Of a stretch of 64,000 nucleotides of DNA, positions 1 through 64,000 are shown piece by piece. Positions within the stretch are counted from its first letter, which is position 1. Each line of letters begins with the position of its first letter. Position numbers and translations under genes: made by a program. The notes under the pieces were generated by a model that was not told the DNA's origin, searched no databases, and worked only from the letters and a program-made list of their open reading frames with translations. The stretch spans positions 1 to 64,000 of the IMG/VR virus record IMGVR_UViG_3300041411_000080. The stretch is one strand, 5' to 3'.

Positions 1-39
1 GTTACGTACTAGGTCGATAATAAGGATCTGAGAGTTCAT
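1..39 (-). CDS. 5' part of a CDS running off the window (MNSQILIIDLVRN...)
   Basis: ATG at 37-39 with GAGG SD, directly after the stop of 42..686. Confidence 0.6.
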   Translation of the reverse strand, partial: MNSQILIIDLVRN

Positions 40-41
40 GC

Positions 42-686
42 TTAGCCTCGTTTGCTACGATTGCGTGGGACCGTTTGGATTTCGCTGAACCGGATGGACA
101 GATCAGCACCGAAGGTATCAGGGAACAGAGTCGACAACTCTTCACGAAGCATTTCGCATACCGCTTCTTTGGTGATGTAGTTGTACAGAATAATCCCGCG
201 ATGGTAAACCATAGCTGGGTAAACCTTACCGCCTGCACGTACCTCAGCGAAGAAGCCACCGTAGGTAGTCGCCTCATGACGTACTTCATGACGGTATACT
301 TCGATCTGCACATTGTTAGCTGAACAGATCTGAACGAACTCGTTGGAGTTACCACCGAACATCACAGGACGCTTACGACCCGTAGTGATGTCTTGCAGAG
401 AACGCATCAACAAAGGTACGTCCGATTCCAGCGTGACCATGTCGATGATCTGACGCATTGCATCCATGAATTGCTTGTGAACGATTTCTTCGGTCTTCTT
501 CGTCCATGCACTGGTATCGGTAATACCGATGACGTTAATGCCAAACCACACGTAACCGTTGTTGTGTTTAACCTTGACGCAGAGGTGTGGAATGTTAGAG
601 AGACCAGACAGGTGCATGACAGTGTAGTCAGTCAACCGTTTGATCACGAGGGTCATATTGGGGCAAGTTACAATTTGCGTAGACAT
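42..686 (-). CDS. hypothetical protein (214 aa)
   Basis: ORF tiles in minus-strand operon with GAGG SD; no motif recognised. Confidence 0.8.
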   Translation of the reverse strand: MSTQIVTCPNMTLVIKRLTDYTVMHLSGLSNIPHLCVKVKHNNGYVWFGINVIGITDTSAWTKKTEEIVHKQFMDAMRQIIDMVTLESDVPLLMRSLQDITTGRKRPVMFGGNSNEFVQICSANNVQIEVYRHEVRHEATTYGGFFAEVRAGGKVYPAMVYHRGIILYNYITKEAVCEMLREELSTLFPDTFGADLSIRFSEIQTVPRNRSKRG

Positions 687-712
687 TGAGGTGGACCTTT
701 AAATAGATTGAG

Positions 713-1387
713 TTATTCGACAGATTGCCAGTTCAGACTACGTCCATACTTAGCCTCGTCGATATAGACCTGACGCTTCAACCATTCATCTTCCCGATTA
801 TCGAACTTATCGAGATGAGTGATGGTGAAACCAACTTGTTTAATGATGTCATTTGCTTGAGCAGTGATGAATTCATTCATTACCGTATTACGAGTACAAG
901 TCGACTGATTCAACAGACGACCGTAGAAGTTAGACAGTAACGTGTGCGTAGGTAATCCCTGACGATCAGCGATCACGAAATAATCCATGGTCGAATCGTG
1001 ACGGATCACATAAAGATTACCCGGTCCAGTAAGATTACGAGTCTTACGGAATGCCAACAAGTCGGCTGTGTATAACTCGTCTTCCAGAATTTGGGCACTG
1101 AAGATCTCAGGCTTAGTCAAGAAGTAGAGTTCAAGTCTAGCACCGCGTTTAACCGCAGCCTTTACACACTCAGCATTGTTACTGGTAGCGTAAGTGGAAA
1201 GGACCTGTTTAAAGTTACGAGTCTCGCTGAGCCATACTTCCCCAGTATCGCACATCAGGATAGCAAAGAAGCCACCCTTGTTCTTCCCCGGTACAGATGT
1301 TTGGTTGGTGACTTCTGCCATGTATTTACGGCAGATCCGACGAGCTTCCGTGTAGCGTGTTTTTGTGATTGGCCGTACAGCGTACAT
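713..1387 (-). CDS. hypothetical protein with two degenerate GIY-YIG-like segments
   Basis: GFFAILMCDTGEVWLSETRNF and GNLYVIRHDSTMDYFVI resemble the GIY..YIG beta-hairpin. Confidence 0.4.
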   Translation of the reverse strand: MYAVRPITKTRYTEARRICRKYMAEVTNQTSVPGKNKGGFFAILMCDTGEVWLSETRNFKQVLSTYATSNNAECVKAAVKRGARLELYFLTKPEIFSAQILEDELYTADLLAFRKTRNLTGPGNLYVIRHDSTMDYFVIADRQGLPTHTLLSNFYGRLLNQSTCTRNTVMNEFITAQANDIIKQVGFTITHLDKFDNREDEWLKRQVYIDEAKYGRSLNWQSVE

Positions 1388-1413
1388 TACTAGCCCTCTA
1401 GATAAAGTTGTGT

Positions 1414-2283
1414 TTATTCTTCTTGTTGGTTGACGTTGAGAATACTGTAGCGAAGACCGAAGTCAGGACATTTGAACTTGGTACCTAGTAGCGGGGTACC
1501 GGTCATTATGTGATCCATAAACTGACCGTACATCTTAGGGCCATCACTGTCAACCAATTTCCATTCTGGACTAAGGGTGTTATGACGATAGAACACGCGT
1601 ACCAGATCAGGGAAAGCCGTAGATAGACGATGATTATCGAGGTCTCCCTGATCCAGGTTACCATCACGCTTCAGTTGCAGGTAGTACTTGTAAAGCTTCC
1701 ACGCTGTACGTGGCTCACCGACGATCATGAAGTCTGTAGCCAGCCGCTTCTCGCTTGGTGGCAACCCCAACAACTTACCAAAGCTATCGCAGTTGCGCGG
1801 AACGTGTACAGGAGTAACACCTTCAACGAGGTAAGTGCGGCAACCCGGACGCATTGCAATCTTCAAAGGTGCGTTGCTACCACGATCACCGTTATCGAAT
1901 ACCCATGGGAGACGATCATCTTGCATATCAACGTCAACCGTAAAGTTCAGCTCACCGCCGAGTTCTTCCTCGAACTTCTTCAGTTGGATACCGAACGTGA
2001 AGATCGTCCACAGGTTAACTTGGCGGGTATAGCGGTAAGGACGTTTGTACTTGAAGCGGTAGACATGTTTATGAACGATCGCCCCTGATGGGAGTACGGT
2101 CTCAGTAATGTCCTTCCGAATATCGGTCTGTAGACCCAGATCGTTCTTTTTTGGCAAGGCTTCCGAAACGCGCTTCAGGATACCTTCGTTAGCCAGGTTG
2201 CTAAGAGTAGACTTATCAGGCTGACTCCAAACAACACTCACCTTGATACGGTCATGGCCGCGATCTCTTTTCTTAGAGGACAT
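1414..2283 (-). CDS. hypothetical protein, paralogue group A (289 aa)
   Basis: FMIVGEPRTAWKLYKYY and SPEWKLV echo the two upstream ORFs. Confidence 0.75.
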   Translation of the reverse strand: MSSKKRDRGHDRIKVSVVWSQPDKSTLSNLANEGILKRVSEALPKKNDLGLQTDIRKDITETVLPSGAIVHKHVYRFKYKRPYRYTRQVNLWTIFTFGIQLKKFEEELGGELNFTVDVDMQDDRLPWVFDNGDRGSNAPLKIAMRPGCRTYLVEGVTPVHVPRNCDSFGKLLGLPPSEKRLATDFMIVGEPRTAWKLYKYYLQLKRDGNLDQGDLDNHRLSTAFPDLVRVFYRHNTLSPEWKLVDSDGPKMYGQFMDHIMTGTPLLGTKFKCPDFGLRYSILNVNQQEE

Positions 2284-3244
2284 GTTCTAGAATCTCCTTT
2301 ACTTCTTTTTGAGTATAACCACGGTTACCCGGACGCTGGGTTTGAAGGACGTTCAGTACCGCCAAAGGGCATAGGCTACTACGAACCGATGCTTCATGTT
2401 TAAACGGTTCTTCTGAATCCAACCACTTATTCATCTGCTTCGTGTAACGATGCAATGGTCCGTAAATATCTTCATCGCTCAACTGCCATGGTTTAGGATG
2501 AACGATAATCCATTCAGGATCAACCCCATTGCCAGCGATACATTTAACCAACAAGATAGCCTTATTATCCATCTTATCAGTCAGGTTAGCAAAGATCGCA
2601 TCATTGGTCAGTGACTGATGATCTTCAGTGAAAGCCCGGCGTGCTTTGGAAGCTAGACGACCCGCTGCACAAGCCTCACCAATCGCCCATACGGCTTCAA
2701 CGCGAGTATCGTAATAGATACTAGCTTTACCCTGTACCGGGTAGGTAACGATCGGTTCCACGTTGTTACCCAGTTGACACGACTTACCGACATAATGAAG
2801 GCTGATAGGTTTCGAGGTATTAACCAGAATACCAAAGTCATGTTCCCATGTAAACCATTCAGGACGAGCCTTAGTGGAGAACTTGGTTGACATCGATCCG
2901 CCGTCCATGAATGGCTTGGCGGTATCAAGCATTTCACCGATGTCAGACATCAATGCCTTCCAGAGCTTTTCAGAACCCAGTTCCTTACAACTCCCCGAGA
3001 TACGGTACTGAGTAGGACCAGCAGCATCCGAGATACCACCTTCTTTCAATACGATCTTCTCGATACGTACCTGCGGATAGATGAAGATATAATCCGCAGG
3101 GCGAACATCGTCCAGTAGTAGACGATAATGCGCAACGATTTCTTTGATTCGGTATTGAATCCACTTACCAGCCAATGCCATCTCTGGTGTCTTCGGTACA
3201 CCACGTCTTACCCACAAGGTAAGCTCATCTTTCACACGACTCAT
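2273..3244 (-). CDS. hypothetical protein, paralogue group A (323 aa)
   Basis: VWAIGEACAAGRL and DPEWIIV; AGGAG SD downstream of an early promoter. Confidence 0.75.
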   Translation of the reverse strand: MSRVKDELTLWVRRGVPKTPEMALAGKWIQYRIKEIVAHYRLLLDDVRPADYIFIYPQVRIEKIVLKEGGISDAAGPTQYRISGSCKELGSEKLWKALMSDIGEMLDTAKPFMDGGSMSTKFSTKARPEWFTWEHDFGILVNTSKPISLHYVGKSCQLGNNVEPIVTYPVQGKASIYYDTRVEAVWAIGEACAAGRLASKARRAFTEDHQSLTNDAIFANLTDKMDNKAILLVKCIAGNGVDPEWIIVHPKPWQLSDEDIYGPLHRYTKQMNKWLDSEEPFKHEASVRSSLCPLAVLNVLQTQRPGNRGYTQKEVKEILEHVL

Positions 3245-3275
3245 TGGATACTCCTAATGTTTGGGATACACAGCT

Positions 3276-3296
3276 GTAATGTAGATGTGAAATAAA
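3276..3296 (-). promoter_or_regulatory. phiKZ-type early promoter
   Basis: minus strand TTTATTTCACATCTACATTAC, variant of a motif recurring 10 times. Confidence 0.6.
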
Positions 3297-3298
3297 TT

Positions 3299-3320
3299 GA
3301 GATGGCCAAAAGGCCACCTC
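3299..3320 (-). terminator. intrinsic terminator
   Basis: GAGGTGGCC-TTTT-GGCCATCTC followed by AATTTATTT. Confidence 0.65.
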
Positions 3321-3332
3321 GATCAGGTTTAT

Positions 3333-4289
3333 TTACACTTCAGCGACTTCACCAACAGTCTCATCTTCAATAGCCAGAGCTGTACCATCATAGACGGTTT
3401 CTTCTTGGGTTTCGAAGGTTGCGTATTCCATGGTCTTGAAGAAGCGCATGTCAGTTGTGTCGATTGCGCTGTTCCAACGAAGGGAAGTGAACGGCAATGG
3501 AGTTTCCATCATGTTCTTCATGTTGATGTTCACATAGCGAACACCTTCCACCACCCAACGATTGCTTTCGTCAAGGTTACTCACAACCCAGTTACCACCA
3601 GCCGGATTCTGGACGTGTACCCATACCAACAGGTTATGCCATTGGATGTTCGGGTGACTACGCATCATCTGCTTGATGTTGATGCGCGCGCCAGTACCGA
3701 CACCGGCTTTAAACATACTTTCACGCTCAGCAGCAATACGACCAGCGTGACTACGGGCGTAGTACTGCCATACACGACGGAACTTATCGACCGCAGTCGG
3801 TTCACCCATTACGGTCAGGCCGTTCAGTGGGGAATTGAAGTGACCGTCCCAGCTTGGGATGTCGTCGCCGGTTGCGTTCCACTGTTCAGCACCTTTACGG
3901 AGCAGTACTTGTGCAGGGCCAGCAACCATTGCCCACGGATCAGGCATCCCACCGTTATCCAGATAGGATTCCAGACGTACGAACTTGCTCTGGTACTTAG
4001 CCAGAATAGCTGCCAGCTCTTGCAGGATGTAGTGCAGGCGAGCGAACTGGTATTGGTTTGTACCCGTATGGCGGATAGGGAATACCAAGGTCAGGTTGCA
4101 ACCATAGCTCTCGTTACCGTTATGGGTAACAGCAGGCTTGACGTGGTCATGGTGATCCATCAGCTCTTTATGAACCGACAGCAGCGCATTGATGTCAGCC
4201 AGCAGATCGATTTCATTTTTGAATGCTTCACGGTCGTTAGCGCCTTGCATGTAAGCGATAGTTACACTAACGGTGTTCGGTTTGGACAT
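3333..4289 (-). CDS. hypothetical protein, paralogue group A (318 aa)
   Basis: LTVMGEPTAVDKFRRVWQYY matches the motif in 1414..2283. Confidence 0.75.
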   Translation of the reverse strand: MSKPNTVSVTIAYMQGANDREAFKNEIDLLADINALLSVHKELMDHHDHVKPAVTHNGNESYGCNLTLVFPIRHTGTNQYQFARLHYILQELAAILAKYQSKFVRLESYLDNGGMPDPWAMVAGPAQVLLRKGAEQWNATGDDIPSWDGHFNSPLNGLTVMGEPTAVDKFRRVWQYYARSHAGRIAAERESMFKAGVGTGARINIKQMMRSHPNIQWHNLLVWVHVQNPAGGNWVVSNLDESNRWVVEGVRYVNINMKNMMETPLPFTSLRWNSAIDTTDMRFFKTMEYATFETQEETVYDGTALAIEDETVGEVAEV

Positions 4290-4360
4290 TACCTTTCCTC
4301 GGAATAATTAAGATGGTTGGGGAACAGTGTCCCCATTGTATTAGCTTAGCCCGTATTAGC

Positions 4361-4834
4361 TTACTTCTGTGGTGGTGCTGCTGGCAAGAAGCTAATGGTT
4401 TGCTGGAGATAGCCCATGTCCTGGAGGTTGAATCGACCTTTATTAACCGGGTTATGTGCAATCTCACCAAATGAAAGAGTCGTGCCACCTGGATTGAGTG
4501 GTTGGCTCGAGACGCTGTTCTTAGTTACTGTGATGATCCAGCCATCGGCAATCACGACAACCGTCACATTGGTCTTACCGATGAAGTCACGAATATGATC
4601 GGCAGTCAGACAGGTTTTATCCTTGAGCTTATGCTCGATCTCCAGCAATGCATCGATGTGACCGATAGCGAAATAAGCTTGTACCTGTGGGCGGTCCCCG
4701 GTCTCGAACAGGTATTCAGAACGCATGCGTGGAGCGCCTTCAGCAGTTCTCAGTGCCTGAATAAAGGTTACATTGTCGTTAGCGCGATAACCGTAAACAA
4801 CACCTTGTGGTACAGCGTGAAGAATGAAAGACAT
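4361..4834 (-). CDS. hypothetical protein, possible Ntn-hydrolase/proteasome-beta-like fold
   Basis: MSFILH start, YFAIGHIDAL, VVVIADGWIITV, LSFGE pattern. Confidence 0.4.
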   Translation of the reverse strand: MSFILHAVPQGVVYGYRANDNVTFIQALRTAEGAPRMRSEYLFETGDRPQVQAYFAIGHIDALLEIEHKLKDKTCLTADHIRDFIGKTNVTVVVIADGWIITVTKNSVSSQPLNPGGTTLSFGEIAHNPVNKGRFNLQDMGYLQQTISFLPAAPPQK

Positions 4835-4843
4835 CTTGAATCC

Positions 4844-5011
4844 TTAGCGGTGAATGATCAGAGTAGACCAAGTGGATACGAGTAACAGAATGAGTGCAAC
4901 AGTCAGAACTTCACGACGGGCGGGAGCATGGCTCTTAAAGCACAATGCTAACCAGCCCATCCAAGTAATGATCGTAACAACCCACAACAGTCCGATGAGT
5001 GTAGGGTCCAT
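4844..5011 (-). CDS. 55-aa two-TM membrane protein (below ORF-track cutoff)
   Basis: MDPTLIGLLWVVTIITWMGWLALCF...VLTVALILLLVSTWSTLIIHR; AGGA SD; fills the gap exactly. Confidence 0.75.
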   Translation of the reverse strand: MDPTLIGLLWVVTIITWMGWLALCFKSHAPARREVLTVALILLLVSTWSTLIIHR

Positions 5012-5018
5012 AAAGGTC

Positions 5019-5453
5019 CTAGAAGTAGTTGGTTGAATCGACGGTCCAGTGCAACGGAAGTTGAATCCCCTTCATCGCCGATTGTACCTCAGAAGGAGTG
5101 CAACCGATACTGAAAGCATGGTTCCCTTCCACGTAATCTTCGAACGTTCGGGCAGCGTTGCGGTAAATATAGAAGCGCTTGGTGGTAGCCACGAAGATAC
5201 GCACGTCATGCTGACTGCTGAGTTCGATCAGCTTTTCTTCAGACAGATTGTTAGTGAGCCGCAATACGGTAGCCACGAAATTAGTCTGGACAGCCGACCC
5301 GGTTACCCACAGTCCGATTGGAGAACAGATGTTACCATCAGGCTCTGTGAACAAGCGTGCTGTCGATTGGGAAATGTAAGCCCAATCCTTAGCGATGGAT
5401 TTCAACCCACCGAACTTAAGGGTCCGTTCGGTGATGTCAATATAGAAGCTCAT
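5019..5453 (-). CDS. hypothetical protein, possible Ntn-hydrolase-like fold
   Basis: MSFYID start, LWVTGSAVQ, RIFVATTKRFYIY, AFSIGC. Confidence 0.4.
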   Translation of the reverse strand: MSFYIDITERTLKFGGLKSIAKDWAYISQSTARLFTEPDGNICSPIGLWVTGSAVQTNFVATVLRLTNNLSEEKLIELSSQHDVRIFVATTKRFYIYRNAARTFEDYVEGNHAFSIGCTPSEVQSAMKGIQLPLHWTVDSTNYF

Positions 5454-5695
5454 GCCGTCTCCTTGGGTTTGATCGCCCGAATGTTAAAACCTTCAGGGAT
5501 GTCAGCAATCTTTTGACCGAGAGTGTTAACCCGGAAGAAGAAGTCATAACCGAAGAGATGTTTCTCTTCGTCATGCACCAGTTGCACACTACCGTCTTGA
5601 ATGTAGATGTCACGAGCTGGGAGGAACTTGTGACCATGCGAACGAGATTGGTAGATACCGTTCGGCACCGTTTGACCATTTAGTTCACGACTCAT
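5450..5695 (-). CDS. hypothetical protein (81 aa)
   Basis: ORF tiles in operon. Confidence 0.7.
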   Translation of the reverse strand: MSRELNGQTVPNGIYQSRSHGHKFLPARDIYIQDGSVQLVHDEEKHLFGYDFFFRVNTLGQKIADIPEGFNIRAIKPKETA

Positions 5696-5698
5696 TAC

Positions 5699-5887
5699 TT
5701 AATCCTTTTTGTAGTACTTCGATTTAAGACTGTCTGCCAAACCATAGTCCGGGTCACGTACGGGTTCAATCCCATCTGTTGTACCGGTCATGATACGAGG
5801 TGGTGCATGACGAGGCATTTCTGCTACTACACGAGTATTAGTAATGCCTGCCTTCAATACTTCTTCTCTTAACTTTTCCCAATTCAT
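5699..5887 (-). CDS. 62-aa stand-alone fragment of ribonucleotide reductase alpha (NrdA-like)
   Basis: NWEKLREEVLKAGITNTRVVAEMP...TGTTDGIEP matches the class Ia NrdA WE.LR..I...G..N....A.MP...T.GIEP segment; AGGAG SD before ATG 5887. Confidence 0.7.
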   Translation of the reverse strand: MNWEKLREEVLKAGITNTRVVAEMPRHAPPRIMTGTTDGIEPVRDPDYGLADSLKSKYYKKD

Positions 5888-5936
5888 CTTATACTCCTGA
5901 CCACATAAAGCCCCTGCTATTAAGCAGGGACCTATG

Positions 5937-6767
5937 TCAGTGTCGAACGGTTTCGATTTCGTGAGTGAGAGCCATAGTGACAACCGATTCGTGGAATGGG
6001 TTACGACGACTTATTTCATTATGCTTGTAATCACGCAGGGTGACCTGTAAAGGAAACTTACGATACCCGTTGTAGATCAACTTGGTGACGGCTTCGTTGG
6101 ACAACGGTTCTTCTGGTCGAACCCAACTCATTCCACTACGAGTTAGTTTGATCATAGTTCCGACATCGGTGATCAGATACATGGTTGCCCATGCACCCAG
6201 TGCTTCAGCAATGCGTTCCAGTTGTAGTTCAGTCATCCCTCCACACGCAAAATAGCTGGATTCGCGCACTTCCCGTTTTGCATGCTTGTAATGACGCATG
6301 GCATTACGAACACCAACACTACTACCAACGAACAGGATGTCTTTGATGACCAAGCCATGTGCTGGGTAACCACTGATGTCCCACGGGCGATTGCAAACGT
6401 CCTCGCCTTCGAACTGGATGATCTCATCACCGGGGGCAACCCAGATTGATGCACGGCCATCGCCATGTAACTTCAGCACGTGACGGGAATCAGCGTAACC
6501 GGGATTATGGCAGTCGAGTGCGTTATGGACGTTCTGGGTCTCAGCCATCTTTTCAAACGCGTGACGCAGTTCCCAACTAGGGAAGAAGATAACTGCCTCG
6601 TACAACCCTTTCGAGTTACGCGATGGTAAATCGACCCAACGAATGATGTCGACTTTCTTCTTACCATGGTGAGCTTTGTTGAGATCAGCCATTGTCCCAT
6701 GCAGTGCTACTAGGTAGGGAGCTGGGCAATCACGTTTAACGAACAACTGGTATACTCGACCGGACAT
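5937..6767 (-). CDS. hypothetical protein (276 aa)
   Basis: ORF tiles; C-half ILFVGSSVG / MYLITDVGTMIKL resembles 4361 and 5019. Confidence 0.75.
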   Translation of the reverse strand: MSGRVYQLFVKRDCPAPYLVALHGTMADLNKAHHGKKKVDIIRWVDLPSRNSKGLYEAVIFFPSWELRHAFEKMAETQNVHNALDCHNPGYADSRHVLKLHGDGRASIWVAPGDEIIQFEGEDVCNRPWDISGYPAHGLVIKDILFVGSSVGVRNAMRHYKHAKREVRESSYFACGGMTELQLERIAEALGAWATMYLITDVGTMIKLTRSGMSWVRPEEPLSNEAVTKLIYNGYRKFPLQVTLRDYKHNEISRRNPFHESVVTMALTHEIETVRH

Positions 6768-6768
6768 A

Positions 6769-7092
6769 TCAGTTCACCTTTTCGAATTTGAATTCTTTAT
6801 CCGCAGCTTTCCAATTGGGCCAGTAGATCCCACGGATCATAATCCGCTTAGTCAGGATGCTGCTATCTGGGTCCATAGTGAAAAGACGGATCTGGAACGA
6901 GTCACCCGGTTCGATATCGGTGAGTTCGTTAAGTACCGGACGAATGCGTTCCAACACCATGTCTGGATCTGTACCCAGATCGACCAGATGCTCGATAGTG
7001 CTAGGGTTGGAGATAACCCCAACGAGATTGTCAATCGAACCACAAGCGTAGTAAGCCTTGTCCTCAGACAGGTTGTAGAATTCAACGTACAT
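6769..7092 (-). CDS. hypothetical protein (107 aa)
   Basis: ORF tiles in operon; AGGAG SD. Confidence 0.75.
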   Translation of the reverse strand: MYVEFYNLSEDKAYYACGSIDNLVGVISNPSTIEHLVDLGTDPDMVLERIRPVLNELTDIEPGDSFQIRLFTMDPDSSILTKRIMIRGIYWPNWKAADKEFKFEKVN

Positions 7093-7095
7093 GTG

Positions 7096-7389
7096 TTACT
7101 CCTGATTGATAAATGTGTAAAGTTTGCTACGGCTGGTAGTCGAGTCCTTAACAGACTTAACCGAGATATTGACGGGCGCAGTGTGTTCCGAATCTTTACG
7201 GATCAAGCCACGCATTACTTTAGGGAAAGCCGCCATCAACTGTTCTTGTACGGCTGTAGCCAGATCACGAGTGCGGTATTGCTGTGCACTGCGTTGTTTG
7301 GTAGTGGTACCGAAACCTTTCTCCGATTCAGTCAGGAGCAGCTTCTCTTGATCAACACCCAAACACAACTCAATAACGTACGATGCCAT
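7096..7389 (-). CDS. hypothetical protein (97 aa)
   Basis: ORF tiles in operon. Confidence 0.7.
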   Translation of the reverse strand: MASYVIELCLGVDQEKLLLTESEKGFGTTTKQRSAQQYRTRDLATAVQEQLMAAFPKVMRGLIRKDSEHTAPVNISVKSVKDSTTSRSKLYTFINQE

Positions 7390-7678
7390 GATTAGACCCC
7401 GCTACACGTTTGATACTGACCATGATTTTTTGACCAACGTACTCCACCAGATCATTAGCTGGATGATCTTTGAAAGCAAGTACGATATCTTCACCCATGT
7501 CACGGAAGATATCAGCAGCTACCATCGCATTGCCAGCAGACAGATAACCCGGTACTTCGAACTGGTTGTAGTTATCCACGCTATCAGGCCAAAACAGACG
7601 GACACCGACCGTGTAGGTATCTGGGATAGTAGGAGACAGACTTTCCACGATTTCTTGTAATGTAAAAACGCGTTCCAT
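7370..7678 (-). CDS. hypothetical protein (102 aa, start MERVF)
   Basis: AGAGGT SD before ATG 7678. Confidence 0.7.
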   Translation of the reverse strand: MERVFTLQEIVESLSPTIPDTYTVGVRLFWPDSVDNYNQFEVPGYLSAGNAMVAADIFRDMGEDIVLAFKDHPANDLVEYVGQKIMVSIKRVAGSNHGIVRY

Positions 7679-7680
7679 TA

Positions 7681-7806
7681 TTAACCTCTTGAAATCCAGA
7701 TAAGGGCAACACTGCAAATAATCAAGAATAGCAATACCGCTGCCCCTACTTGGTTACTTGCATCGCCGTGTACTTGACGATCGTAATCTTCATCGCTATA
7801 ACGCAT
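7681..7806 (-). CDS. 41-aa single-TM microprotein
   Basis: MRYSDEDYDRQVHGDASNQVGAAVLLFLIICSVALIWISRG; fills the gap. Confidence 0.65.
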   Translation of the reverse strand: MRYSDEDYDRQVHGDASNQVGAAVLLFLIICSVALIWISRG

Positions 7807-7811
7807 CACGA

Positions 7812-8342
7812 TCAGATCTCGATATTAACTGTCAGGAGGACTTCGGTTGGTTCCAAAGTACTCAACTGTTGACGACGGAAAAGATGCAACATCGTTTCCA
7901 TTGGAGTATGGGTATCGACCTTTGGTGCGTCGATAAAGCTGAACGTGAAAGCTTCAGTCATCAATGGATTCATTGCCCAAGAGACTACATCGGTTTCAGT
8001 GTTAAGCTTAGCCAGCAACACTTGGAAGGTATCACCAGTCTCGCCGTGGATATCAACGTAGTCATCCGAGTAAGTCTTGATGTATTGGGGATTACCCTCA
8101 GCGTCTTGAATTACGATACCATCGATTTCCAGTGACTCTTGACGCTCACCGTAGCTGGTGAGGTTCAAACGAATTGCATAGTGATCCCGTGGGACCTGCA
8201 CATAACCTTCAGCCAATCGGTTCATCGCAGTGTTAGCCTCGAAATAAGACAACACGCCATCAGCAACTGTAGCTGGATTCCCTTCGGTATCGATCGCGTA
8301 GGAAACACCAGTGAGTTGATTTACGAACAGAACTTTAGACAT
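7812..8342 (-). CDS. hypothetical protein (176 aa)
   Basis: ORF tiles; GAGGTGA SD. Confidence 0.8.
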   Translation of the reverse strand: MSKVLFVNQLTGVSYAIDTEGNPATVADGVLSYFEANTAMNRLAEGYVQVPRDHYAIRLNLTSYGERQESLEIDGIVIQDAEGNPQYIKTYSDDYVDIHGETGDTFQVLLAKLNTETDVVSWAMNPLMTEAFTFSFIDAPKVDTHTPMETMLHLFRRQQLSTLEPTEVLLTVNIEI

Positions 8343-8350
8343 AGGTCACC

Positions 8351-8701
8351 TCAGATAGATAGTTCGAATGTGTACAGTCTTTTACCGGATGCATCTACAA
8401 CAGACATGCCATACTGGCCTTCCGGGTATTTCTCAAAACGCAGTGTCTCGATAAGGTCTGTAAAATCTCGAGCATACAACCCAAGATTGTAACGAGCTTG
8501 TTCAACGTCGTCTACATAGACGATACGGTGACCATGATCGATGAACTTATCTTTAACAAAGAACGCTCGCTTGGAGTCGATTAAGGTAACCAGTGTTAAA
8601 CACCGATTATCATCTTTGTCATACACGGCGTAGTGATAATCTCGGAACAGGGTCCAATTCATATACGCTGGACGTAATGAATCGATATCCTTTACAGCCA
8701 T
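8351..8701 (-). CDS. hypothetical protein (116 aa)
   Basis: TAATG coupling. Confidence 0.75.
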   Translation of the reverse strand: MAVKDIDSLRPAYMNWTLFRDYHYAVYDKDDNRCLTLVTLIDSKRAFFVKDKFIDHGHRIVYVDDVEQARYNLGLYARDFTDLIETLRFEKYPEGQYGMSVVDASGKRLYTFELSI

Positions 8702-8964
8702 TAAGCCATACCTGGTGGACGCACACCAACCTGAGTAGGATCTTTACGCAGTTGCCCTTCACCTACCCAGACGCGATGGATATCACTCGCTGGAGTAATG
8801 CCATCACCTAAAGCCCGTACACTGTGAGGTGTATCGACCTTGCCCGGATCATAAGCCATGATTTGAAGACGGCCATTCTCTACCGCAAACACTTCACCCT
8901 TTGGACCCATCAGGTCCGCCCCAGCCAAACAAAACTCCCCAGTAAAGAAATTACGCTGCTGCAT
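8701..8964 (-). CDS. hypothetical protein (87 aa)
   Basis: ORF tiles in operon. Confidence 0.7.
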   Translation of the reverse strand: MQQRNFFTGEFCLAGADLMGPKGEVFAVENGRLQIMAYDPGKVDTPHSVRALGDGITPASDIHRVWVGEGQLRKDPTQVGVRPPGMA

Positions 8965-9556
8965 TTAAAACCCCCGTTGTGATAGGCTTAGGAATCGGAG
9001 TGCCGAATGGAACGTAGTCCAGTAGTAGTTGATTTTTAGAGGACACAATCGGGAACTCCGTATCGCCCGGATTACGCCAGACGATCTGTATTGCCTTTGC
9101 TTGTTCAAGATGATTCTGGTCTACCAGCCAGTGACGCAGCATTTGCGCTTGACCGTATACCATGCGCTCAGCGTCCACAGGACGCACTTGGAAGAACTGA
9201 CCTATCTCGGTGTTAGCCAATTCACGGTTCATCGCCATAGCGACTTCCTGAGAGGTCTTAGCGCCATAGCCGTTCTGACTCAACCAACTGTGCATCGCCT
9301 TGATGTGCGGATACAGTAGGTTATAGTTGAAGTCGTTGATAGCAATACCGGAGACGTAAATCTCAGGTAGGTTGAAACGAGAGAACCCGACAGTGTAGAA
9401 CCCGTAAGGGATACCATCATTAGGTTGACCGAACAATGGACGCACTGTGAACTCGACCCGATCCAGTTGATCGTTGATCTGTTCCAGAATTTCTTTTATG
9501 TCGCGTTTAAACAGATGTGCCGAACGAACATAGTCGCTCTTAGTGTACGCTGTCAT
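8951..9556 (-). CDS. DUF4262-like protein
   Basis: FYTVGFSRFNLPEIYVSGI and C-terminal IQIVW....FP. Confidence 0.5.
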   Translation of the reverse strand: MTAYTKSDYVRSAHLFKRDIKEILEQINDQLDRVEFTVRPLFGQPNDGIPYGFYTVGFSRFNLPEIYVSGIAINDFNYNLLYPHIKAMHSWLSQNGYGAKTSQEVAMAMNRELANTEIGQFFQVRPVDAERMVYGQAQMLRHWLVDQNHLEQAKAIQIVWRNPGDTEFPIVSSKNQLLLDYVPFGTPIPKPITTGVLNAAA

Positions 9557-9743
9557 TCAATACCTCGATCTGATCACTGGTGGCATAGAAGTCATTCATT
9601 GGCTCACTAACTTTAGCAACCTGAAAGACTTTACCGTTACGAGTTTCGTCTAGGATGTAAAGTTCATCACCAGCTTCGGCCATAGTGCAATCTACATCGA
9701 GTACAGTAATGACGATCTTGCGTAAAGCCCTTGCCCTTTTCAT
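9540..9743 (-). CDS. hypothetical protein (67 aa)
   Basis: ATGA coupling. Confidence 0.7.
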   Translation of the reverse strand: MKRARALRKIVITVLDVDCTMAEAGDELYILDETRNGKVFQVAKVSEPMNDFYATSDQIEVLNDSVH

Positions 9744-10027
9744 AACTCTCCCCCGAATACGGAATCCATATCTGTTAGCTGAACGGTTTCGATCTGATCA
9801 TGGTTGTCGCAGTTCATGACTCGGAATCCACCACCTGGGTTTTCCGTATCTTCACTGAGTACCATCAGGTCATCACCTTCATTTGCAAACTTTACTTCAG
9901 TATAGCCTTTCTCACGATCTGTGCGATGAATGAAAATGTCGTTAGTCGCTTGTAATAACATACCACGCGCTACATCACTCTTCGAGATGCCATCGATCAG
10001 TTGTGTAAGGTTCTTGAAGAAGCACAT
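9740..10027 (-). CDS. hypothetical protein (95 aa)
   Basis: AGGGG SD, downstream of an early promoter. Confidence 0.75.
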   Translation of the reverse strand: MCFFKNLTQLIDGISKSDVARGMLLQATNDIFIHRTDREKGYTEVKFANEGDDLMVLSEDTENPGGGFRVMNCDNHDQIETVQLTDMDSVFGGEL

Positions 10028-10122
10028 GTTATTTCCCCTGCTCAGTAATTGTTGGCTTCTTTCTCCAAGATTGGTCTAGGATACTATTTGTTGCCAGTTG
10101 AGATAGTGTTGATTGCACAGAC

Positions 10123-10140
10123 ATGATGTAAATCTGAATT
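10123..10140 (-). promoter_or_regulatory. phiKZ-type early promoter
   Basis: AATTCAGATTTACATCAT. Confidence 0.6.
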
Positions 10141-10157
10141 CCGTTGTACTGACATAA

Positions 10158-10177
10158 AGCCTCCCCGAAGGGAGGCT
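10158..10177 (-). terminator. intrinsic terminator, cUUCGg loop
   Basis: AGCCTCCC-TTCG-GGGAGGCT then TTTAT. Confidence 0.8.
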
Positions 10178-10182
10178 ATTTA

Positions 10183-10626
10183 TTATTCGATGAATTGAAA
10201 CAAAGCCCCGATGATTGGTGAACCTTCATCCGCCCGAATGTAGGTACGACCAGACTGCCAACTGAAATGGATGTTGATGCCCCAACGTTTTCCATTGATC
10301 TTGGTAACGTAGCCCGTATAAGTATTACCGACACCCTTCTCGATTGGATGAGGGTTACGCGGTTTTAACTTAACGATCTGTACATTACCCTCTTCGTCCA
10401 GATAGCTGATCTCACGAATGTAGATATACGACCAGTCTTCATTCGTACCGTAGGCTTGTCGGAAATCGAAAGTACGTCCATCTGCCAAGATGTGCACGGT
10501 CTTCTCGAATTCTTGGTTAGCCAACATCACTTGCACTTCGTTCCGTTGGAACCAAGGGTGAAGAATGTTGAGGTTGTAACATGGTCCCGGTTTAGGGAGG
10601 CTGTTAGGTCGGGATGTGTTGTACAT
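10183..10626 (-). CDS. hypothetical protein (147 aa, start MYNTS)
   Basis: AAGGA SD before ATG 10626. Confidence 0.7.
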   Translation of the reverse strand: MYNTSRPNSLPKPGPCYNLNILHPWFQRNEVQVMLANQEFEKTVHILADGRTFDFRQAYGTNEDWSYIYIREISYLDEEGNVQIVKLKPRNPHPIEKGVGNTYTGYVTKINGKRWGINIHFSWQSGRTYIRADEGSPIIGALFQFIE

Positions 10627-11035
10627 AAACGTCCTTTTCATTAACTGGGCCTTCAAAGGTCTCAGTCAAGAAGTTGTAGTTACGACCGGGTACACTTGCG
10701 CTACAGCTTTTAAACTGTACGAAGTTATTGTATCGATCGAAGTTGAATACGAAGACTGGTTGACCCAATACCCTAGCAAGCGACGCTTTCTTTGCGTTAT
10801 GGGTGAAACTTGCATTACCCTGACCTTTGCAGATCAAGTACTGTGTAAGTTTACCTTTAGGTAACCGAATGTGAACTGGGTCAGTAAAGGACATATATCG
10901 AGTTGGATCAAACTCACTGAGTGTAATCCATTGACCGTCACGTCGATTCTGCCAGTTAGCTAGGAGACTCCCAACCTTCCAACCCCCTATTACTATTAGT
11001 GCCGCTTTAAGTATGACGAGTATAGTCATGGTCAC
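10604..11035 (-). CDS. membrane-anchored hypothetical protein (143 aa)
   Basis: N-terminal hydrophobic helix TILVILKAALIVIGGW. Confidence 0.7.
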   Translation of the reverse strand: MTMTILVILKAALIVIGGWKVGSLLANWQNRRDGQWITLSEFDPTRYMSFTDPVHIRLPKGKLTQYLICKGQGNASFTHNAKKASLARVLGQPVFVFNFDRYNNFVQFKSCSASVPGRNYNFLTETFEGPVNEKDVYVQHIPT

Positions 11036-11307
11036 CCCGAGAATGGTTTCCCGATTACCAGATCCCGATGCAGGAAATGTTGTTTCGGTACTACCACTTC
11101 TTTCAATTCGGTTCCGGTGCGGTTATCGGCGATCTTCAAGATCTCACCCTGAGGTGTAATCTCAATTCTAACTGGAGGGATACCCACCAGACCCATGGAT
11201 ACGAAATCGAGATCATCGACCGTAGACATAGCGACTTGGTGATCGTGTCCCATCCAATCAGCAACCCAATGACCGCACTCGGTACGCTTTAGCTTAAGTT
11301 CGCTCAT
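11032..11307 (-). CDS. hypothetical protein (91 aa)
   Basis: GAGGG SD; ORF tiles. Confidence 0.75.
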   Translation of the reverse strand: MSELKLKRTECGHWVADWMGHDHQVAMSTVDDLDFVSMGLVGIPPVRIEITPQGEILKIADNRTGTELKEVVVPKQHFLHRDLVIGKPFSG

Positions 11308-11335
11308 AGTCCCTCTTAGGGGACCAGAGTCCCCG

Positions 11336-11827
11336 TTAGTTCAAAGTCTCGCGTGTGTGGTACTCTGCCAGATCGTTATTACCACCAGCGATCTCCATCA
11401 TATTCATTACGTTGATGAGTAGAGTACGTTGCACACCATTGATCTCAACACACAGCTCTACGCTGGCCGGGAAACATTGGATGCGCTGGACTTTGCCGAA
11501 GGCATAGATGAAGGTCAGCATTGGATCAACCATTGCCAGTTCGTCATCGTTCATGTTTTGCAGGTAAGGTACCAGCGTTTTCTTGACGATCCAGTTCAGG
11601 ACCGTTCCAGAATGTTGCACTTGATCGACACCCCACTGCAACAGATGCGGGATGCATTCCAGATTCGATTCGATACTGTACGCAGCATCATGCCAGGTCA
11701 TCGGAACCTTAACATAGTTATCCGATGGGAATGAGGTCACCAGTGGACCATGCTGCAAGAAGGAGACCCAGCGCAGGTAATCGTTAGTGGTGCCGTAAAG
11801 GTCGCCGTTGCTATGAACTTGTTCCAT
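11336..11827 (-). CDS. hypothetical protein (163 aa)
   Basis: GGAG SD; ORF tiles. Confidence 0.8.
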   Translation of the reverse strand: MEQVHSNGDLYGTTNDYLRWVSFLQHGPLVTSFPSDNYVKVPMTWHDAAYSIESNLECIPHLLQWGVDQVQHSGTVLNWIVKKTLVPYLQNMNDDELAMVDPMLTFIYAFGKVQRIQCFPASVELCVEINGVQRTLLINVMNMMEIAGGNNDLAEYHTRETLN

Positions 11828-11844
11828 TATCTTACTCCAGTATG

Positions 11845-12552
11845 TTATTTTTTAACGATTGTGGCGTCAGTAAAGTCGCCGTTGAATTGGACCACGTAAT
11901 TGTGGCCAACGAAGGAAATCTGCGATATATTTTCCCAGTGGTCCTCTAGGATAATTCCATTCATGAGGTGGGTCTTCAAAGCACGTTGAATGATGATCTC
12001 CGGGTTATGGAACAACTTACGGATAGTCTCACTCATCATTGTTTCAACACCGATACAAGATAACCCCAAGGCCATCATTGTTGCTTGTTCTTGTGGGAAC
12101 AACATTGCACGAAGGTAAGTAGCCCCACGCACAGCGCGGAGTGCGGGGTGCTCATCATTGTCTTTAAGGCTACCGACCACGTAAAGTTCCGGGAATAAGC
12201 GATAGCTTTTCTCACGTACCGTCACTCGGTAGGTATACTCTGAATTTTCCTCAGAGTACATTATATCGTAGGCTTGATCTCGGGTCCAGATTTCGCCATC
12301 TGAATTCAACTCAACCGAACTGCCGATTTTCCACGAATCACGGAATGCACACATGAACTTGGCAACCGTTTCGTGATTCACCATGTAGTGGCCGTAACGC
12401 TGGGCATCCCATGGTTGGTCGGTATCGTTGTGATGTGGATGGACCACGAAGAACTGTGTACCTCGTACCCACTCGATGTAGATACTGATGTTGGTTTCTT
12501 CAGGGTAGCCATATATGTTACGGTTGAAGCGTAAAGTGTCCAGCAGTTGCAT
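11845..12552 (-). CDS. hypothetical protein (235 aa)
   Basis: AGGAGG SD. Confidence 0.8.
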   Translation of the reverse strand: MQLLDTLRFNRNIYGYPEETNISIYIEWVRGTQFFVVHPHHNDTDQPWDAQRYGHYMVNHETVAKFMCAFRDSWKIGSSVELNSDGEIWTRDQAYDIMYSEENSEYTYRVTVREKSYRLFPELYVVGSLKDNDEHPALRAVRGATYLRAMLFPQEQATMMALGLSCIGVETMMSETIRKLFHNPEIIIQRALKTHLMNGIILEDHWENISQISFVGHNYVVQFNGDFTDATIVKK

Positions 12553-12595
12553 TAATGCCTCCTAGCGATTTAACGAAAAAAAGAATTTAGCTAAC

Positions 12596-12613
12596 GGGAG
12601 TCCGAAGACTCCC
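12596..12613 (-). terminator. intrinsic terminator, cUUCGg loop
   Basis: GGGAGTC-TTCG-GACTCCC with a downstream T-run. Confidence 0.7.
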
Positions 12614-12631
12614 ATTGGCTTATTGATCCGA

Positions 12632-12865
12632 TTAGCGAAAGAGTTCAGCTGCCAATGCCTGTTTAAAGGCAAGACGCTGCTGCTCATCGCCACCCCACAA
12701 CTCCACACTGGTAAACCCGTCTGCATTCGGGGAACCGAACGCATTACAGGTTTTACCGAGTGGGGAGGAGATGGAGTTTTGAATGATCCGCTCGCGTTGA
12801 GCGTTCATACGAACAACATCAGGGGTCAGGATCGTTACGTTTACTACGGTCTGCAAATTCAACAC
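12632..12865 (-). CDS. hypothetical protein (77 aa)
   Basis: AAGGAG SD. Confidence 0.75.
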   Translation of the reverse strand: MLNLQTVVNVTILTPDVVRMNAQRERIIQNSISSPLGKTCNAFGSPNADGFTSVELWGGDEQQRLAFKQALAAELFR

Positions 12866-12876
12866 AGCGATGCTCC

Positions 12877-13224
12877 TTATTTAGCTTCAGCGATGAGACG
12901 ATCTACCCAAGTGAGCATTTGTTGCTCAGCTTTGTGCAGGTGGAAGTTATTTGGATCGAGTTCTTCACGCACTTCATATGCAAGTACGTTCTTAGCAGCG
13001 GTCAGGGCTTCCTTCCAGCATTCTTTGGAAGCACCATTGCGCTGCATGTGATTAGTCATAGCGCGGATGCGAGCCGAAGCTTCATCAATCCAGCGCTCAG
13101 CGCGGCGGCGATCGTTTTCACGTTTGGCCACAAGCTGTGCTTGGTAAACCGAGTTAACGAGTAATGCAACGCCAACGACAGCCATGGCGCCATTTGCATA
13201 ATCTTCAAAAGTCCATCTAGCCAT
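12877..13224 (-). CDS. membrane-anchored hypothetical protein (115 aa)
   Basis: AMAVVGVALLVNSVY hydrophobic segment, then helical region. Confidence 0.75.
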   Translation of the reverse strand: MARWTFEDYANGAMAVVGVALLVNSVYQAQLVAKRENDRRRAERWIDEASARIRAMTNHMQRNGASKECWKEALTAAKNVLAYEVREELDPNNFHLHKAEQQMLTWVDRLIAEAK

Positions 13225-13253
13225 GATTTAGAATCCTTCAGCGTTTGAGTTAA

Positions 13254-13496
13254 TTAGTGCAGGGAGATCTTGCAGATTTGTTCGTCCAGCTTTTGAATAG
13301 CCGGAATGACTTCAGCACGGATGCGCGGGCAACCTTCGAAGTTGTACAGGTCCAGGTACAGCTGGTCGAAGAAGCCACGCATTTCTTCATCCGCTTCGTA
13401 GGAAGGGGTTTGAGCTGCGATCAGTTCTTCGATCTTGGTAGCTACAGCCAGGTTGGCTTGAGCGATCCAGGTGTTAACAGTAGGCAGAGTTTGCAT
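13254..13496 (-). CDS. hypothetical acidic protein (80 aa, start MQTLPT)
   Basis: AGGA SD before ATG 13496. Confidence 0.7.
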   Translation of the reverse strand: MQTLPTVNTWIAQANLAVATKIEELIAAQTPSYEADEEMRGFFDQLYLDLYNFEGCPRIRAEVIPAIQKLDEQICKISLH

Positions 13497-13530
13497 GATT
13501 AATTTCCTATAGATAAATTTGAGTTTTAGA

Positions 13531-13668
13531 TTAAGCTGGTTTATTTTCAGTGTCTTCAACGAAGTACACGTAAACAACACTAACCGTTACGACAACAGCA
13601 GTAACGGCCAACACGGCGGCTGCACCAGCAACCACCCCTTTGAAAAAATCGCGGGCTACTTCTTCCAT
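13531..13668 (-). CDS. 45-aa single-TM microprotein
   Basis: MEEVARDFFKGVVAGAAAVLAVTAVVVTVSVVYVYFVEDTENKPA; AGGAG SD. Confidence 0.75.
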   Translation of the reverse strand: MEEVARDFFKGVVAGAAAVLAVTAVVVTVSVVYVYFVEDTENKPA

Positions 13669-13692
13669 TTATTTAACTCCTGTAATTAAAAG

Positions 13693-13720
13693 AAGGTGAT
13701 ACTGGTTAGAGTATCACCTT
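13693..13720. promoter_or_regulatory. perfect 11-bp hairpin immediately downstream of an early promoter
   Basis: AAGGTGATACT-ggttag-AGTATCACCTT. Confidence 0.6.
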
Positions 13721-13721
13721 T

Positions 13722-13740
13722 GTAATATAGCGTTTAAATG
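13722..13740 (-). promoter_or_regulatory. phiKZ-type early promoter
   Basis: CATTTAAACGCTATATTAC (exact TATATTAC). Confidence 0.75.
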
Positions 13741-13747
13741 GGTTCTA

Positions 13748-14056
13748 TTATTTACGGCTTGCCAACAGGTGGCAACGACGCAAAGAGAAGATCAGTTGAC
13801 TTACCAAAGTACGAATGCACTTGATCGCTTCAAAGCGTTCAGTTTCTTCGATGCCCGGCATTTCGTTGAACTTGGTGATCTCTTCTTCAACCATGCTGTT
13901 CAGCTTGGCGATACGATCCAACCAAGGCACGTCGTCTGCATTCATCTGATCAAGCAGGTCACTGATACGTGCAGTGATCTCCATCTCAATGTGAGTTGCA
14001 GTTGGTTCAACCTTGGTCCAGCCGAAGGTGTTCATCATATCGCGGATAAAGCCCAT
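13748..14056 (-). CDS. hypothetical helical protein (102 aa)
   Basis: AAGGA SD; own promoter. Confidence 0.8.
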   Translation of the reverse strand: MGFIRDMMNTFGWTKVEPTATHIEMEITARISDLLDQMNADDVPWLDRIAKLNSMVEEEITKFNEMPGIEETERFEAIKCIRTLVSQLIFSLRRCHLLASRK

Positions 14057-14089
14057 CGTAAATTCCTTTAAGTTAGTTAATCCACAAAA

Positions 14090-14108
14090 GTAATATAGCC
14101 TTTAAAGG
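14090..14108 (-). promoter_or_regulatory. phiKZ-type early promoter
   Basis: CCTTTAAAGGCTATATTAC. Confidence 0.75.
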
Positions 14109-14118
14109 GTTTCTAATA

Positions 14119-14262
14119 TTACTCTTGCGGAGGTTCTTCTGGTTCAGGTTCCGGGTTATCTTTAAACAACCAGACTGTCAGTCCTAACAAAGCTACTGTA
14201 GTCACGACGAATCCTATCACCACATCGCGCAGCTGTATACTACTTTCTCCATGATCTTCCAT
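14119..14262 (-). CDS. 47-aa single-TM microprotein
   Basis: MEDHGESSIQLRDVVIGFVVTTVALLGLTVWLFKDNPEPEPEEPPQE; GAGGT SD. Confidence 0.75.
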   Translation of the reverse strand: MEDHGESSIQLRDVVIGFVVTTVALLGLTVWLFKDNPEPEPEEPPQE

Positions 14263-14295
14263 CTTACACCTCGAATAGTTTGCGGTTTGTAAAGC

Positions 14296-14673
14296 TTAGT
14301 AAAAGTACAGCACGTCTCGCCAGCGGGTCATCAGATGAATCCAGATACCACGTTCAGATGTAGACATGTGGTTGAAGTCATTAGGTCCATGACCCATTTG
14401 CTTCTCCAGTTCAAACTGAAGCCATGCAAAGGTACGACGATATTCCTTCTCCCGACCACCATTGCGGTTAGGAACCCTACGACAACGTTTCAACTCACTG
14501 TTGATCTGTTTGATCCAGTAGTCGTAGAACTGATGGTCTATCCGTTTCGATGGACGGGTGCAATGCCAGAATGCCCAGCCAGCAATCAGTACCATAGAAC
14601 CCATTATCGCCCAGAAGCTCCAAGGCATCAGTAGTGCAGCTTTGTAAAGTTCCTGCATGACAACTCCAGTCAA
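14296..14673 (-). CDS. membrane-anchored hypothetical protein (125 aa)
   Basis: TM segment FWAIMGSMVLIAGWAFW. Confidence 0.75.
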   Translation of the reverse strand: MTGVVMQELYKAALLMPWSFWAIMGSMVLIAGWAFWHCTRPSKRIDHQFYDYWIKQINSELKRCRRVPNRNGGREKEYRRTFAWLQFELEKQMGHGPNDFNHMSTSERGIWIHLMTRWRDVLYFY

Positions 14674-14690
14674 GATTTAATTACACGGCT

Positions 14691-14708
14691 ATGATATAGC
14701 TGTAAAAC
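14691..14708 (-). promoter_or_regulatory. phiKZ-type early promoter
   Basis: GTTTTACAGCTATATCAT. Confidence 0.6.
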
Positions 14709-14734
14709 CATTTCTAATAAACGAGGAAATCGCT

Positions 14735-14959
14735 ATGCCCACTAAGAGTCCAGCTCAAGCCAGATTGATGCGTGCTGCTGCACATGATCCAGAGTTCGCC
14801 AAGAAAGTTAAGGTTCCACAAGAAGTAGCTAAAGAATTCGTTGATGCCGATAAGAAAGAAAAAGAGAAGGCTGAGAAAGACAAGAAAAAGAAAGCGGATA
14901 AGAAAGACGATCATCACACCAAGTCTAGTATTACCACTCGATACAAAAAAGAAGCATAA
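14735..14959 (+). CDS. small Lys-rich conserved phage protein (MPxKSxAQARLMxAAAHxPxFAKKV family)
   Basis: GAGG SD; recognisable N-terminal motif; converges on a hairpin; only convincing plus-strand gene. Confidence 0.75.
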   Translation: MPTKSPAQARLMRAAAHDPEFAKKVKVPQEVAKEFVDADKKEKEKAEKDKKKKADKKDDHHTKSSITTRYKKEA

Positions 14960-14962
14960 CAA

Positions 14963-14984
14963 AGCCCCTCCAATCGGAGGGGCT
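14963..14984. terminator. hairpin terminator between convergent genes
   Basis: AGCCCCTCC-aatc-GGAGGGGCT. Confidence 0.7.
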
Positions 14985-14992
14985 ATATGTCG

Positions 14993-15619
14993 TTAGATCT
15001 TGGTATTGTGATACACTACATCATCGACGCCCAGCGTGTAAGATGGTCCACCTCCAATCAGAATACCTTTGGCCTTAACACGTTCTTTATAAGCCGCGTA
15101 TTCAGTTGGGTCAGTAGTGATATCCCAATGATCAGGTTGCTTGATATCGTTATCACATTCAATGACTTCGATTCCTGGATCGATATCACGGAGCATCAAC
15201 TTAAACTCATTAAGGACATAGGTCTTACCTGAGTTGCATTCCCCTATAAACATCGCATGGAAGATTGGTGCCTTCCCACGGTTAACGTACGCATATGCAT
15301 CCATAGAGGGCTTGGTCCGCCAAGGGGCCTGGAACACACGTACAGCTTCTCGCTGTGTAGTCATCGCGTAATGACGACCTAGGAAATGTTCAGACAAGAA
15401 CACCGGATTGATTATCAACGATGTAATCTCTTCGCGAGTCAACTCTACCACAGGCATGTAACACTGTGTATCGAATACCGCGTTACCGAAGCCTTGCTCA
15501 TTCAAACGTTGACGAAGCATTTGATACAGCTTCAACATAATAGGCTCGGCACGCAGATTGAGTTCTATGTTCTGGAGTTTACGGGAGAAAACGAATACAT
15601 CATACTTAGGGCAGTTCAT
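14993..15619 (-). CDS. hypothetical protein with a C-terminal P-loop (208 aa, start MNCPK)
   Basis: FIGECNSGKT Walker A; AAGGA SD before ATG 15619. Confidence 0.65.
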   Translation of the reverse strand: MNCPKYDVFVFSRKLQNIELNLRAEPIMLKLYQMLRQRLNEQGFGNAVFDTQCYMPVVELTREEITSLIINPVFLSEHFLGRHYAMTTQREAVRVFQAPWRTKPSMDAYAYVNRGKAPIFHAMFIGECNSGKTYVLNEFKLMLRDIDPGIEVIECDNDIKQPDHWDITTDPTEYAAYKERVKAKGILIGGGPSYTLGVDDVVYHNTKI

Positions 15620-15645
15620 TGGATTTTCCTTGAGACGAAATAAAA

Positions 15646-15663
15646 CCCTACCCGAAGGTAGGG
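15646..15663 (-). terminator. intrinsic terminator, cUUCGg loop
   Basis: CCCTACC-TTCG-GGTAGGG then TTTTATTT. Confidence 0.8.
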
Positions 15664-15671
15664 CGTGATAC

Positions 15672-16031
15672 TTAAGCGCCACCTTCAGGTTCAGGCGGTA
15701 CAACAGCAGCAGGTTTGAACGATACGAACAGAACCTTATCAGCAGGACCAGTAGAAATACCGATACCTTCAGCAGCAGGACCATATTGGTTCTCTACCTT
15801 AACGTCACTCCAACCACCAGCGGTGATCGATGCCTTGAGAGCAGTGATACCAGGAGCGGTCAGTTCCTTACCTTTGTAGGTACGGATGACAGTATGATCA
15901 GTTACGCTGGTATTCTCGAGGAATGCCAGAGTAGCCGCAGTTTGCAGGTGAGCGGTAATGTCAGCTTCAAAAGGTGCGATCTCAGCAGCGCTTACGGCTA
16001 CTTTCAGATCGGCAAGACTTGGGATTGCCAT
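15672..16031 (-). CDS. hypothetical protein (119 aa), possible paralogue of 55531..55905
   Basis: MAIP start and ..GGWSDVKV motif. Confidence 0.75.
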   Translation of the reverse strand: MAIPSLADLKVAVSAAEIAPFEADITAHLQTAATLAFLENTSVTDHTVIRTYKGKELTAPGITALKASITAGGWSDVKVENQYGPAAEGIGISTGPADKVLFVSFKPAAVVPPEPEGGA

Positions 16032-16081
16032 GGCATGAATTTCCTTTTAACATGGTCCGCGGTATTGCAGGACCTATACTA

Positions 16082-16555
16082 TCAGGAAACAGGGACAAAA
16101 TTAAACCGCACCTTAAACATCTCGACCTGATACTTACCATTCGGTTGAATATCACGGAATCGAATCTGACCATCAGATACGGTTATGGCCACAATACCCA
16201 AGTCTGATTCAATATAAGCTGACTTCGCCGCTAGGTCAGTGTCAAATTCGTAAAGCTTACCATCTTGATCGACCCGTAGATAAATGGTCTGCGAGAAGTC
16301 TCCACGAATGATTCCATCGAAGCTAAATACCTGTGGCACACGTTTATTGATGATGCCTGAGGTGTGACCACGCTCGAAACTAACTGACTGTATATAGATA
16401 GCCTTAATCACATCTCGAACATAAGTCCGCGACGCTTTCTTATCTTTGAGCAGTTCGTCTTGGTAAAATTTATCACGGTACCACTTCGGTGGAACTAAGA
16501 TAGACCAGAGGATATAAAGGATTAACGCTCCGCTGGCATAAGCTACCACATTCAT
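16082..16555 (-). CDS. membrane-anchored hypothetical protein (157 aa)
   Basis: N-terminal TM segment; ATGA coupling. Confidence 0.75.
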   Translation of the reverse strand: MNVVAYASGALILYILWSILVPPKWYRDKFYQDELLKDKKASRTYVRDVIKAIYIQSVSFERGHTSGIINKRVPQVFSFDGIIRGDFSQTIYLRVDQDGKLYEFDTDLAAKSAYIESDLGIVAITVSDGQIRFRDIQPNGKYQVEMFKVRFNFVPVS

Positions 16556-16773
16556 ACGCCGTACCCCTTAGATACAAAGAAACCGGTACTCGAGATGATA
16601 GTGATAATACCTGACCATTGCCAGAATTTAACCATCTTCGACCAGTCCGGTAGATTTGCCCCGAATGCAAATGCAATGATACCTAGTAGTTGAAACATTG
16701 ACGTAAACGAAAATGCTACTAGGCTTAAGGCCATCAATGCAAAGAATGTTACTGTTAACATTGAATTCCTCAT
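16552..16773 (-). CDS. small multi-TM membrane protein (73 aa)
   Basis: almost wholly hydrophobic. Confidence 0.75.
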   Translation of the reverse strand: MRNSMLTVTFFALMALSLVAFSFTSMFQLLGIIAFAFGANLPDWSKMVKFWQWSGIITIISSTGFFVSKGYGV

Positions 16774-16775
16774 AA

Positions 16776-16797
16776 TGCCCTCCGGTTAAGGAGGGCA
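16776..16797 (-). terminator. hairpin, probable terminator
   Basis: TGCCCTCC-ggttaa-GGAGGGCA on the plus strand; short U tract on the minus strand. Confidence 0.55.
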
Positions 16798-16804
16798 CCT
16801 TATG

Positions 16805-16984
16805 TTACTTGTAACCCAACTGCACCAGTTCACGATGGAGACGTTTAGCCACCCATGCGCGTTCTACTTGATGAGCGAGAACTTTGTTGCGCTTATTACT
16901 CGACAGGTACGCACTGTAGGGACGATCGCGATCCCAGAGATCTTTGCCACGCGAGTAATAACAGGTACGATAAGATTTTGCCAT
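16805..16984 (-). CDS. 59-aa basic Arg/Lys-rich peptide (start MAKSYR)
   Basis: GGAGG SD before ATG 16984. Confidence 0.7.
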   Translation of the reverse strand: MAKSYRTCYYSRGKDLWDRDRPYSAYLSSNKRNKVLAHQVERAWVAKRLHRELVQLGYK

Positions 16985-17048
16985 GGTACATAACCTCCAC
17001 AGGTTTACGTTAATAAACCGTGGCCACAGCTGAAAGTAAACAGGCATC

Positions 17049-17348
17049 TTAGCTACTCACTGTATTCCAATATTGTTCAGCCAGATTATCGACCGTTTCA
17101 GTATATGAAACTTTCAACAGTTGAACGTCTGGACCAACATGTCCGGGTGGTGGTACCAGATCCGTCTCAGTGTAGGTGATATCCATGAATCGCTCAACTA
17201 CCCCTAAGGCTCGAGCGATTGCCATTTCCATCATTTCTATTTCATCAGTATCCCCGCAGACTTCATTGATGACAGCTTCGGGGATCTTCCTAAGTTCACA
17301 CAATACAACTTGAACCATGCTGGGTTCAGGTACGTAAGTGTCGTCCAT
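17049..17348 (-). CDS. acidic protein, C-terminal-tag family (...QYWNTVSS)
   Basis: TAATG coupling; shared C-terminal motif. Confidence 0.8.
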   Translation of the reverse strand: MDDTYVPEPSMVQVVLCELRKIPEAVINEVCGDTDEIEMMEMAIARALGVVERFMDITYTETDLVPPPGHVGPDVQLLKVSYTETVDNLAEQYWNTVSS

Positions 17349-17677
17349 TAAGAACTCACTTGATCAAAGTAGGACTGCGCCAGATTCGCCTTGAGGCGGA
17401 TATCCACATGAACTTCTCCAGGGACTTCGGTCTTTTCGACGGAAGCTACGAAGCCGAGGAAGTTATCTTGAACTTCAGTCAGCGCGCTGCTCAAGGCATG
17501 ATCGATTGCTTTAGCAGCCGAACCTACCAGCAGGTCATGACCATCCAGACATTTGTCTTTAGCCAAATCACGCAGTGTATCCTTAAAAACCTCGATCGAG
17601 TCGGTACGAATCTTTACGAAGGTTTCGATTGGGTCAGTACCTTCAGTGATGATCTTTGGTTCAGTTGTTTGTTCCAT
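17348..17677 (-). CDS. acidic protein, C-terminal-tag family (...SYFDQVSS)
   Basis: TAATG coupling; shared C-terminal motif. Confidence 0.8.
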   Translation of the reverse strand: MEQTTEPKIITEGTDPIETFVKIRTDSIEVFKDTLRDLAKDKCLDGHDLLVGSAAKAIDHALSSALTEVQDNFLGFVASVEKTEVPGEVHVDIRLKANLAQSYFDQVSS

Positions 17678-17970
17678 TAAGAAGCCACCTCTTCGAAGTA
17701 CAGTGTAGACAGACCAGTAGAAATGCTCAGTTCAACCGAGACTTCTTCACCTTCGGAATCAGTAGCACTACCCGTAACCAGATCCGTATAACGTTCTTCG
17801 ACTACATCCAGAACCGCACCGACCAATTGATCAACACCTTTCTTAACTACGTCTTCTGGACTTTCAACACCATTGGCCATAGCCTGATGGAAGTCTTCGG
17901 ACATGAAGTAGTCCACCGCTTCGTTACGTTTCTCTTTGATTGCCGATACAAAATTGTCAACTTCGCTCAT
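17677..17970 (-). CDS. acidic protein, C-terminal-tag family (...LYFEEVAS)
   Basis: AGGTGA SD; shared C-terminal motif. Confidence 0.8.
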   Translation of the reverse strand: MSEVDNFVSAIKEKRNEAVDYFMSEDFHQAMANGVESPEDVVKKGVDQLVGAVLDVVEERYTDLVTGSATDSEGEEVSVELSISTGLSTLYFEEVAS

Positions 17971-17998
17971 ATGTCACCTGTCTATTAAAATGGTTTGG

Positions 17999-18094
17999 TT
18001 AGATGGAAACGGAATTCCACAACTCATAGAGTGGTTCAGTAATTGCTTCGGTAGGAGCTGTACGAGTAACCAGCTTGTCATCGAAGGCGTGCAT
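17999..18094 (-). CDS. 31-aa micropeptide, C-terminal-tag family (...ELWNSVSI)
   Basis: MHAFDDKLVTRTAPTEAITEPLYELWNSVSI; GAGGT SD. Confidence 0.65.
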   Translation of the reverse strand: MHAFDDKLVTRTAPTEAITEPLYELWNSVSI

Positions 18095-18101
18095 GTATAC
18101 C

Positions 18102-18350
18102 TCAATAGGAAAGCTTCAGGGGTTCCCAGAGCAACGCTAGCGGTGCATTAGGGTCAACGTACCATTGCCATACCCAGAAGCTACAGAACGCAATCAGGAA
18201 CACCCCAATGGCAATCTTACCATAGCGGTTAGATATACCGAAGATAGTTTCGATCTTGTACTTCTGTAGACGTGGGTGTTCGCCGAGGATCAACCAGAAA
18301 CCAGCAATGGTCCAACATACCACCAAGAAGAAAGTAAAGATATCCATCAA
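18102..18350 (-). CDS. two-TM membrane protein (82 aa)
   Basis: two hydrophobic helices. Confidence 0.75.
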   Translation of the reverse strand: MMDIFTFFLVVCWTIAGFWLILGEHPRLQKYKIETIFGISNRYGKIAIGVFLIAFCSFWVWQWYVDPNAPLALLWEPLKLSY

Positions 18351-18892
18351 GCTACGTCCTTCACGGTGGTAACACCAGCTTTAACCATCTGACGATACAT
18401 TTTCATCTTAGCTGCTTTCTGTTCTGCATTTCGGGCCTTGATCCAATCACCATACTTCGCAAGGGATTCTCTGGATGGGGTAACGAACTGGCCCATCTCC
18501 AGAATGAAGTTGCGGGTAAAGAAATTCCGCCAGCCAGCGAAACCACGGTAAGCGCCTAGTACCGAGTTACCGGACCAGTTCTCACGGATCGCATTAACCA
18601 GCAACGTACCCACACCTTTACCACGCCAGTGCGGTAATACGTAAAACTCACAGGTCTTCTCTTTAGGGTAGTAGAATGCATACCCCACCAGAGCACCAGT
18701 TTCAGTGTTAACTTTGGCGATATGGAAAGGTGTTTCGAACTTACCCTTTTGGTCGAAGTATTCCAGTTCAACCATCAAAATCGATTTAACGAAACCCAGT
18801 GGTTCATAGACACTCATGAGGTCAAGCAGACGAAGGAATCTGTTCTTCTCCTTGGTGTCAGTATGTTCGATCAGTGTAGTAATGTAGGTCAT
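18347..18892 (-). CDS. GNAT-family N-acetyltransferase
   Basis: acetyl-CoA motif A FYVLPHWRGKGVGTLLVNAI. Confidence 0.75.
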   Translation of the reverse strand: MTYITTLIEHTDTKEKNRFLRLLDLMSVYEPLGFVKSILMVELEYFDQKGKFETPFHIAKVNTETGALVGYAFYYPKEKTCEFYVLPHWRGKGVGTLLVNAIRENWSGNSVLGAYRGFAGWRNFFTRNFILEMGQFVTPSRESLAKYGDWIKARNAEQKAAKMKMYRQMVKAGVTTVKDVA

Positions 18893-19266
18893 GAATTTAC
18901 ATCATCCCAAAGAGTGGTTACGTAGTCGTTGAATGTGTGGGCGGCTCCATGAGCAATCAGTCCCGGAGCGTTCTCAGAACACAGGCCAAGGAAGTTCTCA
19001 TGTAGATTGACGTGGGCAGCCATGTAACTGCAAGCAAAGTTCACACCTTCGCCAATGCATGCTTTAACTACTTTCAGTTGCTGAGGTGTCATATCCGTGT
19101 AAGCTTGAATTAGCTTATTCATCCCATAGTCAACACCATCGACCATGCTTTTATGGATGCTTTCACGAGTCTGGGTTTCAAGTAATTCCATTGCTAGACT
19201 TACTTCAGTGGACACATGAATCAACTCGTCGATTTCTTGCCCACTCGGAACCTGTGCCGTTTTCAT
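18889..19266 (-). CDS. acidic protein, C-terminal-tag family (...TLWDDVNS)
   Basis: ORF tiles; shared C-terminal motif. Confidence 0.8.
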   Translation of the reverse strand: MKTAQVPSGQEIDELIHVSTEVSLAMELLETQTRESIHKSMVDGVDYGMNKLIQAYTDMTPQQLKVVKACIGEGVNFACSYMAAHVNLHENFLGLCSENAPGLIAHGAAHTFNDYVTTLWDDVNS

Positions 19267-19269
19267 AGG

Positions 19270-19611
19270 TTACACCCGTTCGACCTTACGGAACTTGATC
19301 AGGGCACTACCAATGACTACACCTGTTTCCATGTTAGTCAGTACGCCATAGGTTTGAAATGGTGGTTCACCGCTGCCATCGATCTTAGACCGTGCATCGA
19401 ATACACCAGTAGCTTCGACTGGATCAACGTATAGGAAATGTCGACCTTCGTACTCTTTAGGGATTTGTTCCCCAAGCGGCCAGACTGTAAACAACAGCTT
19501 GTTTTCGTACCAACCTTTAAAAGACAGTTGGACTACAGTGCCATAAGCTGGAAGATGGTCAGCCTCCAGTATAGGGAACTCAGCTGTATAACGTTCGTGT
19601 GGTTTAAACAT
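19270..19611 (-). CDS. hypothetical protein (113 aa)
   Basis: ORF tiles; AAGGA SD. Confidence 0.75.
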   Translation of the reverse strand: MFKPHERYTAEFPILEADHLPAYGTVVQLSFKGWYENKLLFTVWPLGEQIPKEYEGRHFLYVDPVEATGVFDARSKIDGSGEPPFQTYGVLTNMETGVVIGSALIKFRKVERV

Positions 19612-19848
19612 TTAATCTTCCTTAGGGATTAGCAGCTTCCAGCTATCGAGGTCTTTTACCTCACGCCAGTTCCACGAATCCTTTACAACGGTTAGGATTT
19701 TCTGAGCAGCTTCTTCGATAGTGGTTTCAACTGGACGCCACCATCCAGTACTACAACCTGCTGTGCCTGAACTGGTTTCATTTTGTTGTTGGTAAGCGAT
19801 ACTCAAGTTGAGTACATTATTTTCGGATACCCACCATTCGGCTCTCAT
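19612..19848 (-). CDS. hypothetical protein (78 aa)
   Basis: ATGA coupling. Confidence 0.75.
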   Translation of the reverse strand: MRAEWWVSENNVLNLSIAYQQQNETSSGTAGCSTGWWRPVETTIEEAAQKILTVVKDSWNWREVKDLDSWKLLIPKED

Positions 19849-20099
19849 GTACTTACCTCAGACCAATAGCGATTACATTCGATAGCAATCCCCTTACACC
19901 AGTGTGGATCACCATTAGATTCACATACACCAATAGCCTTCAACTCGAAGAGACCTTCAATAGCATCGGTCGTACGTAAGATTGCAGCTTCGATCAGCTG
20001 GGTCGGTGTAAGCTTGGGGCTATCTTTTATTAGCTCGTCACGAATACTATCCAGCTCGCCAAACGCCGTGTGTAACACATCTTGCTCTAGGCTAGCCAT
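19845..20099 (-). CDS. acidic protein, C-terminal-tag family (...RYWSEVST)
   Basis: TAATG coupling; shared C-terminal motif. Confidence 0.8.
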   Translation of the reverse strand: MASLEQDVLHTAFGELDSIRDELIKDSPKLTPTQLIEAAILRTTDAIEGLFELKAIGVCESNGDPHWCKGIAIECNRYWSEVST

Positions 20100-20455
20100 T
20101 ATGAATTCACCAATGCCCAGTAAGCCTCAAGTCCTTGGCCGAAGTCAGCGAACTCGCGGTGATCGATGTAGTTAGCTCCGGCTGCGATTGCCTCTTCTTT
20201 ATCCTCAGGTGGATCATACGCAATCAGGTTAACAGCAGGGAAGTGTTCACTGTTGCCATCCAGAATACCGAGAACACCACCGATGATCTTATTGGCTACT
20301 GCGGTGTCACGCGCAGCTGAATCCTCATAGGCATCCAGATAAGGATCTTGCAGAGCTTCGTCACGCATCTCTTTCAATGCGTATACGAATTGGTCACGTG
20401 CTTCACCCACAGTTACTGGACGAGGTTTGCCATTACCTTCAAAATAAATACTCAT
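20099..20455 (-). CDS. acidic protein, C-terminal-tag family (...AYWALVNS)
   Basis: ATGA coupling; GVLGILDGNSEHFPAVNL core. Confidence 0.8.
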   Translation of the reverse strand: MSIYFEGNGKPRPVTVGEARDQFVYALKEMRDEALQDPYLDAYEDSAARDTAVANKIIGGVLGILDGNSEHFPAVNLIAYDPPEDKEEAIAAGANYIDHREFADFGQGLEAYWALVNS

Positions 20456-20886
20456 AGATCTCCACCCATTGCTAGTAAAATGATTTTATTGCCTTCATCG
20501 TCATCATGGGATTTGATAACGAGGTCAAAGTTTTCTGGACGTTCGCTGGAATAATGGATTGGCGGGAAGTTCATGACAAAGAAACGATCACGTCCCGTCT
20601 TAATAATCCTTACTCTTCGGTCGTACCACATGTCGGGATACATGTTGTAGTCGGTGATAACCTCTACCTGCCATTGTCCCGCCAACTCACTGGTCGTAAG
20701 ATTTCTCAGTTGTAACGTCCACAGTACCTTTGCACTAGGGCATTGGATTAGACCCTGTCTATTAAAGGGCACCTTAATGCGTGGGTTACACAGGAGATAC
20801 TTTCGCATCTTACGTTTGAATAGCCCGGTGAACCACTCCTTACCTAGCCTACGCTTGAGTACAAGTGGGCTGTTATCAAAATGCAT
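20452..20886 (-). CDS. hypothetical protein (144 aa)
   Basis: ORF tiles. Confidence 0.75.
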   Translation of the reverse strand: MHFDNSPLVLKRRLGKEWFTGLFKRKMRKYLLCNPRIKVPFNRQGLIQCPSAKVLWTLQLRNLTTSELAGQWQVEVITDYNMYPDMWYDRRVRIIKTGRDRFFVMNFPPIHYSSERPENFDLVIKSHDDDEGNKIILLAMGGDL

Positions 20887-20887
20887 G

Positions 20888-21352
20888 TTACACCTTAGGG
20901 TTAAAAGTTATATGGTGCGGTGCTTCCAACCGGTTCAGTGCTTCGTAGATCTGGAAATCGAGCTGATCATCACTTTCATCAATCCCCAGATCTTCTACGT
21001 ACATGTAACCTTCTTGCACGATAGACGAGTGGGTTGGACTGTGGGTCATGTCAGCTGTAGGGCAAACCAGAAACAGATCTAGTTCTTCAGCACTGTGGTC
21101 GTCTTCTACAACACCGAGGTTGTACAACGACATGTTAGACACTGCTGGAGCATCTGAGCTGAACATCTTCTCGATGGCATCTACTGGAGTACCGATTGTC
21201 TTCAGTACATCGGGCTGCACCAATACGAACGAAGCGTACAACGGTGGTTCATCAGCGCGCGGTACGATAGTTACGATTGGATAAACAGCTAGATGCCAAC
21301 CATCGCTATTGTCGTAGATCCAGTTACCGTGGATGACTGCCTTCTCTCTCAT
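20888..21352 (-). CDS. hypothetical acidic protein (154 aa)
   Basis: first gene after an early promoter. Confidence 0.75.
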   Translation of the reverse strand: MREKAVIHGNWIYDNSDGWHLAVYPIVTIVPRADEPPLYASFVLVQPDVLKTIGTPVDAIEKMFSSDAPAVSNMSLYNLGVVEDDHSAEELDLFLVCPTADMTHSPTHSSIVQEGYMYVEDLGIDESDDQLDFQIYEALNRLEAPHHITFNPKV

Positions 21353-21364
21353 TGTATTACCCTA

Positions 21365-21385
21365 GTGATATAAATGTGAAATAAA
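21365..21385 (-). promoter_or_regulatory. phiKZ-type early promoter
   Basis: TTTATTTCACATTTATATCAC. Confidence 0.75.
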
Positions 21386-21390
21386 ATGAA

Positions 21391-21747
21391 TTAGAGCGCT
21401 TGACCGATGTTAGCCAAGCACGCTTCATTTACAGTACTCAGGATCTGTTCGTCCTTAAAACCTTTATGGACGTTCTTCATCAGGTCCAGTACGATGACTT
21501 GAGTATAGACCTTTGCCCCTTCTGAACCATTCCAATAGTTGGAAGGTTGGTTATTCAGCTTACTCATTACATCGAACTGAGTCTTACCAGCACGGAAGTC
21601 CGTTAGGACCTCCTGTGCGGCTTTATGAACGACTTTACAAGCCGGTCCGTTCAATGTTACGGCATTTGCATAAGAAGGCGTACAGCCTACGAAGGCAAGG
21701 ATTATGAGAGCAGCAAATATCTTACGCAGCATGTAGTATGTCTCCAT
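21391..21747 (-). CDS. secreted/periplasmic helical protein with a Cys pair
   Basis: signal peptide MLRKIFAALIILAFVGCTPSYANA; C...G and C-terminal C. Confidence 0.7.
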   Translation of the reverse strand: METYYMLRKIFAALIILAFVGCTPSYANAVTLNGPACKVVHKAAQEVLTDFRAGKTQFDVMSKLNNQPSNYWNGSEGAKVYTQVIVLDLMKNVHKGFKDEQILSTVNEACLANIGQAL

Positions 21748-22345
21748 TGCGTGAACGCAGTTCGTTGAGAAGCGTCATGTGAATCGATCCAATGACTGGA
21801 TGACTCGGACGATAGAACAGAATGTCCGAACGGTGGCGCCGAATCACGTTCTGGTAAATTTGATCAGGTTTCTCACCTGGGCGAATACCTTCGAAGGCTT
21901 CCAGTACATAAATCAGCTCGTAGATATTCATGACCATGTGAATGTCACTAAGCTCAGGGCCGGGCATCCCATTTTCTTTTTGGGTGATTTGTCGGAAGTT
22001 ATGCATGATCTTAGGAATCGTTGCACTGTCCAGAGTGTTAGTCATGTCAAGCCAGTTCTTGAACTGGAATGGTGTATAAGAAACACTGGAGATACACTTG
22101 ATCAACATTGCACTGGAGACCATCGAAGGCGAACCGTCAAACAGTGCCATGATAGCGCCTATAGCAAAGCAAGCATCCCAAGGACGGGATACTCGACCGA
22201 AGTCTGCCATGGCATCGATAGACTTAGCTCCGATAACCATGTTGGCTGCTGCACGGATAGAACCACGATCAGGCAAGTTACCTACAGTGTAACCTTTGGT
22301 CAATGCCAGTTGACGAATCTTGGCAATCAGTTCATTGTCGTTCAT
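21722..22345 (-). CDS. hypothetical protein (207 aa)
   Basis: ORF tiles. Confidence 0.8.
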   Translation of the reverse strand: MNDNELIAKIRQLALTKGYTVGNLPDRGSIRAAANMVIGAKSIDAMADFGRVSRPWDACFAIGAIMALFDGSPSMVSSAMLIKCISSVSYTPFQFKNWLDMTNTLDSATIPKIMHNFRQITQKENGMPGPELSDIHMVMNIYELIYVLEAFEGIRPGEKPDQIYQNVIRRHRSDILFYRPSHPVIGSIHMTLLNELRSRNGDILHAA

Positions 22346-22881
22346 TCAAAAATATCCTTACGTACGGCCCGGAGGAAACGATCTTTCTTATCGATGAAGA
22401 TACCACGACAACCAGTTTGGACTTCTTCATCAGAGTAAGTAACGGTAAAGGCAGGATCATCCAGACTAAGGGTGATCTCTTTATTCCGCCAACCACAGAC
22501 ATAACGGAGCCCCTTCAACGGGTGCCCTTGTTCAGTCACGGTAAACATCAACCAGACCAGATCCTTAACTTCTTCGAGGACCATGGTATTGGTTTCAGCA
22601 GTAATCTTCATCGGGGTCGGACGAATCACATCCAGACCAACGGAAGTCATCCCATCGATCATGTTCATCGCAACCGGCATAATGGTGGGTTGATACCCAT
22701 CCAAGTTAAAGGTGTGATCGTCGAAGGTTTGTAGACGACTGAGGAAGACTTCTTCACCCAGTCGATCTACCATGTAACCTGACCACATCTCGAACATTGT
22801 TTCCAGATCGTCAGCCATGGAGATAGCATTACGCGCTCCGGTGACACTCTGTGACATCAATCTCTCGATAGTGCGATCCAT
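22342..22881 (-). CDS. hypothetical protein (179 aa)
   Basis: GGAG SD. Confidence 0.8.
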   Translation of the reverse strand: MDRTIERLMSQSVTGARNAISMADDLETMFEMWSGYMVDRLGEEVFLSRLQTFDDHTFNLDGYQPTIMPVAMNMIDGMTSVGLDVIRPTPMKITAETNTMVLEEVKDLVWLMFTVTEQGHPLKGLRYVCGWRNKEITLSLDDPAFTVTYSDEEVQTGCRGIFIDKKDRFLRAVRKDIFE

Positions 22882-22883
22882 AG

Positions 22884-23324
22884 TTACTCCATTACTGCAA
22901 GGTTAGCGGCAACACTCTCAGTAGCAAGACTGATAGCATATTCGAATTCAATTGAAGTAGTCTTGCGTTGTTCTTCATCTACCGATTCATCAGTTAAGTA
23001 ATCAATCAGTACATGTGGACTCCGATCAGGGGAATCGTCTTGCAGTACCAGAAGACTTTCCTGTGACAACATCACGCCGAAGTTGTAGTTCTGGCAGAAT
23101 AGGAACTTGCGTGGACCTACATCTACTTGAATCGTTGCACGCGACTTCTGCTTACTGTCACCGATGAAATCGTGTGAGTAAGTAATGCCTTCAGCTTGAG
23201 TAACAACTAATGGTTTAAACTCGTTAAACTTACTGCGGTGAATACCACGATCGTACACCGCACGGAACAACTCACCCAGCTGACGTTGTAATAGTTCCGT
23301 ATGAATTCTTGGTTGATTGCTCAT
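22884..23324 (-). CDS. hypothetical protein (146 aa)
   Basis: GGAG SD. Confidence 0.8.
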   Translation of the reverse strand: MSNQPRIHTELLQRQLGELFRAVYDRGIHRSKFNEFKPLVVTQAEGITYSHDFIGDSKQKSRATIQVDVGPRKFLFCQNYNFGVMLSQESLLVLQDDSPDRSPHVLIDYLTDESVDEEQRKTTSIEFEYAISLATESVAANLAVME

Positions 23325-23427
23325 TGGGTTGCTCCAAATGATGATTTGTAATTACGGTCCGGTTTAGAGCGTAACCGAGACCGATTGTAAGAAACGTTGA
23401 CAGAACAAGGCTTGCGAAGATTTTCAT
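23272..23427 (-). CDS. tentative 51-aa signal-anchored microprotein
   Basis: MKIFASLVLSTFLTIGLGYAL...; fills the gap but has a weak SD and a 53-nt overlap. Confidence 0.35.
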   Translation of the reverse strand: MKIFASLVLSTFLTIGLGYALNRTVITNHHLEQPNEQSTKNSYGTITTSAG

Positions 23428-23446
23428 ATTCGACTCACGGCTAAAT

Positions 23447-23466
23447 GGAGGGGTGTAGTCCCCTCC
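23447..23466 (-). terminator. hairpin, probable terminator
   Basis: GGAGGGG-tgtagt-CCCCTCC after the 23471 stop. Confidence 0.6.
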
Positions 23467-23470
23467 TTTA

Positions 23471-24106
23471 TTAGTTGCTTTGACGTTGACGACGTACGGT
23501 TTCTTTGAAGGTCAAACGTTCAGCATCTGGATCACTATACTTTTCTTCGAACTGGTACATGTCGGTACTGGAGTACATACGGAAGCCAGCATCATGGATC
23601 TTGATCTTACCTTGAACTACATAAGCTTGCAGTGCAGCGCGAAGAGCGATCGTTGCTTCTTCCTGCCAGTTAGCTTTACGCATCTCATCGGTATACATGA
23701 CCTTGAGATCTGGCATTGGAGGGAACTCAAGTTCATCCATTACTTCCACCAACAACAGTTGGTCAGGCAGATCGGTGTTGGAGTAGATGATCCGTGGGAA
23801 CACAACAAAGAACTGGCCTACGTTGTAAGTATCTGGACCGCTGATCATGGTCTGGAAAACGTATTGACGTTGAGCTTCAAGTTCTTCGATGGTGTTTGGG
23901 ATACCATGCTTGGTCAGCCATTCCAAACCCAGTGGATGGTCATACTTGCGTTCTGGCTCAGGGGTGAACTCACCGGTATTAACTGCCACGTCGTTATACG
24001 CTTCTTTAGCGAACAGAGTTTGCAGTTCTTTCGGGAGAGTCTGCACCAGACGGAACACTTGGTTCGGTGAAACTTTGGTACGTTGTACTGGAACTTCAGT
24101 GGTCAT
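23471..24106 (-). CDS. hypothetical protein (211 aa)
   Basis: AAGGT SD. Confidence 0.8.
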   Translation of the reverse strand: MTTEVPVQRTKVSPNQVFRLVQTLPKELQTLFAKEAYNDVAVNTGEFTPEPERKYDHPLGLEWLTKHGIPNTIEELEAQRQYVFQTMISGPDTYNVGQFFVVFPRIIYSNTDLPDQLLLVEVMDELEFPPMPDLKVMYTDEMRKANWQEEATIALRAALQAYVVQGKIKIHDAGFRMYSSTDMYQFEEKYSDPDAERLTFKETVRRQRQSN

Positions 24107-24142
24107 GGAATTACCTTATTTAGATTGAATGTGTATTGCAGA

Positions 24143-24562
24143 TCATTTGGATTGTGGGTAGACTTTCTCTTCCTCATTAATCCATCGAGCTTTATAACCC
24201 TTAGACCTTACGTAGAAAATGTCTGTGTCTAGAAAGAATGGGTGAACTCGTTCGGTGAATTGAACGTAGCTTTCAGACTCATTCATAGCGGCTGCTTTCT
24301 TAGCAGCTTTACAGTTACCACGTGTCCACCAGAAAGGATGGTTAGGTTCCTTGCCTGGATCATTATTTACGTCTTGGAGAATATAACGAGCCTTGATGAC
24401 GTAAGCCTTTGGGCAGAAGAAATACTGGAACCATCCGAAGATAAGGATGTGTAGTAACCAGAAGAGCATCAACATCGCACAGAACGCAAATGTCTGCCAA
24501 TGATGATAGTATTTATTCTTGAGGCGATACCACCGGGTATCCCATGGATATTTTTGTGACAT
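24143..24562 (-). CDS. membrane-anchored hypothetical protein (139 aa, start MSQKY)
   Basis: GAGGA SD; TM segment FAFCAMLMLFWLLHILIFGWF. Confidence 0.75.
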   Translation of the reverse strand: MSQKYPWDTRWYRLKNKYYHHWQTFAFCAMLMLFWLLHILIFGWFQYFFCPKAYVIKARYILQDVNNDPGKEPNHPFWWTRGNCKAAKKAAAMNESESYVQFTERVHPFFLDTDIFYVRSKGYKARWINEEEKVYPQSK

Positions 24563-24575
24563 TGTAGTTTCCTCG

Positions 24576-24608
24576 AGACAAAATAAAAAAGAGTCCCCGA
24601 AGGGACTC
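24576..24608. repeat. 33-bp exact repeat, copy 1 (copy 2 at 45405..45437)
   Basis: AGACAAAATAAAAAAGAGTCCCCGAAGGGACTC. Confidence 0.85.
24591..24608 (-). terminator. intrinsic terminator, cUUCGg loop
   Basis: GAGTCCC-TTCG-GGGACTC-TTTTTTATTTT; identical to 45420. Confidence 0.85.
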
Positions 24609-24684
24609 ATTTGTGTAGATCAAGCAACCATTCACCATAGCTCTTTTTATAGCCATGGATAACAGCTGCTTCATAAGCACTCAT
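24607..24684 (-). CDS. 25-aa micropeptide MSAYEAAVIHGYKKSYGEWLLDLHK
   Basis: ATGA overlap with the upstream micro-ORF; SAYE.A...G....EWL motif. Confidence 0.6.
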   Translation of the reverse strand: MSAYEAAVIHGYKKSYGEWLLDLHK

Positions 24685-24731
24685 ATCCAATCTTCTTCAC
24701 GAGTGATTATGTCTGGGCGTTCATCATTCAT
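24681..24731 (-). CDS. 16-aa micropeptide MNDERPDIITREEDWI
   Basis: ATGA overlaps on both sides; GAGGA upstream. Confidence 0.5.
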   Translation of the reverse strand: MNDERPDIITREEDWI

Positions 24732-24766
24732 ACCCATTCCTCTTCAGATGTCTGGACGTACGTCAT
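24728..24766 (-). CDS. 12-aa micropeptide MTYVQTSEEEWV
   Basis: ATG 2 nt after the upstream TAA; AAGGT SD; ATGA overlap downstream. Confidence 0.5.
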   Translation of the reverse strand: MTYVQTSEEEWV

Positions 24767-24768
24767 GG

Positions 24769-24939
24769 TTAGATACCTTCGTATTCATCGCGAATACCCT
24801 CTCCTACACCACTGATGCCCCCACCCACTCCGATGCTATCGCCGAAGCCAGTGATTTCTTCACAGCCAATTTCTTGACTGCCGATAAGCAGATACATTTC
24901 TTTCATAGCAATTACCTCATGGTTGATTGTACATACCAT
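24769..24939 (-). CDS. small Gly/acidic protein (56 aa; alternative start 24906 gives 45 aa)
   Basis: TAATG coupling; GAGGT SD for the internal ATG. Confidence 0.6.
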   Translation of the reverse strand: MVCTINHEVIAMKEMYLLIGSQEIGCEEITGFGDSIGVGGGISGVGEGIRDEYEGI

Positions 24940-25172
24940 TAGGCGACCAGTTCTTTTAACCGGACTGGGTCCCAAGGAGTGCGTCCTTCCAACATCAGTT
25001 CACGTTCACTGAGTTCAGCTACGGGCTTACGACCTTCAGCTTTACGCCAAGCCTTATCGAGGTCCTCCACATGCTTATCAAGCTCTTTGGACTTCTTCTC
25101 AGTAGCCAATTCGAAGCCAGTGGTGCCAGGCTGCATCCACAACCCGCTTTTATGCCGTATTGCCTTAGCCAT
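24939..25172 (-). CDS. hypothetical protein (77 aa)
   Basis: GAGGA SD. Confidence 0.75.
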   Translation of the reverse strand: MAKAIRHKSGLWMQPGTTGFELATEKKSKELDKHVEDLDKAWRKAEGRKPVAELSERELMLEGRTPWDPVRLKELVA

Positions 25173-25353
25173 GTATTAATCCTCTTACGATTTCTTCAGG
25201 GGACGGACCCTTGTGTAATTCTGCTGGGTGGAACCGGTCTCGGATAAATTGACGACGTTGCTTACCCGTCAATCCGCGTGGAAAGCTAACTATCCCTGAG
25301 TCGATAGAAGCTTTCATTCGAGTCAGATCAAAGTTGAAGCTACCTTTAGTCAT
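25165..25353 (-). CDS. hypothetical protein (62 aa)
   Basis: ORF tiles. Confidence 0.7.
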   Translation of the reverse strand: MTKGSFNFDLTRMKASIDSGIVSFPRGLTGKQRRQFIRDRFHPAELHKGPSPEEIVRGLIHG

Positions 25354-25359
25354 GGCACA

Positions 25360-26088
25360 TTACTCAGGCTTAAACCAAATCCCCGGAATACCCGCTTCAG
25401 CACGGCGACGCATGAGGTATAGGTAATCCCCGCCATCGATACCATCGGTAGTGTCAGGCCATGTCCAATCACCCACTTTAAGACGCTGGTCACCTACACC
25501 CGTATGGATAATAAGATCACCACCGTCAAAACTGGTCTTGAAATGTTTACCGTAGTAAAGTTCGATGTCATCACGGTTGGCACCTGTCCACTGGATAGCT
25601 TCATTATTACAGTAAGCTCGACGTGGGTCCTGAGCGAACTCTTTGAAGATTACAGATATTTTATCCGAGGGGTAAAGATCGTAGTAATCTGGGTTAGTGA
25701 TATTACGAACGTACTCGAGGTAACGTTGAGTACTGTAATAGCATACCCAGTTACGTGGATCAGCCATATGGTCATAGGCTGCTGGATGATGCTCGAAATT
25801 ACGACCCCATTCAGCGATCGCGCCCTCGGTATCGTCAGCAAGGATAGCCTGCTTTTGAACTGGGTCCAGTCGGTTGTAGAGTACCCACAAGAACTTAGCA
25901 GATGGATTGTTGATCATCGGGCGTGATACGTGAACCTTCAGCATTGTAGGAATGCGGTACAGGATACGTCGCTTGACGAAATCGAACTCATCAGCAGGCA
26001 ATGTTAATGGAGCGTTATACATAAACGTGTACAGCTCAGCACGAGCGTGCTCTTCAGTTTGTTGCCAGATACGACCTAGGGTAGCCAT
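25360..26088 (-). CDS. hypothetical protein (242 aa)
   Basis: C-terminal QWTG.N...IIHT..GD...VGDW, a common phage motif. Confidence 0.75.
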   Translation of the reverse strand: MATLGRIWQQTEEHARAELYTFMYNAPLTLPADEFDFVKRRILYRIPTMLKVHVSRPMINNPSAKFLWVLYNRLDPVQKQAILADDTEGAIAEWGRNFEHHPAAYDHMADPRNWVCYYSTQRYLEYVRNITNPDYYDLYPSDKISVIFKEFAQDPRRAYCNNEAIQWTGANRDDIELYYGKHFKTSFDGGDLIIHTGVGDQRLKVGDWTWPDTTDGIDGGDYLYLMRRRAEAGIPGIWFKPE

Positions 26089-26098
26089 GGTATTTTCC

Positions 26099-26194
26099 TT
26101 ATTCGTCAGTTGAAGGGGGTTGGACAGAAGTGGTACTGCCTGACAATAGCAGGCAGGTCACAATGAAGAGTACGATTATCCCGAATGTTACCAT
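26099..26194 (-). CDS. 31-aa single-TM microprotein
   Basis: MVTFGIIVLFIVTCLLLSGSTTSVQPPSTDE; start overlaps the upstream stop; fills the gap. Confidence 0.6.
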   Translation of the reverse strand: MVTFGIIVLFIVTCLLLSGSTTSVQPPSTDE

Positions 26195-26394
26195 TTTCGC
26201 ATCTTCCCACCTGAACCACGTTGATAGAAAGGCTGATCTTTGATCTTACGGTTAGTACGCTCACCGTGATCGTTTTTCATCTCACCTTTATACGCACTAC
26301 CCCAGTGTACACCGCAAAGCTCTTCCAGCTTATCCTTACCGCTTACTCGGCGACCGAAGTTACTGAGATGAATGTCTGACATTAGTCCAAGCAT
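26188..26394 (-). CDS. 68-aa protein with DHGERTN...KDQPFY.RG..GKM C-terminal module
   Basis: TAATG coupling; module shared with the next ORF. Confidence 0.75.
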   Translation of the reverse strand: MLGLMSDIHLSNFGRRVSGKDKLEELCGVHWGSAYKGEMKNDHGERTNRKIKDQPFYQRGSGGKMRKW

Positions 26395-26786
26395 TAGTAC
26401 CCCTTCATCTTACCGTTACGACCACGCATGTAAAATGGTTGGTCTTTTAGTTTGTAGTTGGTGCGCTCACCATGATCTGTTTTGCAGTCAGGGTTAATGC
26501 GGAAGATACCGTCCTCACAACCGGCATCTGGTCCCAACCAATCTTTGTCAAGGTCCTGATGGATTTGCTCTGCCAGAATAAGCTCGGTCATAGTAGAAGC
26601 AATCAACCGACTCCTTGCTCCGAAACCGGTCACCAGTATTGGAGAAGCTACGTACTCCTCCTTTGCAAAGACTGGCATCGGTTCATTACCAGTCACGCAG
26701 ATAATCACATTACTGTCATCGGTGGCAGAGTCGTCGAACGTCATTTCGAGAACCGGTGAAGCGCCGATCGTATTCAAAGAAAGCAT
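26394..26786 (-). CDS. 130-aa protein with DHGERTN...KDQPFY.RG..GKM C-terminal module
   Basis: module shared with 26188..26394. Confidence 0.75.
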   Translation of the reverse strand: MLSLNTIGASPVLEMTFDDSATDDSNVIICVTGNEPMPVFAKEEYVASPILVTGFGARSRLIASTMTELILAEQIHQDLDKDWLGPDAGCEDGIFRINPDCKTDHGERTNYKLKDQPFYMRGRNGKMKGY

Positions 26787-27126
26787 CTATTCGTTCCCTT
26801 TCTTCTGGTGGGAGAACATGCATAGGCATGCGGTTATTTGGATAAGTGAACATACGGTGGCCTGGGCGTGGCTTAGTGGTATAATCCAATACCACGTCGG
26901 TCCACGTTACTACAAAACCACCGAACCATCCAACGATAGGCTTACGTCGCTCAATCTCCTCCCATGTAACTCTGGTGTATCCAGCGTACTCTTTACCGTC
27001 GAGATCATAGAAGCGTTCTTCAACAGTAACTTTACCTAGGAACACACCGAGGTCTTCATCAAAACATTGTTTTAATGCATCCCAAGATGGGATATCTGGA
27101 TTGGAGTCTGAGCTATACGTCTTCAT
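26716..27126 (-). CDS. hypothetical protein (136 aa)
   Basis: ATGA coupling to the RNA ligase stop. Confidence 0.7.
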   Translation of the reverse strand: MKTYSSDSNPDIPSWDALKQCFDEDLGVFLGKVTVEERFYDLDGKEYAGYTRVTWEEIERRKPIVGWFGGFVVTWTDVVLDYTTKPRPGHRMFTYPNNRMPMHVLPPEERERIDAFFEYDRRFTGSRNDVRRLCHR

Positions 27127-28565
27127 TCAGCTGCGGCCTCTTCGGCATCAGTTTCTTTCTCTTTTTGCAACAGGTACTCATTGCTGATGGCCTTGAAAGA
27201 GAAATCACGAGTGGTGGATTTGAATACGATACCTTCACGTTTTACTTCAGGAACGGTTTCGTGTTCGCCATGGATCTCAGCGTAAACACCCTTACCTTTA
27301 GCACGAGCCAATACTTCCTTCAGTGTAGCAGGAAGTACGGTCTCTTCGTTCAACACGTGGATGTATTCCATACCCATGGCTTTAACGATCTCACGGGCTT
27401 CTTTAGGAGCAACCCACAGCTTACCATTACGGTACACTTGGTATACAACGTAACGTGTGTTACCGACCTGCTCATGGTTCTTCTGGATACCCGGACCAAA
27501 CAACTCGCCTTGAACAGTGATCGAGTCGCCATTAGCTTTGTTGTAGGTAGCCAGTTTATCCAGCAACTGGTTATTCAAAGCGTAGCGTACGCAGTTGTCA
27601 TCCTTAGCACGGATAACACGTTTGAAACCAGCGTACCAGAAGTAACGTTTGAACAGGATCTCTTTCAACGCTTCCATTGGAGAGATCTTGCGTTGGCTAA
27701 CTTGACCAACGAAGTGTTTAGCCGTACGGTAAATCCCGCTGAAGCCGCCAGTGAAGGCCAGCATGTTCTGGGCCAAGAATCGACGGATCGTTTGTTCCCA
27801 AGTGAGGTGGATATCCTCCAGACTCATATCGAAGTTACGAGAGCAGACACCATAACGACGGATAGGACCAGCTTCATCCATGTCGTTAATGCTGTAGACT
27901 GTCATCGATTGCCCATCAGCTTTCACAGTCTCTTCAAACAGCTCGCCTTCTTGCGAAGCAGCTGCGAAGTGATGACCGATGTTCTGCACACGTTCTTGAT
28001 CAGACTTGGACAACTGCGAAGGCCAAGCACGGAATGGCGACTCAGCAGGCTTACCCGCAACCCAGCGAACAAAACGCTCGTACCAGCTTACCTCACCTTC
28101 ACGGTTCAGACGACCATCAAAACCATCGGTGTTCAGTACTTGCTCTTCCAGCTTACGTACGCCGAGCCGGTTAGTCAGGTTAGTACCAACCTTCTCTTTA
28201 GCGAACTCTGGTGGAACTGGGATCAACAAACCTTGCGATACTTCACCACGCAGTTTCACAGTACGAATACGAGAGTACACTACGCCATCGAAAGTCTTTT
28301 GACCTTCGCTACGTTCCCCTAGGAAAGACCAGAGTGGATTGGTGATAGGCAACAGAGAATCGATCTCGACATACAGTGCCAGACCACCCTCTTGGAACTC
28401 ACCTTTCTTTACGACACATTGCCACCCACCGACTTTAGCCAACTCAACGAAGTCAGCTTTCTTGATCGGTACGATTGCATCTACTTTAACAACCCGTACG
28501 AGTGCACGAGTGTTTTCTACGACAGCGGAATATTTAACACCAGACATTGTAAACTCCAATAGCAA
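27123..28565 (-). CDS. ATP-dependent RNA ligase (DRB0094/Rnl-type) with N-terminal OB-like domain
   Basis: GWQCVVKKGEF...YVEIDSLLP; motif I KADGQS, III QGELFGPGIQKN, IV REGIVFK, V FKAISNEYL. Confidence 0.85.
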   Translation of the reverse strand: MLLEFTMSGVKYSAVVENTRALVRVVKVDAIVPIKKADFVELAKVGGWQCVVKKGEFQEGGLALYVEIDSLLPITNPLWSFLGERSEGQKTFDGVVYSRIRTVKLRGEVSQGLLIPVPPEFAKEKVGTNLTNRLGVRKLEEQVLNTDGFDGRLNREGEVSWYERFVRWVAGKPAESPFRAWPSQLSKSDQERVQNIGHHFAAASQEGELFEETVKADGQSMTVYSINDMDEAGPIRRYGVCSRNFDMSLEDIHLTWEQTIRRFLAQNMLAFTGGFSGIYRTAKHFVGQVSQRKISPMEALKEILFKRYFWYAGFKRVIRAKDDNCVRYALNNQLLDKLATYNKANGDSITVQGELFGPGIQKNHEQVGNTRYVVYQVYRNGKLWVAPKEAREIVKAMGMEYIHVLNEETVLPATLKEVLARAKGKGVYAEIHGEHETVPEVKREGIVFKSTTRDFSFKAISNEYLLQKEKETDAEEAAAE

Positions 28566-28572
28566 AATAGAA

Positions 28573-28594
28573 AAGGGCTCCCGAAGGAACCCTT
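28573..28594 (-). terminator. intrinsic terminator, cUUCGg loop
   Basis: AAGGGTTCC-TTCG-GGAGCCCTT-TTCTATTTT. Confidence 0.75.
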
Positions 28595-28597
28595 AGG

Positions 28598-28834
28598 TTA
28601 TTTAGGTACGTTTTCTTTATCAAGCCAGTCTGAGATAATTTCATCTGTAACTTCTCGACCTTGCCTGCTGAATAAGGCTTTTACATCGGCAACTGATGCG
28701 AGGATAGGCTCCATACCACTACGGAACTTATCAAGCTGCTTACACTCGTAGTAATACACCCGCTCATCAAGTGTAAGTGGAACACCCTCAGCGATCTTGG
28801 TATCGATCTTAACACGAGTTTCAGTTTTCATCAA
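28598..28834 (-). CDS. hypothetical protein (78 aa)
   Basis: coupled to the thyA stop. Confidence 0.75.
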   Translation of the reverse strand: MMKTETRVKIDTKIAEGVPLTLDERVYYYECKQLDKFRSGMEPILASVADVKALFSRQGREVTDEIISDWLDKENVPK

Positions 28835-30276
28835 ACGGCTACCTTACCGGCGATGTGTGGATGTGATTCATACCCGAGGATAACGAAATCGTCCGGTGTA
28901 ATCTCACGCTGGTCTTTACCATACACTTCGGGCTTGAACAGGATGCGGGGTGTATCGTACGGTTCACGAGTCAGCTGAAGATCAGTTTGTTCCTGATGAT
29001 TCGAATAAATGTGGCAGTCCCCGCCAGTCCAGATGAACTCTTCCGCAGCCATGTTGAACTGGTTAGCGAGTTGGTGAGTCATCAACGAATAGAAGGTGAT
29101 GTTGAACGGCTTACCGAGGAAGGTATCCACCGAACGCTGATACAGATGGCAGCTCAGACCACGGCGTGGTGCCTGTACATTATCAAGCCAACTATGCATG
29201 AACTCTTCAGTGACATCACTTGGCTTATTCAAGGCACACAGACTACTCTTGAAATTTTCCACTGAACGAATCGGTGGCAACCCGCGAGCTGGATCAAATG
29301 CTGCTTGAGCATCTAGTCGGTCTTGATATGCATTGAGGCGTTCTTCCAGATTCAGTTCACGAGTCCAGAACTGGAAGAAGCAGTGGCATGGCGGGAGAGC
29401 CTGATCTTCTACCAGACGTGGGTCCCATGCACAGACGATAATCCGACGGGAGTCAGGACCATTAGCCAGCTGATCCATTACATCTTGCAGTTGGTCAATA
29501 CGACGACGGATAACACATTGGTCAGTCGCAGTATCTGTACCCGGAATGTCTACAACGAAAGTGAAACCACGTTTCTCGTAATCCACCCATTCCAACTTAG
29601 GGATGATACGGACATCATCGATGTTCCGCCACGTCTTACCGTACACTGCACCCAGATCACCACCGATCAAACGTTGTGGTTCGGATTTGAAGAACAGTCG
29701 ATGTAGACGCTTCATGCACTCAAAACCGAAGTTGGTCGCATGGGTAGCATCAGGTGACTCGACTTCTTTCCATTTAACAAGATTAACCTTAACGATCTTC
29801 TTAACGTCTTCACGATCTTTGATGTTAGGGTACTGTGCCCAGAATGCTTCAACTCCTTCAGGACTCAGTTCCGCGAGGAAGCTCTGGATATCCTCAATAG
29901 CGATATCGTTCTCGACGTCGAAGGTAGTGAACACAAGTACCCACTTACCGTCAATGTGCTTATCGATCTTGATGGTAAGATCGTATTCATCCAATGGTGC
30001 GTATTCAGCGGTTTCTGGTTTAACCCATTCGTTCCAGATACGTACACCATTACGGATCAGGTAGTCTACACGAGTATCACCAGAAGACATCCAGATCAGT
30101 TCATGGATTACCGAGTGAAGGTGAATCTTCTTGGTGGTTACCACAGGCAACTTATTGTTACGCAGATCGTAACGTTCGTGTTGACCAAACATGGACTGTG
30201 TGCCAGTACCAGTACGGTCACCTTTAAAGATGCCGAGGTCTTTGATCATTTGAAGCGATTGAAGATACTGATGCAT
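28831..30276 (-). CDS. thyA: thymidylate synthase with three insertions
   Basis: VTTKK, IWNEW, LGAVYG, SRRII..AW, ALPPCH, YQRSVD.FLG.PFN, GDCHIY.NH. Confidence 0.95.
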   Translation of the reverse strand: MHQYLQSLQMIKDLGIFKGDRTGTGTQSMFGQHERYDLRNNKLPVVTTKKIHLHSVIHELIWMSSGDTRVDYLIRNGVRIWNEWVKPETAEYAPLDEYDLTIKIDKHIDGKWVLVFTTFDVENDIAIEDIQSFLAELSPEGVEAFWAQYPNIKDREDVKKIVKVNLVKWKEVESPDATHATNFGFECMKRLHRLFFKSEPQRLIGGDLGAVYGKTWRNIDDVRIIPKLEWVDYEKRGFTFVVDIPGTDTATDQCVIRRRIDQLQDVMDQLANGPDSRRIIVCAWDPRLVEDQALPPCHCFFQFWTRELNLEERLNAYQDRLDAQAAFDPARGLPPIRSVENFKSSLCALNKPSDVTEEFMHSWLDNVQAPRRGLSCHLYQRSVDTFLGKPFNITFYSLMTHQLANQFNMAAEEFIWTGGDCHIYSNHQEQTDLQLTREPYDTPRILFKPEVYGKDQREITPDDFVILGYESHPHIAGKVAV

Positions 30277-30318
30277 GTATTTACCTTTAGTGAATTAGGA
30301 AGGACCACATAAGTGATC

Positions 30319-30723
30319 CTATTGGGTAGAACTTAGACCATGGAAACCTGGGATGTTATGCTCTGGTTCAACCATATCCAAATAAGCAATGTCCTGACTG
30401 AGTTCAGTAGACCGAACCCAGCCAAGCATGTCCGCCAGTGAACCCGCCGTAGCTGCACAGTAGATAGCAGCGTAAGGAACGTTAACCACTTTACCCTCTG
30501 GGAAGGTCACAGCAACGTGATCTTCATTTAATACCGTTCTGGTATTACGGGTGATAGAGCCCAAGGCTAGAGACATAACGTCGGCCCCTTCTGCACCGGT
30601 AATCAATGGCAAAACCTCAGGGGCTAATGCCACTGTAATCCAAAGATCCAGTGGATCGGCTATCATTTCCATCCGCTCGATTGCTTCACCAAGGTGTTGC
30701 TTAACAGCTTCGTCACGAGACAT
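30319..30723 (-). CDS. divergent SspB-like protein
   Basis: VNVPYAAIYCA parallels LEIPYTAVYAA of the neighbour and SspB VSVPLAAVLAI. Confidence 0.45.
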   Translation of the reverse strand: MSRDEAVKQHLGEAIERMEMIADPLDLWITVALAPEVLPLITGAEGADVMSLALGSITRNTRTVLNEDHVAVTFPEGKVVNVPYAAIYCAATAGSLADMLGWVRSTELSQDIAYLDMVEPEHNIPGFHGLSSTQ

Positions 30724-30725
30724 AA

Positions 30726-31898
30726 TTATGCTTCCGCCATGGTTGGAACTTTCTTTGGTTTACCGGTGAGCACTTTCAGCCAAGAAGGACGAGCCTTACG
30801 CTTACCCGGCCAAGTGCATTTGGTTACATCCAGATCAGGGAAGAAGCAGCTATTGCCATTAGCCCCATCGGAACGAAGCTCTGGTTGGGTAGACTTCATG
30901 GCATTCGCTATAACGAACTTATCGGTAGGAGCGAGCTTCTCAAGAGCTTCACGACGAGCCAACTTTTCACGATGTACGGTATCGATCCAAGGCATACTGG
31001 CTTGAGGCTTCTGCTTACCGCCTTCGATTACGGTCCAATTACGATCACGCATTTTAGTTTCCAATGTGTCATGGCCGATCATGCGACCCCATTCACCTTG
31101 TGGTTTAAGGTCAACCTTACCGGGAAAGTTAAGGATGGTAGCGTCACCACTGAAAGTAGCATTGCCCTTATCACCGAAATCAACTTTGAAGACGTTGGTA
31201 TCTTCTTTGATTGGACTAGCCAGTATAACCAACTTACCTTCAGAGTCAACTTTGAAACCATCACATTGAATAGACATACCTTGTTTACGCCATGATTCAT
31301 TCAATGCGTCGATTTCTGCTTGGGTTGGAATTGATACCTCAACCGTAGTACCATCAGTCTTAACTACTGATACAGTCGACTCAGGCGTAGCTACGTCAAT
31401 CGCCGCCAACTCTCGGGCTTTGATATCGGCACGGAGAGCAGCCAACTCTTCATCGGTGATCTCATCAATGCTCTCAACATGACCGTTGTTGAAAGTAATG
31501 CGATGTTTACCATTATCCAGTACTTCGACACCAACTGGTTCGATGCCATCTGGAAGATCCAATTCAACATCACCGTAATCTTCGAAGTAAGGGAAGATGT
31601 TAGGGATACCTGTGGTAGGATCTTCAGCAGCATATACTGCGGTGTAAGGAATCTCCAGTTGGATCTCCTTACCTTGACGACGGGACCAGAAACTGAACGA
31701 CTCATCACCGGTAGTGAAGTGACGGGTAGCATTCGCTGAGATGTTCAAACAAATCATCCCAGAGACGGGGTTCATATCCTCGAGGTAGTCCTTTGGATCG
31801 AACTGTGCAGCCTGTACGTAGATGTGCCATTTGGCAGCATTCTCGGTAACGAACCAATCCAGCAATGCTTGAAACGTAACTTTAGCCATGGGTATCAT
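30726..31898 (-). CDS. sspB: SspB-like ClpXP adaptor with a long acidic linker
   Basis: ALLDWF...LNISANAT...FWSRRQG..QLEIPYTAVYA; C-terminal RPSWLKV resembles the XB ClpX-binding tail. Confidence 0.7.
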   Translation of the reverse strand: MIPMAKVTFQALLDWFVTENAAKWHIYVQAAQFDPKDYLEDMNPVSGMICLNISANATRHFTTGDESFSFWSRRQGKEIQLEIPYTAVYAAEDPTTGIPNIFPYFEDYGDVELDLPDGIEPVGVEVLDNGKHRITFNNGHVESIDEITDEELAALRADIKARELAAIDVATPESTVSVVKTDGTTVEVSIPTQAEIDALNESWRKQGMSIQCDGFKVDSEGKLVILASPIKEDTNVFKVDFGDKGNATFSGDATILNFPGKVDLKPQGEWGRMIGHDTLETKMRDRNWTVIEGGKQKPQASMPWIDTVHREKLARREALEKLAPTDKFVIANAMKSTQPELRSDGANGNSCFFPDLDVTKCTWPGKRKARPSWLKVLTGKPKKVPTMAEA

Positions 31899-31932
31899 GA
31901 TTCTTTCCTCTAGTTAATGTTGCATCCAATGA

Positions 31933-31953
31933 ATAATATAAATCTCAAATAAA
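31933..31953 (-). promoter_or_regulatory. phiKZ-type early promoter
   Basis: TTTATTTGAGATTTATATTAT. Confidence 0.7.
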
Positions 31954-31955
31954 AT

Positions 31956-32174
31956 CTAGTGGTTAGTCGAATGGATGACACATAACAAACTAATAACAAA
32001 TCCTGCCATTGAAAGCCAAGTACAGATATGCCAGCGAAGTTTACCGCCATCATGGAATACGACAGGGTTATTGGGAACAGGTCCTCTCGATTGCCATGTA
32101 AGTTGGATGAATAGGAACATCAGACATATGAACACTAGTGGTGTCAAATGCCACAAGCTAAAATTGTCGAACAT
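31956..32174 (-). CDS. two-TM membrane protein (72 aa)
   Basis: two hydrophobic helices; GGTGA SD. Confidence 0.75.
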   Translation of the reverse strand: MFDNFSLWHLTPLVFICLMFLFIQLTWQSRGPVPNNPVVFHDGGKLRWHICTWLSMAGFVISLLCVIHSTNH

Positions 32175-32201
32175 AAATCACCAAAAAAGAAATAAAAGAA
32201 A

Positions 32202-32223
32202 GCTCCTACCCGAAGGTAGGAGC
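32202..32223 (-). terminator. intrinsic terminator, cUUCGg loop
   Basis: GCTCCTACC-TTCG-GGTAGGAGC-TTTCTTTT. Confidence 0.85.
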
Positions 32224-32232
32224 GATATGCCG

Positions 32233-32661
32233 TTACTGAGGGTTGTAGTCGATGTGACGAGTGGCGTCAATCATATCGAACGCAAGGATGTTAGTAATCT
32301 TACCTGCGGTGGTTTCGTGTTTACGAACCGAGATAGAGAACTCCTTGTGTTTAGGTTCTGTTTGGAGACGCACGAAAGTTTCTGCGAATGGACCGTAAGG
32401 TTCACAAGTAAAACTGACGCTATCCTCAGACCAGACTGGATTGATCAACCGGCAACATACGCGATCCATGTTAACTTCACGCATACGTCGGAACCACCAA
32501 GTGATATCCAGATCCCCACGGATAGGGGAACCGAACTCACAATACACTCCATCCTTAACACATGGCTGCTTAAGGAATTCCTCAAGTGCAATGCGAAAGG
32601 CGGGAGACTTACGGGTCAAATCGATTTCGTAATGCATATTACCCCAGCATGGCTCGTTCAC
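32233..32661 (-). CDS. degenerate T4 gp21-like (S77) prohead-protease-fold protein
   Basis: CEFGSP...DRVC...PYGP...FSISVR...FDMI. Confidence 0.4.
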   Translation of the reverse strand: MNEPCWGNMHYEIDLTRKSPAFRIALEEFLKQPCVKDGVYCEFGSPIRGDLDITWWFRRMREVNMDRVCCRLINPVWSEDSVSFTCEPYGPFAETFVRLQTEPKHKEFSISVRKHETTAGKITNILAFDMIDATRHIDYNPQ

Positions 32662-34375
32662 GGACTTGAGCGAAAGTTACTTCATTAGGGAACTTGCCAT
32701 CTTTGAAGATGACTTTCAGTTCACCCGAGGAAGTATCGATCTCATCAATCCCGAAAGTTTGGTTCTGTTGCAGAACGTAGTCACCTGCTTCATCACGGAC
32801 AACCTTCAGGAAACCTTTAGCCGATTTCTTGTTGGTTTCACCTTCGGTCTTAGGTGCTTTGAACAGTTCAACGAACAGGTCGTCTACTTGAACAGCGGTA
32901 GCTTTAACCGCAAAGCCGAAAGTGTCACGGGTGTTGTGCTGATAGGTGTAAGAACCGATACCCAGTACCCAGTTAGACGATGCAAAGCCTTTCTTCATCA
33001 GGCGACGCATGATCTCTTCGGTACGGGCTACAGTGATCGAGTCACCATAGATCAAGCCGATACGTTCGTGGAGAACTTTGAAGCCTTTCTCGTTGATAGT
33101 ACCACCGAAGGTTTCCCACAGCAGTTCAACTGCACCACGTTGTTCAGGAGTCAGTTCAACAGGAACGTATTCGTACCCATCGCGCTCCAATACAACCTTG
33201 CGGATCTGACCATCGACACTGACGTATTTACCAGTGATAGATTTACCTGCATGAATCATGTCCGAGATTTCAGACACGGTGAAGATCTCAGCGCCACAGA
33301 TTACTTCTACAGGATCACCCGAGTCAGGACGAACCACAACTTTAGCCAGACCGTTAGCATCCGGTTGACGACCGAGGATCTCAGCCTTAATGGATGGGAA
33401 GACGTTGGTCAGAACACCCCAGAAGTCAAAGCTGTCCGATACCAGAGAGATGATCCCTTTAGGTACCTTAACAGTAATGGCTTCAATGATGAACTCACGT
33501 TCTGCTTCCAGCTTCAGGGTATTGAGTTCGTCAGCAGTAAAGTCTGCTTCGGTCTTACCCAGCTCCTTCAGCTTAACAGCCAGACGGTACAGGATGTTCG
33601 AAGTGGCGACGGCGTGTTCGGTAGCTACTACGGAAGCGGCCAGGAACTCTTTGTCAGCATCTGCAAAGTACATGTCTTCAACGAAGTCAATCGCTGGCAG
33701 AGTGTCAGTACCTTTGAAGAACACCAAGTGACCAGCGTTCGAGAATGCAGCTGCTTGTGGGTTGTTGATACCACGCAGTGCAAAGTCGTGACCTTGGAAG
33801 TCAACACCTTCGATTGGAGAACCAGTCAGGTGTGCGAAGTGTTCCAGTACACGGCGATACTCGTAAGCGATGGTGGTGTTGCAGACCATAGCCCAGATCA
33901 ACGAGGACATGAAGGTTTCGAGATAGTTCACAACCCAGTAGAACTCAGGGAGCGTATTGTAGATCACGTAACCCGGAACGTTCATGTTCAGGCGGGAACC
34001 TTCTGGTACCGACAGTACAGTAATAGGCAGGTAACCCAGATCGTGCAGAGCAGCCATGGCTTCGATGTCAACCATACCTTCACCGAGGTAAGTATCCATA
34101 CGACGCTTGTAACGACGGATCACAGTGGCCTTGTCTTTCTTGAAGAAACTGGCATCCCAGATACCGGCAACTTCACGCATTACGGCTTGGATACCAAACC
34201 AAACAACTTTGTGGTCCCAGAACATCGATTGGGACTTAGAACCCAGGAACAAGCGGTCAGCACGTGGAGTACCGTTACCGTAAGCGAAGTTAGTGCCGTA
34301 TGGATACAGAGGACCGTGCCCCATTTTGTAACCATCAGCTACGGTTGGACCAAACAGTTGAAAGTTAGTAGACAT
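32639..34375 (-). CDS. nadV: nicotinamide phosphoribosyltransferase-like protein (Namat-like in the NARP1 context)
   Basis: DGYKMGH, DFALRG, ATEHAV, VSDSFD, VRPDSGDP, IYGDSIT, G.GSYTYQHNTRDTFGFAVKAT. Confidence 0.9.
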   Translation of the reverse strand: MSTNFQLFGPTVADGYKMGHGPLYPYGTNFAYGNGTPRADRLFLGSKSQSMFWDHKVVWFGIQAVMREVAGIWDASFFKKDKATVIRRYKRRMDTYLGEGMVDIEAMAALHDLGYLPITVLSVPEGSRLNMNVPGYVIYNTLPEFYWVVNYLETFMSSLIWAMVCNTTIAYEYRRVLEHFAHLTGSPIEGVDFQGHDFALRGINNPQAAAFSNAGHLVFFKGTDTLPAIDFVEDMYFADADKEFLAASVVATEHAVATSNILYRLAVKLKELGKTEADFTADELNTLKLEAEREFIIEAITVKVPKGIISLVSDSFDFWGVLTNVFPSIKAEILGRQPDANGLAKVVVRPDSGDPVEVICGAEIFTVSEISDMIHAGKSITGKYVSVDGQIRKVVLERDGYEYVPVELTPEQRGAVELLWETFGGTINEKGFKVLHERIGLIYGDSITVARTEEIMRRLMKKGFASSNWVLGIGSYTYQHNTRDTFGFAVKATAVQVDDLFVELFKAPKTEGETNKKSAKGFLKVVRDEAGDYVLQQNQTFGIDEIDTSSGELKVIFKDGKFPNEVTFAQVRERAMLG

Positions 34376-34384
34376 GTAGTTTCC

Positions 34385-35290
34385 TTAGATGGCAAGCCAA
34401 TTCATTTTTGGATTTACGAGACCGTTACCGTCAGTGTTGCCGGTAGCAGTAGGTTGGAACGAGTTGGTGGTAGTAACACGATCGAAGAGTTCGGTTACAA
34501 CTTCAGTACCGTAGCTGAAGATACCGTGAGTAACCCAGAGTTCAAGACTCAGAGGTTCGTATTCACGGATAGCTTTAGCCAGAGCAATAAAGGTACGACC
34601 ACCGTCACAGATGTCATCGACTACGAGCAGACGCTTGTTACCCACATGGGCATCAAAGCGAGTACCGGTGATTTCCATGGTTTCCAGATCACGATCTTTA
34701 GTAGCGCAGATGTAACCTGCTGCACCCAGTTCGGTAGCCAGTGCTTTAACGCGTTTCTGCGCACCAGCATCTGGAGCTACCAAATAGACTTCACTGAAAT
34801 CCATGTTACCGTAATAGGTATCACGACGCATGACATCCGCCAGAGGACGTACAACCGAACGCTTGATCAGCGCCGGAGTAACGTCACTGTGTGGGTCAAG
34901 CAAAGTCACTTTAGTGAAAGCCAGACGGTTGATTACGTCAGCAAACACTGCAATGCCATTTGCTTCACCCGGATTGCATACTCGGTCTTGCCGAGCGTAC
35001 GGCGTGTAACCCATCTCCAGAGCGACAGGCATGTCGGGATCGATACGACGGATCGCATCTACTACCAGCATCAGTTCAAAGCAAGTATCTGCCGAGTTGA
35101 GGTATGTCTTAAGTACAATCTCAGAAGCTGTGTCAATCCGTTCACGTACAGGTTGTGGAAGGCGAGGGTTTACCTCACCTCCTTTGAAGACTGGAGCTGA
35201 ACTGTTAATCCAGCTAGTACGGATGGTTTGACCCGCTTCGTGACGAACCAATTGAATTTCAATCATGATCGATACCTTGGTTAGATTCAT
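34385..35290 (-). CDS. prs: ribose-phosphate pyrophosphokinase-like protein (Adps-like in the NARP1 context)
   Basis: F.GGEV, PYARQDR, DPHS, APDAGA, VVDDICDGGRTF. Confidence 0.9.
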   Translation of the reverse strand: MNLTKVSIMIEIQLVRHEAGQTIRTSWINSSAPVFKGGEVNPRLPQPVRERIDTASEIVLKTYLNSADTCFELMLVVDAIRRIDPDMPVALEMGYTPYARQDRVCNPGEANGIAVFADVINRLAFTKVTLLDPHSDVTPALIKRSVVRPLADVMRRDTYYGNMDFSEVYLVAPDAGAQKRVKALATELGAAGYICATKDRDLETMEITGTRFDAHVGNKRLLVVDDICDGGRTFIALAKAIREYEPLSLELWVTHGIFSYGTEVVTELFDRVTTTNSFQPTATGNTDGNGLVNPKMNWLAI

Positions 35291-35299
35291 TACACCACA

Positions 35300-35319
35300 G
35301 TGATATAAATCTGAAATTT
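35300..35319 (-). promoter_or_regulatory. phiKZ-type early promoter driving the prs-nadV pair
   Basis: AAATTTCAGATTTATATCAC. Confidence 0.75.
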
Positions 35320-35330
35320 ATTGAGTTGAC

Positions 35331-35537
35331 CTAGAACCCAGCTAAAGTAGCTAACAGCTTGAAAATTCCCGCAACTACACTTAGGAGAATGCCGTAGAGA
35401 CTGATAACCCATCCAAGGGTCATCAGTCCGGCAAAGCCGGAATGGTTGTCTTTCATCAGGTAGCACATCAAAGACATGATGAAGAAGAATGTCCAGAGTA
35501 CTGTGTGTGCAATAATCATAATTAACCTTTTACGCAA
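35331..35537 (-). CDS. two-TM membrane protein (68 aa)
   Basis: two hydrophobic helices. Confidence 0.7.
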   Translation of the reverse strand: MRKRLIMIIAHTVLWTFFFIMSLMCYLMKDNHSGFAGLMTLGWVISLYGILLSVVAGIFKLLATLAGF

Positions 35538-36766
35538 ACGATTTGCTTGAGTGTATGAACGATCTCAACGAGGTCAGCCTGAGCAGCCATAACGTCTTCA
35601 ATGTTCTTGTAAGCCTTAGGGGTTTCATCCAAGACTTCTTTATCTTTACGACATTCAACACCGAAAGTATCACGTAGGTGATCTTCCATGGTGAAGACTT
35701 TCTTAGCCTGGTTACGGGACATCACCCGACCAGCACCATGAGAACACGAGCAGAAGGATTCTTCGTTACCCAGCCCACGAACGATGAAAGACTTAGCACC
35801 CATCGAGCCAGGGATAATACCCAGTTGATCTTTCTGTGCCGACACTGCACCTTTACGCGTCACGACGACTTGCTCACCGAAATGGGTCTCTTCCGACACG
35901 TAGTTGTGGTGGCAGTTAACTGCATTCAAGGTGGTGGTGATAGGACGACCCATGAACTTAGCGAAGGCTTCGATGGTGTTACGCATCATTACCGAACGGT
36001 TGAGTGCAGCAAATCGCTGAGCAGCCAGTACACCACGACGGTAGTCATTGTAGCTCTCGGTATCGATATTCAGGTAAGCGAGATCTTGATCAACAAGCTG
36101 AATACCCGCTTGGATCATTTCTTCTTTAGCCTGATTGATGAACAATGTACCGATAGCATTACCTACACCACGTGAACCGGAGTGCAACATAATCCACACA
36201 CGTTGTTCTTCGTCTAGACAGATCTCCACGAAGTGGTTACCAGTACCCAGAGTACCACAATGGTTGAATGCGTTATCCACAGCTCGCTTCAGAGTTTTGT
36301 ATTTACCCGACAGGTAAGCGAACTCTGATCTGATCGCCTGGACTTCTGTTTGCATCGCCATATCCAGCTTATCATAGACGATCGAGAAGTTACCCCATGC
36401 ACCACGGTCACCAGGACGACCGTTATTAGTGCGACCATGTGGCACTGCGGCTTCGATCAGACTACGTAGACCCGACAAGTCATCAGGTAGGTCTGATGCT
36501 ACGAAGTTGGTCATCTGTGCGGCCATACCGCAACCTAGGTCTACCCCTACAGCTGCCGGAATGATAGCTTGTTTAGTGGCGATCACGGAACCAATGGTTG
36601 CACCTTTACCAAGATGTACGTCAGGCATTACTGCAAGATGCTTGTGGATGAATGGGAGGTTAGCAATATTTTTCAATTGCTTCAGAGCTTCGGCCTCCAC
36701 AGGAACACCTTTAACCCAAGCTTTGATGGGAGTTTCGTTTTCAGCAGACAGATTAATGTACGACAT
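35522..36766 (-). CDS. rtcB: RtcB 3'-phosphate RNA ligase
   Basis: MPDVH.GKG..IG, GVDLGCGM, GTLGTGNHF, HSGSRG, HHNY, RKGA, PGSMG, HGAGR, DE.PKAYK. Confidence 0.95.
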   Translation of the reverse strand: MSYINLSAENETPIKAWVKGVPVEAEALKQLKNIANLPFIHKHLAVMPDVHLGKGATIGSVIATKQAIIPAAVGVDLGCGMAAQMTNFVASDLPDDLSGLRSLIEAAVPHGRTNNGRPGDRGAWGNFSIVYDKLDMAMQTEVQAIRSEFAYLSGKYKTLKRAVDNAFNHCGTLGTGNHFVEICLDEEQRVWIMLHSGSRGVGNAIGTLFINQAKEEMIQAGIQLVDQDLAYLNIDTESYNDYRRGVLAAQRFAALNRSVMMRNTIEAFAKFMGRPITTTLNAVNCHHNYVSEETHFGEQVVVTRKGAVSAQKDQLGIIPGSMGAKSFIVRGLGNEESFCSCSHGAGRVMSRNQAKKVFTMEDHLRDTFGVECRKDKEVLDETPKAYKNIEDVMAAQADLVEIVHTLKQIVCVKG

Positions 36767-36797
36767 TTAAAACCTCACACAGACGGAAAGAGATTGC

Positions 36798-37001
36798 TTA
36801 TTTAAGGAACAGTTGGCCACCGATGAAACCAGTGGCTAATGAAAAGACGATACCTAGTACCTTGCACCATGTGGCGTATTTGTTATAACGCTTCCATAGT
36901 TCGTAAGGTGTCCCAACCTTCTTACGGTTGAAGTAGATTTCACCGCTAGCACCAGCGAGGGCGAAAAGCAGTATCAGTGTAAATAACAGGTAAGCTGTCA
37001 T
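36798..37001 (-). CDS. two-TM membrane protein (67 aa)
   Basis: two hydrophobic helices; ATGA coupling. Confidence 0.75.
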   Translation of the reverse strand: MTAYLLFTLILLFALAGASGEIYFNRKKVGTPYELWKRYNKYATWCKVLGIVFSLATGFIGGQLFLK

Positions 37002-37276
37002 TGATGATTCTCCAATAGTCGTCTGACGGCATCACTGGTGTACGGAACATGTGACATCATCTCATTCAAGGCTTGTGCCAAGAGACTAGTGTCAGGGACC
37101 GATGTGAAACCTTTTGGAATAGGCAATAAACCCGGACGAACTCTGCGGCGGGGGTCCATTGCATAGAATCCGCCTACCAAGTATGGTTTCGGTGCCTCTA
37201 GACAACGTCTGTTCCAAAAGAACTTCGGGGCTCCATGCGGATGTGCCCATGGTGACCTAGGAAATCCGTAATGCAT
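36998..37276 (-). CDS. hypothetical protein (92 aa)
   Basis: ORF tiles. Confidence 0.65.
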   Translation of the reverse strand: MHYGFPRSPWAHPHGAPKFFWNRRCLEAPKPYLVGGFYAMDPRRRVRPGLLPIPKGFTSVPDTSLLAQALNEMMSHVPYTSDAVRRLLENHQ

Positions 37277-37439
37277 TGTACACCGCCGTAACTAAGCCAA
37301 TGAAACTAATGGTTACTCCAACCATTTGACATTTGTCGACCTTCGAGTAACGCCCTTCTTTTAAGAACCACTTAAATGGTGCAAACCCCACACCTATGGT
37401 TATTGCCGTACCGATGAAAATCAGTAACCCACCTATCAT
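37257..37439 (-). CDS. two-TM membrane protein (60 aa)
   Basis: GGAGG SD; two hydrophobic helices. Confidence 0.75.
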   Translation of the reverse strand: MIGGLLIFIGTAITIGVGFAPFKWFLKEGRYSKVDKCQMVGVTISFIGLVTAVYNALRIS

Positions 37440-37461
37440 AAAACCTCCGAGACGGTATAAA

Positions 37462-37481
37462 GGCCCTCCCGAAGGAGAGCC
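37462..37481 (-). terminator. intrinsic terminator, cUUCGg loop
   Basis: GGCTCTCC-TTCG-GGAGGGCC-TTTAT. Confidence 0.75.
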
Positions 37482-37486
37482 CTTTT

Positions 37487-37654
37487 TTATACGCTAAGCA
37501 TCATTAAGAAGCCAGCAAAAGCAACTCCAGCACCCACCAAGTACATGAGTACATTTAGGATATTACCGATACGAGATCGGCGAGTTGGAGCTGTATCAAT
37601 AAAGGTGGCAAGTGAAACCAGTGCACACCCTATGATGATCATAACTAGTGACAT
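37487..37654 (-). CDS. two-TM membrane protein (55 aa, start MSLVM)
   Basis: GAGGTG SD; two hydrophobic helices. Confidence 0.7.
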   Translation of the reverse strand: MSLVMIIIGCALVSLATFIDTAPTRRSRIGNILNVLMYLVGAGVAFAGFLMMLSV

Positions 37655-37662
37655 TACCCACC

Positions 37663-38031
37663 TCAGTTCAATGAGACTAAGTTGCCATAGTCGTTTTGCA
37701 TGCAAGTATTAAAAGATTGCACGTAAGTTTCAATTGGGGTTTTATGCCATTTGTACACTTGTGGTGCTTCTTCTATTACTCTGGGCAGAACGCGGTAAAG
37801 AACGTTATCTTTGTTGCGCACGCCGTAACCTTTCATGGCTTGAAGGTTCTGTTTCCACTTAGGGAGACTTTCACCTCGTTGTTTAGCTTCTGCTCCAGCT
37901 TTAGCCATCAAGGCTGCACTGTCACAATAAAGCTGATCAACCACCACTTGCTCGCCATGGGCCATGGTAGGGATCATTAAGACTCCTACCAGCAACCCTA
38001 GACGCAGTACGTGTGTTAAACATTGCATCAC
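37663..38031 (-). CDS. secreted/periplasmic helical protein with a Cys pair
   Basis: signal peptide ...LLVGVLMIPTMAHG; CDSAA..A....QRGES and C-terminal C. Confidence 0.7.
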   Translation of the reverse strand: MMQCLTHVLRLGLLVGVLMIPTMAHGEQVVVDQLYCDSAALMAKAGAEAKQRGESLPKWKQNLQAMKGYGVRNKDNVLYRVLPRVIEEAPQVYKWHKTPIETYVQSFNTCMQNDYGNLVSLN

Positions 38032-38078
38032 GTTGGACCTTAGTTGTTTGATTCAGAAGATAGGGTACTCAATCACCG

Positions 38079-38270
38079 TTAATAGGCTGCGAAAGCCACT
38101 CCGAGACAGAGCGCCCCGCCGATGGCTAGAATTAAACTGACCAAGAAAACGAAAGCACCTAACTCGATGTTCTCGCCGGGGTACCAACGCTTACTGGTCG
38201 TCTTAAAGATACCTATCAACCCCACTACCACCAGTGCAACCATGATCAGGATCTTAATCACTGGAGCCAC
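38079..38270 (-). CDS. two-TM membrane protein (63 aa)
   Basis: two hydrophobic helices. Confidence 0.75.
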   Translation of the reverse strand: MAPVIKILIMVALVVVGLIGIFKTTSKRWYPGENIELGAFVFLVSLILAIGGALCLGVAFAAY

Positions 38271-39168
38271 CAGACGAACTGGAACTACTCGAATCAGAAT
38301 AACTCACTGGCGTGCAGACGTAGTCACGTTCGTAGCCACTCTTCACTTCAGTACTGATGTTAGCTGGTACGCTAATAGCAGCGAACGACTCTGGGATCTG
38401 TCGACTGAGGACTTCAGCTATGTTCCTTGGCTCAGTAGACGATACGAATGACTCGCGCTCATCAATAGCACGGACGTCCAAAGGTACATCGTCCAGAACC
38501 ACGTCAGGTTTGATGTTGTGCTCTTTCCATTCCTCATATTCGACTGCGGTCAGTTCACCAACCAGAAGCCATGGGTAGGCATCTTCGATAGCTGGATCTT
38601 CGGCGTAAGCGCGCATGAACAGCAATGGTACGGCAGCATCACCCTCAGTAACTGGATCAGAGTGTTCTACCTTAGTGGTCCACAGCTGGGCTACTTCAAT
38701 GTCACTGGTGTAAGAAATACTGGTGTCTTCAGGATTATCAAAGATAGCAATAGTGATAGCGTTATGCGTAACCACTGCACCAGTCTCATCCGTCTCGAAA
38801 TCAACCTTGTATTTAAACATGGCGTTCGATACAGCTACCTGAATAGCCTGACGGTTAACGTGTGTACTAACATCACCCGGTAGCGGGTTAAAGGTGTTAT
38901 ACTCAGCTGAACCTTCAAGGAACTTCTGGCAACGCAGTTCCCATGGATCTTTCAGTTCACCTACCAGTTGAGCAGACTCGGTGATCTTAACATGAATGGT
39001 TGGATCGAATGCAGTTTCAATAACCCAGGACACGTTAAGACGAATCCACGCATCCCAGATCTGATAACCATTCAAGCCAGATTCACATTTGACTTTAGTG
39101 TAGAGTGGGAAACCCAGCGACAAAGCTTTGCTTCGTAGTGCGGCATGTGATACAACTGCAACCGGCAT
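38254..39168 (-). CDS. acidic hypothetical protein with a Ser-rich tail (304 aa)
   Basis: ends SYSDSSSSSSSGGSSD; AAGGA SD. Confidence 0.8.
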   Translation of the reverse strand: MPVAVVSHAALRSKALSLGFPLYTKVKCESGLNGYQIWDAWIRLNVSWVIETAFDPTIHVKITESAQLVGELKDPWELRCQKFLEGSAEYNTFNPLPGDVSTHVNRQAIQVAVSNAMFKYKVDFETDETGAVVTHNAITIAIFDNPEDTSISYTSDIEVAQLWTTKVEHSDPVTEGDAAVPLLFMRAYAEDPAIEDAYPWLLVGELTAVEYEEWKEHNIKPDVVLDDVPLDVRAIDERESFVSSTEPRNIAEVLSRQIPESFAAISVPANISTEVKSGYERDYVCTPVSYSDSSSSSSSGGSSD

Positions 39169-39179
39169 GTTTATTTCCT

Positions 39180-39377
39180 TCAGTTAGTTGTTGTTAGCTC
39201 TTCGACCATTCGTTTCAGAGTCGAGACTTCTTTAGTCAGCTTAGAGATGTTCTCAGCTTGAGCTGCTACCATTTGTTCCAACTCAACCAGCCGATCTTTC
39301 TTCGATGATTTCTTTTCTTTCACTGGGACTTTACCCCGACTGAATACTTTTGAAAGGAGTTGCCAAAGATCATTCAT
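39180..39377 (-). CDS. small coiled-coil protein (65 aa)
   Basis: heptad LVELEQMVAAQAENISKLTKEVSTLKRMV. Confidence 0.7.
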   Translation of the reverse strand: MNDLWQLLSKVFSRGKVPVKEKKSSKKDRLVELEQMVAAQAENISKLTKEVSTLKRMVEELTTTN

Positions 39378-39808
39378 TAAATGACGTCCTTATAACGCCA
39401 GTCACCGTAAGGTACGCCAACACGATACGCATTGGTTTCGTTTGGTTCCTGTGGTGTATGAAATACTGTCAGCATCATCGTTAGACGATAACAGTGATAG
39501 CGTTGTTCGAGTTGGATCTCATAAGTATCGTCTGTCGAGTCGATTATCACTTTACCCATGTACTTGGGTACAGCGAGTTGATACTTGTCATAGATCTCGA
39601 ACTCGAATTTACCAGTGTAGTTCTGTAGGGCTGGGACGACACTCGTATTAAAGATTGCCCAACCATCAGGGAACTGGATCTCAAGTGGCACTACCCAATG
39701 GACTTTACCATTTACCTTTCCACCATCCTTCGTCCAAGGAGATTCAAAGAGATCACCCTTAACGCCGGGATATAGCGGAATGCTAACAACTGTAGAGGCT
39801 GTCGTCAT
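39377..39808 (-). CDS. hypothetical protein (143 aa)
   Basis: GGAGG SD. Confidence 0.8.
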   Translation of the reverse strand: MTTASTVVSIPLYPGVKGDLFESPWTKDGGKVNGKVHWVVPLEIQFPDGWAIFNTSVVPALQNYTGKFEFEIYDKYQLAVPKYMGKVIIDSTDDTYEIQLEQRYHCYRLTMMLTVFHTPQEPNETNAYRVGVPYGDWRYKDVI

Positions 39809-39822
39809 AATAACCTCCGTGG

Positions 39823-40098
39823 TTATTGGTATTGGGTTCCAAGGTAATGCTCGTCCATATACTTATTCCAATCTTCAGCCACGGCCATCACGTTGTGGAG
39901 TCTGGTCGAGTTGTAATAAGCATTATTGTTAAACCGCATCACTTGTTTAAAGTCTTTGAGTGCTTTCTTCACACCCGCCGGACTAGGGTCTTTCCTGATG
40001 TCGTAAGCTACTTGACGAACGCAGTAATGCCATTCATCAAACTCCCCGTCTAGCTTACCCATCTTGTTGCGTATTCGTTGGTTATAGCCGTATTTCAT
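39823..40098 (-). CDS. hypothetical protein (91 aa)
   Basis: ATGA coupling. Confidence 0.75.
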   Translation of the reverse strand: MKYGYNQRIRNKMGKLDGEFDEWHYCVRQVAYDIRKDPSPAGVKKALKDFKQVMRFNNNAYYNSTRLHNVMAVAEDWNKYMDEHYLGTQYQ

Positions 40099-40550
40099 GA
40101 GTAGTGCCCTGTCCAGATATAAGTGGTGCAGTTAGGATCTTGTGTTATTTTAAGCCTAACTGCCATGTCTGCATAAACTAGCCCCGGTCGGTTCTGTCGC
40201 CAGTAACTACGCTTCTCACTGAGGATCACATGGAGTTCAGTAATGATGATAGTTTCCTCTACGTCAAAGATTGTAAAGACAATCTCATCGGGCTTTGGAT
40301 ACAACCGTTCCTTATGGAAGCTGATCTCTTTATGATCTTTACCTTTAGCGTAGTTAATGATCTCCACAATATCAGCATCTGAGAAACCAATCTCAGGATT
40401 ACCTTGTTTGCGAAGATCATTACCGTGTTCGTAGTAGCTGTGATTGAACCGATAGGGTAACTCGATCTCAGACGTAACGATATTGAAAGCCATGGCCATT
40501 ACCTGTAAGTTATTCACAGGATTGGTTATCGTAGACCTTCCCGTCCCCAC
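40095..40550 (-). CDS. hypothetical protein (start uncertain)
   Basis: ORF tiles. Confidence 0.7.
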   Translation of the reverse strand: MGTGRSTITNPVNNLQVMAMAFNIVTSEIELPYRFNHSYYEHGNDLRKQGNPEIGFSDADIVEIINYAKGKDHKEISFHKERLYPKPDEIVFTIFDVEETIIITELHVILSEKRSYWRQNRPGLVYADMAVRLKITQDPNCTTYIWTGHYS

Positions 40551-40801
40551 GCATTACCCATACAGTCTTTAAACATCAGGTTCATCCGAGTAGCGGTAAA
40601 CCAACGATTGGACTTTCGTACCGTACGTTTGGTGTATCGTTCTTTAAACTGCTTACGGATGAGACTGAGTGAACTACCGTCGGTTAAAGCCTCCATCAAA
40701 TACATGCGGAAGTCATTCCACCATGCTACGTATTGATCAAGGTCTTTTTCGTCCCGCCGTTTCTTTTTCGGCAATCGTGTTGCAGGTCTCGGTTTCTTCA
40801 T
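40526..40801 (-). CDS. basic hypothetical protein (91 aa, start MKKPR)
   Basis: GGAG SD before ATG 40801. Confidence 0.65.
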   Translation of the reverse strand: MKKPRPATRLPKKKRRDEKDLDQYVAWWNDFRMYLMEALTDGSSLSLIRKQFKERYTKRTVRKSNRWFTATRMNLMFKDCMGNAWGREGLR

Positions 40802-41816
40802 CTGTTGTAATTCTCCACGAAACAGTACCCATATAGACACTGTACAAAACCTTTAAAGGGGGATTCACTAATAGAGGCTGTGTATCAACGCTAGCTGGGT
40901 ACTTAGACTGATTAGTGCAATAAACACCAACCGGTACAGTTTTACCATCCCAGGTGAAGTCAATGGCGTCGGTAAAGATGTCCAGCTGATAATCACCAAT
41001 CTTGTAATCTTTTGCCAACCGTTCAATAGCGCTGACCAACAGTTCTTTAACGTAAAACGGACGGGATGCAGTAGCCTTAGAATCAGCGATGATCTCCATC
41101 GCATAATAATGAATCGGAGCGTGTGCAGTTTTCCGATGCGTGAGTCGTATCGCATGCTTGTCATTTACCGAATCCACTTTCTTTATTTCGTACCAACGCT
41201 TCGGATCGGTGTCTTTACGGTGCTTACGGTCTATTTTGGCGTCATCAAAAACACCAACTTGATTAGGGTCGAATGCTGTACCCAGTTCAGACGATGTAAT
41301 CAACCGGCGATTACCTATGTACTCTCGTGGTACTAGGATCTCTTTTTTATCGACATACAGGCGAATGTTATCACCCGAGAAGATCTCATTGGTAATTGCC
41401 ATCTCGTGCAGTCTGTAATACTGATGTGGCTTCAACCGACTGGCGATCTTCTTCAACCATGCAATGACTTCTTCACGATCGTTCTCACCTTCCTGGTCAC
41501 GCAACTCATGGAAATCACTATCCTCCAAATCCATGAGGTTAATCCTCATGTAGGCCACGTCGTCCACAGGGTTCCAATCTGAGAGCGTATCAGTTCGATT
41601 ACCTTTATGGCCAAGGACCTGATAGTGTACATCGTATCGCTTGTTGATACCACGACCACCAAGATATCTACCTGTGCCTTTAAAGTAGACCAAAGCAGTC
41701 TCTCGGTGTGCATACGCCTTAACGTAAGGAACGCCGTTGCGTAACCGTTCAGCGATCAGTTCAAGTCCTTCGTTCTTGCCGAACCAATTATCAAAAATTG
41801 ATTTTAATATTTCCAT
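40737..41816 (-). CDS. hypothetical protein (359 aa)
   Basis: long ORF coupled to the ligA end. Confidence 0.8.
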   Translation of the reverse strand: MEILKSIFDNWFGKNEGLELIAERLRNGVPYVKAYAHRETALVYFKGTGRYLGGRGINKRYDVHYQVLGHKGNRTDTLSDWNPVDDVAYMRINLMDLEDSDFHELRDQEGENDREEVIAWLKKIASRLKPHQYYRLHEMAITNEIFSGDNIRLYVDKKEILVPREYIGNRRLITSSELGTAFDPNQVGVFDDAKIDRKHRKDTDPKRWYEIKKVDSVNDKHAIRLTHRKTAHAPIHYYAMEIIADSKATASRPFYVKELLVSAIERLAKDYKIGDYQLDIFTDAIDFTWDGKTVPVGVYCTNQSKYPASVDTQPLLVNPPLKVLYSVYMGTVSWRITTDEETETCNTIAEKETAGRKRP

Positions 41817-43902
41817 CAGGATGCACCACCAAGCTTAAGAATGTAATTTCATCAGGGGATGATTGTTCGATGACCTTTTCTTCGTTGTGGATAACCCAAG
41901 GGATACCCAGCTCTTTAGCGCTGGCTAGTTTATGAGCGGTGTACTTGGTACCACAAACGATCATCGACGTTTTGGATGTAACGTCTTTAGTAATCTTAGC
42001 TCCCAAACTTTTATAGTGAGCCTCGACTTCTTTACGTTTCTGACCAGAGAAGTTGCTACCAGTTACAACGATAGATGCATTACCTAAGACACCGTCACCT
42101 TGACGCTTAGCAGGTGCTCTCAACCATTGCATCTTAGGGAAGTTCCGCCAACTAGATTCTTCTTCTGGTTTAGCACGATCTTCATCGAAGTATTCAAAGA
42201 TACATGTAGCACCAAGCTTACCGATATCTTCGACTTCTAACAGATCATTGTAGGACGCAGTAGAAAGATCATGGATATGCTGGAAGTGTTGTGCCAGTTT
42301 CTCCGAAGAGTTCTTAGCAATACCGTCAATACCGAACGACATCACCAAACGTTCCAGTGTCATGTTGGCTTGAGCGATTACGATAGCCTCTAGAAGCTTC
42401 TCAGTCTCTCGCTCAGACAGTCCAACGCTCAACAGGTCCTCACGTGTCAGATCGAACACTTTAGCAGGCTGGTAAGCTTCTAGGATCTTAGCGTCATGTA
42501 GCTGCTTAATAGTAGCTGGACCCAGACCTTTGATGTTAAAGACATCGCGATCCATGCAGTACTCTAGATGAGCAATGCGTCGACCATAGCACTGACGGTT
42601 ATCACAGTTGTCAGTTTCTTTACCATCTTTGTTAACCACGATAGAGGTTGGGGTGTTACATACTGGACAATGAGTCAGTGGCTCGTAGAGGACCTGATCG
42701 GTGTGTTCTACGGTTGTACCCATTACGTAGGGGATCACATCACCTGCACGTTTGATTTGCACGCTACAGCCTTTATAGAGCTTTAGACGGTCAACCTCGT
42801 TACGGTTATGCAACGTTACGTTAGAGATCATCGTACCATGAACATGAACTGGTTCTACACGAGCCACTGGAGTCAGTCGGCCTGTACGACCTACCTGATA
42901 CTCGACGTTGAGTAGTGGTGTTACACCTTCAGATGCAGGGAACTTAAAAGCAGTAGCCCACTTAGGTGCACGGGAAGTCATGCCGAGGAATTTACGATGC
43001 GCATGCTTAACTACCTTGAAGACGATACCATCGACTTCGTAAGGTTGCTCAGAACGAATGGACTGCATCTTCTCGATGAACTTTGGCCACCCGGTGATGT
43101 AATGATCCGATGGGTAGTTTAGTACATCAGGAATAGCCGCTACTTCGAATCCGTTTGTAGTAAGAGACTCTTGTTCATAGTACCAATCGCGATCGATTGT
43201 GTCCCCTTCACTGTCAAACGAGTATCCCACAAACTGCAACTTACGCTCAGCTGTTACAGCTGGGTCTTTTTGACGCAAACTACCGGCGGCGTAGTTTCGT
43301 GGGTTAGCAAAGGTCTTCTTACCCTCGGCTGCTAACGCATCGTTAATAGCCCTGTAGTCCGCTAGAGCCACCACCACTTCACCTGTAACCAACGTATACT
43401 CATTGGTCCAGGTAGTCAGTGTTTTAGGGATACCCTTGATCTGCAAAGCATTAAGAGTTACGTTCTCACCTGTTTCACCATCGCCACGAGTTACAGCCCA
43501 AAGCAGTTTACCATTGCGGTAAACCAGTCTTAGGCTCAGACCGTCTAGCTTCCATTCACCTCTCACTTCAAGACCCGTAGTCTCTGGATCACCAGTGATG
43601 TCGATGCTCCAGTCAACCGCTTCATCAGAATCAAAGGTGTTAGCCAGACTCAACATTGGCAAACGGTGCTTCAACGGTTTGAAGTGACCAAACGTCATTG
43701 CATGTCCGACTTTCTGAGTTGGAGAAGCTGGAGTTACCAACTCTGGGAACTGCTTCTCTATATGAACCAGTGCACGGAACTTCTGGTCATACTCAGCGTC
43801 TGGGATCTTCGCATCATCCAAGACATGGTAATGATAGTTCAGCTCATCAATCTCAGCACAGGCAATAGCATAAGCTTCACGTAGTTCTTTCATGTTCGTC
43901 AT
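41791..43902 (-). CDS. ligA: NAD+-dependent DNA ligase
   Basis: Y...DAEYD, PMLSLAN, EWKLDG, TRGDG..GE, NPRNYAAGSLRQ, DGIVFK, PKWATAFKFP, VGRTG, Zn finger CPVC, BRCT. Confidence 0.95.
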   Translation of the reverse strand: MTNMKELREAYAIACAEIDELNYHYHVLDDAKIPDAEYDQKFRALVHIEKQFPELVTPASPTQKVGHAMTFGHFKPLKHRLPMLSLANTFDSDEAVDWSIDITGDPETTGLEVRGEWKLDGLSLRLVYRNGKLLWAVTRGDGETGENVTLNALQIKGIPKTLTTWTNEYTLVTGEVVVALADYRAINDALAAEGKKTFANPRNYAAGSLRQKDPAVTAERKLQFVGYSFDSEGDTIDRDWYYEQESLTTNGFEVAAIPDVLNYPSDHYITGWPKFIEKMQSIRSEQPYEVDGIVFKVVKHAHRKFLGMTSRAPKWATAFKFPASEGVTPLLNVEYQVGRTGRLTPVARVEPVHVHGTMISNVTLHNRNEVDRLKLYKGCSVQIKRAGDVIPYVMGTTVEHTDQVLYEPLTHCPVCNTPTSIVVNKDGKETDNCDNRQCYGRRIAHLEYCMDRDVFNIKGLGPATIKQLHDAKILEAYQPAKVFDLTREDLLSVGLSERETEKLLEAIVIAQANMTLERLVMSFGIDGIAKNSSEKLAQHFQHIHDLSTASYNDLLEVEDIGKLGATCIFEYFDEDRAKPEEESSWRNFPKMQWLRAPAKRQGDGVLGNASIVVTGSNFSGQKRKEVEAHYKSLGAKITKDVTSKTSMIVCGTKYTAHKLASAKELGIPWVIHNEEKVIEQSSPDEITFLSLVVHPDGNIKINF

Positions 43903-44899
43903 TGGATTTTCCTTTTAGTAGTTTGATGGCCCATTCAGGGTAGCGTGATGTATACCCCAACTCCAACCGGCGTTGAGTCTCCAGTACCCGGAAGGTAAGA
44001 CCATCTGTCGGGAACATGTAATCATTCAAGTTCTCTGATACAAAAGACTCGATGCATTCTTCAATAGCACCGACCTCACGAACCTTACCATTGAAGACGA
44101 ATGCTGGCATGTGATGGAATCCCCAACTGGACATTATAGCCCGTAGTTCCATCAGCTCGAAGGTACAACCTGGAATGTTGACGGTGTGCGGGATGAACGT
44201 CAGACAATCTGGTTTTATCCCTTGATCACGAAACATGTTCATCATGACCTGTGTAGCTGTCATCTCAGGACCCACATCTTTCCAATCAGTTAACTCCATG
44301 TGTTCCGCTGTTGAGATAACAACTTTCCCATGGATATTAACACGCTCAGTTTCATTGATGTGTTGTGGTACACCATCAACCATGTACATGTGCATAGTGA
44401 CGTCTTTACCTACCAGACCATCACCATAATTAACGGCCTTGTGTAAAGACCCACCCACGTAAACCAACTCAACCTCAATACCTCTAAGAGCTGGCTCACA
44501 CAGGATGTCTTTTGCATCCACCGACTCAAACCAACGTCTTAGACTAGAAACGTCATGAGCTTCTCTCAGAGGTAACATTGGGAAGTCGTGTTTGGTTAAC
44601 TCCCCACGCGATAACATCTGTTCACGAATATTACGTGCTTGTGGTATGGCCGTCGCTGCATGTGGGTTCTCACGACACATACGTTCGTAATCTCGCTTGT
44701 AAATATCGTACTGCACGTCTGAGATCAATGGTTCTTTAAAGACGTGGTACATCAAGTCGTAGTTAGTGAGGGTGGCTCTCAATTCGTGGAGCTTTTGTAT
44801 CGATTGCATCGCCGTATTGCTCGGCAGCTTTGGCCCACCAGTCTGGGGTATGTGCATAGTAGTATTCACCGAAGATGTGGGTTGCGAGGGCATTATCAA
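43877..44899 (-). CDS. LigA adenylation-domain paralogue lacking the catalytic Lys (pseudo-ligase)
   Basis: ISDVQYD, FPMLPL, EPALRG in place of KxDG, GDG.VG.DVT, TDGLTF, GYTSRYPEWAIK; no OB, Zn finger or BRCT. Confidence 0.75.
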   Translation of the reverse strand: MIMPSQPTSSVNTTMHIPQTGGPKLPSNTAMQSIQKLHELRATLTNYDLMYHVFKEPLISDVQYDIYKRDYERMCRENPHAATAIPQARNIREQMLSRGELTKHDFPMLPLREAHDVSSLRRWFESVDAKDILCEPALRGIEVELVYVGGSLHKAVNYGDGLVGKDVTMHMYMVDGVPQHINETERVNIHGKVVISTAEHMELTDWKDVGPEMTATQVMMNMFRDQGIKPDCLTFIPHTVNIPGCTFELMELRAIMSSWGFHHMPAFVFNGKVREVGAIEECIESFVSENLNDYMFPTDGLTFRVLETQRRLELGYTSRYPEWAIKLLKGKSNDEHERTT

Positions 44900-45395
44900 A
44901 AGCGTCTAGCTTAGCTTGGTTGAGCTTTTTGATATTATGCTCCACCATGTTCATGAAGTGCTTGACGACAACCGACTGTGTAGCCAGAACGCAGTCAGAC
45001 TTACATGAAATGTCCACGAAACTGAGCGAATGACGATCACGTATCCCGTGACACGTTACGAGTAGGATATCTTCCACAAACAGTGAATATAATTCACGTA
45101 GGTCCTTGGAGTAGTCATCCGAGTCCTGTGTAAAGATCAGTTCCAACAGTCGGAGAGTCGGTTTAAGACGTTTAGGAATACGATCAGCGAAGCGTGAATA
45201 GTTGTCAAGGTCTTCACGATCTTTCTCCGTAAGCGTAAACATGAAACCGTAGATCGGTTCCAAGTACTTACCAGCTTTGAACAGATAAGGTTTATCCCGT
45301 TTTGGTGGTTCCCAGATGTAGTGCTTCTTAATGGTAGGTTGCTTGAACTGGTGTACCTCAATCGGTAACCCATCCGTGAATGTTAAGAAATGCAT
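44763..45395 (-). CDS. hypothetical protein (210 aa, start MHFLT)
   Basis: GAGG SD after a terminator. Confidence 0.75.
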   Translation of the reverse strand: MHFLTFTDGLPIEVHQFKQPTIKKHYIWEPPKRDKPYLFKAGKYLEPIYGFMFTLTEKDREDLDNYSRFADRIPKRLKPTLRLLELIFTQDSDDYSKDLRELYSLFVEDILLVTCHGIRDRHSLSFVDISCKSDCVLATQSVVVKHFMNMVEHNIKKLNQAKLDAFDNALATHIFGEYYYAHTPDWWAKAAEQYGDAIDTKAPRIESHPH

Positions 45396-45404
45396 GGTAA
45401 CCTC

Positions 45405-45437
45405 AGACAAAATAAAAAAGAGTCCCCGAAGGGACTC
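45405..45437. repeat. 33-bp exact repeat, copy 2 (terminator plus T-rich tail)
   Basis: identical to 24576..24608. Confidence 0.85.
45420..45437 (-). terminator. intrinsic terminator, cUUCGg loop
   Basis: GAGTCCC-TTCG-GGGACTC-TTTTTT. Confidence 0.85.
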
Positions 45438-45450
45438 CGTTTAGATGTTA

Positions 45451-46038
45451 TTACGCGATAGCATCTTGGGTGCCAGACTGACCCTGATACTTACCGTCGC
45501 CGTAACCAGACTCACATGGTTCACCTTGCAAGAACAATACCTGAGCAATACCACAGTTCAAGTACACTCGTACTGGCAAGTTGCAGTTGTTCACTACTTC
45601 TACCACAAGGTTACCTTTCCAACCCGGCTCCAGTGGCGTGACGATTACCGAGACAGCACCACGAGCATAGGTCGACTTACCGAGGCAGTTACCCAGAACG
45701 TCCTTCGGCATATCAAACCATTCAGGTGTATGACCCAACAGGAAACCGTTAGGTGGCAGCGATACGTAAGCTGCACCGTCAGTGGCGTACTTGATCACTG
45801 GTTCAATATAGATCTTTGGATCAATGTTCCGTGGATCAACTTCGACACAGTGTACGTCAGTGAACAGCTTCAGACCTTTGTCTGAAAGACTGATGTCGTA
45901 ACCATAGCTGGACAGACCATACGAAGGAACGCGGCTGCCGTCTTCGGTGTAGCGAACCTTCGTTGGATGAAACGGTTTGATCATTGGTGTGTCGCTAGTA
46001 CACAGATCACGAATTTGCCAATCGGCGAGAATAGTCAT
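45451..46038 (-). CDS. dcd: dCTP deaminase
   Basis: SYGLSSYGYD, GKSTYARG, TPLEPGW.G, IAQVLF, Y..GKYQGQ. Confidence 0.9.
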   Translation of the reverse strand: MTILADWQIRDLCTSDTPMIKPFHPTKVRYTEDGSRVPSYGLSSYGYDISLSDKGLKLFTDVHCVEVDPRNIDPKIYIEPVIKYATDGAAYVSLPPNGFLLGHTPEWFDMPKDVLGNCLGKSTYARGAVSVIVTPLEPGWKGNLVVEVVNNCNLPVRVYLNCGIAQVLFLQGEPCESGYGDGKYQGQSGTQDAIA

Positions 46039-46074
46039 TGGAATAACCTTGAATTGTTCATGTACACTATTAAG

Positions 46075-46599
46075 CTAGTAGGTAGGATCTTGCAGAGCCC
46101 CAGCTTTCTCTTGCGAAACCATATCCCAATAAGCCTGACAGATGTTGGTACATGGACGAGTAGCTTCCACTAACTTGATCTTATCGCCCTCTTTAGCCAT
46201 GGCCGGTACAGCGTAGTCACTGATAACGAACCGCGAGTCATGGATACCTGTACCTTCCAGTTTACAGATGGCATTGCCAACGATCAGATCCAAGGTCTTC
46301 ATGAACTGTTCAGGATTAACTGGAATGTTACCATGCTCATCGTATTTAATACGACTGACACATTCGCCTGGCTTTGGTAGGTCATGAATAGTGCTGCCAT
46401 TCAATGCGTTTTCGATATCGCAACGCATATCGAAGAAGACCCCGGCTGGACCACCTTTACGGATGCGGTAATCTTCCGTAAGGTCACGTTTTCTCAACTC
46501 TGGATCAACGAGTTGGAATCCCGACTGGTCACCAACCAAGGCCAATATTTCTTCCAATGGGTAGTCTTGGGGAAAGACCGGTTTAGAGGTATCGATCAT
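46075..46599 (-). CDS. hypothetical protein (174 aa)
   Basis: TAATG coupling. Confidence 0.8.
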   Translation of the reverse strand: MIDTSKPVFPQDYPLEEILALVGDQSGFQLVDPELRKRDLTEDYRIRKGGPAGVFFDMRCDIENALNGSTIHDLPKPGECVSRIKYDEHGNIPVNPEQFMKTLDLIVGNAICKLEGTGIHDSRFVISDYAVPAMAKEGDKIKLVEATRPCTNICQAYWDMVSQEKAGALQDPTY

Positions 46600-46892
46600 T
46601 ACACGTACCCCAGATATTCTTTCAGGATAGACTCAATACCCGACAGGTACTGCGGCTTCTTGATGGTCATGTTAACCAGACGCTCGCCATGGGATTGGAA
46701 GATCTCCCATTTGACTTGAATCGGATGCTCTTCATTCGGAGTGGTATAGTCAGCTGCGGTTGGGTAGATGACGATCTTGTTATGACCCGAATCAAAACTT
46801 ACCCAATCAGGAGTTTCATCTTTCTGACCACGACCCTTCCAATTAAGGTTATAGATCGTTTGTAACATTGACTCTACGGAATGTATGCTCAT
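46599..46892 (-). CDS. hypothetical protein (97 aa, start MSIHS)
   Basis: AAGGA SD; ATGA overlap with a micro-ORF. Confidence 0.7.
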   Translation of the reverse strand: MSIHSVESMLQTIYNLNWKGRGQKDETPDWVSFDSGHNKIVIYPTAADYTTPNEEHPIQVKWEIFQSHGERLVNMTIKKPQYLSGIESILKEYLGYV

Positions 46893-47038
46893 ACGGTGTC
46901 CTTCACATTGCGTGCCTTCCACCAATTCTCGACTGGTGGGATATCACATTTTGGTTTGGTCGCTATCATATCACAGATGCGAGTAGATTTACGATTCAGA
47001 TGCAGTTTACGGAACAACTTGGAATTACCGACCTTCAT
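46889..47038 (-). CDS. 49-aa basic peptide MKVGNSKLFRKLHLNRK...
   Basis: ATGA overlaps at both ends; fills the gap exactly. Confidence 0.65.
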   Translation of the reverse strand: MKVGNSKLFRKLHLNRKSTRICDMIATKPKCDIPPVENWWKARNVKDTV

Positions 47039-47826
47039 AGCGTAATACCACTCAATCCTCTTTGATCACGAGTAACGATGAATTCGTCATTGGCTTCACA
47101 GATGCACCGACGAGCGAGAAAGGTAAGTGCTGTAGGTGTAGCGATTTCGTACTTGGCATTAAGGACGATGTAGTAAGACGTAAGGATCAGTTCATTCAAC
47201 TCAGCTTCTGACAACTTATCCCATTCGTCTAGTGTGAAGTGTGGTGCAGTAGCCCATTCATCAGTGTGTTTGGACTTCACGATATCGATCGCACCCGGAG
47301 TCTCTACACCTACTACCGTAACATCGCTAAGTGGGATATACTTCTGCACTTTAGCGCAGAGCCTTTTACCAGCGGACATAGCTGAATCAAAAACAACGTT
47401 GCCATTCAGGACATCGCTGCTTATAATTTTCTGATGTACGTCACCCCATTTAAAGCCAGACTGATCACGGAGTTCAGTGAAACGACCACCTTCTTCAATG
47501 ATGACGCTATTCGGTATAAAGAACAAGACTCCCGGTACATGGCAAATTTCATCACGTGCTACATAACGAGTGAGGATCAGATGCTTACCAACGTACTTCT
47601 CTTTCTCGAGATTTGACATGAAGAACCACTCTTTGAATGGTACTACTTCAGCTTCACTCCAAACCTTAGGGAGACGAGACAACAACGTACCGAGTTGTTC
47701 TGAACTACGAGCGTTATAAACCATCGTAGTCGATTTCGGAATCCAATGAAACAGAATCTCACGGTTGTCAGGCCATTCGATATCTACCGCTTCCTTCGTT
47801 ACGCTACGTGCAAAGTTAAGTGACAT
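47035..47826 (-). CDS. hypothetical protein (263 aa)
   Basis: ORF tiles. Confidence 0.8.
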   Translation of the reverse strand: MSLNFARSVTKEAVDIEWPDNREILFHWIPKSTTMVYNARSSEQLGTLLSRLPKVWSEAEVVPFKEWFFMSNLEKEKYVGKHLILTRYVARDEICHVPGVLFFIPNSVIIEEGGRFTELRDQSGFKWGDVHQKIISSDVLNGNVVFDSAMSAGKRLCAKVQKYIPLSDVTVVGVETPGAIDIVKSKHTDEWATAPHFTLDEWDKLSEAELNELILTSYYIVLNAKYEIATPTALTFLARRCICEANDEFIVTRDQRGLSGITL

Positions 47827-47829
47827 CTA

Positions 47830-48240
47830 TTATACCTTCATATCCAAGTCGAGTTGCAATTCAAACACCACCACGTAACGATCCCATTCATTAACGATGT
47901 TCACGGTCAGTAGTTGTTTGGTCAGAGCATGTTCTGGGTTCTGCTTGAGGACTTCTGCGATAGAGTACTCTACTTCAGCACCAATCGATTCACGAACCAT
48001 TGCACCGCCAGTGATGGTCCATGGTGCAGAGTTTTTGTCACGCTTAACCGTAGTGTTAATACGGACGAATGCTGTACCCGAGGTAGGCATGCTGTAGTCA
48101 AGTATGCGATTGTATTTATCTACAATCGCAATGACCTCGTTAACTTTATCTTCTGCCGTGTAATGATAGACGATACCGTTATCAAACGTTAGGTTGATCT
48201 TGTTCAGATGACTCGCTGTTAAGACTCGACTCTTCGACAT
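47830..48240 (-). CDS. hypothetical protein (136 aa, start MSKSR)
   Basis: GGAGA SD before ATG 48240. Confidence 0.7.
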   Translation of the reverse strand: MSKSRVLTASHLNKINLTFDNGIVYHYTAEDKVNEVIAIVDKYNRILDYSMPTSGTAFVRINTTVKRDKNSAPWTITGGAMVRESIGAEVEYSIAEVLKQNPEHALTKQLLTVNIVNEWDRYVVVFELQLDLDMKV

Positions 48241-48898
48241 CTGTAATCTCCGGGTAGACGTGTTCACGAAATTCAGTGTAGCTCATGAATTCGTCGGTGG
48301 CATTGAAGTGGGTACTCCAAACGTTGTAATGGGTCCATGCGTCAACATACACTTCCTTACCGGCAGCGAATGCTGTCTCAACGGCAGAATCATAGATCGC
48401 TGTGCGGGCCATACGACGATTCATTGCAGCTAGTAGCTGGACTTTTTCATCCAGATACACGTACGCGAACTTCTTATCGTGGCGAGCAATGGACTTGGTA
48501 TTGGAGATCAGATCTGACAACTTCAGTTCCAGCGTCTTATCACAACGTGCCATTACGTGCGACCGGTCGATCCCTTTACGGACCGCACGGTTACCATCTT
48601 CTGGTGTGGAGATGTCGGTTACACCTTCAACCAGACGGGCAACTTCCTGACCGAATACTTGAGCGACGTGTGCCAGCGTTACGCTGGTATCTTCCACCAC
48701 GTCATGCAGAAGAATCGCTACCTGTTGCGCGATACTTGGTTCACAGTGCGTCAGGAGGATCTGTAATGCTTCCTCAGGATGATTATGGTAATCCTCGCCC
48801 GTGTACTTACGTTTCTGCCCGACAGCGGCATGAGCAGCGATACAGAAGGCCCTTGCCATTTCTACAACGGTGTAATCTCTAGGTGCTTGAGTGCGCAT
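48182..48898 (-). CDS. HD-domain (p)ppGpp-hydrolase-like protein (Mesh1/small alarmone hydrolase)
   Basis: AAH..GQKRKYTGEDY.NHP, LLHDVVEDT, FG.EVA.LV..VT, KLSD.ISN. Confidence 0.8.
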   Translation of the reverse strand: MRTQAPRDYTVVEMARAFCIAAHAAVGQKRKYTGEDYHNHPEEALQILLTHCEPSIAQQVAILLHDVVEDTSVTLAHVAQVFGQEVARLVEGVTDISTPEDGNRAVRKGIDRSHVMARCDKTLELKLSDLISNTKSIARHDKKFAYVYLDEKVQLLAAMNRRMARTAIYDSAVETAFAAGKEVYVDAWTHYNVWSTHFNATDEFMSYTEFREHVYPEITDVEESSLNSESSEQDQPNV

Positions 48899-49068
48899 TA
48901 GTCATCCTTCATTACGTGTTCAGCCCAACGTCTAAGGAAGTCCGCAAAAGGGCTACTGTAGGTTTCTCTGAAAGATACCCGTACCCAGCGTTTTGGATTG
49001 TACTTATCGTTAAGCTTGAGGCGATGTTTTAGTTTGGTCTTAAACCAGTGCCGACTTTGTTTTGCCAT
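48898..49068 (-). CDS. 56-aa basic peptide MAKQSRHWFKTKLKHRLK...
   Basis: TAATG overlaps at both ends. Confidence 0.7.
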   Translation of the reverse strand: MAKQSRHWFKTKLKHRLKLNDKYNPKRWVRVSFRETYSSPFADFLRRWAEHVMKDD

Positions 49069-49715
49069 TAGCGTTCACCAATAACATCGTAGGCTACAGC
49101 ACTTTCCAGTTTTGGTGTCGGGTTACTTTCCCGAAAAGCTGCTTTACGCTGCTTCTCTAGGTACTGCTCACGTTCCCAATCTTCCCGTTCAGCCTGTTCT
49201 TGTAGATGATACCAGTGGATAGGTGACCATTCCTTCACCACGAGTCCTCGATAAACCCCTGGACCCAACAGTAGGATGTAACCTTCAGGCATGTCATAGA
49301 TAACCTGATTAGCTGTAATGCATTGACGTAAAGACCGCTGCTGTTTAATGTTTTCAGGTCTGTATACGTCAACCAGATAACGCTTTTCACGGTTTACGCA
49401 CGCAACGCGAACTTGTGTATAGACCTCACCTTGTAAAGCAGCGTCATCACGATGTTGATTGACTCTGGTAACAGCGTACACCAGCTTTCCGTGATAGTTC
49501 TCTACCAGTCCACGTGCTTCACGAATATTCTTGGAACGTACTTGCTCAAAAGCCTGAACCGTAGCCTGATGTTCAGGTTGCAGGAAAGGGTTATGCTTGC
49601 GCACATGACGTTCGATCTTGGATGTAATGTATTTACTACGATCAGCCATACCCAAGAGGTTACGGTAATGTTCAATCGACATTACGATTTGTTGTTCGTT
49701 ATGATTACGTTCCAT
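49068..49715 (-). CDS. hypothetical protein (215 aa)
   Basis: GAGGTGA SD. Confidence 0.8.
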   Translation of the reverse strand: MERNHNEQQIVMSIEHYRNLLGMADRSKYITSKIERHVRKHNPFLQPEHQATVQAFEQVRSKNIREARGLVENYHGKLVYAVTRVNQHRDDAALQGEVYTQVRVACVNREKRYLVDVYRPENIKQQRSLRQCITANQVIYDMPEGYILLLGPGVYRGLVVKEWSPIHWYHLQEQAEREDWEREQYLEKQRKAAFRESNPTPKLESAVAYDVIGER

Positions 49716-49723
49716 GGTTCACC

Positions 49724-50095
49724 TCAGTTGATTAAACAGTAAGGAGCCGTGTTAGTTTCACGGATTTCCTTAAGGGTCTTTTTGATGTCTTTGTCGTTCT
49801 TGAGTGGATACTCGATAACCACGAATGTAGCTACCTTAGTCTTACCTTTCTCATCACGATTAATTTCTTGATCATGGAGATTCTGGAAAAACCGATTAGG
49901 GTGCTTCCCTGACGTCAGTAGCTTGAGGTGTTTATCAACGTCCTTAGAGACATCGCTAGACGAACCCATAATAAACCGACCTGAATCACGATGATCGATT
50001 ATGTAAGCACCTTTCTTTACGACATCACGACGACCACCTTTAATGGAAGCGCTATGCGTCCACTGGTTACCTCTATGGGTTGTCTCGAAACTCAT
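49724..50095 (-). CDS. stand-alone degenerate GIY-YIG-like protein
   Basis: GAYII....GRFIMGSS.D...H...L..GKHPN..FQ; the catalytic Arg position appears to be Asp. Confidence 0.6.
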   Translation of the reverse strand: MSFETTHRGNQWTHSASIKGGRRDVVKKGAYIIDHRDSGRFIMGSSSDVSKDVDKHLKLLTSGKHPNRFFQNLHDQEINRDEKGKTKVATFVVIEYPLKNDKDIKKTLKEIRETNTAPYCLIN

Positions 50096-50104
50096 GGTTA
50101 ATCC

Positions 50105-50470
50105 TTAGAGGCTGATGTGTTCTGACATATGCATCGCATGATCGGTGAGTGTGGCCAACGCATGGACGAACACCGTCTGACCTTCGCGCCAATTAGGGCT
50201 GAAGATGAAATCACCTTTAACATGCCAAGGGCGACCAACATCCCAGTCTACTGAATAGACCTTACCCAAGTACTGACATTCGAGGCGGTTCTTCCACAGC
50301 TGGAGTACCAGACCTTGCATAGTACGTGAGTTAAGTTTGATGGTAGCATAATCACCGTGAAAAATCATCGGAGCGATAAAGCATTGTTTCCACAACAACG
50401 GGATCTGAGTTTTGAAGGTCAACTTAATCAGATCGGCAACCTCGGTGTTAACTAGGTTGGGTTTGGTCAT
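50105..50470 (-). CDS. hypothetical protein (121 aa)
   Basis: GAGGT SD. Confidence 0.8.
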   Translation of the reverse strand: MTKPNLVNTEVADLIKLTFKTQIPLLWKQCFIAPMIFHGDYATIKLNSRTMQGLVLQLWKNRLECQYLGKVYSVDWDVGRPWHVKGDFIFSPNWREGQTVFVHALATLTDHAMHMSEHISL

Positions 50471-50477
50471 ACTTACC

Positions 50478-51128
50478 TCAGCAAAGATTTTCTAAACGTG
50501 GATCTGTTGGCTTCAGGATTTGACGCCAATCAATTTCTTCATAGGGGTAGTCTTCCTCGTAACGCTTGAGGAATTCCAATGCCCACTTAGTACCTGCTTC
50601 AGTGAACAGGTTCTTGCGAATAGGTACACCTGCTTCAATAGCCAGATGTAGGGCTGTAGCGGTGCCACCCGTAATCACTTCGCGTTTAGGGTCACCCTTG
50701 GTAGGGGCAGAATAGATAATCGCTCTCACATGCGATTTAAGGTCATGTCCAAAGATTTGGAACACGTTACGAGTATGTAGTGATTCCCCGTAATCATCCA
50801 GTCCCCTGAATGAACCTCTAGCTGACTGTGCCATAGCTCTAGCTAGATCCCAGTTCTCTGCGAAGTCTTGTGCGATCATAAAGAATGGATGTTGAGCAAC
50901 TCGTCTACGAGAAGCTTTAGACTCCACCAAATAAATTCTAGCCCCTACCTCGGAATACTTCCGGGATTGTTTAGCACCATACCAACCAGCGCGGTCAGCC
51001 CCGAAAGCATCGCCTGAACTAACAGCGATCCCTAGATCCGTATAGGTACGACCTATACGAATCAGTAGTTCAAGATCATCAAGACTCGCTTCACGCGAAC
51101 CTACTATTGCAACGTATTCTTGTTCCAT
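50478..51128 (-). CDS. SLOG/DprA-like nucleotide-binding protein
   Basis: VAIVGSR, SSGDAFGAD, GGTA.A. Confidence 0.7.
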   Translation of the reverse strand: MEQEYVAIVGSREASLDDLELLIRIGRTYTDLGIAVSSGDAFGADRAGWYGAKQSRKYSEVGARIYLVESKASRRRVAQHPFFMIAQDFAENWDLARAMAQSARGSFRGLDDYGESLHTRNVFQIFGHDLKSHVRAIIYSAPTKGDPKREVITGGTATALHLAIEAGVPIRKNLFTEAGTKWALEFLKRYEEDYPYEEIDWRQILKPTDPRLENLC

Positions 51129-51940
51129 CCATTACTCTCCAAAACATCCCCGAAGAAGAACTCTACAGGATTAGTCAGTTGAGTAATTGGTGGTAATTCA
51201 AGTTCGGTCATTATACGCGCGTCCTTAAGAATGTACCCGCCGTTTGTACGAGCGTGGTGCTTAGGAGGCAATAGATCGATGTCAGCTTGATCGAGTTTCT
51301 TATCCGTAGTTAACTCTTTCCAACCAATATAGGTACCACGTTTGAAGAAGTACGGATAGTGGTTCCAGTTCACACCGTGTTCAGACCACAACATCTCCTG
51401 AATCTCTGATGTATTCTTTTTGTGGAGTTGTTTATTGGAGAAGTAGTGGTGACCTGCCATTTGAATGGAATTCTTGGTAGCATCCCATTCACGCCAGATC
51501 AATACGTTCACAGCTTCCATGAGGTTTGGTACGTTCCATACGCGTGCATCAAACGTAGGGTTACGTTTAGCGTATTTCGGCATGTGCTCTAGGATGTACT
51601 GGTTGAAGTAAAGCGTGGCATGTGACCCTAGAAGGCTAACCATCTTCTGTACTCGTCCGTCAAACCAAGTCTTGGATTTAAATGAAGGACTAAACCAGAT
51701 AAGCGTAATCTCATCAGACTGTGTATAACCTACGGTTGCGTTAGTGTGCCTCACCAGTTCCTTAGTGGTGTGGATCATTGCTTTCGACATCGTGGCGTCG
51801 AATGGACGTTCCATACCGCGAGTGAATCTGGAGAATCCACGTCCATCAATCCGAGCTACGATTGGTACTAACGGCATAAAGCGCTCTTGCGCCATAGCCG
51901 ATTCATAAAGCTTCATACGATCGCCAAGTGCATCATTCAT
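51104..51940 (-). CDS. thg1: Thg1-like tRNA-His guanylyltransferase / 3'-5' polymerase
   Basis: RIDGRGFSRF, PFD, YTQSDEI, FDGRVQK, FDAR, WREWDA.KNS. Confidence 0.9.
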   Translation of the reverse strand: MNDALGDRMKLYESAMAQERFMPLVPIVARIDGRGFSRFTRGMERPFDATMSKAMIHTTKELVRHTNATVGYTQSDEITLIWFSPSFKSKTWFDGRVQKMVSLLGSHATLYFNQYILEHMPKYAKRNPTFDARVWNVPNLMEAVNVLIWREWDATKNSIQMAGHHYFSNKQLHKKNTSEIQEMLWSEHGVNWNHYPYFFKRGTYIGWKELTTDKKLDQADIDLLPPKHHARTNGGYILKDARIMTELELPPITQLTNPVEFFFGDVLESNGWNKNTLQ

Positions 51941-51946
51941 TTCTTA

Positions 51947-52159
51947 TTAATCCCATTCTTCATCAGATGCTTGTTCATCTGCGTTTTTACTGATAGCCCG
52001 CTTTTGTTCTATGGTAAAGGTATGCCACATTTCACGGAGGTCGTCATTGATGTAGTTCCGCCAGTTGTGAACGCGCCCACCAATTTCCCAGTTAGGTTCG
52101 TCGCAATCTACGTCAAGCACTATTGGCCTCCCGCATGCTATCGATCTCGAGTTGTACAC
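51947..52159 (-). CDS. small conserved phage protein
   Basis: VHNWRNY....W.TF..EQK...EEWD. Confidence 0.7.
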   Translation of the reverse strand: MYNSRSIACGRPIVLDVDCDEPNWEIGGRVHNWRNYINDDLREMWHTFTIEQKRAISKNADEQASDEEWD

Positions 52160-52595
52160 TAAGATCAGTTAGGAACAAGATTACCGAATGATGCATGTCC
52201 TGAACTTCAACAGGCAGCTTAGCTGCCACTAATGGATTAAATATAAGGTCGCCACAAATAATACTAATCCCAACGACTTGTGCTATGAGGATGGATTCAT
52301 CCTGAACAGCACGATTACAGCGATACGCATTGGTCTGGATGACCAATTGAACTGTGCAACCTACTGGAAGGCGATACTGATAAGTTTCAAGTACAGTTCC
52401 CTTAGCGAATGTTTCTTCACCACGCGTTTCCCTATGGGACTGACCTCTTAAAATTATGCTCCATCCTTGTTCGGTGAACGATGTCTTCTCGAGCCATTCG
52501 TTAATGAAGTAGATTGCACTTGCGTAACCACCGGCCACATTAAAGGCATGTACATCGGGTAGATCATTCATTTTCGATAGATCATTCATCTTCAA
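52113..52595 (-). CDS. hypothetical protein (160 aa)
   Basis: ORF tiles. Confidence 0.7.
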   Translation of the reverse strand: MKMNDLSKMNDLPDVHAFNVAGGYASAIYFINEWLEKTSFTEQGWSIILRGQSHRETRGEETFAKGTVLETYQYRLPVGCTVQLVIQTNAYRCNRAVQDESILIAQVVGISIICGDLIFNPLVAAKLPVEVQDMHHSVILFLTDLSVQLEIDSMREANSA

Positions 52596-53055
52596 ACCCC
52601 TTTACAGTAGTGTAGTGCTTTACATTTCCGATGGGGGCGCATTTAACAGCCTTAACCAGTAGGTCACCTTGTTTGTGTGCATCACCCCAAGCAGTTACCA
52701 AACCAGTTTTATGATCCTCATGTTCGAGCAACCATTCGGCTGCACGCTTGAGTAGTTCGTCATGATCCCAATGATGGAAACCAATCTTACCATGGTAGAC
52801 TTCTTTTGGTTCCCAACGCCACAGACGATCTTCGAAATCGTAAGGAGCACGTTTAACCATTACTTCTACCAACAACTTCCAACAGTAGGGTTGATCATCG
52901 GCAAACTTGTCTTCTTCAGGGGACAGATAGATCTCAAGAAGATTTCCACCGACACAACGTTCCATCAAGTGGACGCGACTATTGGAGTTACCGCCATAGC
53001 TGAGTTCCAATTTCATGGATCGGCTAAAAGAACGGATGATGTCAATGTGCTTCAT
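52582..53055 (-). CDS. hypothetical protein (157 aa)
   Basis: AAGGA SD; ATGA coupling. Confidence 0.75.
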   Translation of the reverse strand: MKHIDIIRSFSRSMKLELSYGGNSNSRVHLMERCVGGNLLEIYLSPEEDKFADDQPYCWKLLVEVMVKRAPYDFEDRLWRWEPKEVYHGKIGFHHWDHDELLKRAAEWLLEHEDHKTGLVTAWGDAHKQGDLLVKAVKCAPIGNVKHYTTVKGFEDE

Positions 53056-53213
53056 TTAAGTATCCTTGGTCGCAGAGATTTGATTTGCTTGATTAGATCG
53101 TTACGATAATAACGCTGACTAATATTAGCCTTAACCCGTTCAGCATGCTCCACTGTGAAGTAATGGTGTAAGTTTTCGTAGATCCAGTTGTGTTCCCATT
53201 GTAGCGGATTCAT
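53052..53213 (-). CDS. 53-aa peptide MNPLQWEHNWIYENLHHY...
   Basis: start overlaps the 53210 stop and the stop overlaps the 53055 start; AAGGA SD. Confidence 0.7.
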   Translation of the reverse strand: MNPLQWEHNWIYENLHHYFTVEHAERVKANISQRYYRNDLIKQIKSLRPRILK

Positions 53214-53641
53214 TCTACGACAGTCCTTTTAAAGAGATAACCTGTAATGTCCAAATGTTCCCAACCCTCTAGGAAATCTTTAGAGTGAGTCAATCGGATA
53301 TTACCATCGGTCATAGCCTCGAGCGAGTAGCACCATGTGTTCACATGTAGTCGATTGTATTTCGTAACTTTGAGGACTTCGCCAGTGGCTGTACGGATCT
53401 CATTCGGTGTGTTCCAATCTTCTGGTCGATAGATCGCAAAGTCAAAGCGATGGTTATCTCCGAAGTCTCCTAAGAAGCCTTCCGTCTTTAATACTCGAAC
53501 AAGGTTATTTACCTTATCAATTCTCAAGAAAGGTAACGTACCCTCAACAGCTGGAACTGTACGGTAGATAATGTCAGCAAAGTTAAGAGAAGTACCTAGA
53601 AACTCCAGTGAAGTTATGATACTAGCTTTCTTTTTCTTCAT
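53210..53641 (-). CDS. hypothetical protein (143 aa)
   Basis: TAATG coupling. Confidence 0.75.
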   Translation of the reverse strand: MKKKKASIITSLEFLGTSLNFADIIYRTVPAVEGTLPFLRIDKVNNLVRVLKTEGFLGDFGDNHRFDFAIYRPEDWNTPNEIRTATGEVLKVTKYNRLHVNTWCYSLEAMTDGNIRLTHSKDFLEGWEHLDITGYLFKRTVVE

Positions 53642-54684
53642 TATAGATCACTCATCATTTTTAGGGTGAGCGTAGTACATCTCGTATGCCCTTCAAATTT
53701 TACATCTGTCCAACCTACTCGTTGCAGATCACGGATAAGTCGTTCTCGGTTAGCCTCTAAGAGACGAAAGTCAAACAACGTAAATACATAAGCTTGAGTA
53801 GCTGGGTTGAAATTATTCCCACCAACGTTGGTCAGCGCTTTCTGTATAGTGGCCAGGCATTTATCATAGTTCTCAACTAACTTCTCCCCCGTCTGCTTAC
53901 TTACCGTAATTGGACCCATAAGCTCTAGTTGAGTAGTATTGTAATGCCATTCATTGAATGCTTCATTCCCATTGGAGAGATAATACACCACGTTAATGTC
54001 ACGGTAGAGATTTTTGCGATCTAGGAATAAGTTCTCGACATCCTCGACCTTCGATGCGACATAGGGGAGAAACCTTTGCTTTACAGTAGCGGGTGAGTGG
54101 TCGACTTTGAAAGGGGTCATAATGAATACGACTGTAAATCGACCAACGTGTTTGTTCGGTTCGACTACGAACTGTTCATTCTCGCCATTGTCGTATTTAA
54201 TTCTAACTGTAATTGGGACCCGCCTTACTCGTGCAGCTAAAGCTACTGACTCACGTAGACCATCGTAATCGTTAGCAACGACAAGATTATAGAACCAGAT
54301 GTCTTGATTGGGCGAACCATTTAAACTTCGTCCATACCACGTGTCAACATCTGTCATCTTACGTGGTAGTGATTGCTGTACAACTGGTACTGGATCGATA
54401 TCGTAACCTGTGAAACGTTCTATCTCAGCAGAGTCCTTCGGAGAAGAGGTCTGTACCGGGACAGTTGTCGGGATATCTGATTTGTCCTCGCTTGAGGGCG
54501 ATTTTCTTCGCTTCAACCCGATTGTAGAAAGTGCCGTACTGATCCACGAAGCCTTGTTCATAATCTTCCCCTGCGTATTTACGAAGTAATTTGATGCCGC
54601 CATATGCCTCAATATGACCGTACATGAGATTTGAGTAGTGGCGAGGTCCCATGACAATAATGTCTTTATAACGGTTGGCTGCAC
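53641..54684 (-). CDS. hypothetical protein (start uncertain, 54561 or 54357)
   Basis: long ORF whose 5' part overlaps 54425..54931. Confidence 0.65.
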   Translation of the reverse strand: MQPTVIKTLLSWDLATTQISCTVILRHMAASNYFVNTQGKIMNKASWISTALSTIGLKRRKSPSSEDKSDIPTTVPVQTSSPKDSAEIERFTGYDIDPVPVVQQSLPRKMTDVDTWYGRSLNGSPNQDIWFYNLVVANDYDGLRESVALAARVRRVPITVRIKYDNGENEQFVVEPNKHVGRFTVVFIMTPFKVDHSPATVKQRFLPYVASKVEDVENLFLDRKNLYRDINVVYYLSNGNEAFNEWHYNTTQLELMGPITVSKQTGEKLVENYDKCLATIQKALTNVGGNNFNPATQAYVFTLFDFRLLEANRERLIRDLQRVGWTDVKFEGHTRCTTLTLKMMSDL

Positions 54685-54931
54685 TGACTATCACAAAGTC
54701 AACTTTATGTTTATCCCAGCGCCAGCCAGTAAAGCCATCAGCATCATTCTTAATCCACGCTCGATGCATATAGCCATCAAGCAACATCTTACCTATGCCT
54801 TCAAGGCGCTTTACTGGATACTGACCTGTAACAATCCACCACAAACGTTTAAGCTTTTGACCTTTCTGGCTATGAAATGGAGTAGGATATTCTGGAACGT
54901 TATAACCTGAATCACGAGTTGGCCAAACCAT
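54425..54931 (-). CDS. conserved phage protein
   Basis: G.RH...EQGFVDQ.G.F..R.EA..IA...GQ....LFSE. Confidence 0.75.
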   Translation of the reverse strand: MVWPTRDSGYNVPEYPTPFHSQKGQKLKRLWWIVTGQYPVKRLEGIGKMLLDGYMHRAWIKNDADGFTGWRWDKHKVDFVIVSAANRYKDIIVMGPRHYSNLMYGHIEAYGGIKLLRKYAGEDYEQGFVDQYGTFYNRVEAKKIALKRGQIRYPDNCPGTDLFSEGLC

Positions 54932-55418
54932 CTTGAGTCTCCACTACGTTATAGATTTTGATGAGGTAGGTAACACCCGTAGATTCGCCGGTTATAATGC
55001 CGCGATGAGTGGTGCGAGTTTTAAATGTGCCATCCACGGTATACTCGAAACGTTTCCAACCGTTCAGTTTGAAGTAACGTGCCAACAGTTCCCAAGCAAC
55101 ATCGGAAGGCTCCTGATAGTAACCAACCATGACACTATAACCTTTACCGTTTTCATCATCAAGACGGTCGAGTTCATACGGGTTACTGAACGATTCTTCT
55201 ACCTTCTTACGTAATGCACGGAACTGACGATAGTCAAGTTCGTCAATGTCGGGATTGTTCTCAGCGAACTGGAGAGCCGATTCACACAGCTCTGGTGATA
55301 CATCTGTACTACTGAATTCATATTGGATAAAGTCGTTGGTATCCCATGCTGGTGGAGCTACTGTTAATTCACCAGCTGGATCAAGGGTGAGTCGAGTTAC
55401 TTGTTCAGTGTTAGACAT
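54912..55418 (-). CDS. acidic hypothetical protein (168 aa)
   Basis: first gene after an early promoter. Confidence 0.8.
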   Translation of the reverse strand: MSNTEQVTRLTLDPAGELTVAPPAWDTNDFIQYEFSSTDVSPELCESALQFAENNPDIDELDYRQFRALRKKVEESFSNPYELDRLDDENGKGYSVMVGYYQEPSDVAWELLARYFKLNGWKRFEYTVDGTFKTRTTHRGIITGESTGVTYLIKIYNVVETQDGLANS

Positions 55419-55451
55419 GATGTACTCTCATTGAGTTTAGGGATCAACAGC

Positions 55452-55472
55452 ATGATATAAATTTGAAATAAA
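55452..55472 (-). promoter_or_regulatory. phiKZ-type early promoter
   Basis: TTTATTTCAAATTTATATCAT. Confidence 0.75.
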
Positions 55473-55501
55473 TTGAGTTGGCAAAAAGAAAAGGGAATAA
55501 A

Positions 55502-55521
55502 GCCAGTCCCGAAGGACTGGC
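55502..55521 (-). terminator. intrinsic terminator, cUUCGg loop
   Basis: GCCAGTCC-TTCG-GGACTGGC-TTTATT. Confidence 0.8.
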
Positions 55522-55530
55522 AATATGACG

Positions 55531-55905
55531 TCATGCAGCTACTTTACTCTTGGACACAGATACTTGTACCCATGGGAATTGACTATTACCAGTCACGCCT
55601 TCATTGGTGTAATCAGCTGCTTCAATATCGACCATGTAGGCAGGTGGCATATAACCAACACGTTGCTTGAATACGTGCACATCATAACCGGCTTCACGCA
55701 GTTGCTTAGTTACTTCAATCTCTACGGTATTGTCGTAGGTGATATAGCCCGGCACATAGAAGCTGAAAAGACCGCTACCACGATAAGCGTCAGAGACTAC
55801 AGCTGGATCGGCCATCAGGGCACTGAGCTTAGCTGCGAAGCCAGTAGGTGTTTCTGGAACAGGTTTAACGATAGCGATCAGACTATCGGGCGTTGGGATT
55901 GCCAT
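55531..55905 (-). CDS. hypothetical protein (124 aa), possible paralogue of 15672..16031
   Basis: MAIP start; LREAGYDVHV; GAGGT SD. Confidence 0.75.
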   Translation of the reverse strand: MAIPTPDSLIAIVKPVPETPTGFAAKLSALMADPAVVSDAYRGSGLFSFYVPGYITYDNTVEIEVTKQLREAGYDVHVFKQRVGYMPPAYMVDIEAADYTNEGVTGNSQFPWVQVSVSKSKVAA

Positions 55906-55945
55906 GGTGTTACCTCAGTTAGGAAGGAAGTTCATAGAATCATAC

Positions 55946-56233
55946 TCAATGGTTTTCATTTACACGATGTTTGTTACGCTCGTCGTTTTTGGCTGACCAC
56001 TTGCCCGCTAACGTAGAACGACATTCAGCACCGTCACCCTCACGGAAGAATTCAGAGTAGCCACCTTCACGACGATTTCGCATTAGCTTTACAGGTTCGT
56101 AATCTCGGATTGAGGGATTACTCTTTGATAGATCGAATCCATCCATGCCACCCAGTTCAATATGAACCATAGGTACTTCTGGAACCGTTCTGTGTTCATA
56201 TCGGAAACACTTACCTCCAAACTTCCTACTCAT
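55946..56233 (-). CDS. charged peptide, array A (95 aa)
   Basis: AGGAG SD; R/E/G-rich; no hydrophobic run. Confidence 0.75.
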   Translation of the reverse strand: MSRKFGGKCFRYEHRTVPEVPMVHIELGGMDGFDLSKSNPSIRDYEPVKLMRNRREGGYSEFFREGDGAECRSTLAGKWSAKNDERNKHRVNENH

Positions 56234-56472
56234 GTAGGTCTCCTACTACCATAGTCGTTTTCAGCAAAACTACTTAATCGTGGGTCATTCCAACAACTTG
56301 TACGCCACCCTTCGTGAATTGGTCTGGTATCGAGATCATAACCATTCCCCCGTCTATGTTTGGCATTGATCCCACCGTGGTACCGGTGGCGCATTGCTAT
56401 ATGAGGTTCTAATGAACGAAAAATTACCTTATTACGGTCTAGCTGCCAAGCCTCCCCTAAGTATTTAACCAT
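56230..56472 (-). CDS. charged peptide, array A (80 aa)
   Basis: coupled at both ends; R/H/G-rich. Confidence 0.7.
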   Translation of the reverse strand: MVKYLGEAWQLDRNKVIFRSLEPHIAMRHRYHGGINAKHRRGNGYDLDTRPIHEGWRTSCWNDPRLSSFAENDYGSRRPT

Positions 56473-56785
56473 TGTGTCTACTCTGGTCTGTATCAGTGTA
56501 GTGCGACCATACCGTAGTAGCTAGGTTATGTCGTTCAGCATCGGGTGTCCATTGTTCATCGAACGCTTTGTCTGACTCGTACAACTCACGGGTTGATGAA
56601 CAACACTGCATACTCAGTTCGTCTTCAGGGTTGCGCCGATCTCTATCGATAACCCATTTGATATTGGCTATAGGACCCAAGGGGTAGAAATAGGCATGTA
56701 TGTCTGTATCGCCGTCTATACCTCGACCCATCGCTGGATGGCACTTACCCTTATAGTACTTCTCACGTGCGATGTTATTCCGCAT
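56465..56785 (-). CDS. charged peptide, array A (106 aa)
   Basis: SD present; D/R-rich. Confidence 0.75.
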   Translation of the reverse strand: MRNNIAREKYYKGKCHPAMGRGIDGDTDIHAYFYPLGPIANIKWVIDRDRRNPEDELSMQCCSSTRELYESDKAFDEQWTPDAERHNLATTVWSHYTDTDQSRHNG

Positions 56786-56789
56786 AGTT

Positions 56790-57005
56790 TCACTCTCTTC
56801 CAGTAATACCGCTAGCGTTACGTAGTTCTATACCGACGACACGGGCCCATCTGAATTGATTGCTACGTAGGCATTTATTGAGTGGTTCACTAGAGCGTTC
56901 ATGGCGAATGTCTTCAGGTTCATTACGAATAATGAACCCGCCTCGATCGGAATCACGTCTATTACCTAGCGGTTTGGTTTCAACCTTCCGAGTCGATGGT
57001 TTCAA
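56790..57005 (-). CDS. charged peptide, array A (71 aa)
   Basis: overlaps the 3' end of the QueC-like gene; R-rich. Confidence 0.65.
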   Translation of the reverse strand: MKPSTRKVETKPLGNRRDSDRGGFIIRNEPEDIRHERSSEPLNKCLRSNQFRWARVVGIELRNASGITGRE

Positions 57006-57765
57006 GTTTGTACTCCGGCGGACATTTGTAATAGTCGTAACTCGGATAACGAATGTCTACATACGAGCACTTACCCACATGTTGCATGACACGTTGTTCT
57101 GCCCGATCTGTACAGTATGGACCTTTACGTTGTGCTCTAGCCACAGCTCGCCATACCGTTTCTTCGTGTTTCTGTTTGTATTGATAAAGTGTTAGGTTAG
57201 CCAACATACAGGGAGAGCACTTCTGACAGGCTTTACCCTCAGATGGCATTTCACATACCCACACCATCGGTAGCAGTCGCTTATCAATCTCCTCAAGCAC
57301 GTTGAGTTTGGTCATATGTAGCAATGGGAACTCTAGTGGGATTGGATCACCATGAAAGCCATGCTTCAACATGCTGTTCCACTGGTCTTCAACATGCTGG
57401 AGGTGTTTACCGAAGTATGCCCCATCACTGTCGACATAAGCCACGCGAACACAACTGTGACGTTTTGCATCCAGTACACGATACGCGCCTTGCATCCAAG
57501 AATTTGGTTGATTCCACTTTTTACTTTGACCATCATGGAGATAGACCGGTTGCAAGATCTCATACTGACGTTGAATCTTGTTGGGGTATTCACGGTTCAT
57601 GAACTCAATCAAACGATCCCGAGCTTCCAACTCAAGTTTCATTTTCTCTTGTGCTTGTCCGCCGTTTACGTACAGAATATCAATCGGACCATCTTCAGCC
57701 AACATATAAGAAACGAGGTAGGTAGAATCCATACCACCCGACAACAACACCAATGGAACTTTCAT
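56980..57765 (-). CDS. divergent QueC-like PP-loop ATPase
   Basis: LLSGGMDST, GQ...E, FPLL..TK, WVC...C..C..C Zn motif; lacks QueC VP.RN and YPDC. Confidence 0.8.
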   Translation of the reverse strand: MKVPLVLLSGGMDSTYLVSYMLAEDGPIDILYVNGGQAQEKMKLELEARDRLIEFMNREYPNKIQRQYEILQPVYLHDGQSKKWNQPNSWMQGAYRVLDAKRHSCVRVAYVDSDGAYFGKHLQHVEDQWNSMLKHGFHGDPIPLEFPLLHMTKLNVLEEIDKRLLPMVWVCEMPSEGKACQKCSPCMLANLTLYQYKQKHEETVWRAVARAQRKGPYCTDRAEQRVMQHVGKCSYVDIRYPSYDYYKCPPEYKLETIDSEG

Positions 57766-57791
57766 AGCTACTCCAAAAAGAAAATATGAAA

Positions 57792-57809
57792 GGGGAGCCG
57801 AAGCTCCCC
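57792..57809 (-). terminator. intrinsic terminator, cUUCGg loop
   Basis: GGGGAGC-TTCG-GCTCCCC-TTTCAT. Confidence 0.75.
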
Positions 57810-57815
57810 AGTCAA

Positions 57816-58949
57816 TTAAGCGGCGAAACCCATACCTGTTTTCTGATGACCTTCACCAACCTCGTGAGCATTGATAGCCTCAGCGAGAGTAATGTCAGTA
57901 CGACCTTCTTTGAACTCGAACGGATCGATCGACATCATGTCACGGATATCGTTAGCCTGTTCGTTGTTCAGGTTCTGGAACTTCAGTACACGGAAGCAAC
58001 GGCCCGGACGCAGCAGAGCATCATCGATATCACGGGTGGAGGTCAAGTTGGTGCAGATGATCAGCTTGATGTCACGTGCCACGATACCAGCGGTAGCGTT
58101 GAGCAGAGCCGACATCGAGACGTTACCTTCAGTACGCTTCTTAACCAGAATATCCGCGTCTTCGGTGAGTACGATGGAACCAGCTGGCAGTTCACGGATG
58201 AAGTCAGGGAAGCCTGGGTGACCCAGTACGTCCATACGGTCAGCCAGATAGATCTTATCATCCCAACCACGGGCGTTGATAACTTCCATCATCCAGTTCG
58301 ACTTACCAGTACCCGGTACACCGTAGATCAGTGCAACGTTGGAATTCGAAACCGAGAACTCTTTGAAGAACTCTGCTGGAGTGAAGTTGAAGTACGGGTA
58401 GAACTTGTTGACATCCAGTACATCACGGTTACCTTGAATGGTTTCCATAACAGTGCACAGGTTGCCTTGGCCGTCTACACGAATACGGGTCAGGTAACGA
58501 GTAGGGGTAGCGTTCAGGTGCTTGGTGAACTCTTCTTTGAACCACTGACAGAATACTGGCAGACCGAGTACGTCATAGGTCGACTTAGTAGCAGTAACCG
58601 ATGGGTTAACGAAGGCACCGATGATGTGGGTATCGGAAACGATTACACGACCCATTACGCAACGGATCATACGCAGACCAGCTTTAGCCAGAATGTCTTC
58701 AGACACTACGCGAGTAACGTCGTTAGCCGATTCTTCTTTGGTACCACCGTGAGGAATGTCGACCAACAGTTCATGCTGTTCCGAATGTTGACCTTGGGTG
58801 GAGAAGTACAGACGCACTACGTCGTAGATGTTATCACCACGCAGTAGTTCCAGTTTGGAGTTGAAGATCTCCATACGAGCTTTCAGTTCTGGAGTGATGC
58901 CGTTGAATTCAGCGAGGTTAGCGGCGTCTTGCATTTCGATAAAGTTCAT
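57816..58949 (-). CDS. AAA+ ATPase (BCS1-like) with N-terminal domain
   Basis: Walker A YGVPGTGKS, Walker B LTEDAD, sensor ICTN, SRH DDALLRPGR. Confidence 0.9.
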   Translation of the reverse strand: MNFIEMQDAANLAEFNGITPELKARMEIFNSKLELLRGDNIYDVVRLYFSTQGQHSEQHELLVDIPHGGTKEESANDVTRVVSEDILAKAGLRMIRCVMGRVIVSDTHIIGAFVNPSVTATKSTYDVLGLPVFCQWFKEEFTKHLNATPTRYLTRIRVDGQGNLCTVMETIQGNRDVLDVNKFYPYFNFTPAEFFKEFSVSNSNVALIYGVPGTGKSNWMMEVINARGWDDKIYLADRMDVLGHPGFPDFIRELPAGSIVLTEDADILVKKRTEGNVSMSALLNATAGIVARDIKLIICTNLTSTRDIDDALLRPGRCFRVLKFQNLNNEQANDIRDMMSIDPFEFKEGRTDITLAEAINAHEVGEGHQKTGMGFAA

Positions 58950-58974
58950 TGCGTTTTCCTTTGTTTAAATTGGA

Positions 58975-59205
58975 TTAGTAAGTCATTCTTTCAACGATGG
59001 CATCGTCGATATGTACAAGTTCACGGGTACGGGAATCTACACGGTTAGCTCGGGGCGCTCGCGGTACGTCTTCACCGGTACGTTTAGAGGGTCCGATATG
59101 CGGTTTATTGCGTACGTCTACGAGATCGATCGCACAACCCTGACCAGTTACTTCAGGTTTGATGTTGTGCTTTCTCGTCCATGCGTCTGGTTCAGCTCTT
59201 CGCAT
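58975..59205 (-). CDS. charged peptide, array B (76 aa)
   Basis: AGGTGA SD; R/D-rich. Confidence 0.75.
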   Translation of the reverse strand: MRRAEPDAWTRKHNIKPEVTGQGCAIDLVDVRNKPHIGPSKRTGEDVPRAPRANRVDSRTRELVHIDDAIVERMTY

Positions 59206-59212
59206 ATGTCAC

Positions 59213-59509
59213 CTAGAGTGATGTACGGAGAAAGGTGGATGCGTGATTGGACATGTCCTTAAATCGTCGGTTCAGATCTCGAGTAAACCCCGCTTGGTCA
59301 TTATGACGAACCTCAGGAACACCCTCCTCGCCCCAACTGTGGCGATCAGCTTCACGCCGAAAGTTGTAGTAGGATTCATCATGTTGCCGCCAGAAGAGGA
59401 TGTCAGAATCACACAACTGTTCAGGATGCATCGGGTCATCCTCCCGAGAGAAGCTGGCGTACTGGCGCTCTCTTTGGTTACGGCCTTCCGATTTTAAGAA
59501 TCGCACCAC
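59213..59509 (-). CDS. charged peptide, array B (about 98 aa)
   Basis: GAGGA SD; R/D/E-rich. Confidence 0.7.
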   Translation of the reverse strand: MVRFLKSEGRNQRERQYASFSREDDPMHPEQLCDSDILFWRQHDESYYNFRREADRHSWGEEGVPEVRHNDQAGFTRDLNRRFKDMSNHASTFLRTSL

Positions 59510-59748
59510 TCATCCTCCCGTTTCTCTATACGTCTATCTAGGGTCTGTTTATCGATATCGAGCCGTTCTTCATCGTCTTCTTCATTAATAGAACGATGAG
59601 CCCAACTTCGGTCAAGTGGTCCGCGAACAACGCCCGGACACCATTCCCACTCAGCCTCCGGTGTTGTGTTTCCGTAACGAACATAATCCAACGTTTCTTC
59701 GTCGTAGGAAAATGGATCGTTAGGGTCATGCATAACGTGTTCGCGCAT
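59494..59748 (-). CDS. charged peptide, array B (84 aa)
   Basis: AAGGTGA SD; D/E/R-rich; WCPGVVRGP. Confidence 0.75.
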   Translation of the reverse strand: MREHVMHDPNDPFSYDEETLDYVRYGNTTPEAEWEWCPGVVRGPLDRSWAHRSINEEDDEERLDIDKQTLDRRIEKREDEWCDS

Positions 59749-59756
59749 AGATCACC

Positions 59757-60026
59757 TTAACAAACTAGTTCTTCATGATCTTGATCAGGTCGGTACATGT
59801 CACCATCGTCACTTGGTGGTTCCACACGTTCTCGAAGTCGATCAGGAACATAGGTGCTGGTACGGTGAACCGGGGCTAGCTTACGCTCACCTATACGCTT
59901 GTCGTTCGTTTGGCTAAACGGAATAGTCGTATCTCGATCAGGACGAGTAACGACTTTACGGTTAACTAGGGATGGTTCACCTTTACGCATTACTTCAGGT
60001 CCTGACTCAAGATCACGATGAACCAT
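59757..60026 (-). CDS. charged peptide, array B (about 89 aa)
   Basis: ORF tiles; R/D/P-rich. Confidence 0.7.
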   Translation of the reverse strand: MVHRDLESGPEVMRKGEPSLVNRKVVTRPDRDTTIPFSQTNDKRIGERKLAPVHRTSTYVPDRLRERVEPPSDDGDMYRPDQDHEELVC

Positions 60027-60577
60027 TTGGAGAAACCATTACCGCGATTAACGATACGCAGGTTCTTCCACAAGTCGGGCCGGATGGCCGACTCACGCAA
60101 CTTAACGATTTCGTCTTGTTCCATCCAGCCTGGGAAACTGAACTTAGCCGACCGCGCTACTGCACGATCGTCATGAGGGTCAGTACTAACACCAGCTTGC
60201 ATCTGTCCTGCACCAGTGATGTTATCCACTGGAGTAAAAGCCTCATTGAAGTTATGATCGGACAGCACAGTGATAATACTAAGTGCTGAAGTCGGTTCAC
60301 CTACCTCATAGAAGTCAGGAGGGGGCAGCGATGGCAACTCAGGTTCTTTTGGGGCTACTACGTGATCCACCAATGGAATCACTGAGTACGTGTCAGCTTC
60401 CGCGCCATAGATCGTTCGATCAATGAGGTGCCGGGTCATGTGTTCACGCGCTTCAGTAAAAGACGTAAAGGTTTTACCCTTATCCGACGTAGCCGCCAGA
60501 GTACCGTCTTCTTTAAGGAACGAAATCCGTGCTCCGCAAACGGTCATGATTGCGAAGCGTTGATCTAATGGATGCAT
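59990..60577 (-). CDS. hypothetical protein (195 aa)
   Basis: GAGGT SD. Confidence 0.8.
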   Translation of the reverse strand: MHPLDQRFAIMTVCGARISFLKEDGTLAATSDKGKTFTSFTEAREHMTRHLIDRTIYGAEADTYSVIPLVDHVVAPKEPELPSLPPPDFYEVGEPTSALSIITVLSDHNFNEAFTPVDNITGAGQMQAGVSTDPHDDRAVARSAKFSFPGWMEQDEIVKLRESAIRPDLWKNLRIVNRGNGFSKWFIVILSQDLK

Positions 60578-60586
60578 ATCTACCTC

Positions 60587-61489
60587 TTAGGAATCGAAAC
60601 CAAATACCATCCGCACTTCACCATACTTCTCGTGAAGACGTTTTACTTCATCGGTGAAGTAAGCGAACTCTTTATTGATTGCAGCATTATCCAGAGTCCA
60701 CTGACAACGAATGTTCAGTTTCTCTACGCGCCCGGCATAACGTCTAAGTTTAGCCAGATGCTTAAGCGCCGATTTCTTACGTTTAACTACACGTTGGCGA
60801 ACGATCTTCTCGACTTTAGGTACATGACGGAAGTTTCCTGGACGATCGAGGATACTCCACGAATCATGTTGGTAGTCTGGATGATCAGGGACCATTTTCT
60901 TAACGTGACGTCGAACCCAGCGGATTTTCTTCTGTGCTTCGTCAACTTCATTCAGAATATGCATGGCATAAGACTGACTACGGATTTTCTCCGGTGTCAA
61001 CTGCGATTGGTCAATAGTAATCTGTTTACCACCCCAGATACCACCACACCAACTTTCAGGTTGAGAGACTTTATCCCACTTGACGTACTGATCCATGGTG
61101 AGAACGCCACGTTTATGGACTGGATTGAAATGCTTGGTACCTTCCAGAATCTCAGTACTGGTCAACCAGCTAAAAGAATGATCGCCGAAACTACCACCGC
61201 ATTTATAATACTCTTCCCAGTCAGGGGCCTTCCAGTCCCAACGAGATTTTGGCTCTTCACGTTTCACAAGGTCCTCAGGTAATCCCCGTGGCTCAGCCAA
61301 AGGTTTGATTGAATCCCCAGTATCAGTACCGCCGAAGCCATAACCGTTACGAACGTTGGCCAACCAACCGAACAAGAAGTAGTGGCGGTTACCTTCGTAT
61401 TTATGATCCGTGATATATTCCCAACTGTCTTCAGCTGGGGTAGACCCCAGTACTTTACGTTGGAACGCTGGATGAACATCAGTACCCAT
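60587..61489 (-). CDS. conserved phage protein (MGxDxH...R.Y.LF..LA.VRN family) with an insertion
   Basis: MGTDVH, RHYFLFGWLANVRN, RGLPED, HSFSWL, RMVFGFDS. Confidence 0.75.
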   Translation of the reverse strand: MGTDVHPAFQRKVLGSTPAEDSWEYITDHKYEGNRHYFLFGWLANVRNGYGFGGTDTGDSIKPLAEPRGLPEDLVKREEPKSRWDWKAPDWEEYYKCGGSFGDHSFSWLTSTEILEGTKHFNPVHKRGVLTMDQYVKWDKVSQPESWCGGIWGGKQITIDQSQLTPEKIRSQSYAMHILNEVDEAQKKIRWVRRHVKKMVPDHPDYQHDSWSILDRPGNFRHVPKVEKIVRQRVVKRKKSALKHLAKLRRYAGRVEKLNIRCQWTLDNAAINKEFAYFTDEVKRLHEKYGEVRMVFGFDS

Positions 61490-61499
61490 GAATTACCCC

Positions 61500-61868
61500 T
61501 TAGTTAATGTGAAGATGTTTTTCGCGAGTTACTTTGGAAGGAACGTGTTTGAATTCCACTTTCAGGAAACGTTCCAACAGTTTGATGGCTTTAGCATCGT
61601 CGACGTAACGCAGGCAATCGCCATTGTATTGCTCAACGGTCAGATTACCCCACAACAGTTCGATGACCGTATGGATACCATCCATAGGACCACTGTAGTT
61701 AAGACTCATGGTCCCTTTAGCCGTAACACCGATCGTAAACCAAGTGTTGTCATTACGCAGGGTCTTATTGACTCGACCAGACTTACTACTGGATTTATTC
61801 TGGTAATACGTACCGATGGTCAACAGACGACGACCGAGTTTGGTCTTTGGATCGATCTTACGCAGCAT
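61500..61868 (-). CDS. basic hypothetical protein (122 aa)
   Basis: AAGGT SD. Confidence 0.75.
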   Translation of the reverse strand: MLRKIDPKTKLGRRLLTIGTYYQNKSSSKSGRVNKTLRNDNTWFTIGVTAKGTMSLNYSGPMDGIHTVIELLWGNLTVEQYNGDCLRYVDDAKAIKLLERFLKVEFKHVPSKVTREKHLHIN

Positions 61869-61869
61869 G

Positions 61870-62301
61870 TTATTTACCTTTTCGTTTTTTGAACTGTTCC
61901 CAGAAACAGATTATGAGTTGGAGCCAGACCACGATAGTGAGGCCGTAAACGAGCAATGGCCCGAAGAACCAATAAAGGTTATCACGCGGTGTTTGCTTTA
62001 TATCGAACTGACGAAGGTTTAAGGTAAGCTTTTCACCCAAGTGCATTTGTCGATACATGTACCCACTTATCTCTCGGTCAAATACGTAACCACTCTCTGT
62101 TTTAAACAGCCCTTCTAATCGTGCTGTACAACTATGCTTACCACAAGCCTGTACCGTATATTTGTCGATGAAAGTAACCGGTACGTCTTGATGTTTCATG
62201 TAGACGTTATTATTCCAAACATAGACCGACCAAGAACTAAGAGTGATGATTAGAAACAATAAGAAAAGACCACTGATATTAAATGTAGATTTACTTGACA
62301 T
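61870..62301 (-). CDS. membrane protein with TMs at both ends (143 aa)
   Basis: two TMs flanking a soluble loop with CGKHSC. Confidence 0.75.
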   Translation of the reverse strand: MSSKSTFNISGLFLLFLIITLSSWSVYVWNNNVYMKHQDVPVTFIDKYTVQACGKHSCTARLEGLFKTESGYVFDREISGYMYRQMHLGEKLTLNLRQFDIKQTPRDNLYWFFGPLLVYGLTIVVWLQLIICFWEQFKKRKGK

Positions 62302-62337
62302 GATTAAACACTCTTAGTGGATAAGTATTGCCCGTCT

Positions 62338-62357
62338 ATGATATAAATCTGAACTTT
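62338..62357 (-). promoter_or_regulatory. phiKZ-type early promoter
   Basis: AAAGTTCAGATTTATATCAT. Confidence 0.75.
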
Positions 62358-62360
62358 TTT

Positions 62361-62582
62361 CTATTGCTCATCAACTGGACCACGCTTGAATTCCATGTTA
62401 GTCCAGCTGTCATCTTCATCCATTTCAGCTCGACCGTCAACCCAATGACAGTTACGCTGTTCTTCACCTGCACCTAAAGGTCTCCGGGCTTCGGCCTTAC
62501 GAATGGTTGTGATATTGTGTTCGGATAACCTTGGGAACACCCCTCTAGCAAATAGGGTTGGTATGCAGTCACGTTTAAACAT
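62361..62582 (-). CDS. charged peptide, array C (73 aa)
   Basis: AAGGT SD; ends WTNMEFKRGP... Confidence 0.75.
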   Translation of the reverse strand: MFKRDCIPTLFARGVFPRLSEHNITTIRKAEARRPLGAGEEQRNCHWVDGRAEMDEDDSWTNMEFKRGPVDEQ

Positions 62583-62585
62583 TGA

Positions 62586-62795
62586 TCAGACCTTATATAA
62601 CCCACGTTTTATATCTGTGTCCCATATGTACCGATCTATATCCTTCCGGTAGTCATCTGCTCCACAGGTCTCATCATCAAATAACCGCCTACCTTCTAGA
62701 GGTCGGTATTCCGTCACACATCGTTCAAAGATTACATGACGTCTTTGGTCAGAGCTACGGTCATTTAAACCAACCCCCTGATAGTCTCTACTCAT
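62586..62795 (-). CDS. charged peptide, array C (69 aa)
   Basis: GGTGA SD; ends WDTDIKRGL... Confidence 0.75.
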   Translation of the reverse strand: MSRDYQGVGLNDRSSDQRRHVIFERCVTEYRPLEGRRLFDDETCGADDYRKDIDRYIWDTDIKRGLYKV

Positions 62796-62796
62796 A

Positions 62797-63039
62797 TCAC
62801 CACCACTTGTTGTCTATCAAACCCCGTTGAACATCTGTAGCCCAATCTAATTTATTTTGATCTGTACGGACACCGCTAAGATCGTCGCCATCTAACTCAG
62901 TGGTCATCTTTAACCCTTCCGGTTGGATACGTGGATGATCACTCTTACCGCGCTCACCGAACATGCGATAATCCGTTTTCTTATCCTTGATATCCACAGG
63001 TGATGTCGCGCCTGCGGTTTTATCTGAAGTTCTGCCCAT
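62797..63039 (-). CDS. charged peptide, array C (80 aa)
   Basis: ends WATDVQRGL... Confidence 0.75.
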   Translation of the reverse strand: MGRTSDKTAGATSPVDIKDKKTDYRMFGERGKSDHPRIQPEGLKMTTELDGDDLSGVRTDQNKLDWATDVQRGLIDNKWW

Positions 63040-63050
63040 GGGTCGATTAC

Positions 63051-63245
63051 TCAGTAAGTTAAATGTGATGGTCGTTCACAATCAAGTTTTGGATTAGATA
63101 TATCGAAGACAACTGGGCGCCAACTGACATGTTCGGGATTGGAGCGATTACCACTGTCTCTTAAGGATGCTCGTCCACCGACGGTTACATGTCGTCCCGG
63201 CATTAGTCTGGTGTCGAGATAGGTATCTTCTTGCTCTCTACTCAT
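63051..63245 (-). CDS. charged peptide, array C (64 aa)
   Basis: start overlaps the upstream stop; R/D/S-rich. Confidence 0.7.
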   Translation of the reverse strand: MSREQEDTYLDTRLMPGRHVTVGGRASLRDSGNRSNPEHVSWRPVVFDISNPKLDCERPSHLTY

Positions 63246-63421
63246 CGGAAGCGTCTCTCATTAACGTTAGGTTCATCATTGGTTCTAGAAACGTTTGTAT
63301 CTAGATGTACAAACTCACGGTAACCTTCACCCTTACGTTTGAGTCGCTCCGAGGACAATCCTTGTAGGCGATGAATAACCACATTACCGCGTCCATATTC
63401 TGAATTATAATCTAGTTTCAT
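63242..63421 (-). CDS. charged peptide, array C (59 aa, start MKLDY)
   Basis: GAGG SD before ATG 63421. Confidence 0.7.
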   Translation of the reverse strand: MKLDYNSEYGRGNVVIHRLQGLSSERLKRKGEGYREFVHLDTNVSRTNDEPNVNERRFR

Positions 63422-63452
63422 TGTAAACCTCATTTGTTAGTGGCGGCATAAA

Positions 63453-63470
63453 GCTTCCCCGAAGGGAAGC
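63453..63470 (-). terminator. intrinsic terminator, cUUCGg loop
   Basis: GCTTCCC-TTCG-GGGAAGC-TTTAT. Confidence 0.75.
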
Positions 63471-63496
63471 AGTATACCCATTAGATTAGATAAGCC

Positions 63497-63637
63497 TAAT
63501 GAAAGTCGAAGAAGCACGTAGTTAGGTACTGACGTTAGCTCCCGCTAATGTTCTTAACGTACCAGGTCACCTATGGCTGGATCACCCCCTTGAACGCAGT
63601 GCGTATTTGCACGGACTGCTTCTTGACTATACCATTA
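63497..63637 (-). ncRNA. candidate structured non-coding RNA
   Basis: ORF-free gap between two terminators; end-to-end helix UAAUG..AGUCAAGAAGCA / UGCUUCUU-C-GACU..CAUUA enclosing several hairpins; strand inferred. Confidence 0.5.
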
Positions 63638-63679
63638 CACTCAGAGTATTCTTTTAACCAAAAAAAGAAAAGGTATAAC

Positions 63680-63699
63680 GCCCTACCTTACGGTAGGGC
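63680..63699 (-). terminator. intrinsic terminator, GNRA loop
   Basis: GCCCTACC-GTAA-GGTAGGGC then a T-rich run. Confidence 0.75.
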
Positions 63700-63705
63700 T
63701 ATTAT

Positions 63706-63942
63706 TTATTCTAAGGTGAAGTTTCGGTATAACACAATGTCTTGCTCCAAATCGATAACGGTGTAGTACTTTGCGAACTCGTTATCGATCGGTAAATCGT
63801 AATTGTGATCTACCCATGCTTCCATCTCCTTCTGGGTATTGAAAGAGATCTTAACATAGTGCGTAGGACAGGTACGACCTGGACCCCATGACCGAAGTTT
63901 ATATTCGGCTTCAAACAATGGTTTAACGACTTTATTCTGCAT
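63706..63942 (-). CDS. hypothetical protein (78 aa)
   Basis: AAGGA SD. Confidence 0.75.
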   Translation of the reverse strand: MQNKVVKPLFEAEYKLRSWGPGRTCPTHYVKISFNTQKEMEAWVDHNYDLPIDNEFAKYYTVIDLEQDIVLYRNFTLE

Positions 63943-63964
63943 CTTTAAAATCCTTTAAGTTAAC

Positions 63965-63984
63965 GCCTTACCGAATAGTAAGGC
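63965..63984 (-). terminator. hairpin, probable terminator
   Basis: GCCTTAC-cgaata-GTAAGGC on the plus strand. Confidence 0.5.
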
Positions 63985-64000
63985 TATTGGTTACAGATGG

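What the first reader, a model, noticed from the sequence alone, without database searches (positions are those of the whole stretch)
30319..31898. Tandem phage SspB-like adaptors: possible hijack of ClpXP
Seen: 30726 has an SspB core, a long acidic linker, an internal WTVIEGGK and a C-terminal RPSWLKV. 30319 has only a diverged core and no such tail. Known: SspB delivers substrates to ClpX via its C-terminal XB motif. Inference: redirected degradation of host defence proteins, with the tail-less copy as heterodimer partner or inhibitor.
Basis: partly seen in the sequence, partly recalled or inferred. Interest (0 to 1): 0.65.

Follow-up and report, generated by a model that had tools for sequence, protein, structure and literature searches.

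The report
Phage SspB-like adaptor with tail-less partner
A nucleus-forming jumbo phage of plant-associated Pseudomonas carries two adjacent genes with the fold of the bacterial ClpXP adaptor SspB. One has two ClpX-docking-like tail motifs and the other has none, so the phage probably tampers with the host protease, but no binding or substrate has been shown.

Summary
ORF A (30726-31898, minus strand, 390 aa) has an SspB substrate-binding fold. Its family profile hits solved SspB structures at E 6e-8, and Foldseek gives TM 0.73-0.75. The fold is followed by an acidic spacer and a basic tail. The tail carries NWTVIEGGK (residues 287-295) and RPSWLKV (370-376), and both motifs are conserved across 27 relatives.

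They fit one pattern, hydrophobic-x-V-I-x-G-G-K. This pattern grades through phiKZ gp232 (LTVIKGGKK) and Psa21 (HLRVIQGGKA) into the bacterial ClpX-binding XB motif (RPxLRVVK).

ORF B (30319-30723, 134 aa) has no Pfam hit. It folds confidently (pLDDT 89), and its best structural matches are all SspB (Z 9.1-7.6). It has no XB-like motif.

In 11 of 11 loci that hold a B homologue, an A-type gene lies directly upstream. The two genes usually overlap or sit within 2 nt of each other.

The phage encodes chimallin but neither ClpX nor ClpP. SspB-like genes in this phage family are already annotated (201phi2-1 gp347, RAY gp039). What is new is the dual-motif tail and the conserved tail-less paralogue.

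ClpX binding, A-B pairing and the substrates remain inferences. The single complex prediction gave no answer. "Degradation of host defence proteins" has no support.

The parts
30726..31898 (-). ORF A, 390 aa: chimallivirus SspB-like protein, orthologue of 201phi2-1 gp347 and Viktualia CDS0060
31584..31898 (-). ORF A residues 1-105: SspB substrate-binding/dimerisation fold (N-terminal helix plus small beta-barrel)
   Evidence: AF2 pLDDT about 80-88. The top 13 Foldseek PDB hits are all SspB, E 1e-6, TM 0.73-0.75. hhalign against canonical SspB gives prob 97%, E 5.6e-11.
31074..31583 (-). ORF A residues 106-275: acidic spacer (34 D/E against 16 K/R) with a lineage-specific insert of about 110 aa predicted as small alpha/beta modules
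31014..31043 (-). Internal XB-like motif RNWTVIEGGK (residues 286-295)
   Evidence: R286, W288 and G293 are invariant; V290, I291 and G294 are nearly invariant. The motif is found in 25 of 26 full-length A-type proteins; the L013 protein has HLKLIQ in its place. It matches the phiKZ gp232 C-terminus LTVIKGGKK.
30945..30998 (-). Conserved segment SMPWIDTVHREKLARREA (residues 301-318), predicted helix 304-322
30816..30875 (-). Conserved segment RSDGANGNSCFFPDLDVTKC (residues 342-361); function unknown
   Evidence: D344, G348, P354, L356, D357 and V358 are invariant; R342, S343, G345, F353, K360 and C361 are nearly invariant.
30759..30791 (-). C-terminal XB-like motif RPSWLKVLTGK (residues 370-380); 10 more residues follow before the stop codon
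   Evidence: R370, P371, W373, V376 and G379 are invariant. Compare bacterial RPSLRVVK and RPNLKVIK.
30721..30728 (-). Junction: ORF A stop TAA, 2 nt, ORF B start ATG (probable translational coupling)
   Evidence: The two genes overlap by 1-20 nt in 7 other loci.
30319..30723 (-). ORF B, 134 aa: SspB-fold paralogue without an XB-like motif; orthologue of 201phi2-1 gp349, Viktualia CDS0061 and PHIKZ236; phrog_30953
32202..32223 (-). Terminator-like hairpin upstream of the unit (9-bp stem, T run)
28573..28594 (-). Terminator-like hairpin downstream. The two hairpins bracket a unit of small ORF, ORF A, ORF B, thymidylate synthase and ORF78.

Best explanation
ORF A and ORF B form a conserved two-gene module of a subgroup of nucleus-forming jumbo phages (chimalliviruses).

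ORF A is a divergent member of the SspB adaptor family. It has an SspB cargo-binding/dimerisation domain, an acidic spacer and a basic tail of about 115 residues. The tail holds two copies of a ClpX-N-domain tethering (XB-like) motif of the form hydrophobic-x-V-I-x-G-G-K. The C-terminal copy is preceded by the same R-P as in bacterial RPxLRVVK.

The phage has no ClpX or ClpP. Homologues of ORF A stay in the cytoplasm, outside the phage nucleus. ORF A is therefore expected to dock on the zinc-binding N-domains of the host's ClpX and change what ClpXP degrades. It could do this by delivering whatever its SspB-like groove binds, and by competing with the host's SspB and other N-domain-dependent adaptors and substrates.

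ORF B is a paralogue of the ORF A core that lacks any tether. It is made from the same message, probably by coupled translation. It most likely works with ORF A, either as the second subunit of an asymmetric dimer or as a modulator.

Shown: the folds, the motifs and their conservation, the synteny, and the absence of phage ClpX and ClpP.

Inferred: ClpX binding, the A-B contact, the direction of the effect (delivery or blockade), and every substrate.
For: - Fold and family of ORF A.
- Motif continuum, from sequences fetched here. E. coli RPALRVVK. 76 gammaproteobacterial SspBs with RP[AS]LRVVK, RPTLTVVK, SHLKVIK or RPNLKVIK. Phage pf16 KPTLRVVK. RAY gp39 KPTLTVVK. Psa21, D6 and RVTF4 P[NH]L[TR][LV]IQGGK. 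phiKZ gp232 PKLTVIKGGKK. 201phi2-1 gp347 RPEWLQVHEGGLK plus internal GMSVIIGGAKP. ORF A RPSWLKVLTGK plus internal NWTVIEGGK. In the most divergent A-type proteins (L013 and Phabio gp349) the internal copy reads HLKLIQ, which is close to the bacterial type HLKVIK.
- An XB motif binds the ClpX zinc-binding domain wherever it sits in a polypeptide (PMC12373786).
- The phage genome encodes chimallin (66% identity to 201phi2-1 gp105) but no ClpX zinc-binding domain and no ClpP.
- Homologues are cytoplasmic. RAY gp039-GFP is cytoplasmic (PMC10299810). PHIKZ232-mNG is diffuse outside the shell (PMC10449902).
- ORF B fold. AF2 pLDDT 89. The top 17 Foldseek PDB rows are all SspB family. A search of 48,161 chains that does not depend on Foldseek puts all four SspB-family representatives on top, Z 9.1, 8.3, 8.1 and 7.6. 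In BFVD, phage SspB-likes follow its own orthologue. hhalign of the B family against the A family gives E 7e-5, against E 0.085 for canonical SspB, which suggests a duplication within the phage lineage.
- Linkage. In 11 of 11 loci with a B homologue, an A-type gene lies directly upstream. In 8 of the 10 loci where both gene ends were read, the genes overlap or lie within 2 nt (window and L013-L019). Terminator-like hairpins bracket the unit.
Against: - No binding was tested. The one complex job (ORF A core, ORF A tail and ORF B) scored ipSAE 0.00, which the tool rates as no answer.
- The motifs are not canonical XB. A tryptophan is inserted before or in place of the leucine, a GGK extension is added, and in ORF A the C-terminal copy is degenerate (LTGK) and lies 10 residues from the end.
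- The tail holds two further, equally conserved segments (residues 301-318 and 342-361) that have no counterpart in SspB and no explanation here.
- ORF A scores below Pfam's gathering threshold.
- The link between ORF B and the dual-motif tail is not strict. Phabio has an A-type protein but no B anywhere in its genome. In phiKZ the B homologue (PHIKZ236) lies 3 kb from gp232.
- The host is inferred, not known. The inference rests on relatives that infect Pseudomonas and on rhizosphere, leaf and soil metagenomes.
Confidence: 0.5

Rival explanations
1. ClpX decoy rather than adaptor. ORF A docks on the ClpX N-domains through its two motifs only to occupy them. This blocks host SspB, other N-domain-dependent adaptors and N-domain-dependent substrates, and so protects phage proteins from ClpXP. 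It delivers no cargo. ORF B could sequester degradation tags without delivering them.
For: There are two tethering-like motifs per chain, which would make four per homodimer. The tail is large and conserved beyond what tethering needs. A tail-less SspB fold is what a tag-sequestering protein would look like. The phage has no Clp components of its own.
Against: The SspB-like core of ORF A is itself strongly conserved, with 31 invariant positions in residues 1-105. That argues for a conserved ligand rather than a mere scaffold. Nothing distinguishes delivery from blockade in silico.
Confidence: 0.2
2. The SspB fold has been put to a use unrelated to ClpX. ORF A and ORF B are peptide-binding modules, and their GGK motifs and other tail segments bind a different partner. 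Candidates are a phage protein, the chimallin shell or import machinery, or another AAA+ machine.
For: PHIKZ232 was among six proteins enriched in a shell preparation and absent from virions (PMC10449902). In Psa21, D6 and RVTF4 the SspB-like gene is followed by an overlapping ORF of about 240 aa and a BCS1_N/AAA ATPase gene. The tail has conserved segments with no SspB counterpart. The motifs deviate from canonical XB.
Against: That AAA+ gene is absent from this phage. Tagged PHIKZ232 and RAY gp039 were diffuse in the cytoplasm, not on the shell. The R-P-x-hydrophobic-x-V pattern and the graded series towards bacterial XB are hard to explain without ClpX.
Confidence: 0.2
3. ORF B works on its own. 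It is neither a subunit nor a regulator of ORF A, and the adjacency reflects only common descent by tandem duplication and shared timing of expression.
For: Phabio keeps an A-type protein without any B. phiKZ keeps both genes 3 kb apart. The complex prediction gave no support (the tool says this is not evidence either way). ORF B has a conserved C-terminal peptide of its own.
Against: In 11 of 11 loci B follows A directly across pairs as divergent as 25-45% identity, and the genes mostly overlap. SspB-fold domains are dimeric in all solved structures listed (my reading of those entries; I did not compute it).
Confidence: 0.3

Closest known systems
Bacterial SspB (E. coli b3228, H. influenzae SspB; PDB 1OU9, 1OX9, 8ET3), the ClpXP specificity-enhancing adaptor
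   Same: ORF A has the same core fold (TM 0.73-0.75; profile E 6e-8). It has the same order of parts: core, acidic spacer, then a tether motif with the R-P-x-hydrophobic-x-V-V pattern. ORF B shares the core fold only.
   Different: ORF A is 390 aa against about 165 aa. It has a structured insert in the spacer, two tether-like motifs instead of one, a tryptophan and a GGK extension in the motifs, and two extra conserved tail segments. It scores below the Pfam threshold and sits in a phage operon with thymidylate synthase, not next to sspA. ORF B has no tether motif at all and no significant sequence match to canonical SspB (hhalign E 0.085).
Chimallivirus SspB-like proteins: 201phi2-1 gp347, Viktualia CDS0060, phiKZ gp232, RAY gp039 (PHROG 8945)
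   Same: ORF A is the orthologue of gp347 and CDS0060. It matches them at 30% identity over 97% of its length, sits at the same position between the NAMPT and thymidylate synthase genes, and has the same tail motifs. [quoted passage not shown]
   Different: RAY gp039 (150 aa) and pf16 gp18 (128 aa) are short and canonical, each with a single KPTL[TR]VVK end. phiKZ gp232 has a different middle part. None of these proteins has been tested for ClpX binding.
201phi2-1 gp349 / Viktualia CDS0061 / PHIKZ236 (phrog_30953, function unknown)
   Same: ORF B is their orthologue: 42% identity to gp349 and CDS0061, and profile E 2.7e-12 to PHIKZ236. BFVD gives TM 0.90 to gp349.
   Different: I found no function or fold assignment for this family in the libraries and papers searched. 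The SspB-fold assignment is made here.
Computationally designed SspB heterodimer (PDB 1ZSZ) and split or one-tailed SspB variants from ClpXP tethering studies
   Same: They show that an SspB dimer with unequal subunits can exist. From my own knowledge (Bolon et al. 2004, not checked here), the number of XB tails per dimer matters for delivery. An A-B pair would be a natural analogue with both tethers on one chain.
   Different: Those are engineered proteins. Whether ORF A and ORF B pair at all is not shown.

Membership tests
SspB (PF04386, ClpXP specificity-enhancing factor): ORF A | SspB substrate-binding domain (N-terminal helix plus small beta-barrel) | tested here: met
   Profile against PDB SspB gives E 6e-8 over residues 10-103. 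Foldseek gives TM 0.73-0.75, rmsd 2.5 A, 105 columns. hhalign against canonical SspBs gives prob 97%, E 5.6e-11.
SspB (PF04386): ORF A | Score at or above Pfam's gathering threshold (27 bits) | tested here: not met
   The score is 22.3 bits, E 1.4e-4. NCBIfam equivalog cut-offs are also not reached. Several close relatives carry a precomputed PF04386 hit.
SspB (PF04386): ORF A | C-terminal XB motif (R-P-x-L-R/T/K-V/I-V/I-K at the C-terminus) | tested here: inconclusive
   RPSWLKVL (370-377) and NWTVIEGGK (287-295) resemble RPSLRVVK and RPNLKVIK, and intermediates link them. However, a W is inserted, GGK is added, and the motif is not terminal in ORF A.
SspB (PF04386): ORF A | Binds the ClpX N-terminal zinc-binding domain and stimulates delivery of bound substrates to ClpXP | not tested
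This needs a biochemical assay.
SspB (PF04386): ORF A | Binds the ssrA tag or RseA in the peptide groove | not testable with these tools
SspB (PF04386): ORF A | Homodimer through the core domain | not tested
SspB-like fold: ORF B | SspB substrate-binding domain fold | tested here: met
   AF2 gives pLDDT 89 and pTM 0.82. The top 17 Foldseek rows are all SspB family, prob 0.87-1.0 but E only 0.008-0.08. VIA-align wide puts the four SspB-family representatives at ranks 1-4, Z 9.1-7.6, 97-98 residues aligned, with the next hit at Z 6.9. BFVD agrees.
SspB (PF04386): ORF B | Sequence membership (Pfam or NCBIfam hit, or a significant profile match to canonical SspB) | tested here: not met
   There is no Pfam or NCBIfam hit. 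hhalign against canonical SspB gives E 0.085. Only the match to the ORF A family is suggestive: E 7e-5, prob 62%.
SspB (PF04386): ORF B | XB tether motif | tested here: not met
   No such motif occurs in ORF B or in any of its 21 aligned relatives.
Chimallivirus (nucleus-forming jumbo phage): the genome | Encodes chimallin (ChmA) | tested here: met
   There is a 66% identical match to 201phi2-1 gp105 over 631 aa, E 7.5e-267, at G000 241410-243302.

The most novel reading that the evidence does not exclude
ORF A and ORF B form a natural asymmetric SspB-type heterodimer. One subunit carries both ClpX tethers in tandem on a single tail. The other carries none and contributes a second, different cargo groove. 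The phage would then recruit host ClpXP to a substrate set defined by two distinct grooves, which would be a new adaptor architecture.
Probability: 0.25. Interest if true: 0.75.

Novelty: new variant of a known kind. Interest (0 to 1): 0.5.

Why it matters
Nucleus-forming jumbo phages shield their DNA inside a protein shell. Their cytoplasmic proteins remain exposed to host proteases, and the host's cytoplasmic proteins remain within the phage's reach.

A phage-built ClpXP adaptor or decoy would be a direct handle on host proteolysis in this much-studied phage family. The culturable relatives 201phi2-1 (gp347/gp349) and phiKZ (gp232/gp236) make it testable now.

The dual-motif tail and the tail-less paralogue also bear on a basic question about AAA+ adaptors: how the number and placement of tethers set delivery efficiency.

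The practical gain is modest. The SspB-like annotation already exists. What is added here is the motif anatomy, the fold of an unannotated family (phrog_30953 / PHIKZ236) and its genetic linkage.

Tried and rejected
- Complex prediction with ORF A(1-112), ORF A(276-390) and ORF B as the scored partner gave ipSAE 0.00 in both runs, so the controls were not run. The tool's verdict is 'no answer', which is no evidence for or against binding. A first attempt found the machine busy.
- The search for related loci with the wide ORF B alignment failed because it had no conserved 7-10 column stretch. With the ORF A alignment it found only one further IMG/VR locus. Neighbourhoods were therefore taken from Logan contigs through the look-up of encoding contigs.
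- A word search with the tail alone (residues 276-390) found only one hit, a 180-aa protein on a 1.2-kb contig that is probably a fragment. There is no sign that the tail exists as a separate protein. All 18 hits of the whole-protein search align with the core as well.
- The idea that ORF B occurs only with dual-motif tails was rejected. Phabio has the tail but no B. phiKZ has B (PHIKZ236) away from gp232.
- A phage-encoded AAA+ partner was considered because of the Psa21-type synteny. That gene is absent from this genome, as are the ClpX zinc-binding domain and ClpP.
- I tried to reach Pseudomonas genomes for the host's own SspB and ClpX. Virus and W handles have no 'relatives'. The genome scan returned the 80 loci closest to E. 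coli SspB, and none was from Pseudomonas. pf16 gp18, described as close to P. putida SspB (PMC5587285), served as a proxy.
- No RNA run holds the region, so expression could not be checked and read laying was not used.
- Literature searches for phiKZ gp232 and gp236, ClpX with jumbo phages, and phage SspB found no functional test.
- A resemblance of the GG-K/Q/E ends to ubiquitin-like or Pup C-termini was considered and dropped. There is no beta-grasp fold, and no such system is known in the presumed host. This rests on my own knowledge and was not tested.
Full report
WHAT IS THERE

The window is the first 64 kb of a 320,858-bp virus record with direct terminal repeats. The genome encodes a chimallin 66% identical to 201phi2-1 gp105, so it is a nucleus-forming jumbo phage.

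Its nearest cultured relatives infect Pseudomonas. The NAMPT protein is 86% identical to that of phage Viktualia and 83% to Phabio. Near-identical DNA turns up in rhizosphere, leaf, soil and plant metagenomes. A plant-associated Pseudomonas host is therefore likely but not proven.

On the minus strand the local gene order is as follows:
- PRPP synthetase
- NAMPT
- a 142-aa ORF
- a small hydrophobic ORF
- ORF A (30726-31898, 390 aa)
- ORF B (30319-30723, 134 aa)
- thymidylate synthase (481 aa)
- a 78-aa ORF
- RNA ligase

Strong terminator-like hairpins at 32223-32202 and 28594-28573 bracket the stretch from the small ORF to the 78-aa ORF. The ORF A stop codon and the ORF B start codon are 2 nt apart: TAA-TT-ATG.

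ORF A

Single-sequence family scans agree with each other but are weak:
- Pfam SspB scores 22.3 bits, below the gathering score of 27.
- PHROG 8945 'SspB-like' gives E 2.6e-6.
- NCBIfam 'ClpXP specificity-enhancing factor' gives E 1.3e-7.

A word search found 17 relatives of 276-402 aa. Their alignment (A1) gives a profile that hits solved SspB structures at E 6e-8 over the whole substrate-binding domain. It matches a small alignment of canonical SspBs by hhalign at 97% probability, E 5.6e-11.

In the AlphaFold2 model, residues 1-105 have pLDDT of about 80-88. The 13 best Foldseek PDB hits are all SspB, with TM 0.73-0.75 and rmsd 2.5 A over 105 columns. The SspB core is therefore real.

Residues 106-275 are acidic, with 34 D/E against 16 K/R. 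Part of this stretch (121-229) is predicted as small alpha/beta modules. That part exists only in the six nearest relatives.

Residues 276-390 are basic and mostly predicted disordered, apart from a helix at 304-322. Yet this tail is the best-conserved part of the family. An HMM of the tail alone finds all A-type proteins, at E 1e-33 to 1e-52 for nine of the ten full-length ones and more weakly for the most divergent, L013.

The tail holds four conserved elements:
- RNWTVIEGGK (residues 286-295)
- SMPWIDxVxREKxxRREA (301-318)
- RSDGxxGxSxFFPDLDVxKC (342-361)
- RPSWLKVLTGK (370-380)

ARE THE TWO MOTIFS XB-LIKE?

Bacterial SspBs:
- E. coli SspB ends GGRPALRVVK.
- Among the 80 gammaproteobacterial loci fetched, 76 give a complete C-terminus. 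The ends are RPALRVVK (31), RPSLRVVK (14), RPTLTVVK, RGHLTLVK, SHLKVIK, RPNLKVIK and similar.

Phage proteins with a canonical short SspB:
- pf16 gp18 ends KPTLRVVK.
- RAY gp39 ends KPTLTVVK.

Other chimallivirus SspB-likes add GGK:
- Psa21 ends PNLTLIQGGKK.
- D6 ends PHLRVIQGGKA.
- RVTF4 ends PHLTVIQGGKA.
- phiKZ gp232 ends PKLTVIKGGKK.

The ORF A family has RPxW[LM]xV[IVLH]xGGK at the end and [WM]xVIEGG[KR] about 80 residues upstream (27 proteins). The internal copy of ORF A (WTVIEGGK) is nearly the phiKZ terminus (LTVIKGGK). In the most divergent A-type proteins (L013 and Phabio gp349) the internal copy reads HLKLIQ, which is close to the bacterial type HLKVIK.

So there is a graded natural series from the bacterial XB motif to both ORF A motifs. 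Published work shows that an XB peptide binds the ClpX zinc-binding domain wherever it sits in a chain (PMC12373786).

This is good comparative evidence, but it is still only sequence resemblance. ClpX binding was not tested.

In ORF A and its closest relative the terminal copy has lost the GG (LTGK or FAGK), and about 10 extra residues follow it.

ORF B

ORF B has no Pfam or NCBIfam hit. Its only family match is phrog_30953, of unknown function.

The word search gave four relatives. Because that left the protein open, I used the large representative search with their profile. It found 19 proteins, and 18 of them are about 120-150 aa long.

With the 22-sequence alignment A3, AlphaFold2 gives a confident model with pLDDT 89 and pTM 0.82. 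The structural searches agree:
- The top 17 Foldseek PDB rows are all SspB family, from E. coli, H. influenzae, Caulobacter and Agrobacterium. Probabilities are 0.87-1.0, but E-values are only 0.008-0.08.
- The search of 48,161 representative chains that does not depend on Foldseek places all four SspB-family representatives at ranks 1-4. Their Z scores are 9.1, 8.3, 8.1 and 7.6 with 97-98 residues aligned. The next hit is a designed SH3-like barrel at Z 6.9.
- In the viral library, ORF B's own orthologue 201phi2-1 gp349 comes first (TM 0.90). Several of the next dozen rows are phage SspB-like proteins, including the ORF A orthologue gp347 and the phiKZ gp232 orthologue of phage PA7.

Profile-profile comparison gives E 7e-5 (62% probability) between the B and A families, across the strands that end in VPYAAIYC (B) and IPYTAVY (A). 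Between B and canonical SpB the value is only E 0.085.

My reading is that ORF B is a strongly diverged paralogue of the phage's own SspB-like core. It has no XB-like motif. It does have a short conserved C-terminal peptide of its own, [LV]VxPxH[GND][IM]P.

LINKAGE OF A AND B

ORF B is 42% identical to both 201phi2-1 gp349 and Viktualia CDS0061. Each of these lies just downstream of the ORF A orthologue and upstream of thymidylate synthase.

I fetched contigs for seven further, increasingly distant B homologues. In every one the gene directly upstream has the SspB-like core and the A-type tail. Together with the window, L012, 201phi2-1 and Viktualia this makes 11 of 11. In eight of the ten loci where both gene ends were read, the genes overlap by 1-20 nt or lie 2 nt apart (the window and the seven contigs).

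The reverse does not hold:
- Phabio has an A-type protein (gp349, 238 aa) but no B anywhere in its genome.
- phiKZ has a B homologue, PHIKZ236 (E 2.7e-12), about 3 kb downstream of gp232, beyond the thymidylate synthase gene.
- RAY, Psa21 and the Ralstonia phage FLC4-3B have SspB-like genes but no B.

Both PHIKZ232 and PHIKZ236 appear as detected proteins in the size-exclusion proteomics supplement of PMC10449902.

MECHANISM

The phage has no ClpX zinc-binding domain and no ClpP. Tagged homologues stay in the cytoplasm, outside the phage nucleus (PMC10299810; PMC10449902).

The most economical reading is that ORF A docks on host ClpX through its XB-like motifs and alters ClpXP substrate choice. 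ORF B, made from the same message, would work with it.

From my own knowledge, not checked here, efficient delivery by SspB needs two tethers per dimer (Bolon et al. 2004). Two tethers on one chain plus a tail-less paralogue therefore suggests an asymmetric A-B dimer. That is the most novel reading, and I give it about 0.25.

The one complex prediction allowed contained the ORF A core, the ORF A tail and ORF B. It scored 0.00, which the tool itself rates as no answer.

I cannot tell delivery from blockade, and nothing points to any substrate.

Rivals, detailed in their own section:
- a ClpX decoy
- an SspB fold put to another use with another partner. This is prompted by the shell-fraction enrichment of PHIKZ232, by the BCS1-like AAA+ neighbour in Psa21-type phages (absent here) and by the two unexplained conserved tail segments.
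- an ORF B that acts alone

COMPARISON WITH WHAT IS KNOWN, AND NOVELTY

SspB-like genes in phages are on record:
- pf16 gp18 (PMC5587285)
- 201phi2-1 gp347, annotated 'SspB domain-containing protein'
- PHROG 8945

A tblastn search with E. coli SspB finds matches in 78 phage records, mostly jumbo phages of Pseudomonas, Erwinia and Ralstonia. I found no functional test of any of them.

ORF A is thus a new member of an annotated but uncharacterised group. Three things appear to be new:
- the anatomy of its tail: two XB-like motifs plus two further conserved segments
- the assignment of an SspB-like fold to the unannotated ORF B / gp349 / PHIKZ236 family
- the tight genetic coupling of the two genes

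I rate the finding a new variant of a known kind, with interest 0.5.

LIMITS

- The host is inferred.
- The alignments are shallow (18 and 22 sequences).
- The tail model has low confidence.

Noticed in passing
L020-L068 (Enterobacterales sspB loci); E. coli SspB residues about 127-138 (P0042): The supposedly variable linker of enterobacterial SspB holds a conserved motif (T)VMSVIDGD[KR]PD about 25-30 residues before the XB tail. It resembles the phage internal motif (WTVIEGGK; 201phi2-1 GMSVIIGGAKP). Shewanella has GLSVVEE at a similar place. I know of no function for it.
   Followed up: partly
window 28831-30276 (-): The thymidylate synthase is 481 aa, and its Pfam match is split in two by a large insert. 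Parts of the protein match separate small ORFs of phage Viktualia: CDS0062 at 35% over 108 aa, and CDS0064.
   Followed up: no
window 32639-34375 (-): NAMPT is 86% identical to that of Viktualia, while the neighbouring proteins are 30-66% identical to their Viktualia or 201phi2-1 counterparts. This suggests unusually strong constraint or recent exchange.
   Followed up: no
L103 (Psa21) 2974-5807; L104 (D6); L105 (RVTF4): In these Pseudomonas jumbo phages an SspB-like gene ends in P[NH]L[TR][LV]IQGGK. It is followed by an overlapping ORF of about 240 aa with no family, and then by a BCS1_N/AAA ATPase gene. This may be an adaptor plus AAA+ module. The ATPase is absent from the window's genome.
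   Followed up: partly
L108 405-812 (phiKZ 233404-233811, PHIKZ236): PHIKZ236 is a homologue of ORF B (profile E 2.7e-12). It lies just after thymidylate synthase gp235, 3 kb from the SspB-like gp232. The library holds no paper on it.
   Followed up: partly
window 30319-30380 (-), ORF B residues about 115-134; alignment A3: ORF B and its closer relatives share a short C-terminal peptide after the fold, [LV]VxPxH[GND][IM]P[KG][YF]. It lies in a low-confidence part of the model and may be a docking motif of its own.
   Followed up: no
L019 1267-3668: In this related contig the thymidylate synthase gene is split by a GIY-YIG / I-TevI-like homing endonuclease gene.
   Followed up: no
window 32233-32661 (-): This 142-aa ORF matches a 'head maturation protease' PHROG (7478, E 4e-13) and weakly matches Peptidase_S80 (21.7 bits, below the cut-off). 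It sits in a nucleotide-metabolism neighbourhood. It is 32% identical to Viktualia CDS0053, and Phabio gp342 carries the same annotation.
   Followed up: no
L011 (CAKLQH020000054.1, filed as 'Acinetobacter phage MD-2021a'): This 'phage' contig carries rpsI-sspA-sspB-accC, which is a bacterial chromosomal arrangement. The record is probably host DNA rather than phage.
   Followed up: no

What the first reader, a model, noticed from the sequence alone, without database searches (positions are those of the whole stretch)
43877..44899. Catalytically dead LigA paralogue directly upstream of ligA
Seen: domain Ia (YHVFKEPLISDVQYD) and adenylation-domain motifs are retained, but KxDG reads ALRG and the OB, Zn finger, HhH and BRCT domains are absent. 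The ORF is uninterrupted and overlaps the ligA start. Known: domain Ia binds the NMN moiety of NAD+. Inference: a pseudoenzyme acting as NAD/NMN binder, ligase regulator, or decoy for ligase-sensing defence, in the same genome region as NARP1.
Basis: partly seen in the sequence, partly recalled or inferred. Interest (0 to 1): 0.7.

Follow-up and report, generated by a model that had tools for sequence, protein, structure and literature searches.

The report
Dead LigA copy beside phage ligase
A jumbo phage carries, directly in front of its working NAD-dependent DNA ligase gene, a shortened copy of that ligase that has lost its catalytic residues yet is kept intact by selection, so it probably has a new non-enzymatic job that is still unknown.

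Summary
Window 43877-44809 (-), with a maximal ORF to 44899, encodes a protein of about 310 aa. It has only LigA domain Ia and the nucleotidyltransferase (NTase) domain, and motif I KxDG reads ALRG. Its stop lies 26 nt inside the start of a complete LigA gene (41791-43902).

- **Catalysis:** the equivalents of D117, E173, R208, R277 and K314 are lost in all 20 family members, and R308 is Glu in all 20. K115 is lost in 18 of 20.
- **Not a pseudogene:** dN/dS is 0.06-0.17, similar to LigA. Four other metagenomes show no indels and 21 synonymous against 9 non-synonymous changes. The short gene-LigA pair recurs in every related locus examined.
- **Range:** the family is small, with six clusters at 50% identity among 1.84 billion proteins. 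It forms one clade arising among LigAs of nucleus-forming (chimalliviral) Pseudomonas phages; 201phi2-1 gp332, Phabio gp331 and Viktualia are members.
- **Domain Ia:** the NMN-contact residues are kept in the window's clade and the Phabio clade but lost in the 201phi2-1 clade.
- **NARP1:** no link. 201phi2-1 has the paralogue but no Namat match.

Function is unproven. My best guess is a non-catalytic partner of LigA, possibly responsive to nicotinamide nucleotides. I found no literature on it.

The parts
43877..44809 (-). Pseudo-ligase CDS, 310 aa from the ATG at 44809. The maximal ORF extends to a TTG at 44899, and an alternative ATG lies at 44752.
   Evidence: family alignments A2/A3
44606..44809 (-). 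Domain Ia-like N-terminal helical module (residues about 1-68). The equivalents of Y22, H23, D32, Y35 and D36 are retained.
43910..44605 (-). Degenerate nucleotidyltransferase (adenylation) domain, residues about 69-300
   Evidence: Pfam PF01653; AF2 model with pLDDT 85 and Foldseek top hits to LigA adenylation domains
44480..44497 (-). Former motif I, reading E-P-A-L-R-G. The Lys nucleophile is Ala and the Asp is Arg.
43877..43902 (-). 26-nt overlap between the end of the pseudo-ligase gene and the start of ligA. The Shine-Dalgarno-like AAAGGAAAA for ligA lies at about 43907-43915, inside the pseudo-ligase gene.
   Evidence: overlaps of 4-44 nt in all relatives
41791..43902 (-). Complete NAD+-dependent DNA ligase LigA (703 aa) with domains Ia, NTase, OB, Zn, HhH and BRCT and all catalytic residues present
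   Evidence: NCBIfam equivalog 570.7 bits against a cut-off of 369
44763..45410 (-). Conserved hypothetical gene upstream. Its 3' end overlaps the pseudo-ligase start by 47 nt if translation starts at 44809. The gene order dCTP deaminase, this gene, pseudo-ligase, LigA is shared with Viktualia and Phabio.

Best explanation
This is a catalytically inert LigA paralogue, a pseudo-ligase, that selection keeps intact.

**Shown.**
- It arose once, by tandem duplication of a chimallivirus-type ligA.
- It lost the OB, Zn, HhH and BRCT domains, the adenylation chemistry and the nick-binding arginines.
- It has since been kept under purifying selection, always directly upstream of a complete ligA and overlapping it.

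**Inferred.**
- It no longer ligates or adenylates, and acts by binding.
- It is most likely made together with LigA by translational coupling and serves as a non-catalytic accessory or regulatory partner of the phage ligase.
- In the window's lineage the intact domain Ia pocket suggests this role may still respond to a nicotinamide nucleotide such as NMN or NAD+.

My confidence that it is a selected, dead pseudoenzyme is about 0.9. The figure in the confidence field is for the proposed partner mechanism.
For: **Homology and fold.** Pfam PF01653 E 4e-23. AF2 model pLDDT 85, pTM 0.82, with top Foldseek hits all LigA adenylation domains.

**Dead site.** In 20 of 20 family members the equivalents of D117, E173, R208, R277 and K314 are replaced, and R308 is Glu. 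K115 is replaced in 18 of 20. The six full-length LigAs in the same alignment (four phage LigAs, one library representative and E. coli LigA) keep all of these residues. It scores 113.8 bits against a 369-bit cut-off for the NCBIfam LigA equivalog.

**Selection.**
- Pairwise dN/dS is 0.06-0.17, against 0.03-0.14 for LigA.
- Four independent metagenomes show no indels and 21 synonymous against 9 non-synonymous differences.
- Homologues from 98% down to 33% identity all keep a length of about 280-340 aa.
- About 30 positions are conserved only in the paralogues, many of them charged, which points to a new constrained surface.

**Coupling to LigA.** In all nine loci examined the short gene is immediately upstream of a full ligA, overlapping it by 4-44 nt (window; relatives). 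The ligA Shine-Dalgarno-like sequence lies inside the paralogue.

**Single origin.** The paralogues form one clade (SH-aLRT 100). Its branching mirrors that of the neighbouring LigAs.

**Domain Ia.** The NMN-contact residues are kept in 10-12 of 12 sequences of the window and Phabio clades, while the motif I columns are among the least conserved.
Against: - There is no direct evidence of a paralogue-LigA contact. The single complex prediction returned no answer.
- Adjacency and overlap are common in phage operons. The upstream and downstream genes here overlap as well.
- The domain Ia NMN residues are lost in the 201phi2-1-side clades, and the AMP-pocket residues are altered everywhere. Any nucleotide dependence is therefore not family-wide.
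- Related phages such as PhiPA3 have a LigA but no paralogue, so LigA does not need it.
Confidence: 0.35

Rival explanations
1. It binds a small molecule independently of LigA. It would bind NAD+, NMN or an NAD-derived molecule (ADPR, or cyclic ADPR-type immune signals) in a remodelled Ia-NTase cleft, and act as a sensor, buffer or sponge that helps the phage under NAD+-targeting host defences.
For: - The domain Ia NMN-contact residues are retained on both sides of the deepest split in the paralogue clade. This holds although catalysis was lost in all members, which implies selection on that pocket after inactivation.
- E113 is kept in 9 of 12 sequences of the window and Phabio clades. The Y225 position is a conserved His there.
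- Several paralogue-specific conserved positions sit next to NAD+-site elements in the sequence, at E. coli positions 25, 26, 59-65, 76-77 and 114.
- Lys-less LigA adenylation modules are known to hold NAD+: PDB 5tt5 is LigA K115M with NAD+, and PDB 8jyd is a LigA-based genetically encoded sensor (titles).
- The phage invests in NAD+ rescue through NARP1 genes (PMC12774641).
Against: - The 201phi2-1-side clades have lost the Ia residues but keep the gene under the same constraints.
- E173, K290, K314 and R136 are altered.
- No binding was tested.
- There is no link to NARP1 presence.
- A stoichiometric sponge for an abundant metabolite such as NAD+ is implausible.
Confidence: 0.2
2. It is a decoy or inhibitor aimed at a host factor. 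The LigA-like surface would either mimic phage LigA to absorb a host defence that recognises or inhibits the ligase, or interfere with host LigA.
For: Only indirect evidence. It has a conserved LigA-like fold without activity. The paralogue evolves about twice as fast at non-synonymous sites as the LigA NTase domain (dN 0.26 against 0.11 for window versus L013), as arms-race proteins often do. One relative (L011) shows mosaic divergence within the gene.
Against: dN/dS stays low at 0.06-0.17, with no sign of positive selection at this resolution. No defence system known to sense LigA was found in the literature searches. The surface residues that define LigA's DNA and NAD sites are the ones that changed.
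Confidence: 0.1
3. It is still an enzyme. It would carry out either adenylation through another lysine (K124 or K25 of the 310-aa protein are nearly invariant) or a new chemistry on a nucleotide substrate.
For: K124 (in the L-H-K-A segment) and K25 are conserved in 85-90% of members. So are H74, D75, H123, R59, R156, E250 and E251.
Against: All other elements of the covalent nucleotidyltransferase site are gone in every member: motif I Asp, motif III Glu and motif V Lys, together with R208 and R277. Motif IV Asp and Lys are variable. K124 aligns to E. coli S132, four residues before R136 on the same strand, which by inference places it away from the nucleotide phosphate.
Confidence: 0.06
4. 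It is a decaying remnant of a duplicated ligA with no function.
For: It has lost the catalytic residues and the C-terminal domains.
Against: The frame is intact in every relative down to 33% identity. dN/dS is 0.06-0.17. There are no indels in four metagenomes. About 30 positions are conserved only in the paralogues.
Confidence: 0.02

Closest known systems
Bacterial and phage NAD+-dependent DNA ligase LigA, N-terminal domain Ia plus NTase module (for example E. coli LigA, PDB 2owo and 5tt5; PhiPA3 gp257)
   Same: Homologous fold and domain order (Ia followed by NTase). Structural core positions are shared: G118, Y125, G137, G139, G142, T146, G172, G286 and the G-x-T-S-R-x-P-x-W segment. The closest LigAs are those of chimalliviruses.
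   Different: It has no OB, Zn-finger, HhH or BRCT domain. The Lys nucleophile and the motif I Asp, motif III Glu, motif V Lys, R208 and R277 are replaced, and R308 is reversed to Glu. It fails the LigA equivalog cut-off.
Split (heterodimeric) NAD+ ligase of T5-like phages (PR1 ligase, PDB 9hu3 and 9i5i)
   Same: A stand-alone LigA N-terminal protein of about 330 aa, encoded in a phage, that works with a second ligase-derived polypeptide. It shows that an NTase module can work with the remaining ligase domains supplied on a separate chain (entry titles).
   Different: By my reading of the entry titles and my recollection of phage T5 annotation, the two chains there make up one active enzyme. 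Here the partner gene already encodes a complete, catalytically competent LigA and the short protein is dead. Sequence similarity is weak (E 3.6e-5 over about 80 residues).
Catalytically disabled LigA adenylation modules used as NAD+ binders (E. coli LigA K115M with NAD+, PDB 5tt5; LigA-based genetically encoded sensor, PDB 8jyd)
   Same: An Ia plus NTase module without the lysine nucleophile. These show that such a module can bind NAD+ without reacting (entry titles; that the sensor detects NAD+ is my own recollection).
   Different: Those are engineered point mutants that keep the full nucleotide pocket. The natural protein has also changed E173, K290, K314, Y225 and R208, so binding cannot be assumed.
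E. coli LigB-type reduced NAD+ ligases
   Same: A LigA paralogue that has lost domains.
   Different: By my recollection, LigB keeps the active site and the OB and HhH domains and is a weak but real ligase. The window protein scores 59.6 bits against a 498-bit cut-off for the LigB model and lacks the catalytic residues.

Membership tests
NAD+-dependent DNA ligase LigA (functional enzyme) | Motif I KxDG with the lysine nucleophile (E. coli K115, D117) | tested here: not met
   It reads A-L-R-G. K115 is replaced in 18 of 20 family members and D117 in 20 of 20.
NAD+-dependent DNA ligase LigA (functional enzyme) | Motif Ia Arg, motif III Glu, motif IV Asp and Lys, motif V Lys (R136, E173, D285, K290, K314) | tested here: not met
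   In the window protein these are Y, K, D, R and L. E173 and K314 are replaced in 20 of 20.
NAD+-dependent DNA ligase LigA (functional enzyme) | OB fold, Zn finger, HhH and BRCT domains for clamping DNA | tested here: not met
   The protein ends after the NTase domain. Pfam finds only PF01653 and a weak PF22745 match.
NAD+-dependent DNA ligase LigA (functional enzyme) | Score above the curated equivalog cut-off (NCBIfam NF005932 / TIGR00575) | tested here: not met
   113.8 bits against 369, and 109.4 against 444. The neighbouring LigA scores 570.7.
LigA adenylation-domain superfamily (homology only, Pfam PF01653) | Significant match to the adenylation-domain profile and the same fold | tested here: met
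   82.7 bits against a cut-off of 27. Foldseek E about 1e-23 to LigA adenylation domains.
LigA domain Ia NMN-binding module | Residues equivalent to E. coli Y22, H23, D32, Y35 and D36 | tested here: met
   All five are present in the window protein and kept in 10-12 of 12 sequences of the window and Phabio clades. They are lost in the 201phi2-1-side clades.
LigA domain Ia NMN-binding module | Actual binding of NMN or NAD+ | not testable with these tools
   This needs ITC, DSF or co-crystallisation.
Split heterodimeric NAD+ ligase (T5/PR1 type), N-terminal subunit | The partner gene encodes only the C-terminal OB/HhH half, and the N-terminal subunit carries the active site | tested here: not met
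   The partner is a complete 703-aa LigA with its own Ia and NTase domains, and the short protein lacks the active site.
Pseudoenzyme (operational definition) | Homologous to an enzyme, catalytic residues missing, and maintained by purifying selection | tested here: met
   residues; selection; a coherent family of single origin.
Pseudoenzyme (operational definition) | Experimentally shown lack of activity | not testable with these tools
   This needs an adenylation and nick-sealing assay.

The most novel reading that the evidence does not exclude
The protein is a natural nicotinamide-nucleotide-binding pseudo-ligase. In this reading a dead Ia-NTase module binds NAD+, NMN or an ADPR-derived immune signal. 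It thereby either keeps the co-translated phage LigA charged and active when host NADase defences deplete NAD+, or sequesters an NAD-derived alarm signal. Either way it would be a previously undescribed class of phage cofactor chaperone or anti-defence sponge built from a ligase domain.
Probability: 0.15. Interest if true: 0.8.

Novelty: new variant of a known kind. Interest (0 to 1): 0.52.

Why it matters
To my knowledge and within the searches run here, no catalytically dead paralogue of NAD+-dependent DNA ligase has been described. Searches found nothing. GenBank labels the three cultured examples simply as NAD-dependent DNA ligase, which is misleading.

The family gives a clean case of an essential replication enzyme being duplicated, truncated, inactivated and then kept for another purpose. 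It occurs in nucleus-forming jumbo phages that can be studied in the laboratory, such as 201phi2-1 and Phabio.

If the protein regulates LigA or binds nicotinamide nucleotides, it would link phage DNA replication to the NAD+ contest between phages and bacterial NADase defences. It could also provide a natural scaffold for NAD-type ligand sensing. If it turns out to be only a structural helper of LigA, the result mainly corrects annotation.

Tried and rejected
1. **Complex prediction.** Paralogue (residues 1-297) with full LigA gave a score of 0.00. The verdict was 'no answer', which counts neither for nor against binding.
2. **Programmed frameshift fusion of the paralogue to LigA.** Rejected. 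Overlap lengths in relatives are 4, 17, 26, 41 and 44 nt, so the frame relation differs between loci. No slippery site is evident in the overlap.
3. **NARP1 linkage.** Rejected as specific. Namat is present in Viktualia, Phabio and one metagenomic relative. No match was found in 201phi2-1, which has the paralogue, nor in PhiPA3.
4. **Other short or unnamed LigA-like hits.** The matches in phiKT1019, pEa_SNUABM_54 and KB12-38 are full-length LigAs. Short hits P0078, P0093 and P0112 keep KxDG, so they are not this family.
5. **A paralogue remnant in PhiPA3.** The unannotated 560-nt gap upstream of its ligA holds none.
6. **DNA mimicry through overall charge.** There is no difference between the paralogues and LigA N-terminal modules: median net charge is -7.5 against -8.
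7. **Literature.** Searches for gp332, gp333, a pseudo-ligase and a heterodimeric ligase found nothing.
9. **Mapping conserved positions onto the 3D model.** Not possible, because model coordinates are not exposed to scripts.
Full report
**1. What is in the sequence**

On the minus strand an ORF runs from 44899 (TTG) to the stop at 43877-43879.

Two ATGs are candidate starts:
- **44809 (310 aa).** Most close relatives start at the equivalent position. The helix it encodes is conserved at the protein level as far out as 201phi2-1 and Phabio.
- **44752 (291 aa).** It lies 10 nt after the stop of the upstream gene, and some gene callers used it.

No convincing Shine-Dalgarno sequence precedes either ATG.

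The stop lies 26 nt inside the next gene, whose ATG is at 43902. That ATG is preceded by AAAGGAAAA inside the paralogue's last codons. The next gene (41791-43902) is a complete LigA. Its Ia, adenylation, OB, HhH and BRCT domains pass Pfam, and there is a weak zinc-ribbon hit. It scores 570.7 bits against a 369-bit cut-off for the NCBIfam LigA equivalog.

**2. Is it a LigA paralogue, and is it dead?**

It is a LigA paralogue:
- Pfam PF01653 matches at E 4e-23.
- BLASTP against the neighbouring LigA gives 24% identity, E 2e-17, across the whole Ia plus NTase region.
- phmmer against the PDB finds only LigA adenylation domains.
- An AlphaFold2 model built on 16 family members has mean pLDDT 85 and pTM 0.82. 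Its 38 best Foldseek matches in the PDB are all NAD+-dependent DNA ligases, mostly their adenylation domains.

To judge activity I fetched E. coli K-12 ligA for numbering. I aligned it with five phage LigAs (one of them a library representative) and 20 members of the short family. All six LigAs keep every residue examined apart from conservative changes at H23, Y35, E113 and R308.

| E. coli LigA residue | Window protein | Short family (20 members) |
|---|---|---|
| K115 (motif I Lys) | Ala | replaced in 18 of 20 |
| D117 (motif I Asp) | Arg | replaced in 20 of 20 |
| R136 | Tyr | variable |
| E173 (motif III) | Lys | replaced in 20 of 20 |
| R200 | Glu | variable |
| R208 | Met | replaced in 20 of 20 |
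| Y225 | His | variable |
| R277 | Leu | replaced in 20 of 20 |
| D285 | kept | variable |
| K290 | Arg | variable |
| R308 | Glu | Glu in 20 of 20 |
| K314 (motif V) | Leu | replaced in 20 of 20 |

The roles I assign to these residues come from my recollection of the published E. coli LigA mutational and structural work, not from a tool. The two members with Lys or Arg at the K115 position (P0018 and Phabio gp331) lack all the other catalytic residues. The protein also falls far below the LigA and LigB equivalog cut-offs. It ends right after the motif V region, so no DNA-clamping domain exists.

**3. Is it a pseudogene?**

It is not.
- A word-indexed search of 5.8 billion proteins found 13 homologues of 35-98% identity, all 281-343 aa long.
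- I recovered six related contigs and computed Nei-Gojobori dN/dS. Excluding the parts that overlap neighbouring genes, the values were 0.06 (window vs L014, dS 0.075), 0.15 (window vs L011, dS 0.51), 0.08 (L013 vs L015) and 0.10 (L015 vs L005). The LigA Ia plus NTase region of the same genomes gives 0.03-0.13.
- The paralogue accumulates amino-acid change about twice as fast as the LigA NTase domain (dN 0.26 against 0.11, window vs L013), but it is clearly constrained.
- Contigs from four independent soil, plant and leaf metagenomes laid on 43800-44900 show no insertion or deletion. Of the 30 substitutions inside the CDS, 21 are synonymous.
- About 30 alignment positions are conserved in at least 85% of paralogues but not in LigAs. 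Many are charged or polar: K25, R59, Q64, D75, E114, H123, K124, Y142, Q149, R156, E245, E250, E251, E283 and E292. This is the pattern of a new constrained function, not of decay.

**4. Where it occurs and how it arose**

The window belongs to a 320,858-bp virus record with direct terminal repeats. It came from a rhizosphere metagenome.

Several features place it among the nucleus-forming phiKZ-like phages (Chimalliviridae):
- The flanking genes include a dCTP deaminase, an HD-domain protein, Thg1, RtcB, an RNA ligase and a thymidylate synthase. A near-identical relative also carries DprA-like and phiKZ gp244-like genes.
- The best tblastn matches in 50,697 phage records point the same way.

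Exactly five records, representing three phages, hold two ligase-like places:
- Pseudomonas phage 201phi2-1 (gp332 and gp333);
- Phabio (gp331 and gp332);
- Viktualia.

In each, a gene of 308-332 aa overlaps the start of a full ligA. In Phabio and Viktualia it follows a dCTP deaminase and a small hypothetical gene, exactly as in the window; in 201phi2-1 it follows the dCTP deaminase directly. Both genes are annotated 'NAD-dependent DNA ligase'. PhiPA3 and the other chimalliviruses listed have a single full LigA, and PhiPA3 holds no remnant of the short gene.

An exhaustive profile search of 1.84 billion representatives found only six clusters of the short family (289-423 bits). The score then drops sharply to full-length LigAs at 180 bits or less. 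All six lack the catalytic set.

In a maximum-likelihood tree the 19 paralogues form one clade (SH-aLRT 100) on a long stem. That stem joins the LigA tree among chimallivirus LigAs (PhiPA3, P0019, Phabio LigA and the neighbouring LigAs). The order of the Phabio-type, 201phi2-1-type and window-type groups is mirrored in the neighbouring LigAs. The simplest reading is one old tandem duplication, followed by truncation and inactivation of the upstream copy and then co-inheritance. The root inside the paralogue clade is inferred from the position of the stem, not tested.

**5. Domain Ia**

The five residues that contact the NMN half of NAD+ in LigA are Y22, H23, D32, Y35 and D36. Their role is my recollection of the literature.
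- All five are intact in the window protein.
- In the window-type and Phabio-type clades, which lie on opposite sides of the deepest split, they are kept in 10-12 of 12 sequences. That is the 78th to 100th percentile of column conservation.
- The former motif I Lys and Asp columns sit at the 17th percentile.
- In the 201phi2-1-side clades the five residues are largely replaced (0-5 of 8 kept).

An NMN-type pocket therefore seems to have stayed under selection after catalysis was lost, in the window's lineage among others. It is dispensable for whatever keeps the gene in the 201phi2-1 lineage. It argues against that idea as the common function of the family.

**6. Mechanism**

These points are shown: the protein is homologous to LigA Ia plus NTase, it lacks the chemistry and the DNA-contact arginines, it is selected, and it is always upstream of and overlapping a complete ligA.

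These points are inferred:
- It works by binding rather than by catalysis.
- The fixed upstream and overlapping arrangement, with the ligA ribosome-binding site inside it, fits co-translation with LigA and a role as its partner.
- The split ligase of T5-like phages (PDB 9hu3 and 9i5i) shows that a LigA N-terminal module can work with the other ligase domains supplied on a separate chain. That makes such a contact structurally plausible.
- PhiPA3 LigA is found inside the phage nucleus (PMC10643120), so a partner would be expected there too.

I commit to this partner model at about 0.35. The rivals are:

| Rival | Confidence |
|---|---|
| LigA-independent binder or sponge of a nicotinamide nucleotide or an NAD-derived signal | 0.20 |
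| Decoy or host-directed inhibitor | 0.10 |
| Residual or new enzyme activity | 0.06 |
| Decaying gene | 0.02 |

The remaining probability is for functions I have not thought of. The only direct computational test of the partner model gave no answer.

**7. NARP1**

A PRPP-synthetase-like gene (34385-35290) and a NAPRTase-like gene (32639-34375) lie next to an RtcB gene, about 6.5 to 9 kb beyond ligA on the same strand. They match the published description of NARP1 as Adps plus Namat (PMC12774641; bioRxiv 10.1101/2024.02.11.579819).

The Namat homologue is present in Viktualia, Phabio and one metagenomic relative. No match was found in 201phi2-1, which has the paralogue, nor in PhiPA3. Proximity in this window is therefore not evidence of a functional link.

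**8. Comparison with what is known, and verdict**

The protein belongs to the LigA adenylation-domain superfamily by homology, but it fails every functional criterion for LigA. It is not the N-terminal subunit of a split ligase, because its partner is complete. It resembles engineered Lys-less LigA modules that bind NAD+ (PDB 5tt5 and 8jyd), but it has lost more of the pocket.

I found no paper that mentions gp332, gp331 or a dead LigA paralogue. The library does not cover all journals. I rate it a new variant of a known kind: a real, conserved, narrowly distributed pseudo-ligase with unknown function. It is of moderate interest, and the cultured phages 201phi2-1 and Phabio make it directly testable.

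Noticed in passing
window 32639-36766 (-): This is a candidate NARP1 cluster. RtcB (35522-36766) is followed by a PRPP-synthetase-like Adps candidate (34385-35290) and a NAPRTase-like Namat candidate (32639-34375). The Namat protein is 81-86% identical to those of Viktualia, Phabio and a metagenomic relative, whereas the pseudo-ligases of Viktualia and Phabio are only 32-36% identical to the window's (65% for the metagenomic relative). The cluster is therefore either far more conserved or recently exchanged.
   Followed up: partly
window 28831-30276 (-): A thymidylate synthase of 481 aa, about 200 aa longer than the Pfam model. The match is split in two stretches, so there are large internal insertions. 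I did not determine what the insertions are.
   Followed up: no
window 27123-28565 (-): An RNA ligase with an N-terminal PHA02142 OB-fold domain. Together with RtcB and a Thg1-like tRNA-His guanylyltransferase (51104-51940), it suggests an RNA/tRNA repair toolkit in this part of the genome.
   Followed up: no
window 30726-31898 (-): A 390-aa protein with a weak SspB-like (ClpXP adaptor) N-terminal match, E 1.4e-4, below the Pfam cut-off.
   Followed up: no
L011:683-1558 versus window 43877-44752: There is a mosaic within the pseudo-ligase gene. Between the window and L011 the paralogue has dS 0.45 and dN 0.073, concentrated in its C-terminal half. The adjacent LigA has dS 0.17 and dN 0.009. 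This suggests a recombination breakpoint inside or next to the paralogue.
   Followed up: partly
L015:1078-2022: In one relative an HNH endonuclease gene is inserted between the dCTP deaminase and the small hypothetical gene upstream of the pseudo-ligase.
   Followed up: no
L004:3443-4007 (PhiPA3): The unannotated 560-nt gap upstream of PhiPA3 ligA contains an open frame of about 180 codons with no similarity to the pseudo-ligase.
   Followed up: partly
window 40737-41816, 43877-43902 and 44763-44809: Four consecutive genes overlap on the minus strand: the hypothetical gene, the pseudo-ligase, LigA and a 359-aa hypothetical gene. The overlaps are 47, 26 and 26 nt. The conserved K-G-K near the pseudo-ligase C-terminus coincides with the ligA Shine-Dalgarno-like sequence, so that conservation may be at the nucleotide level rather than the protein level.
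   Followed up: partly
ESM Atlas clusters: Several other viral clusters of stand-alone LigA adenylation-domain proteins exist, at 245-323 aa with 50-134 members each. I did not check whether any of them is also catalytically dead. The three short hits I did inspect (P0078, P0093, P0112) keep KxDG.
   Followed up: partly
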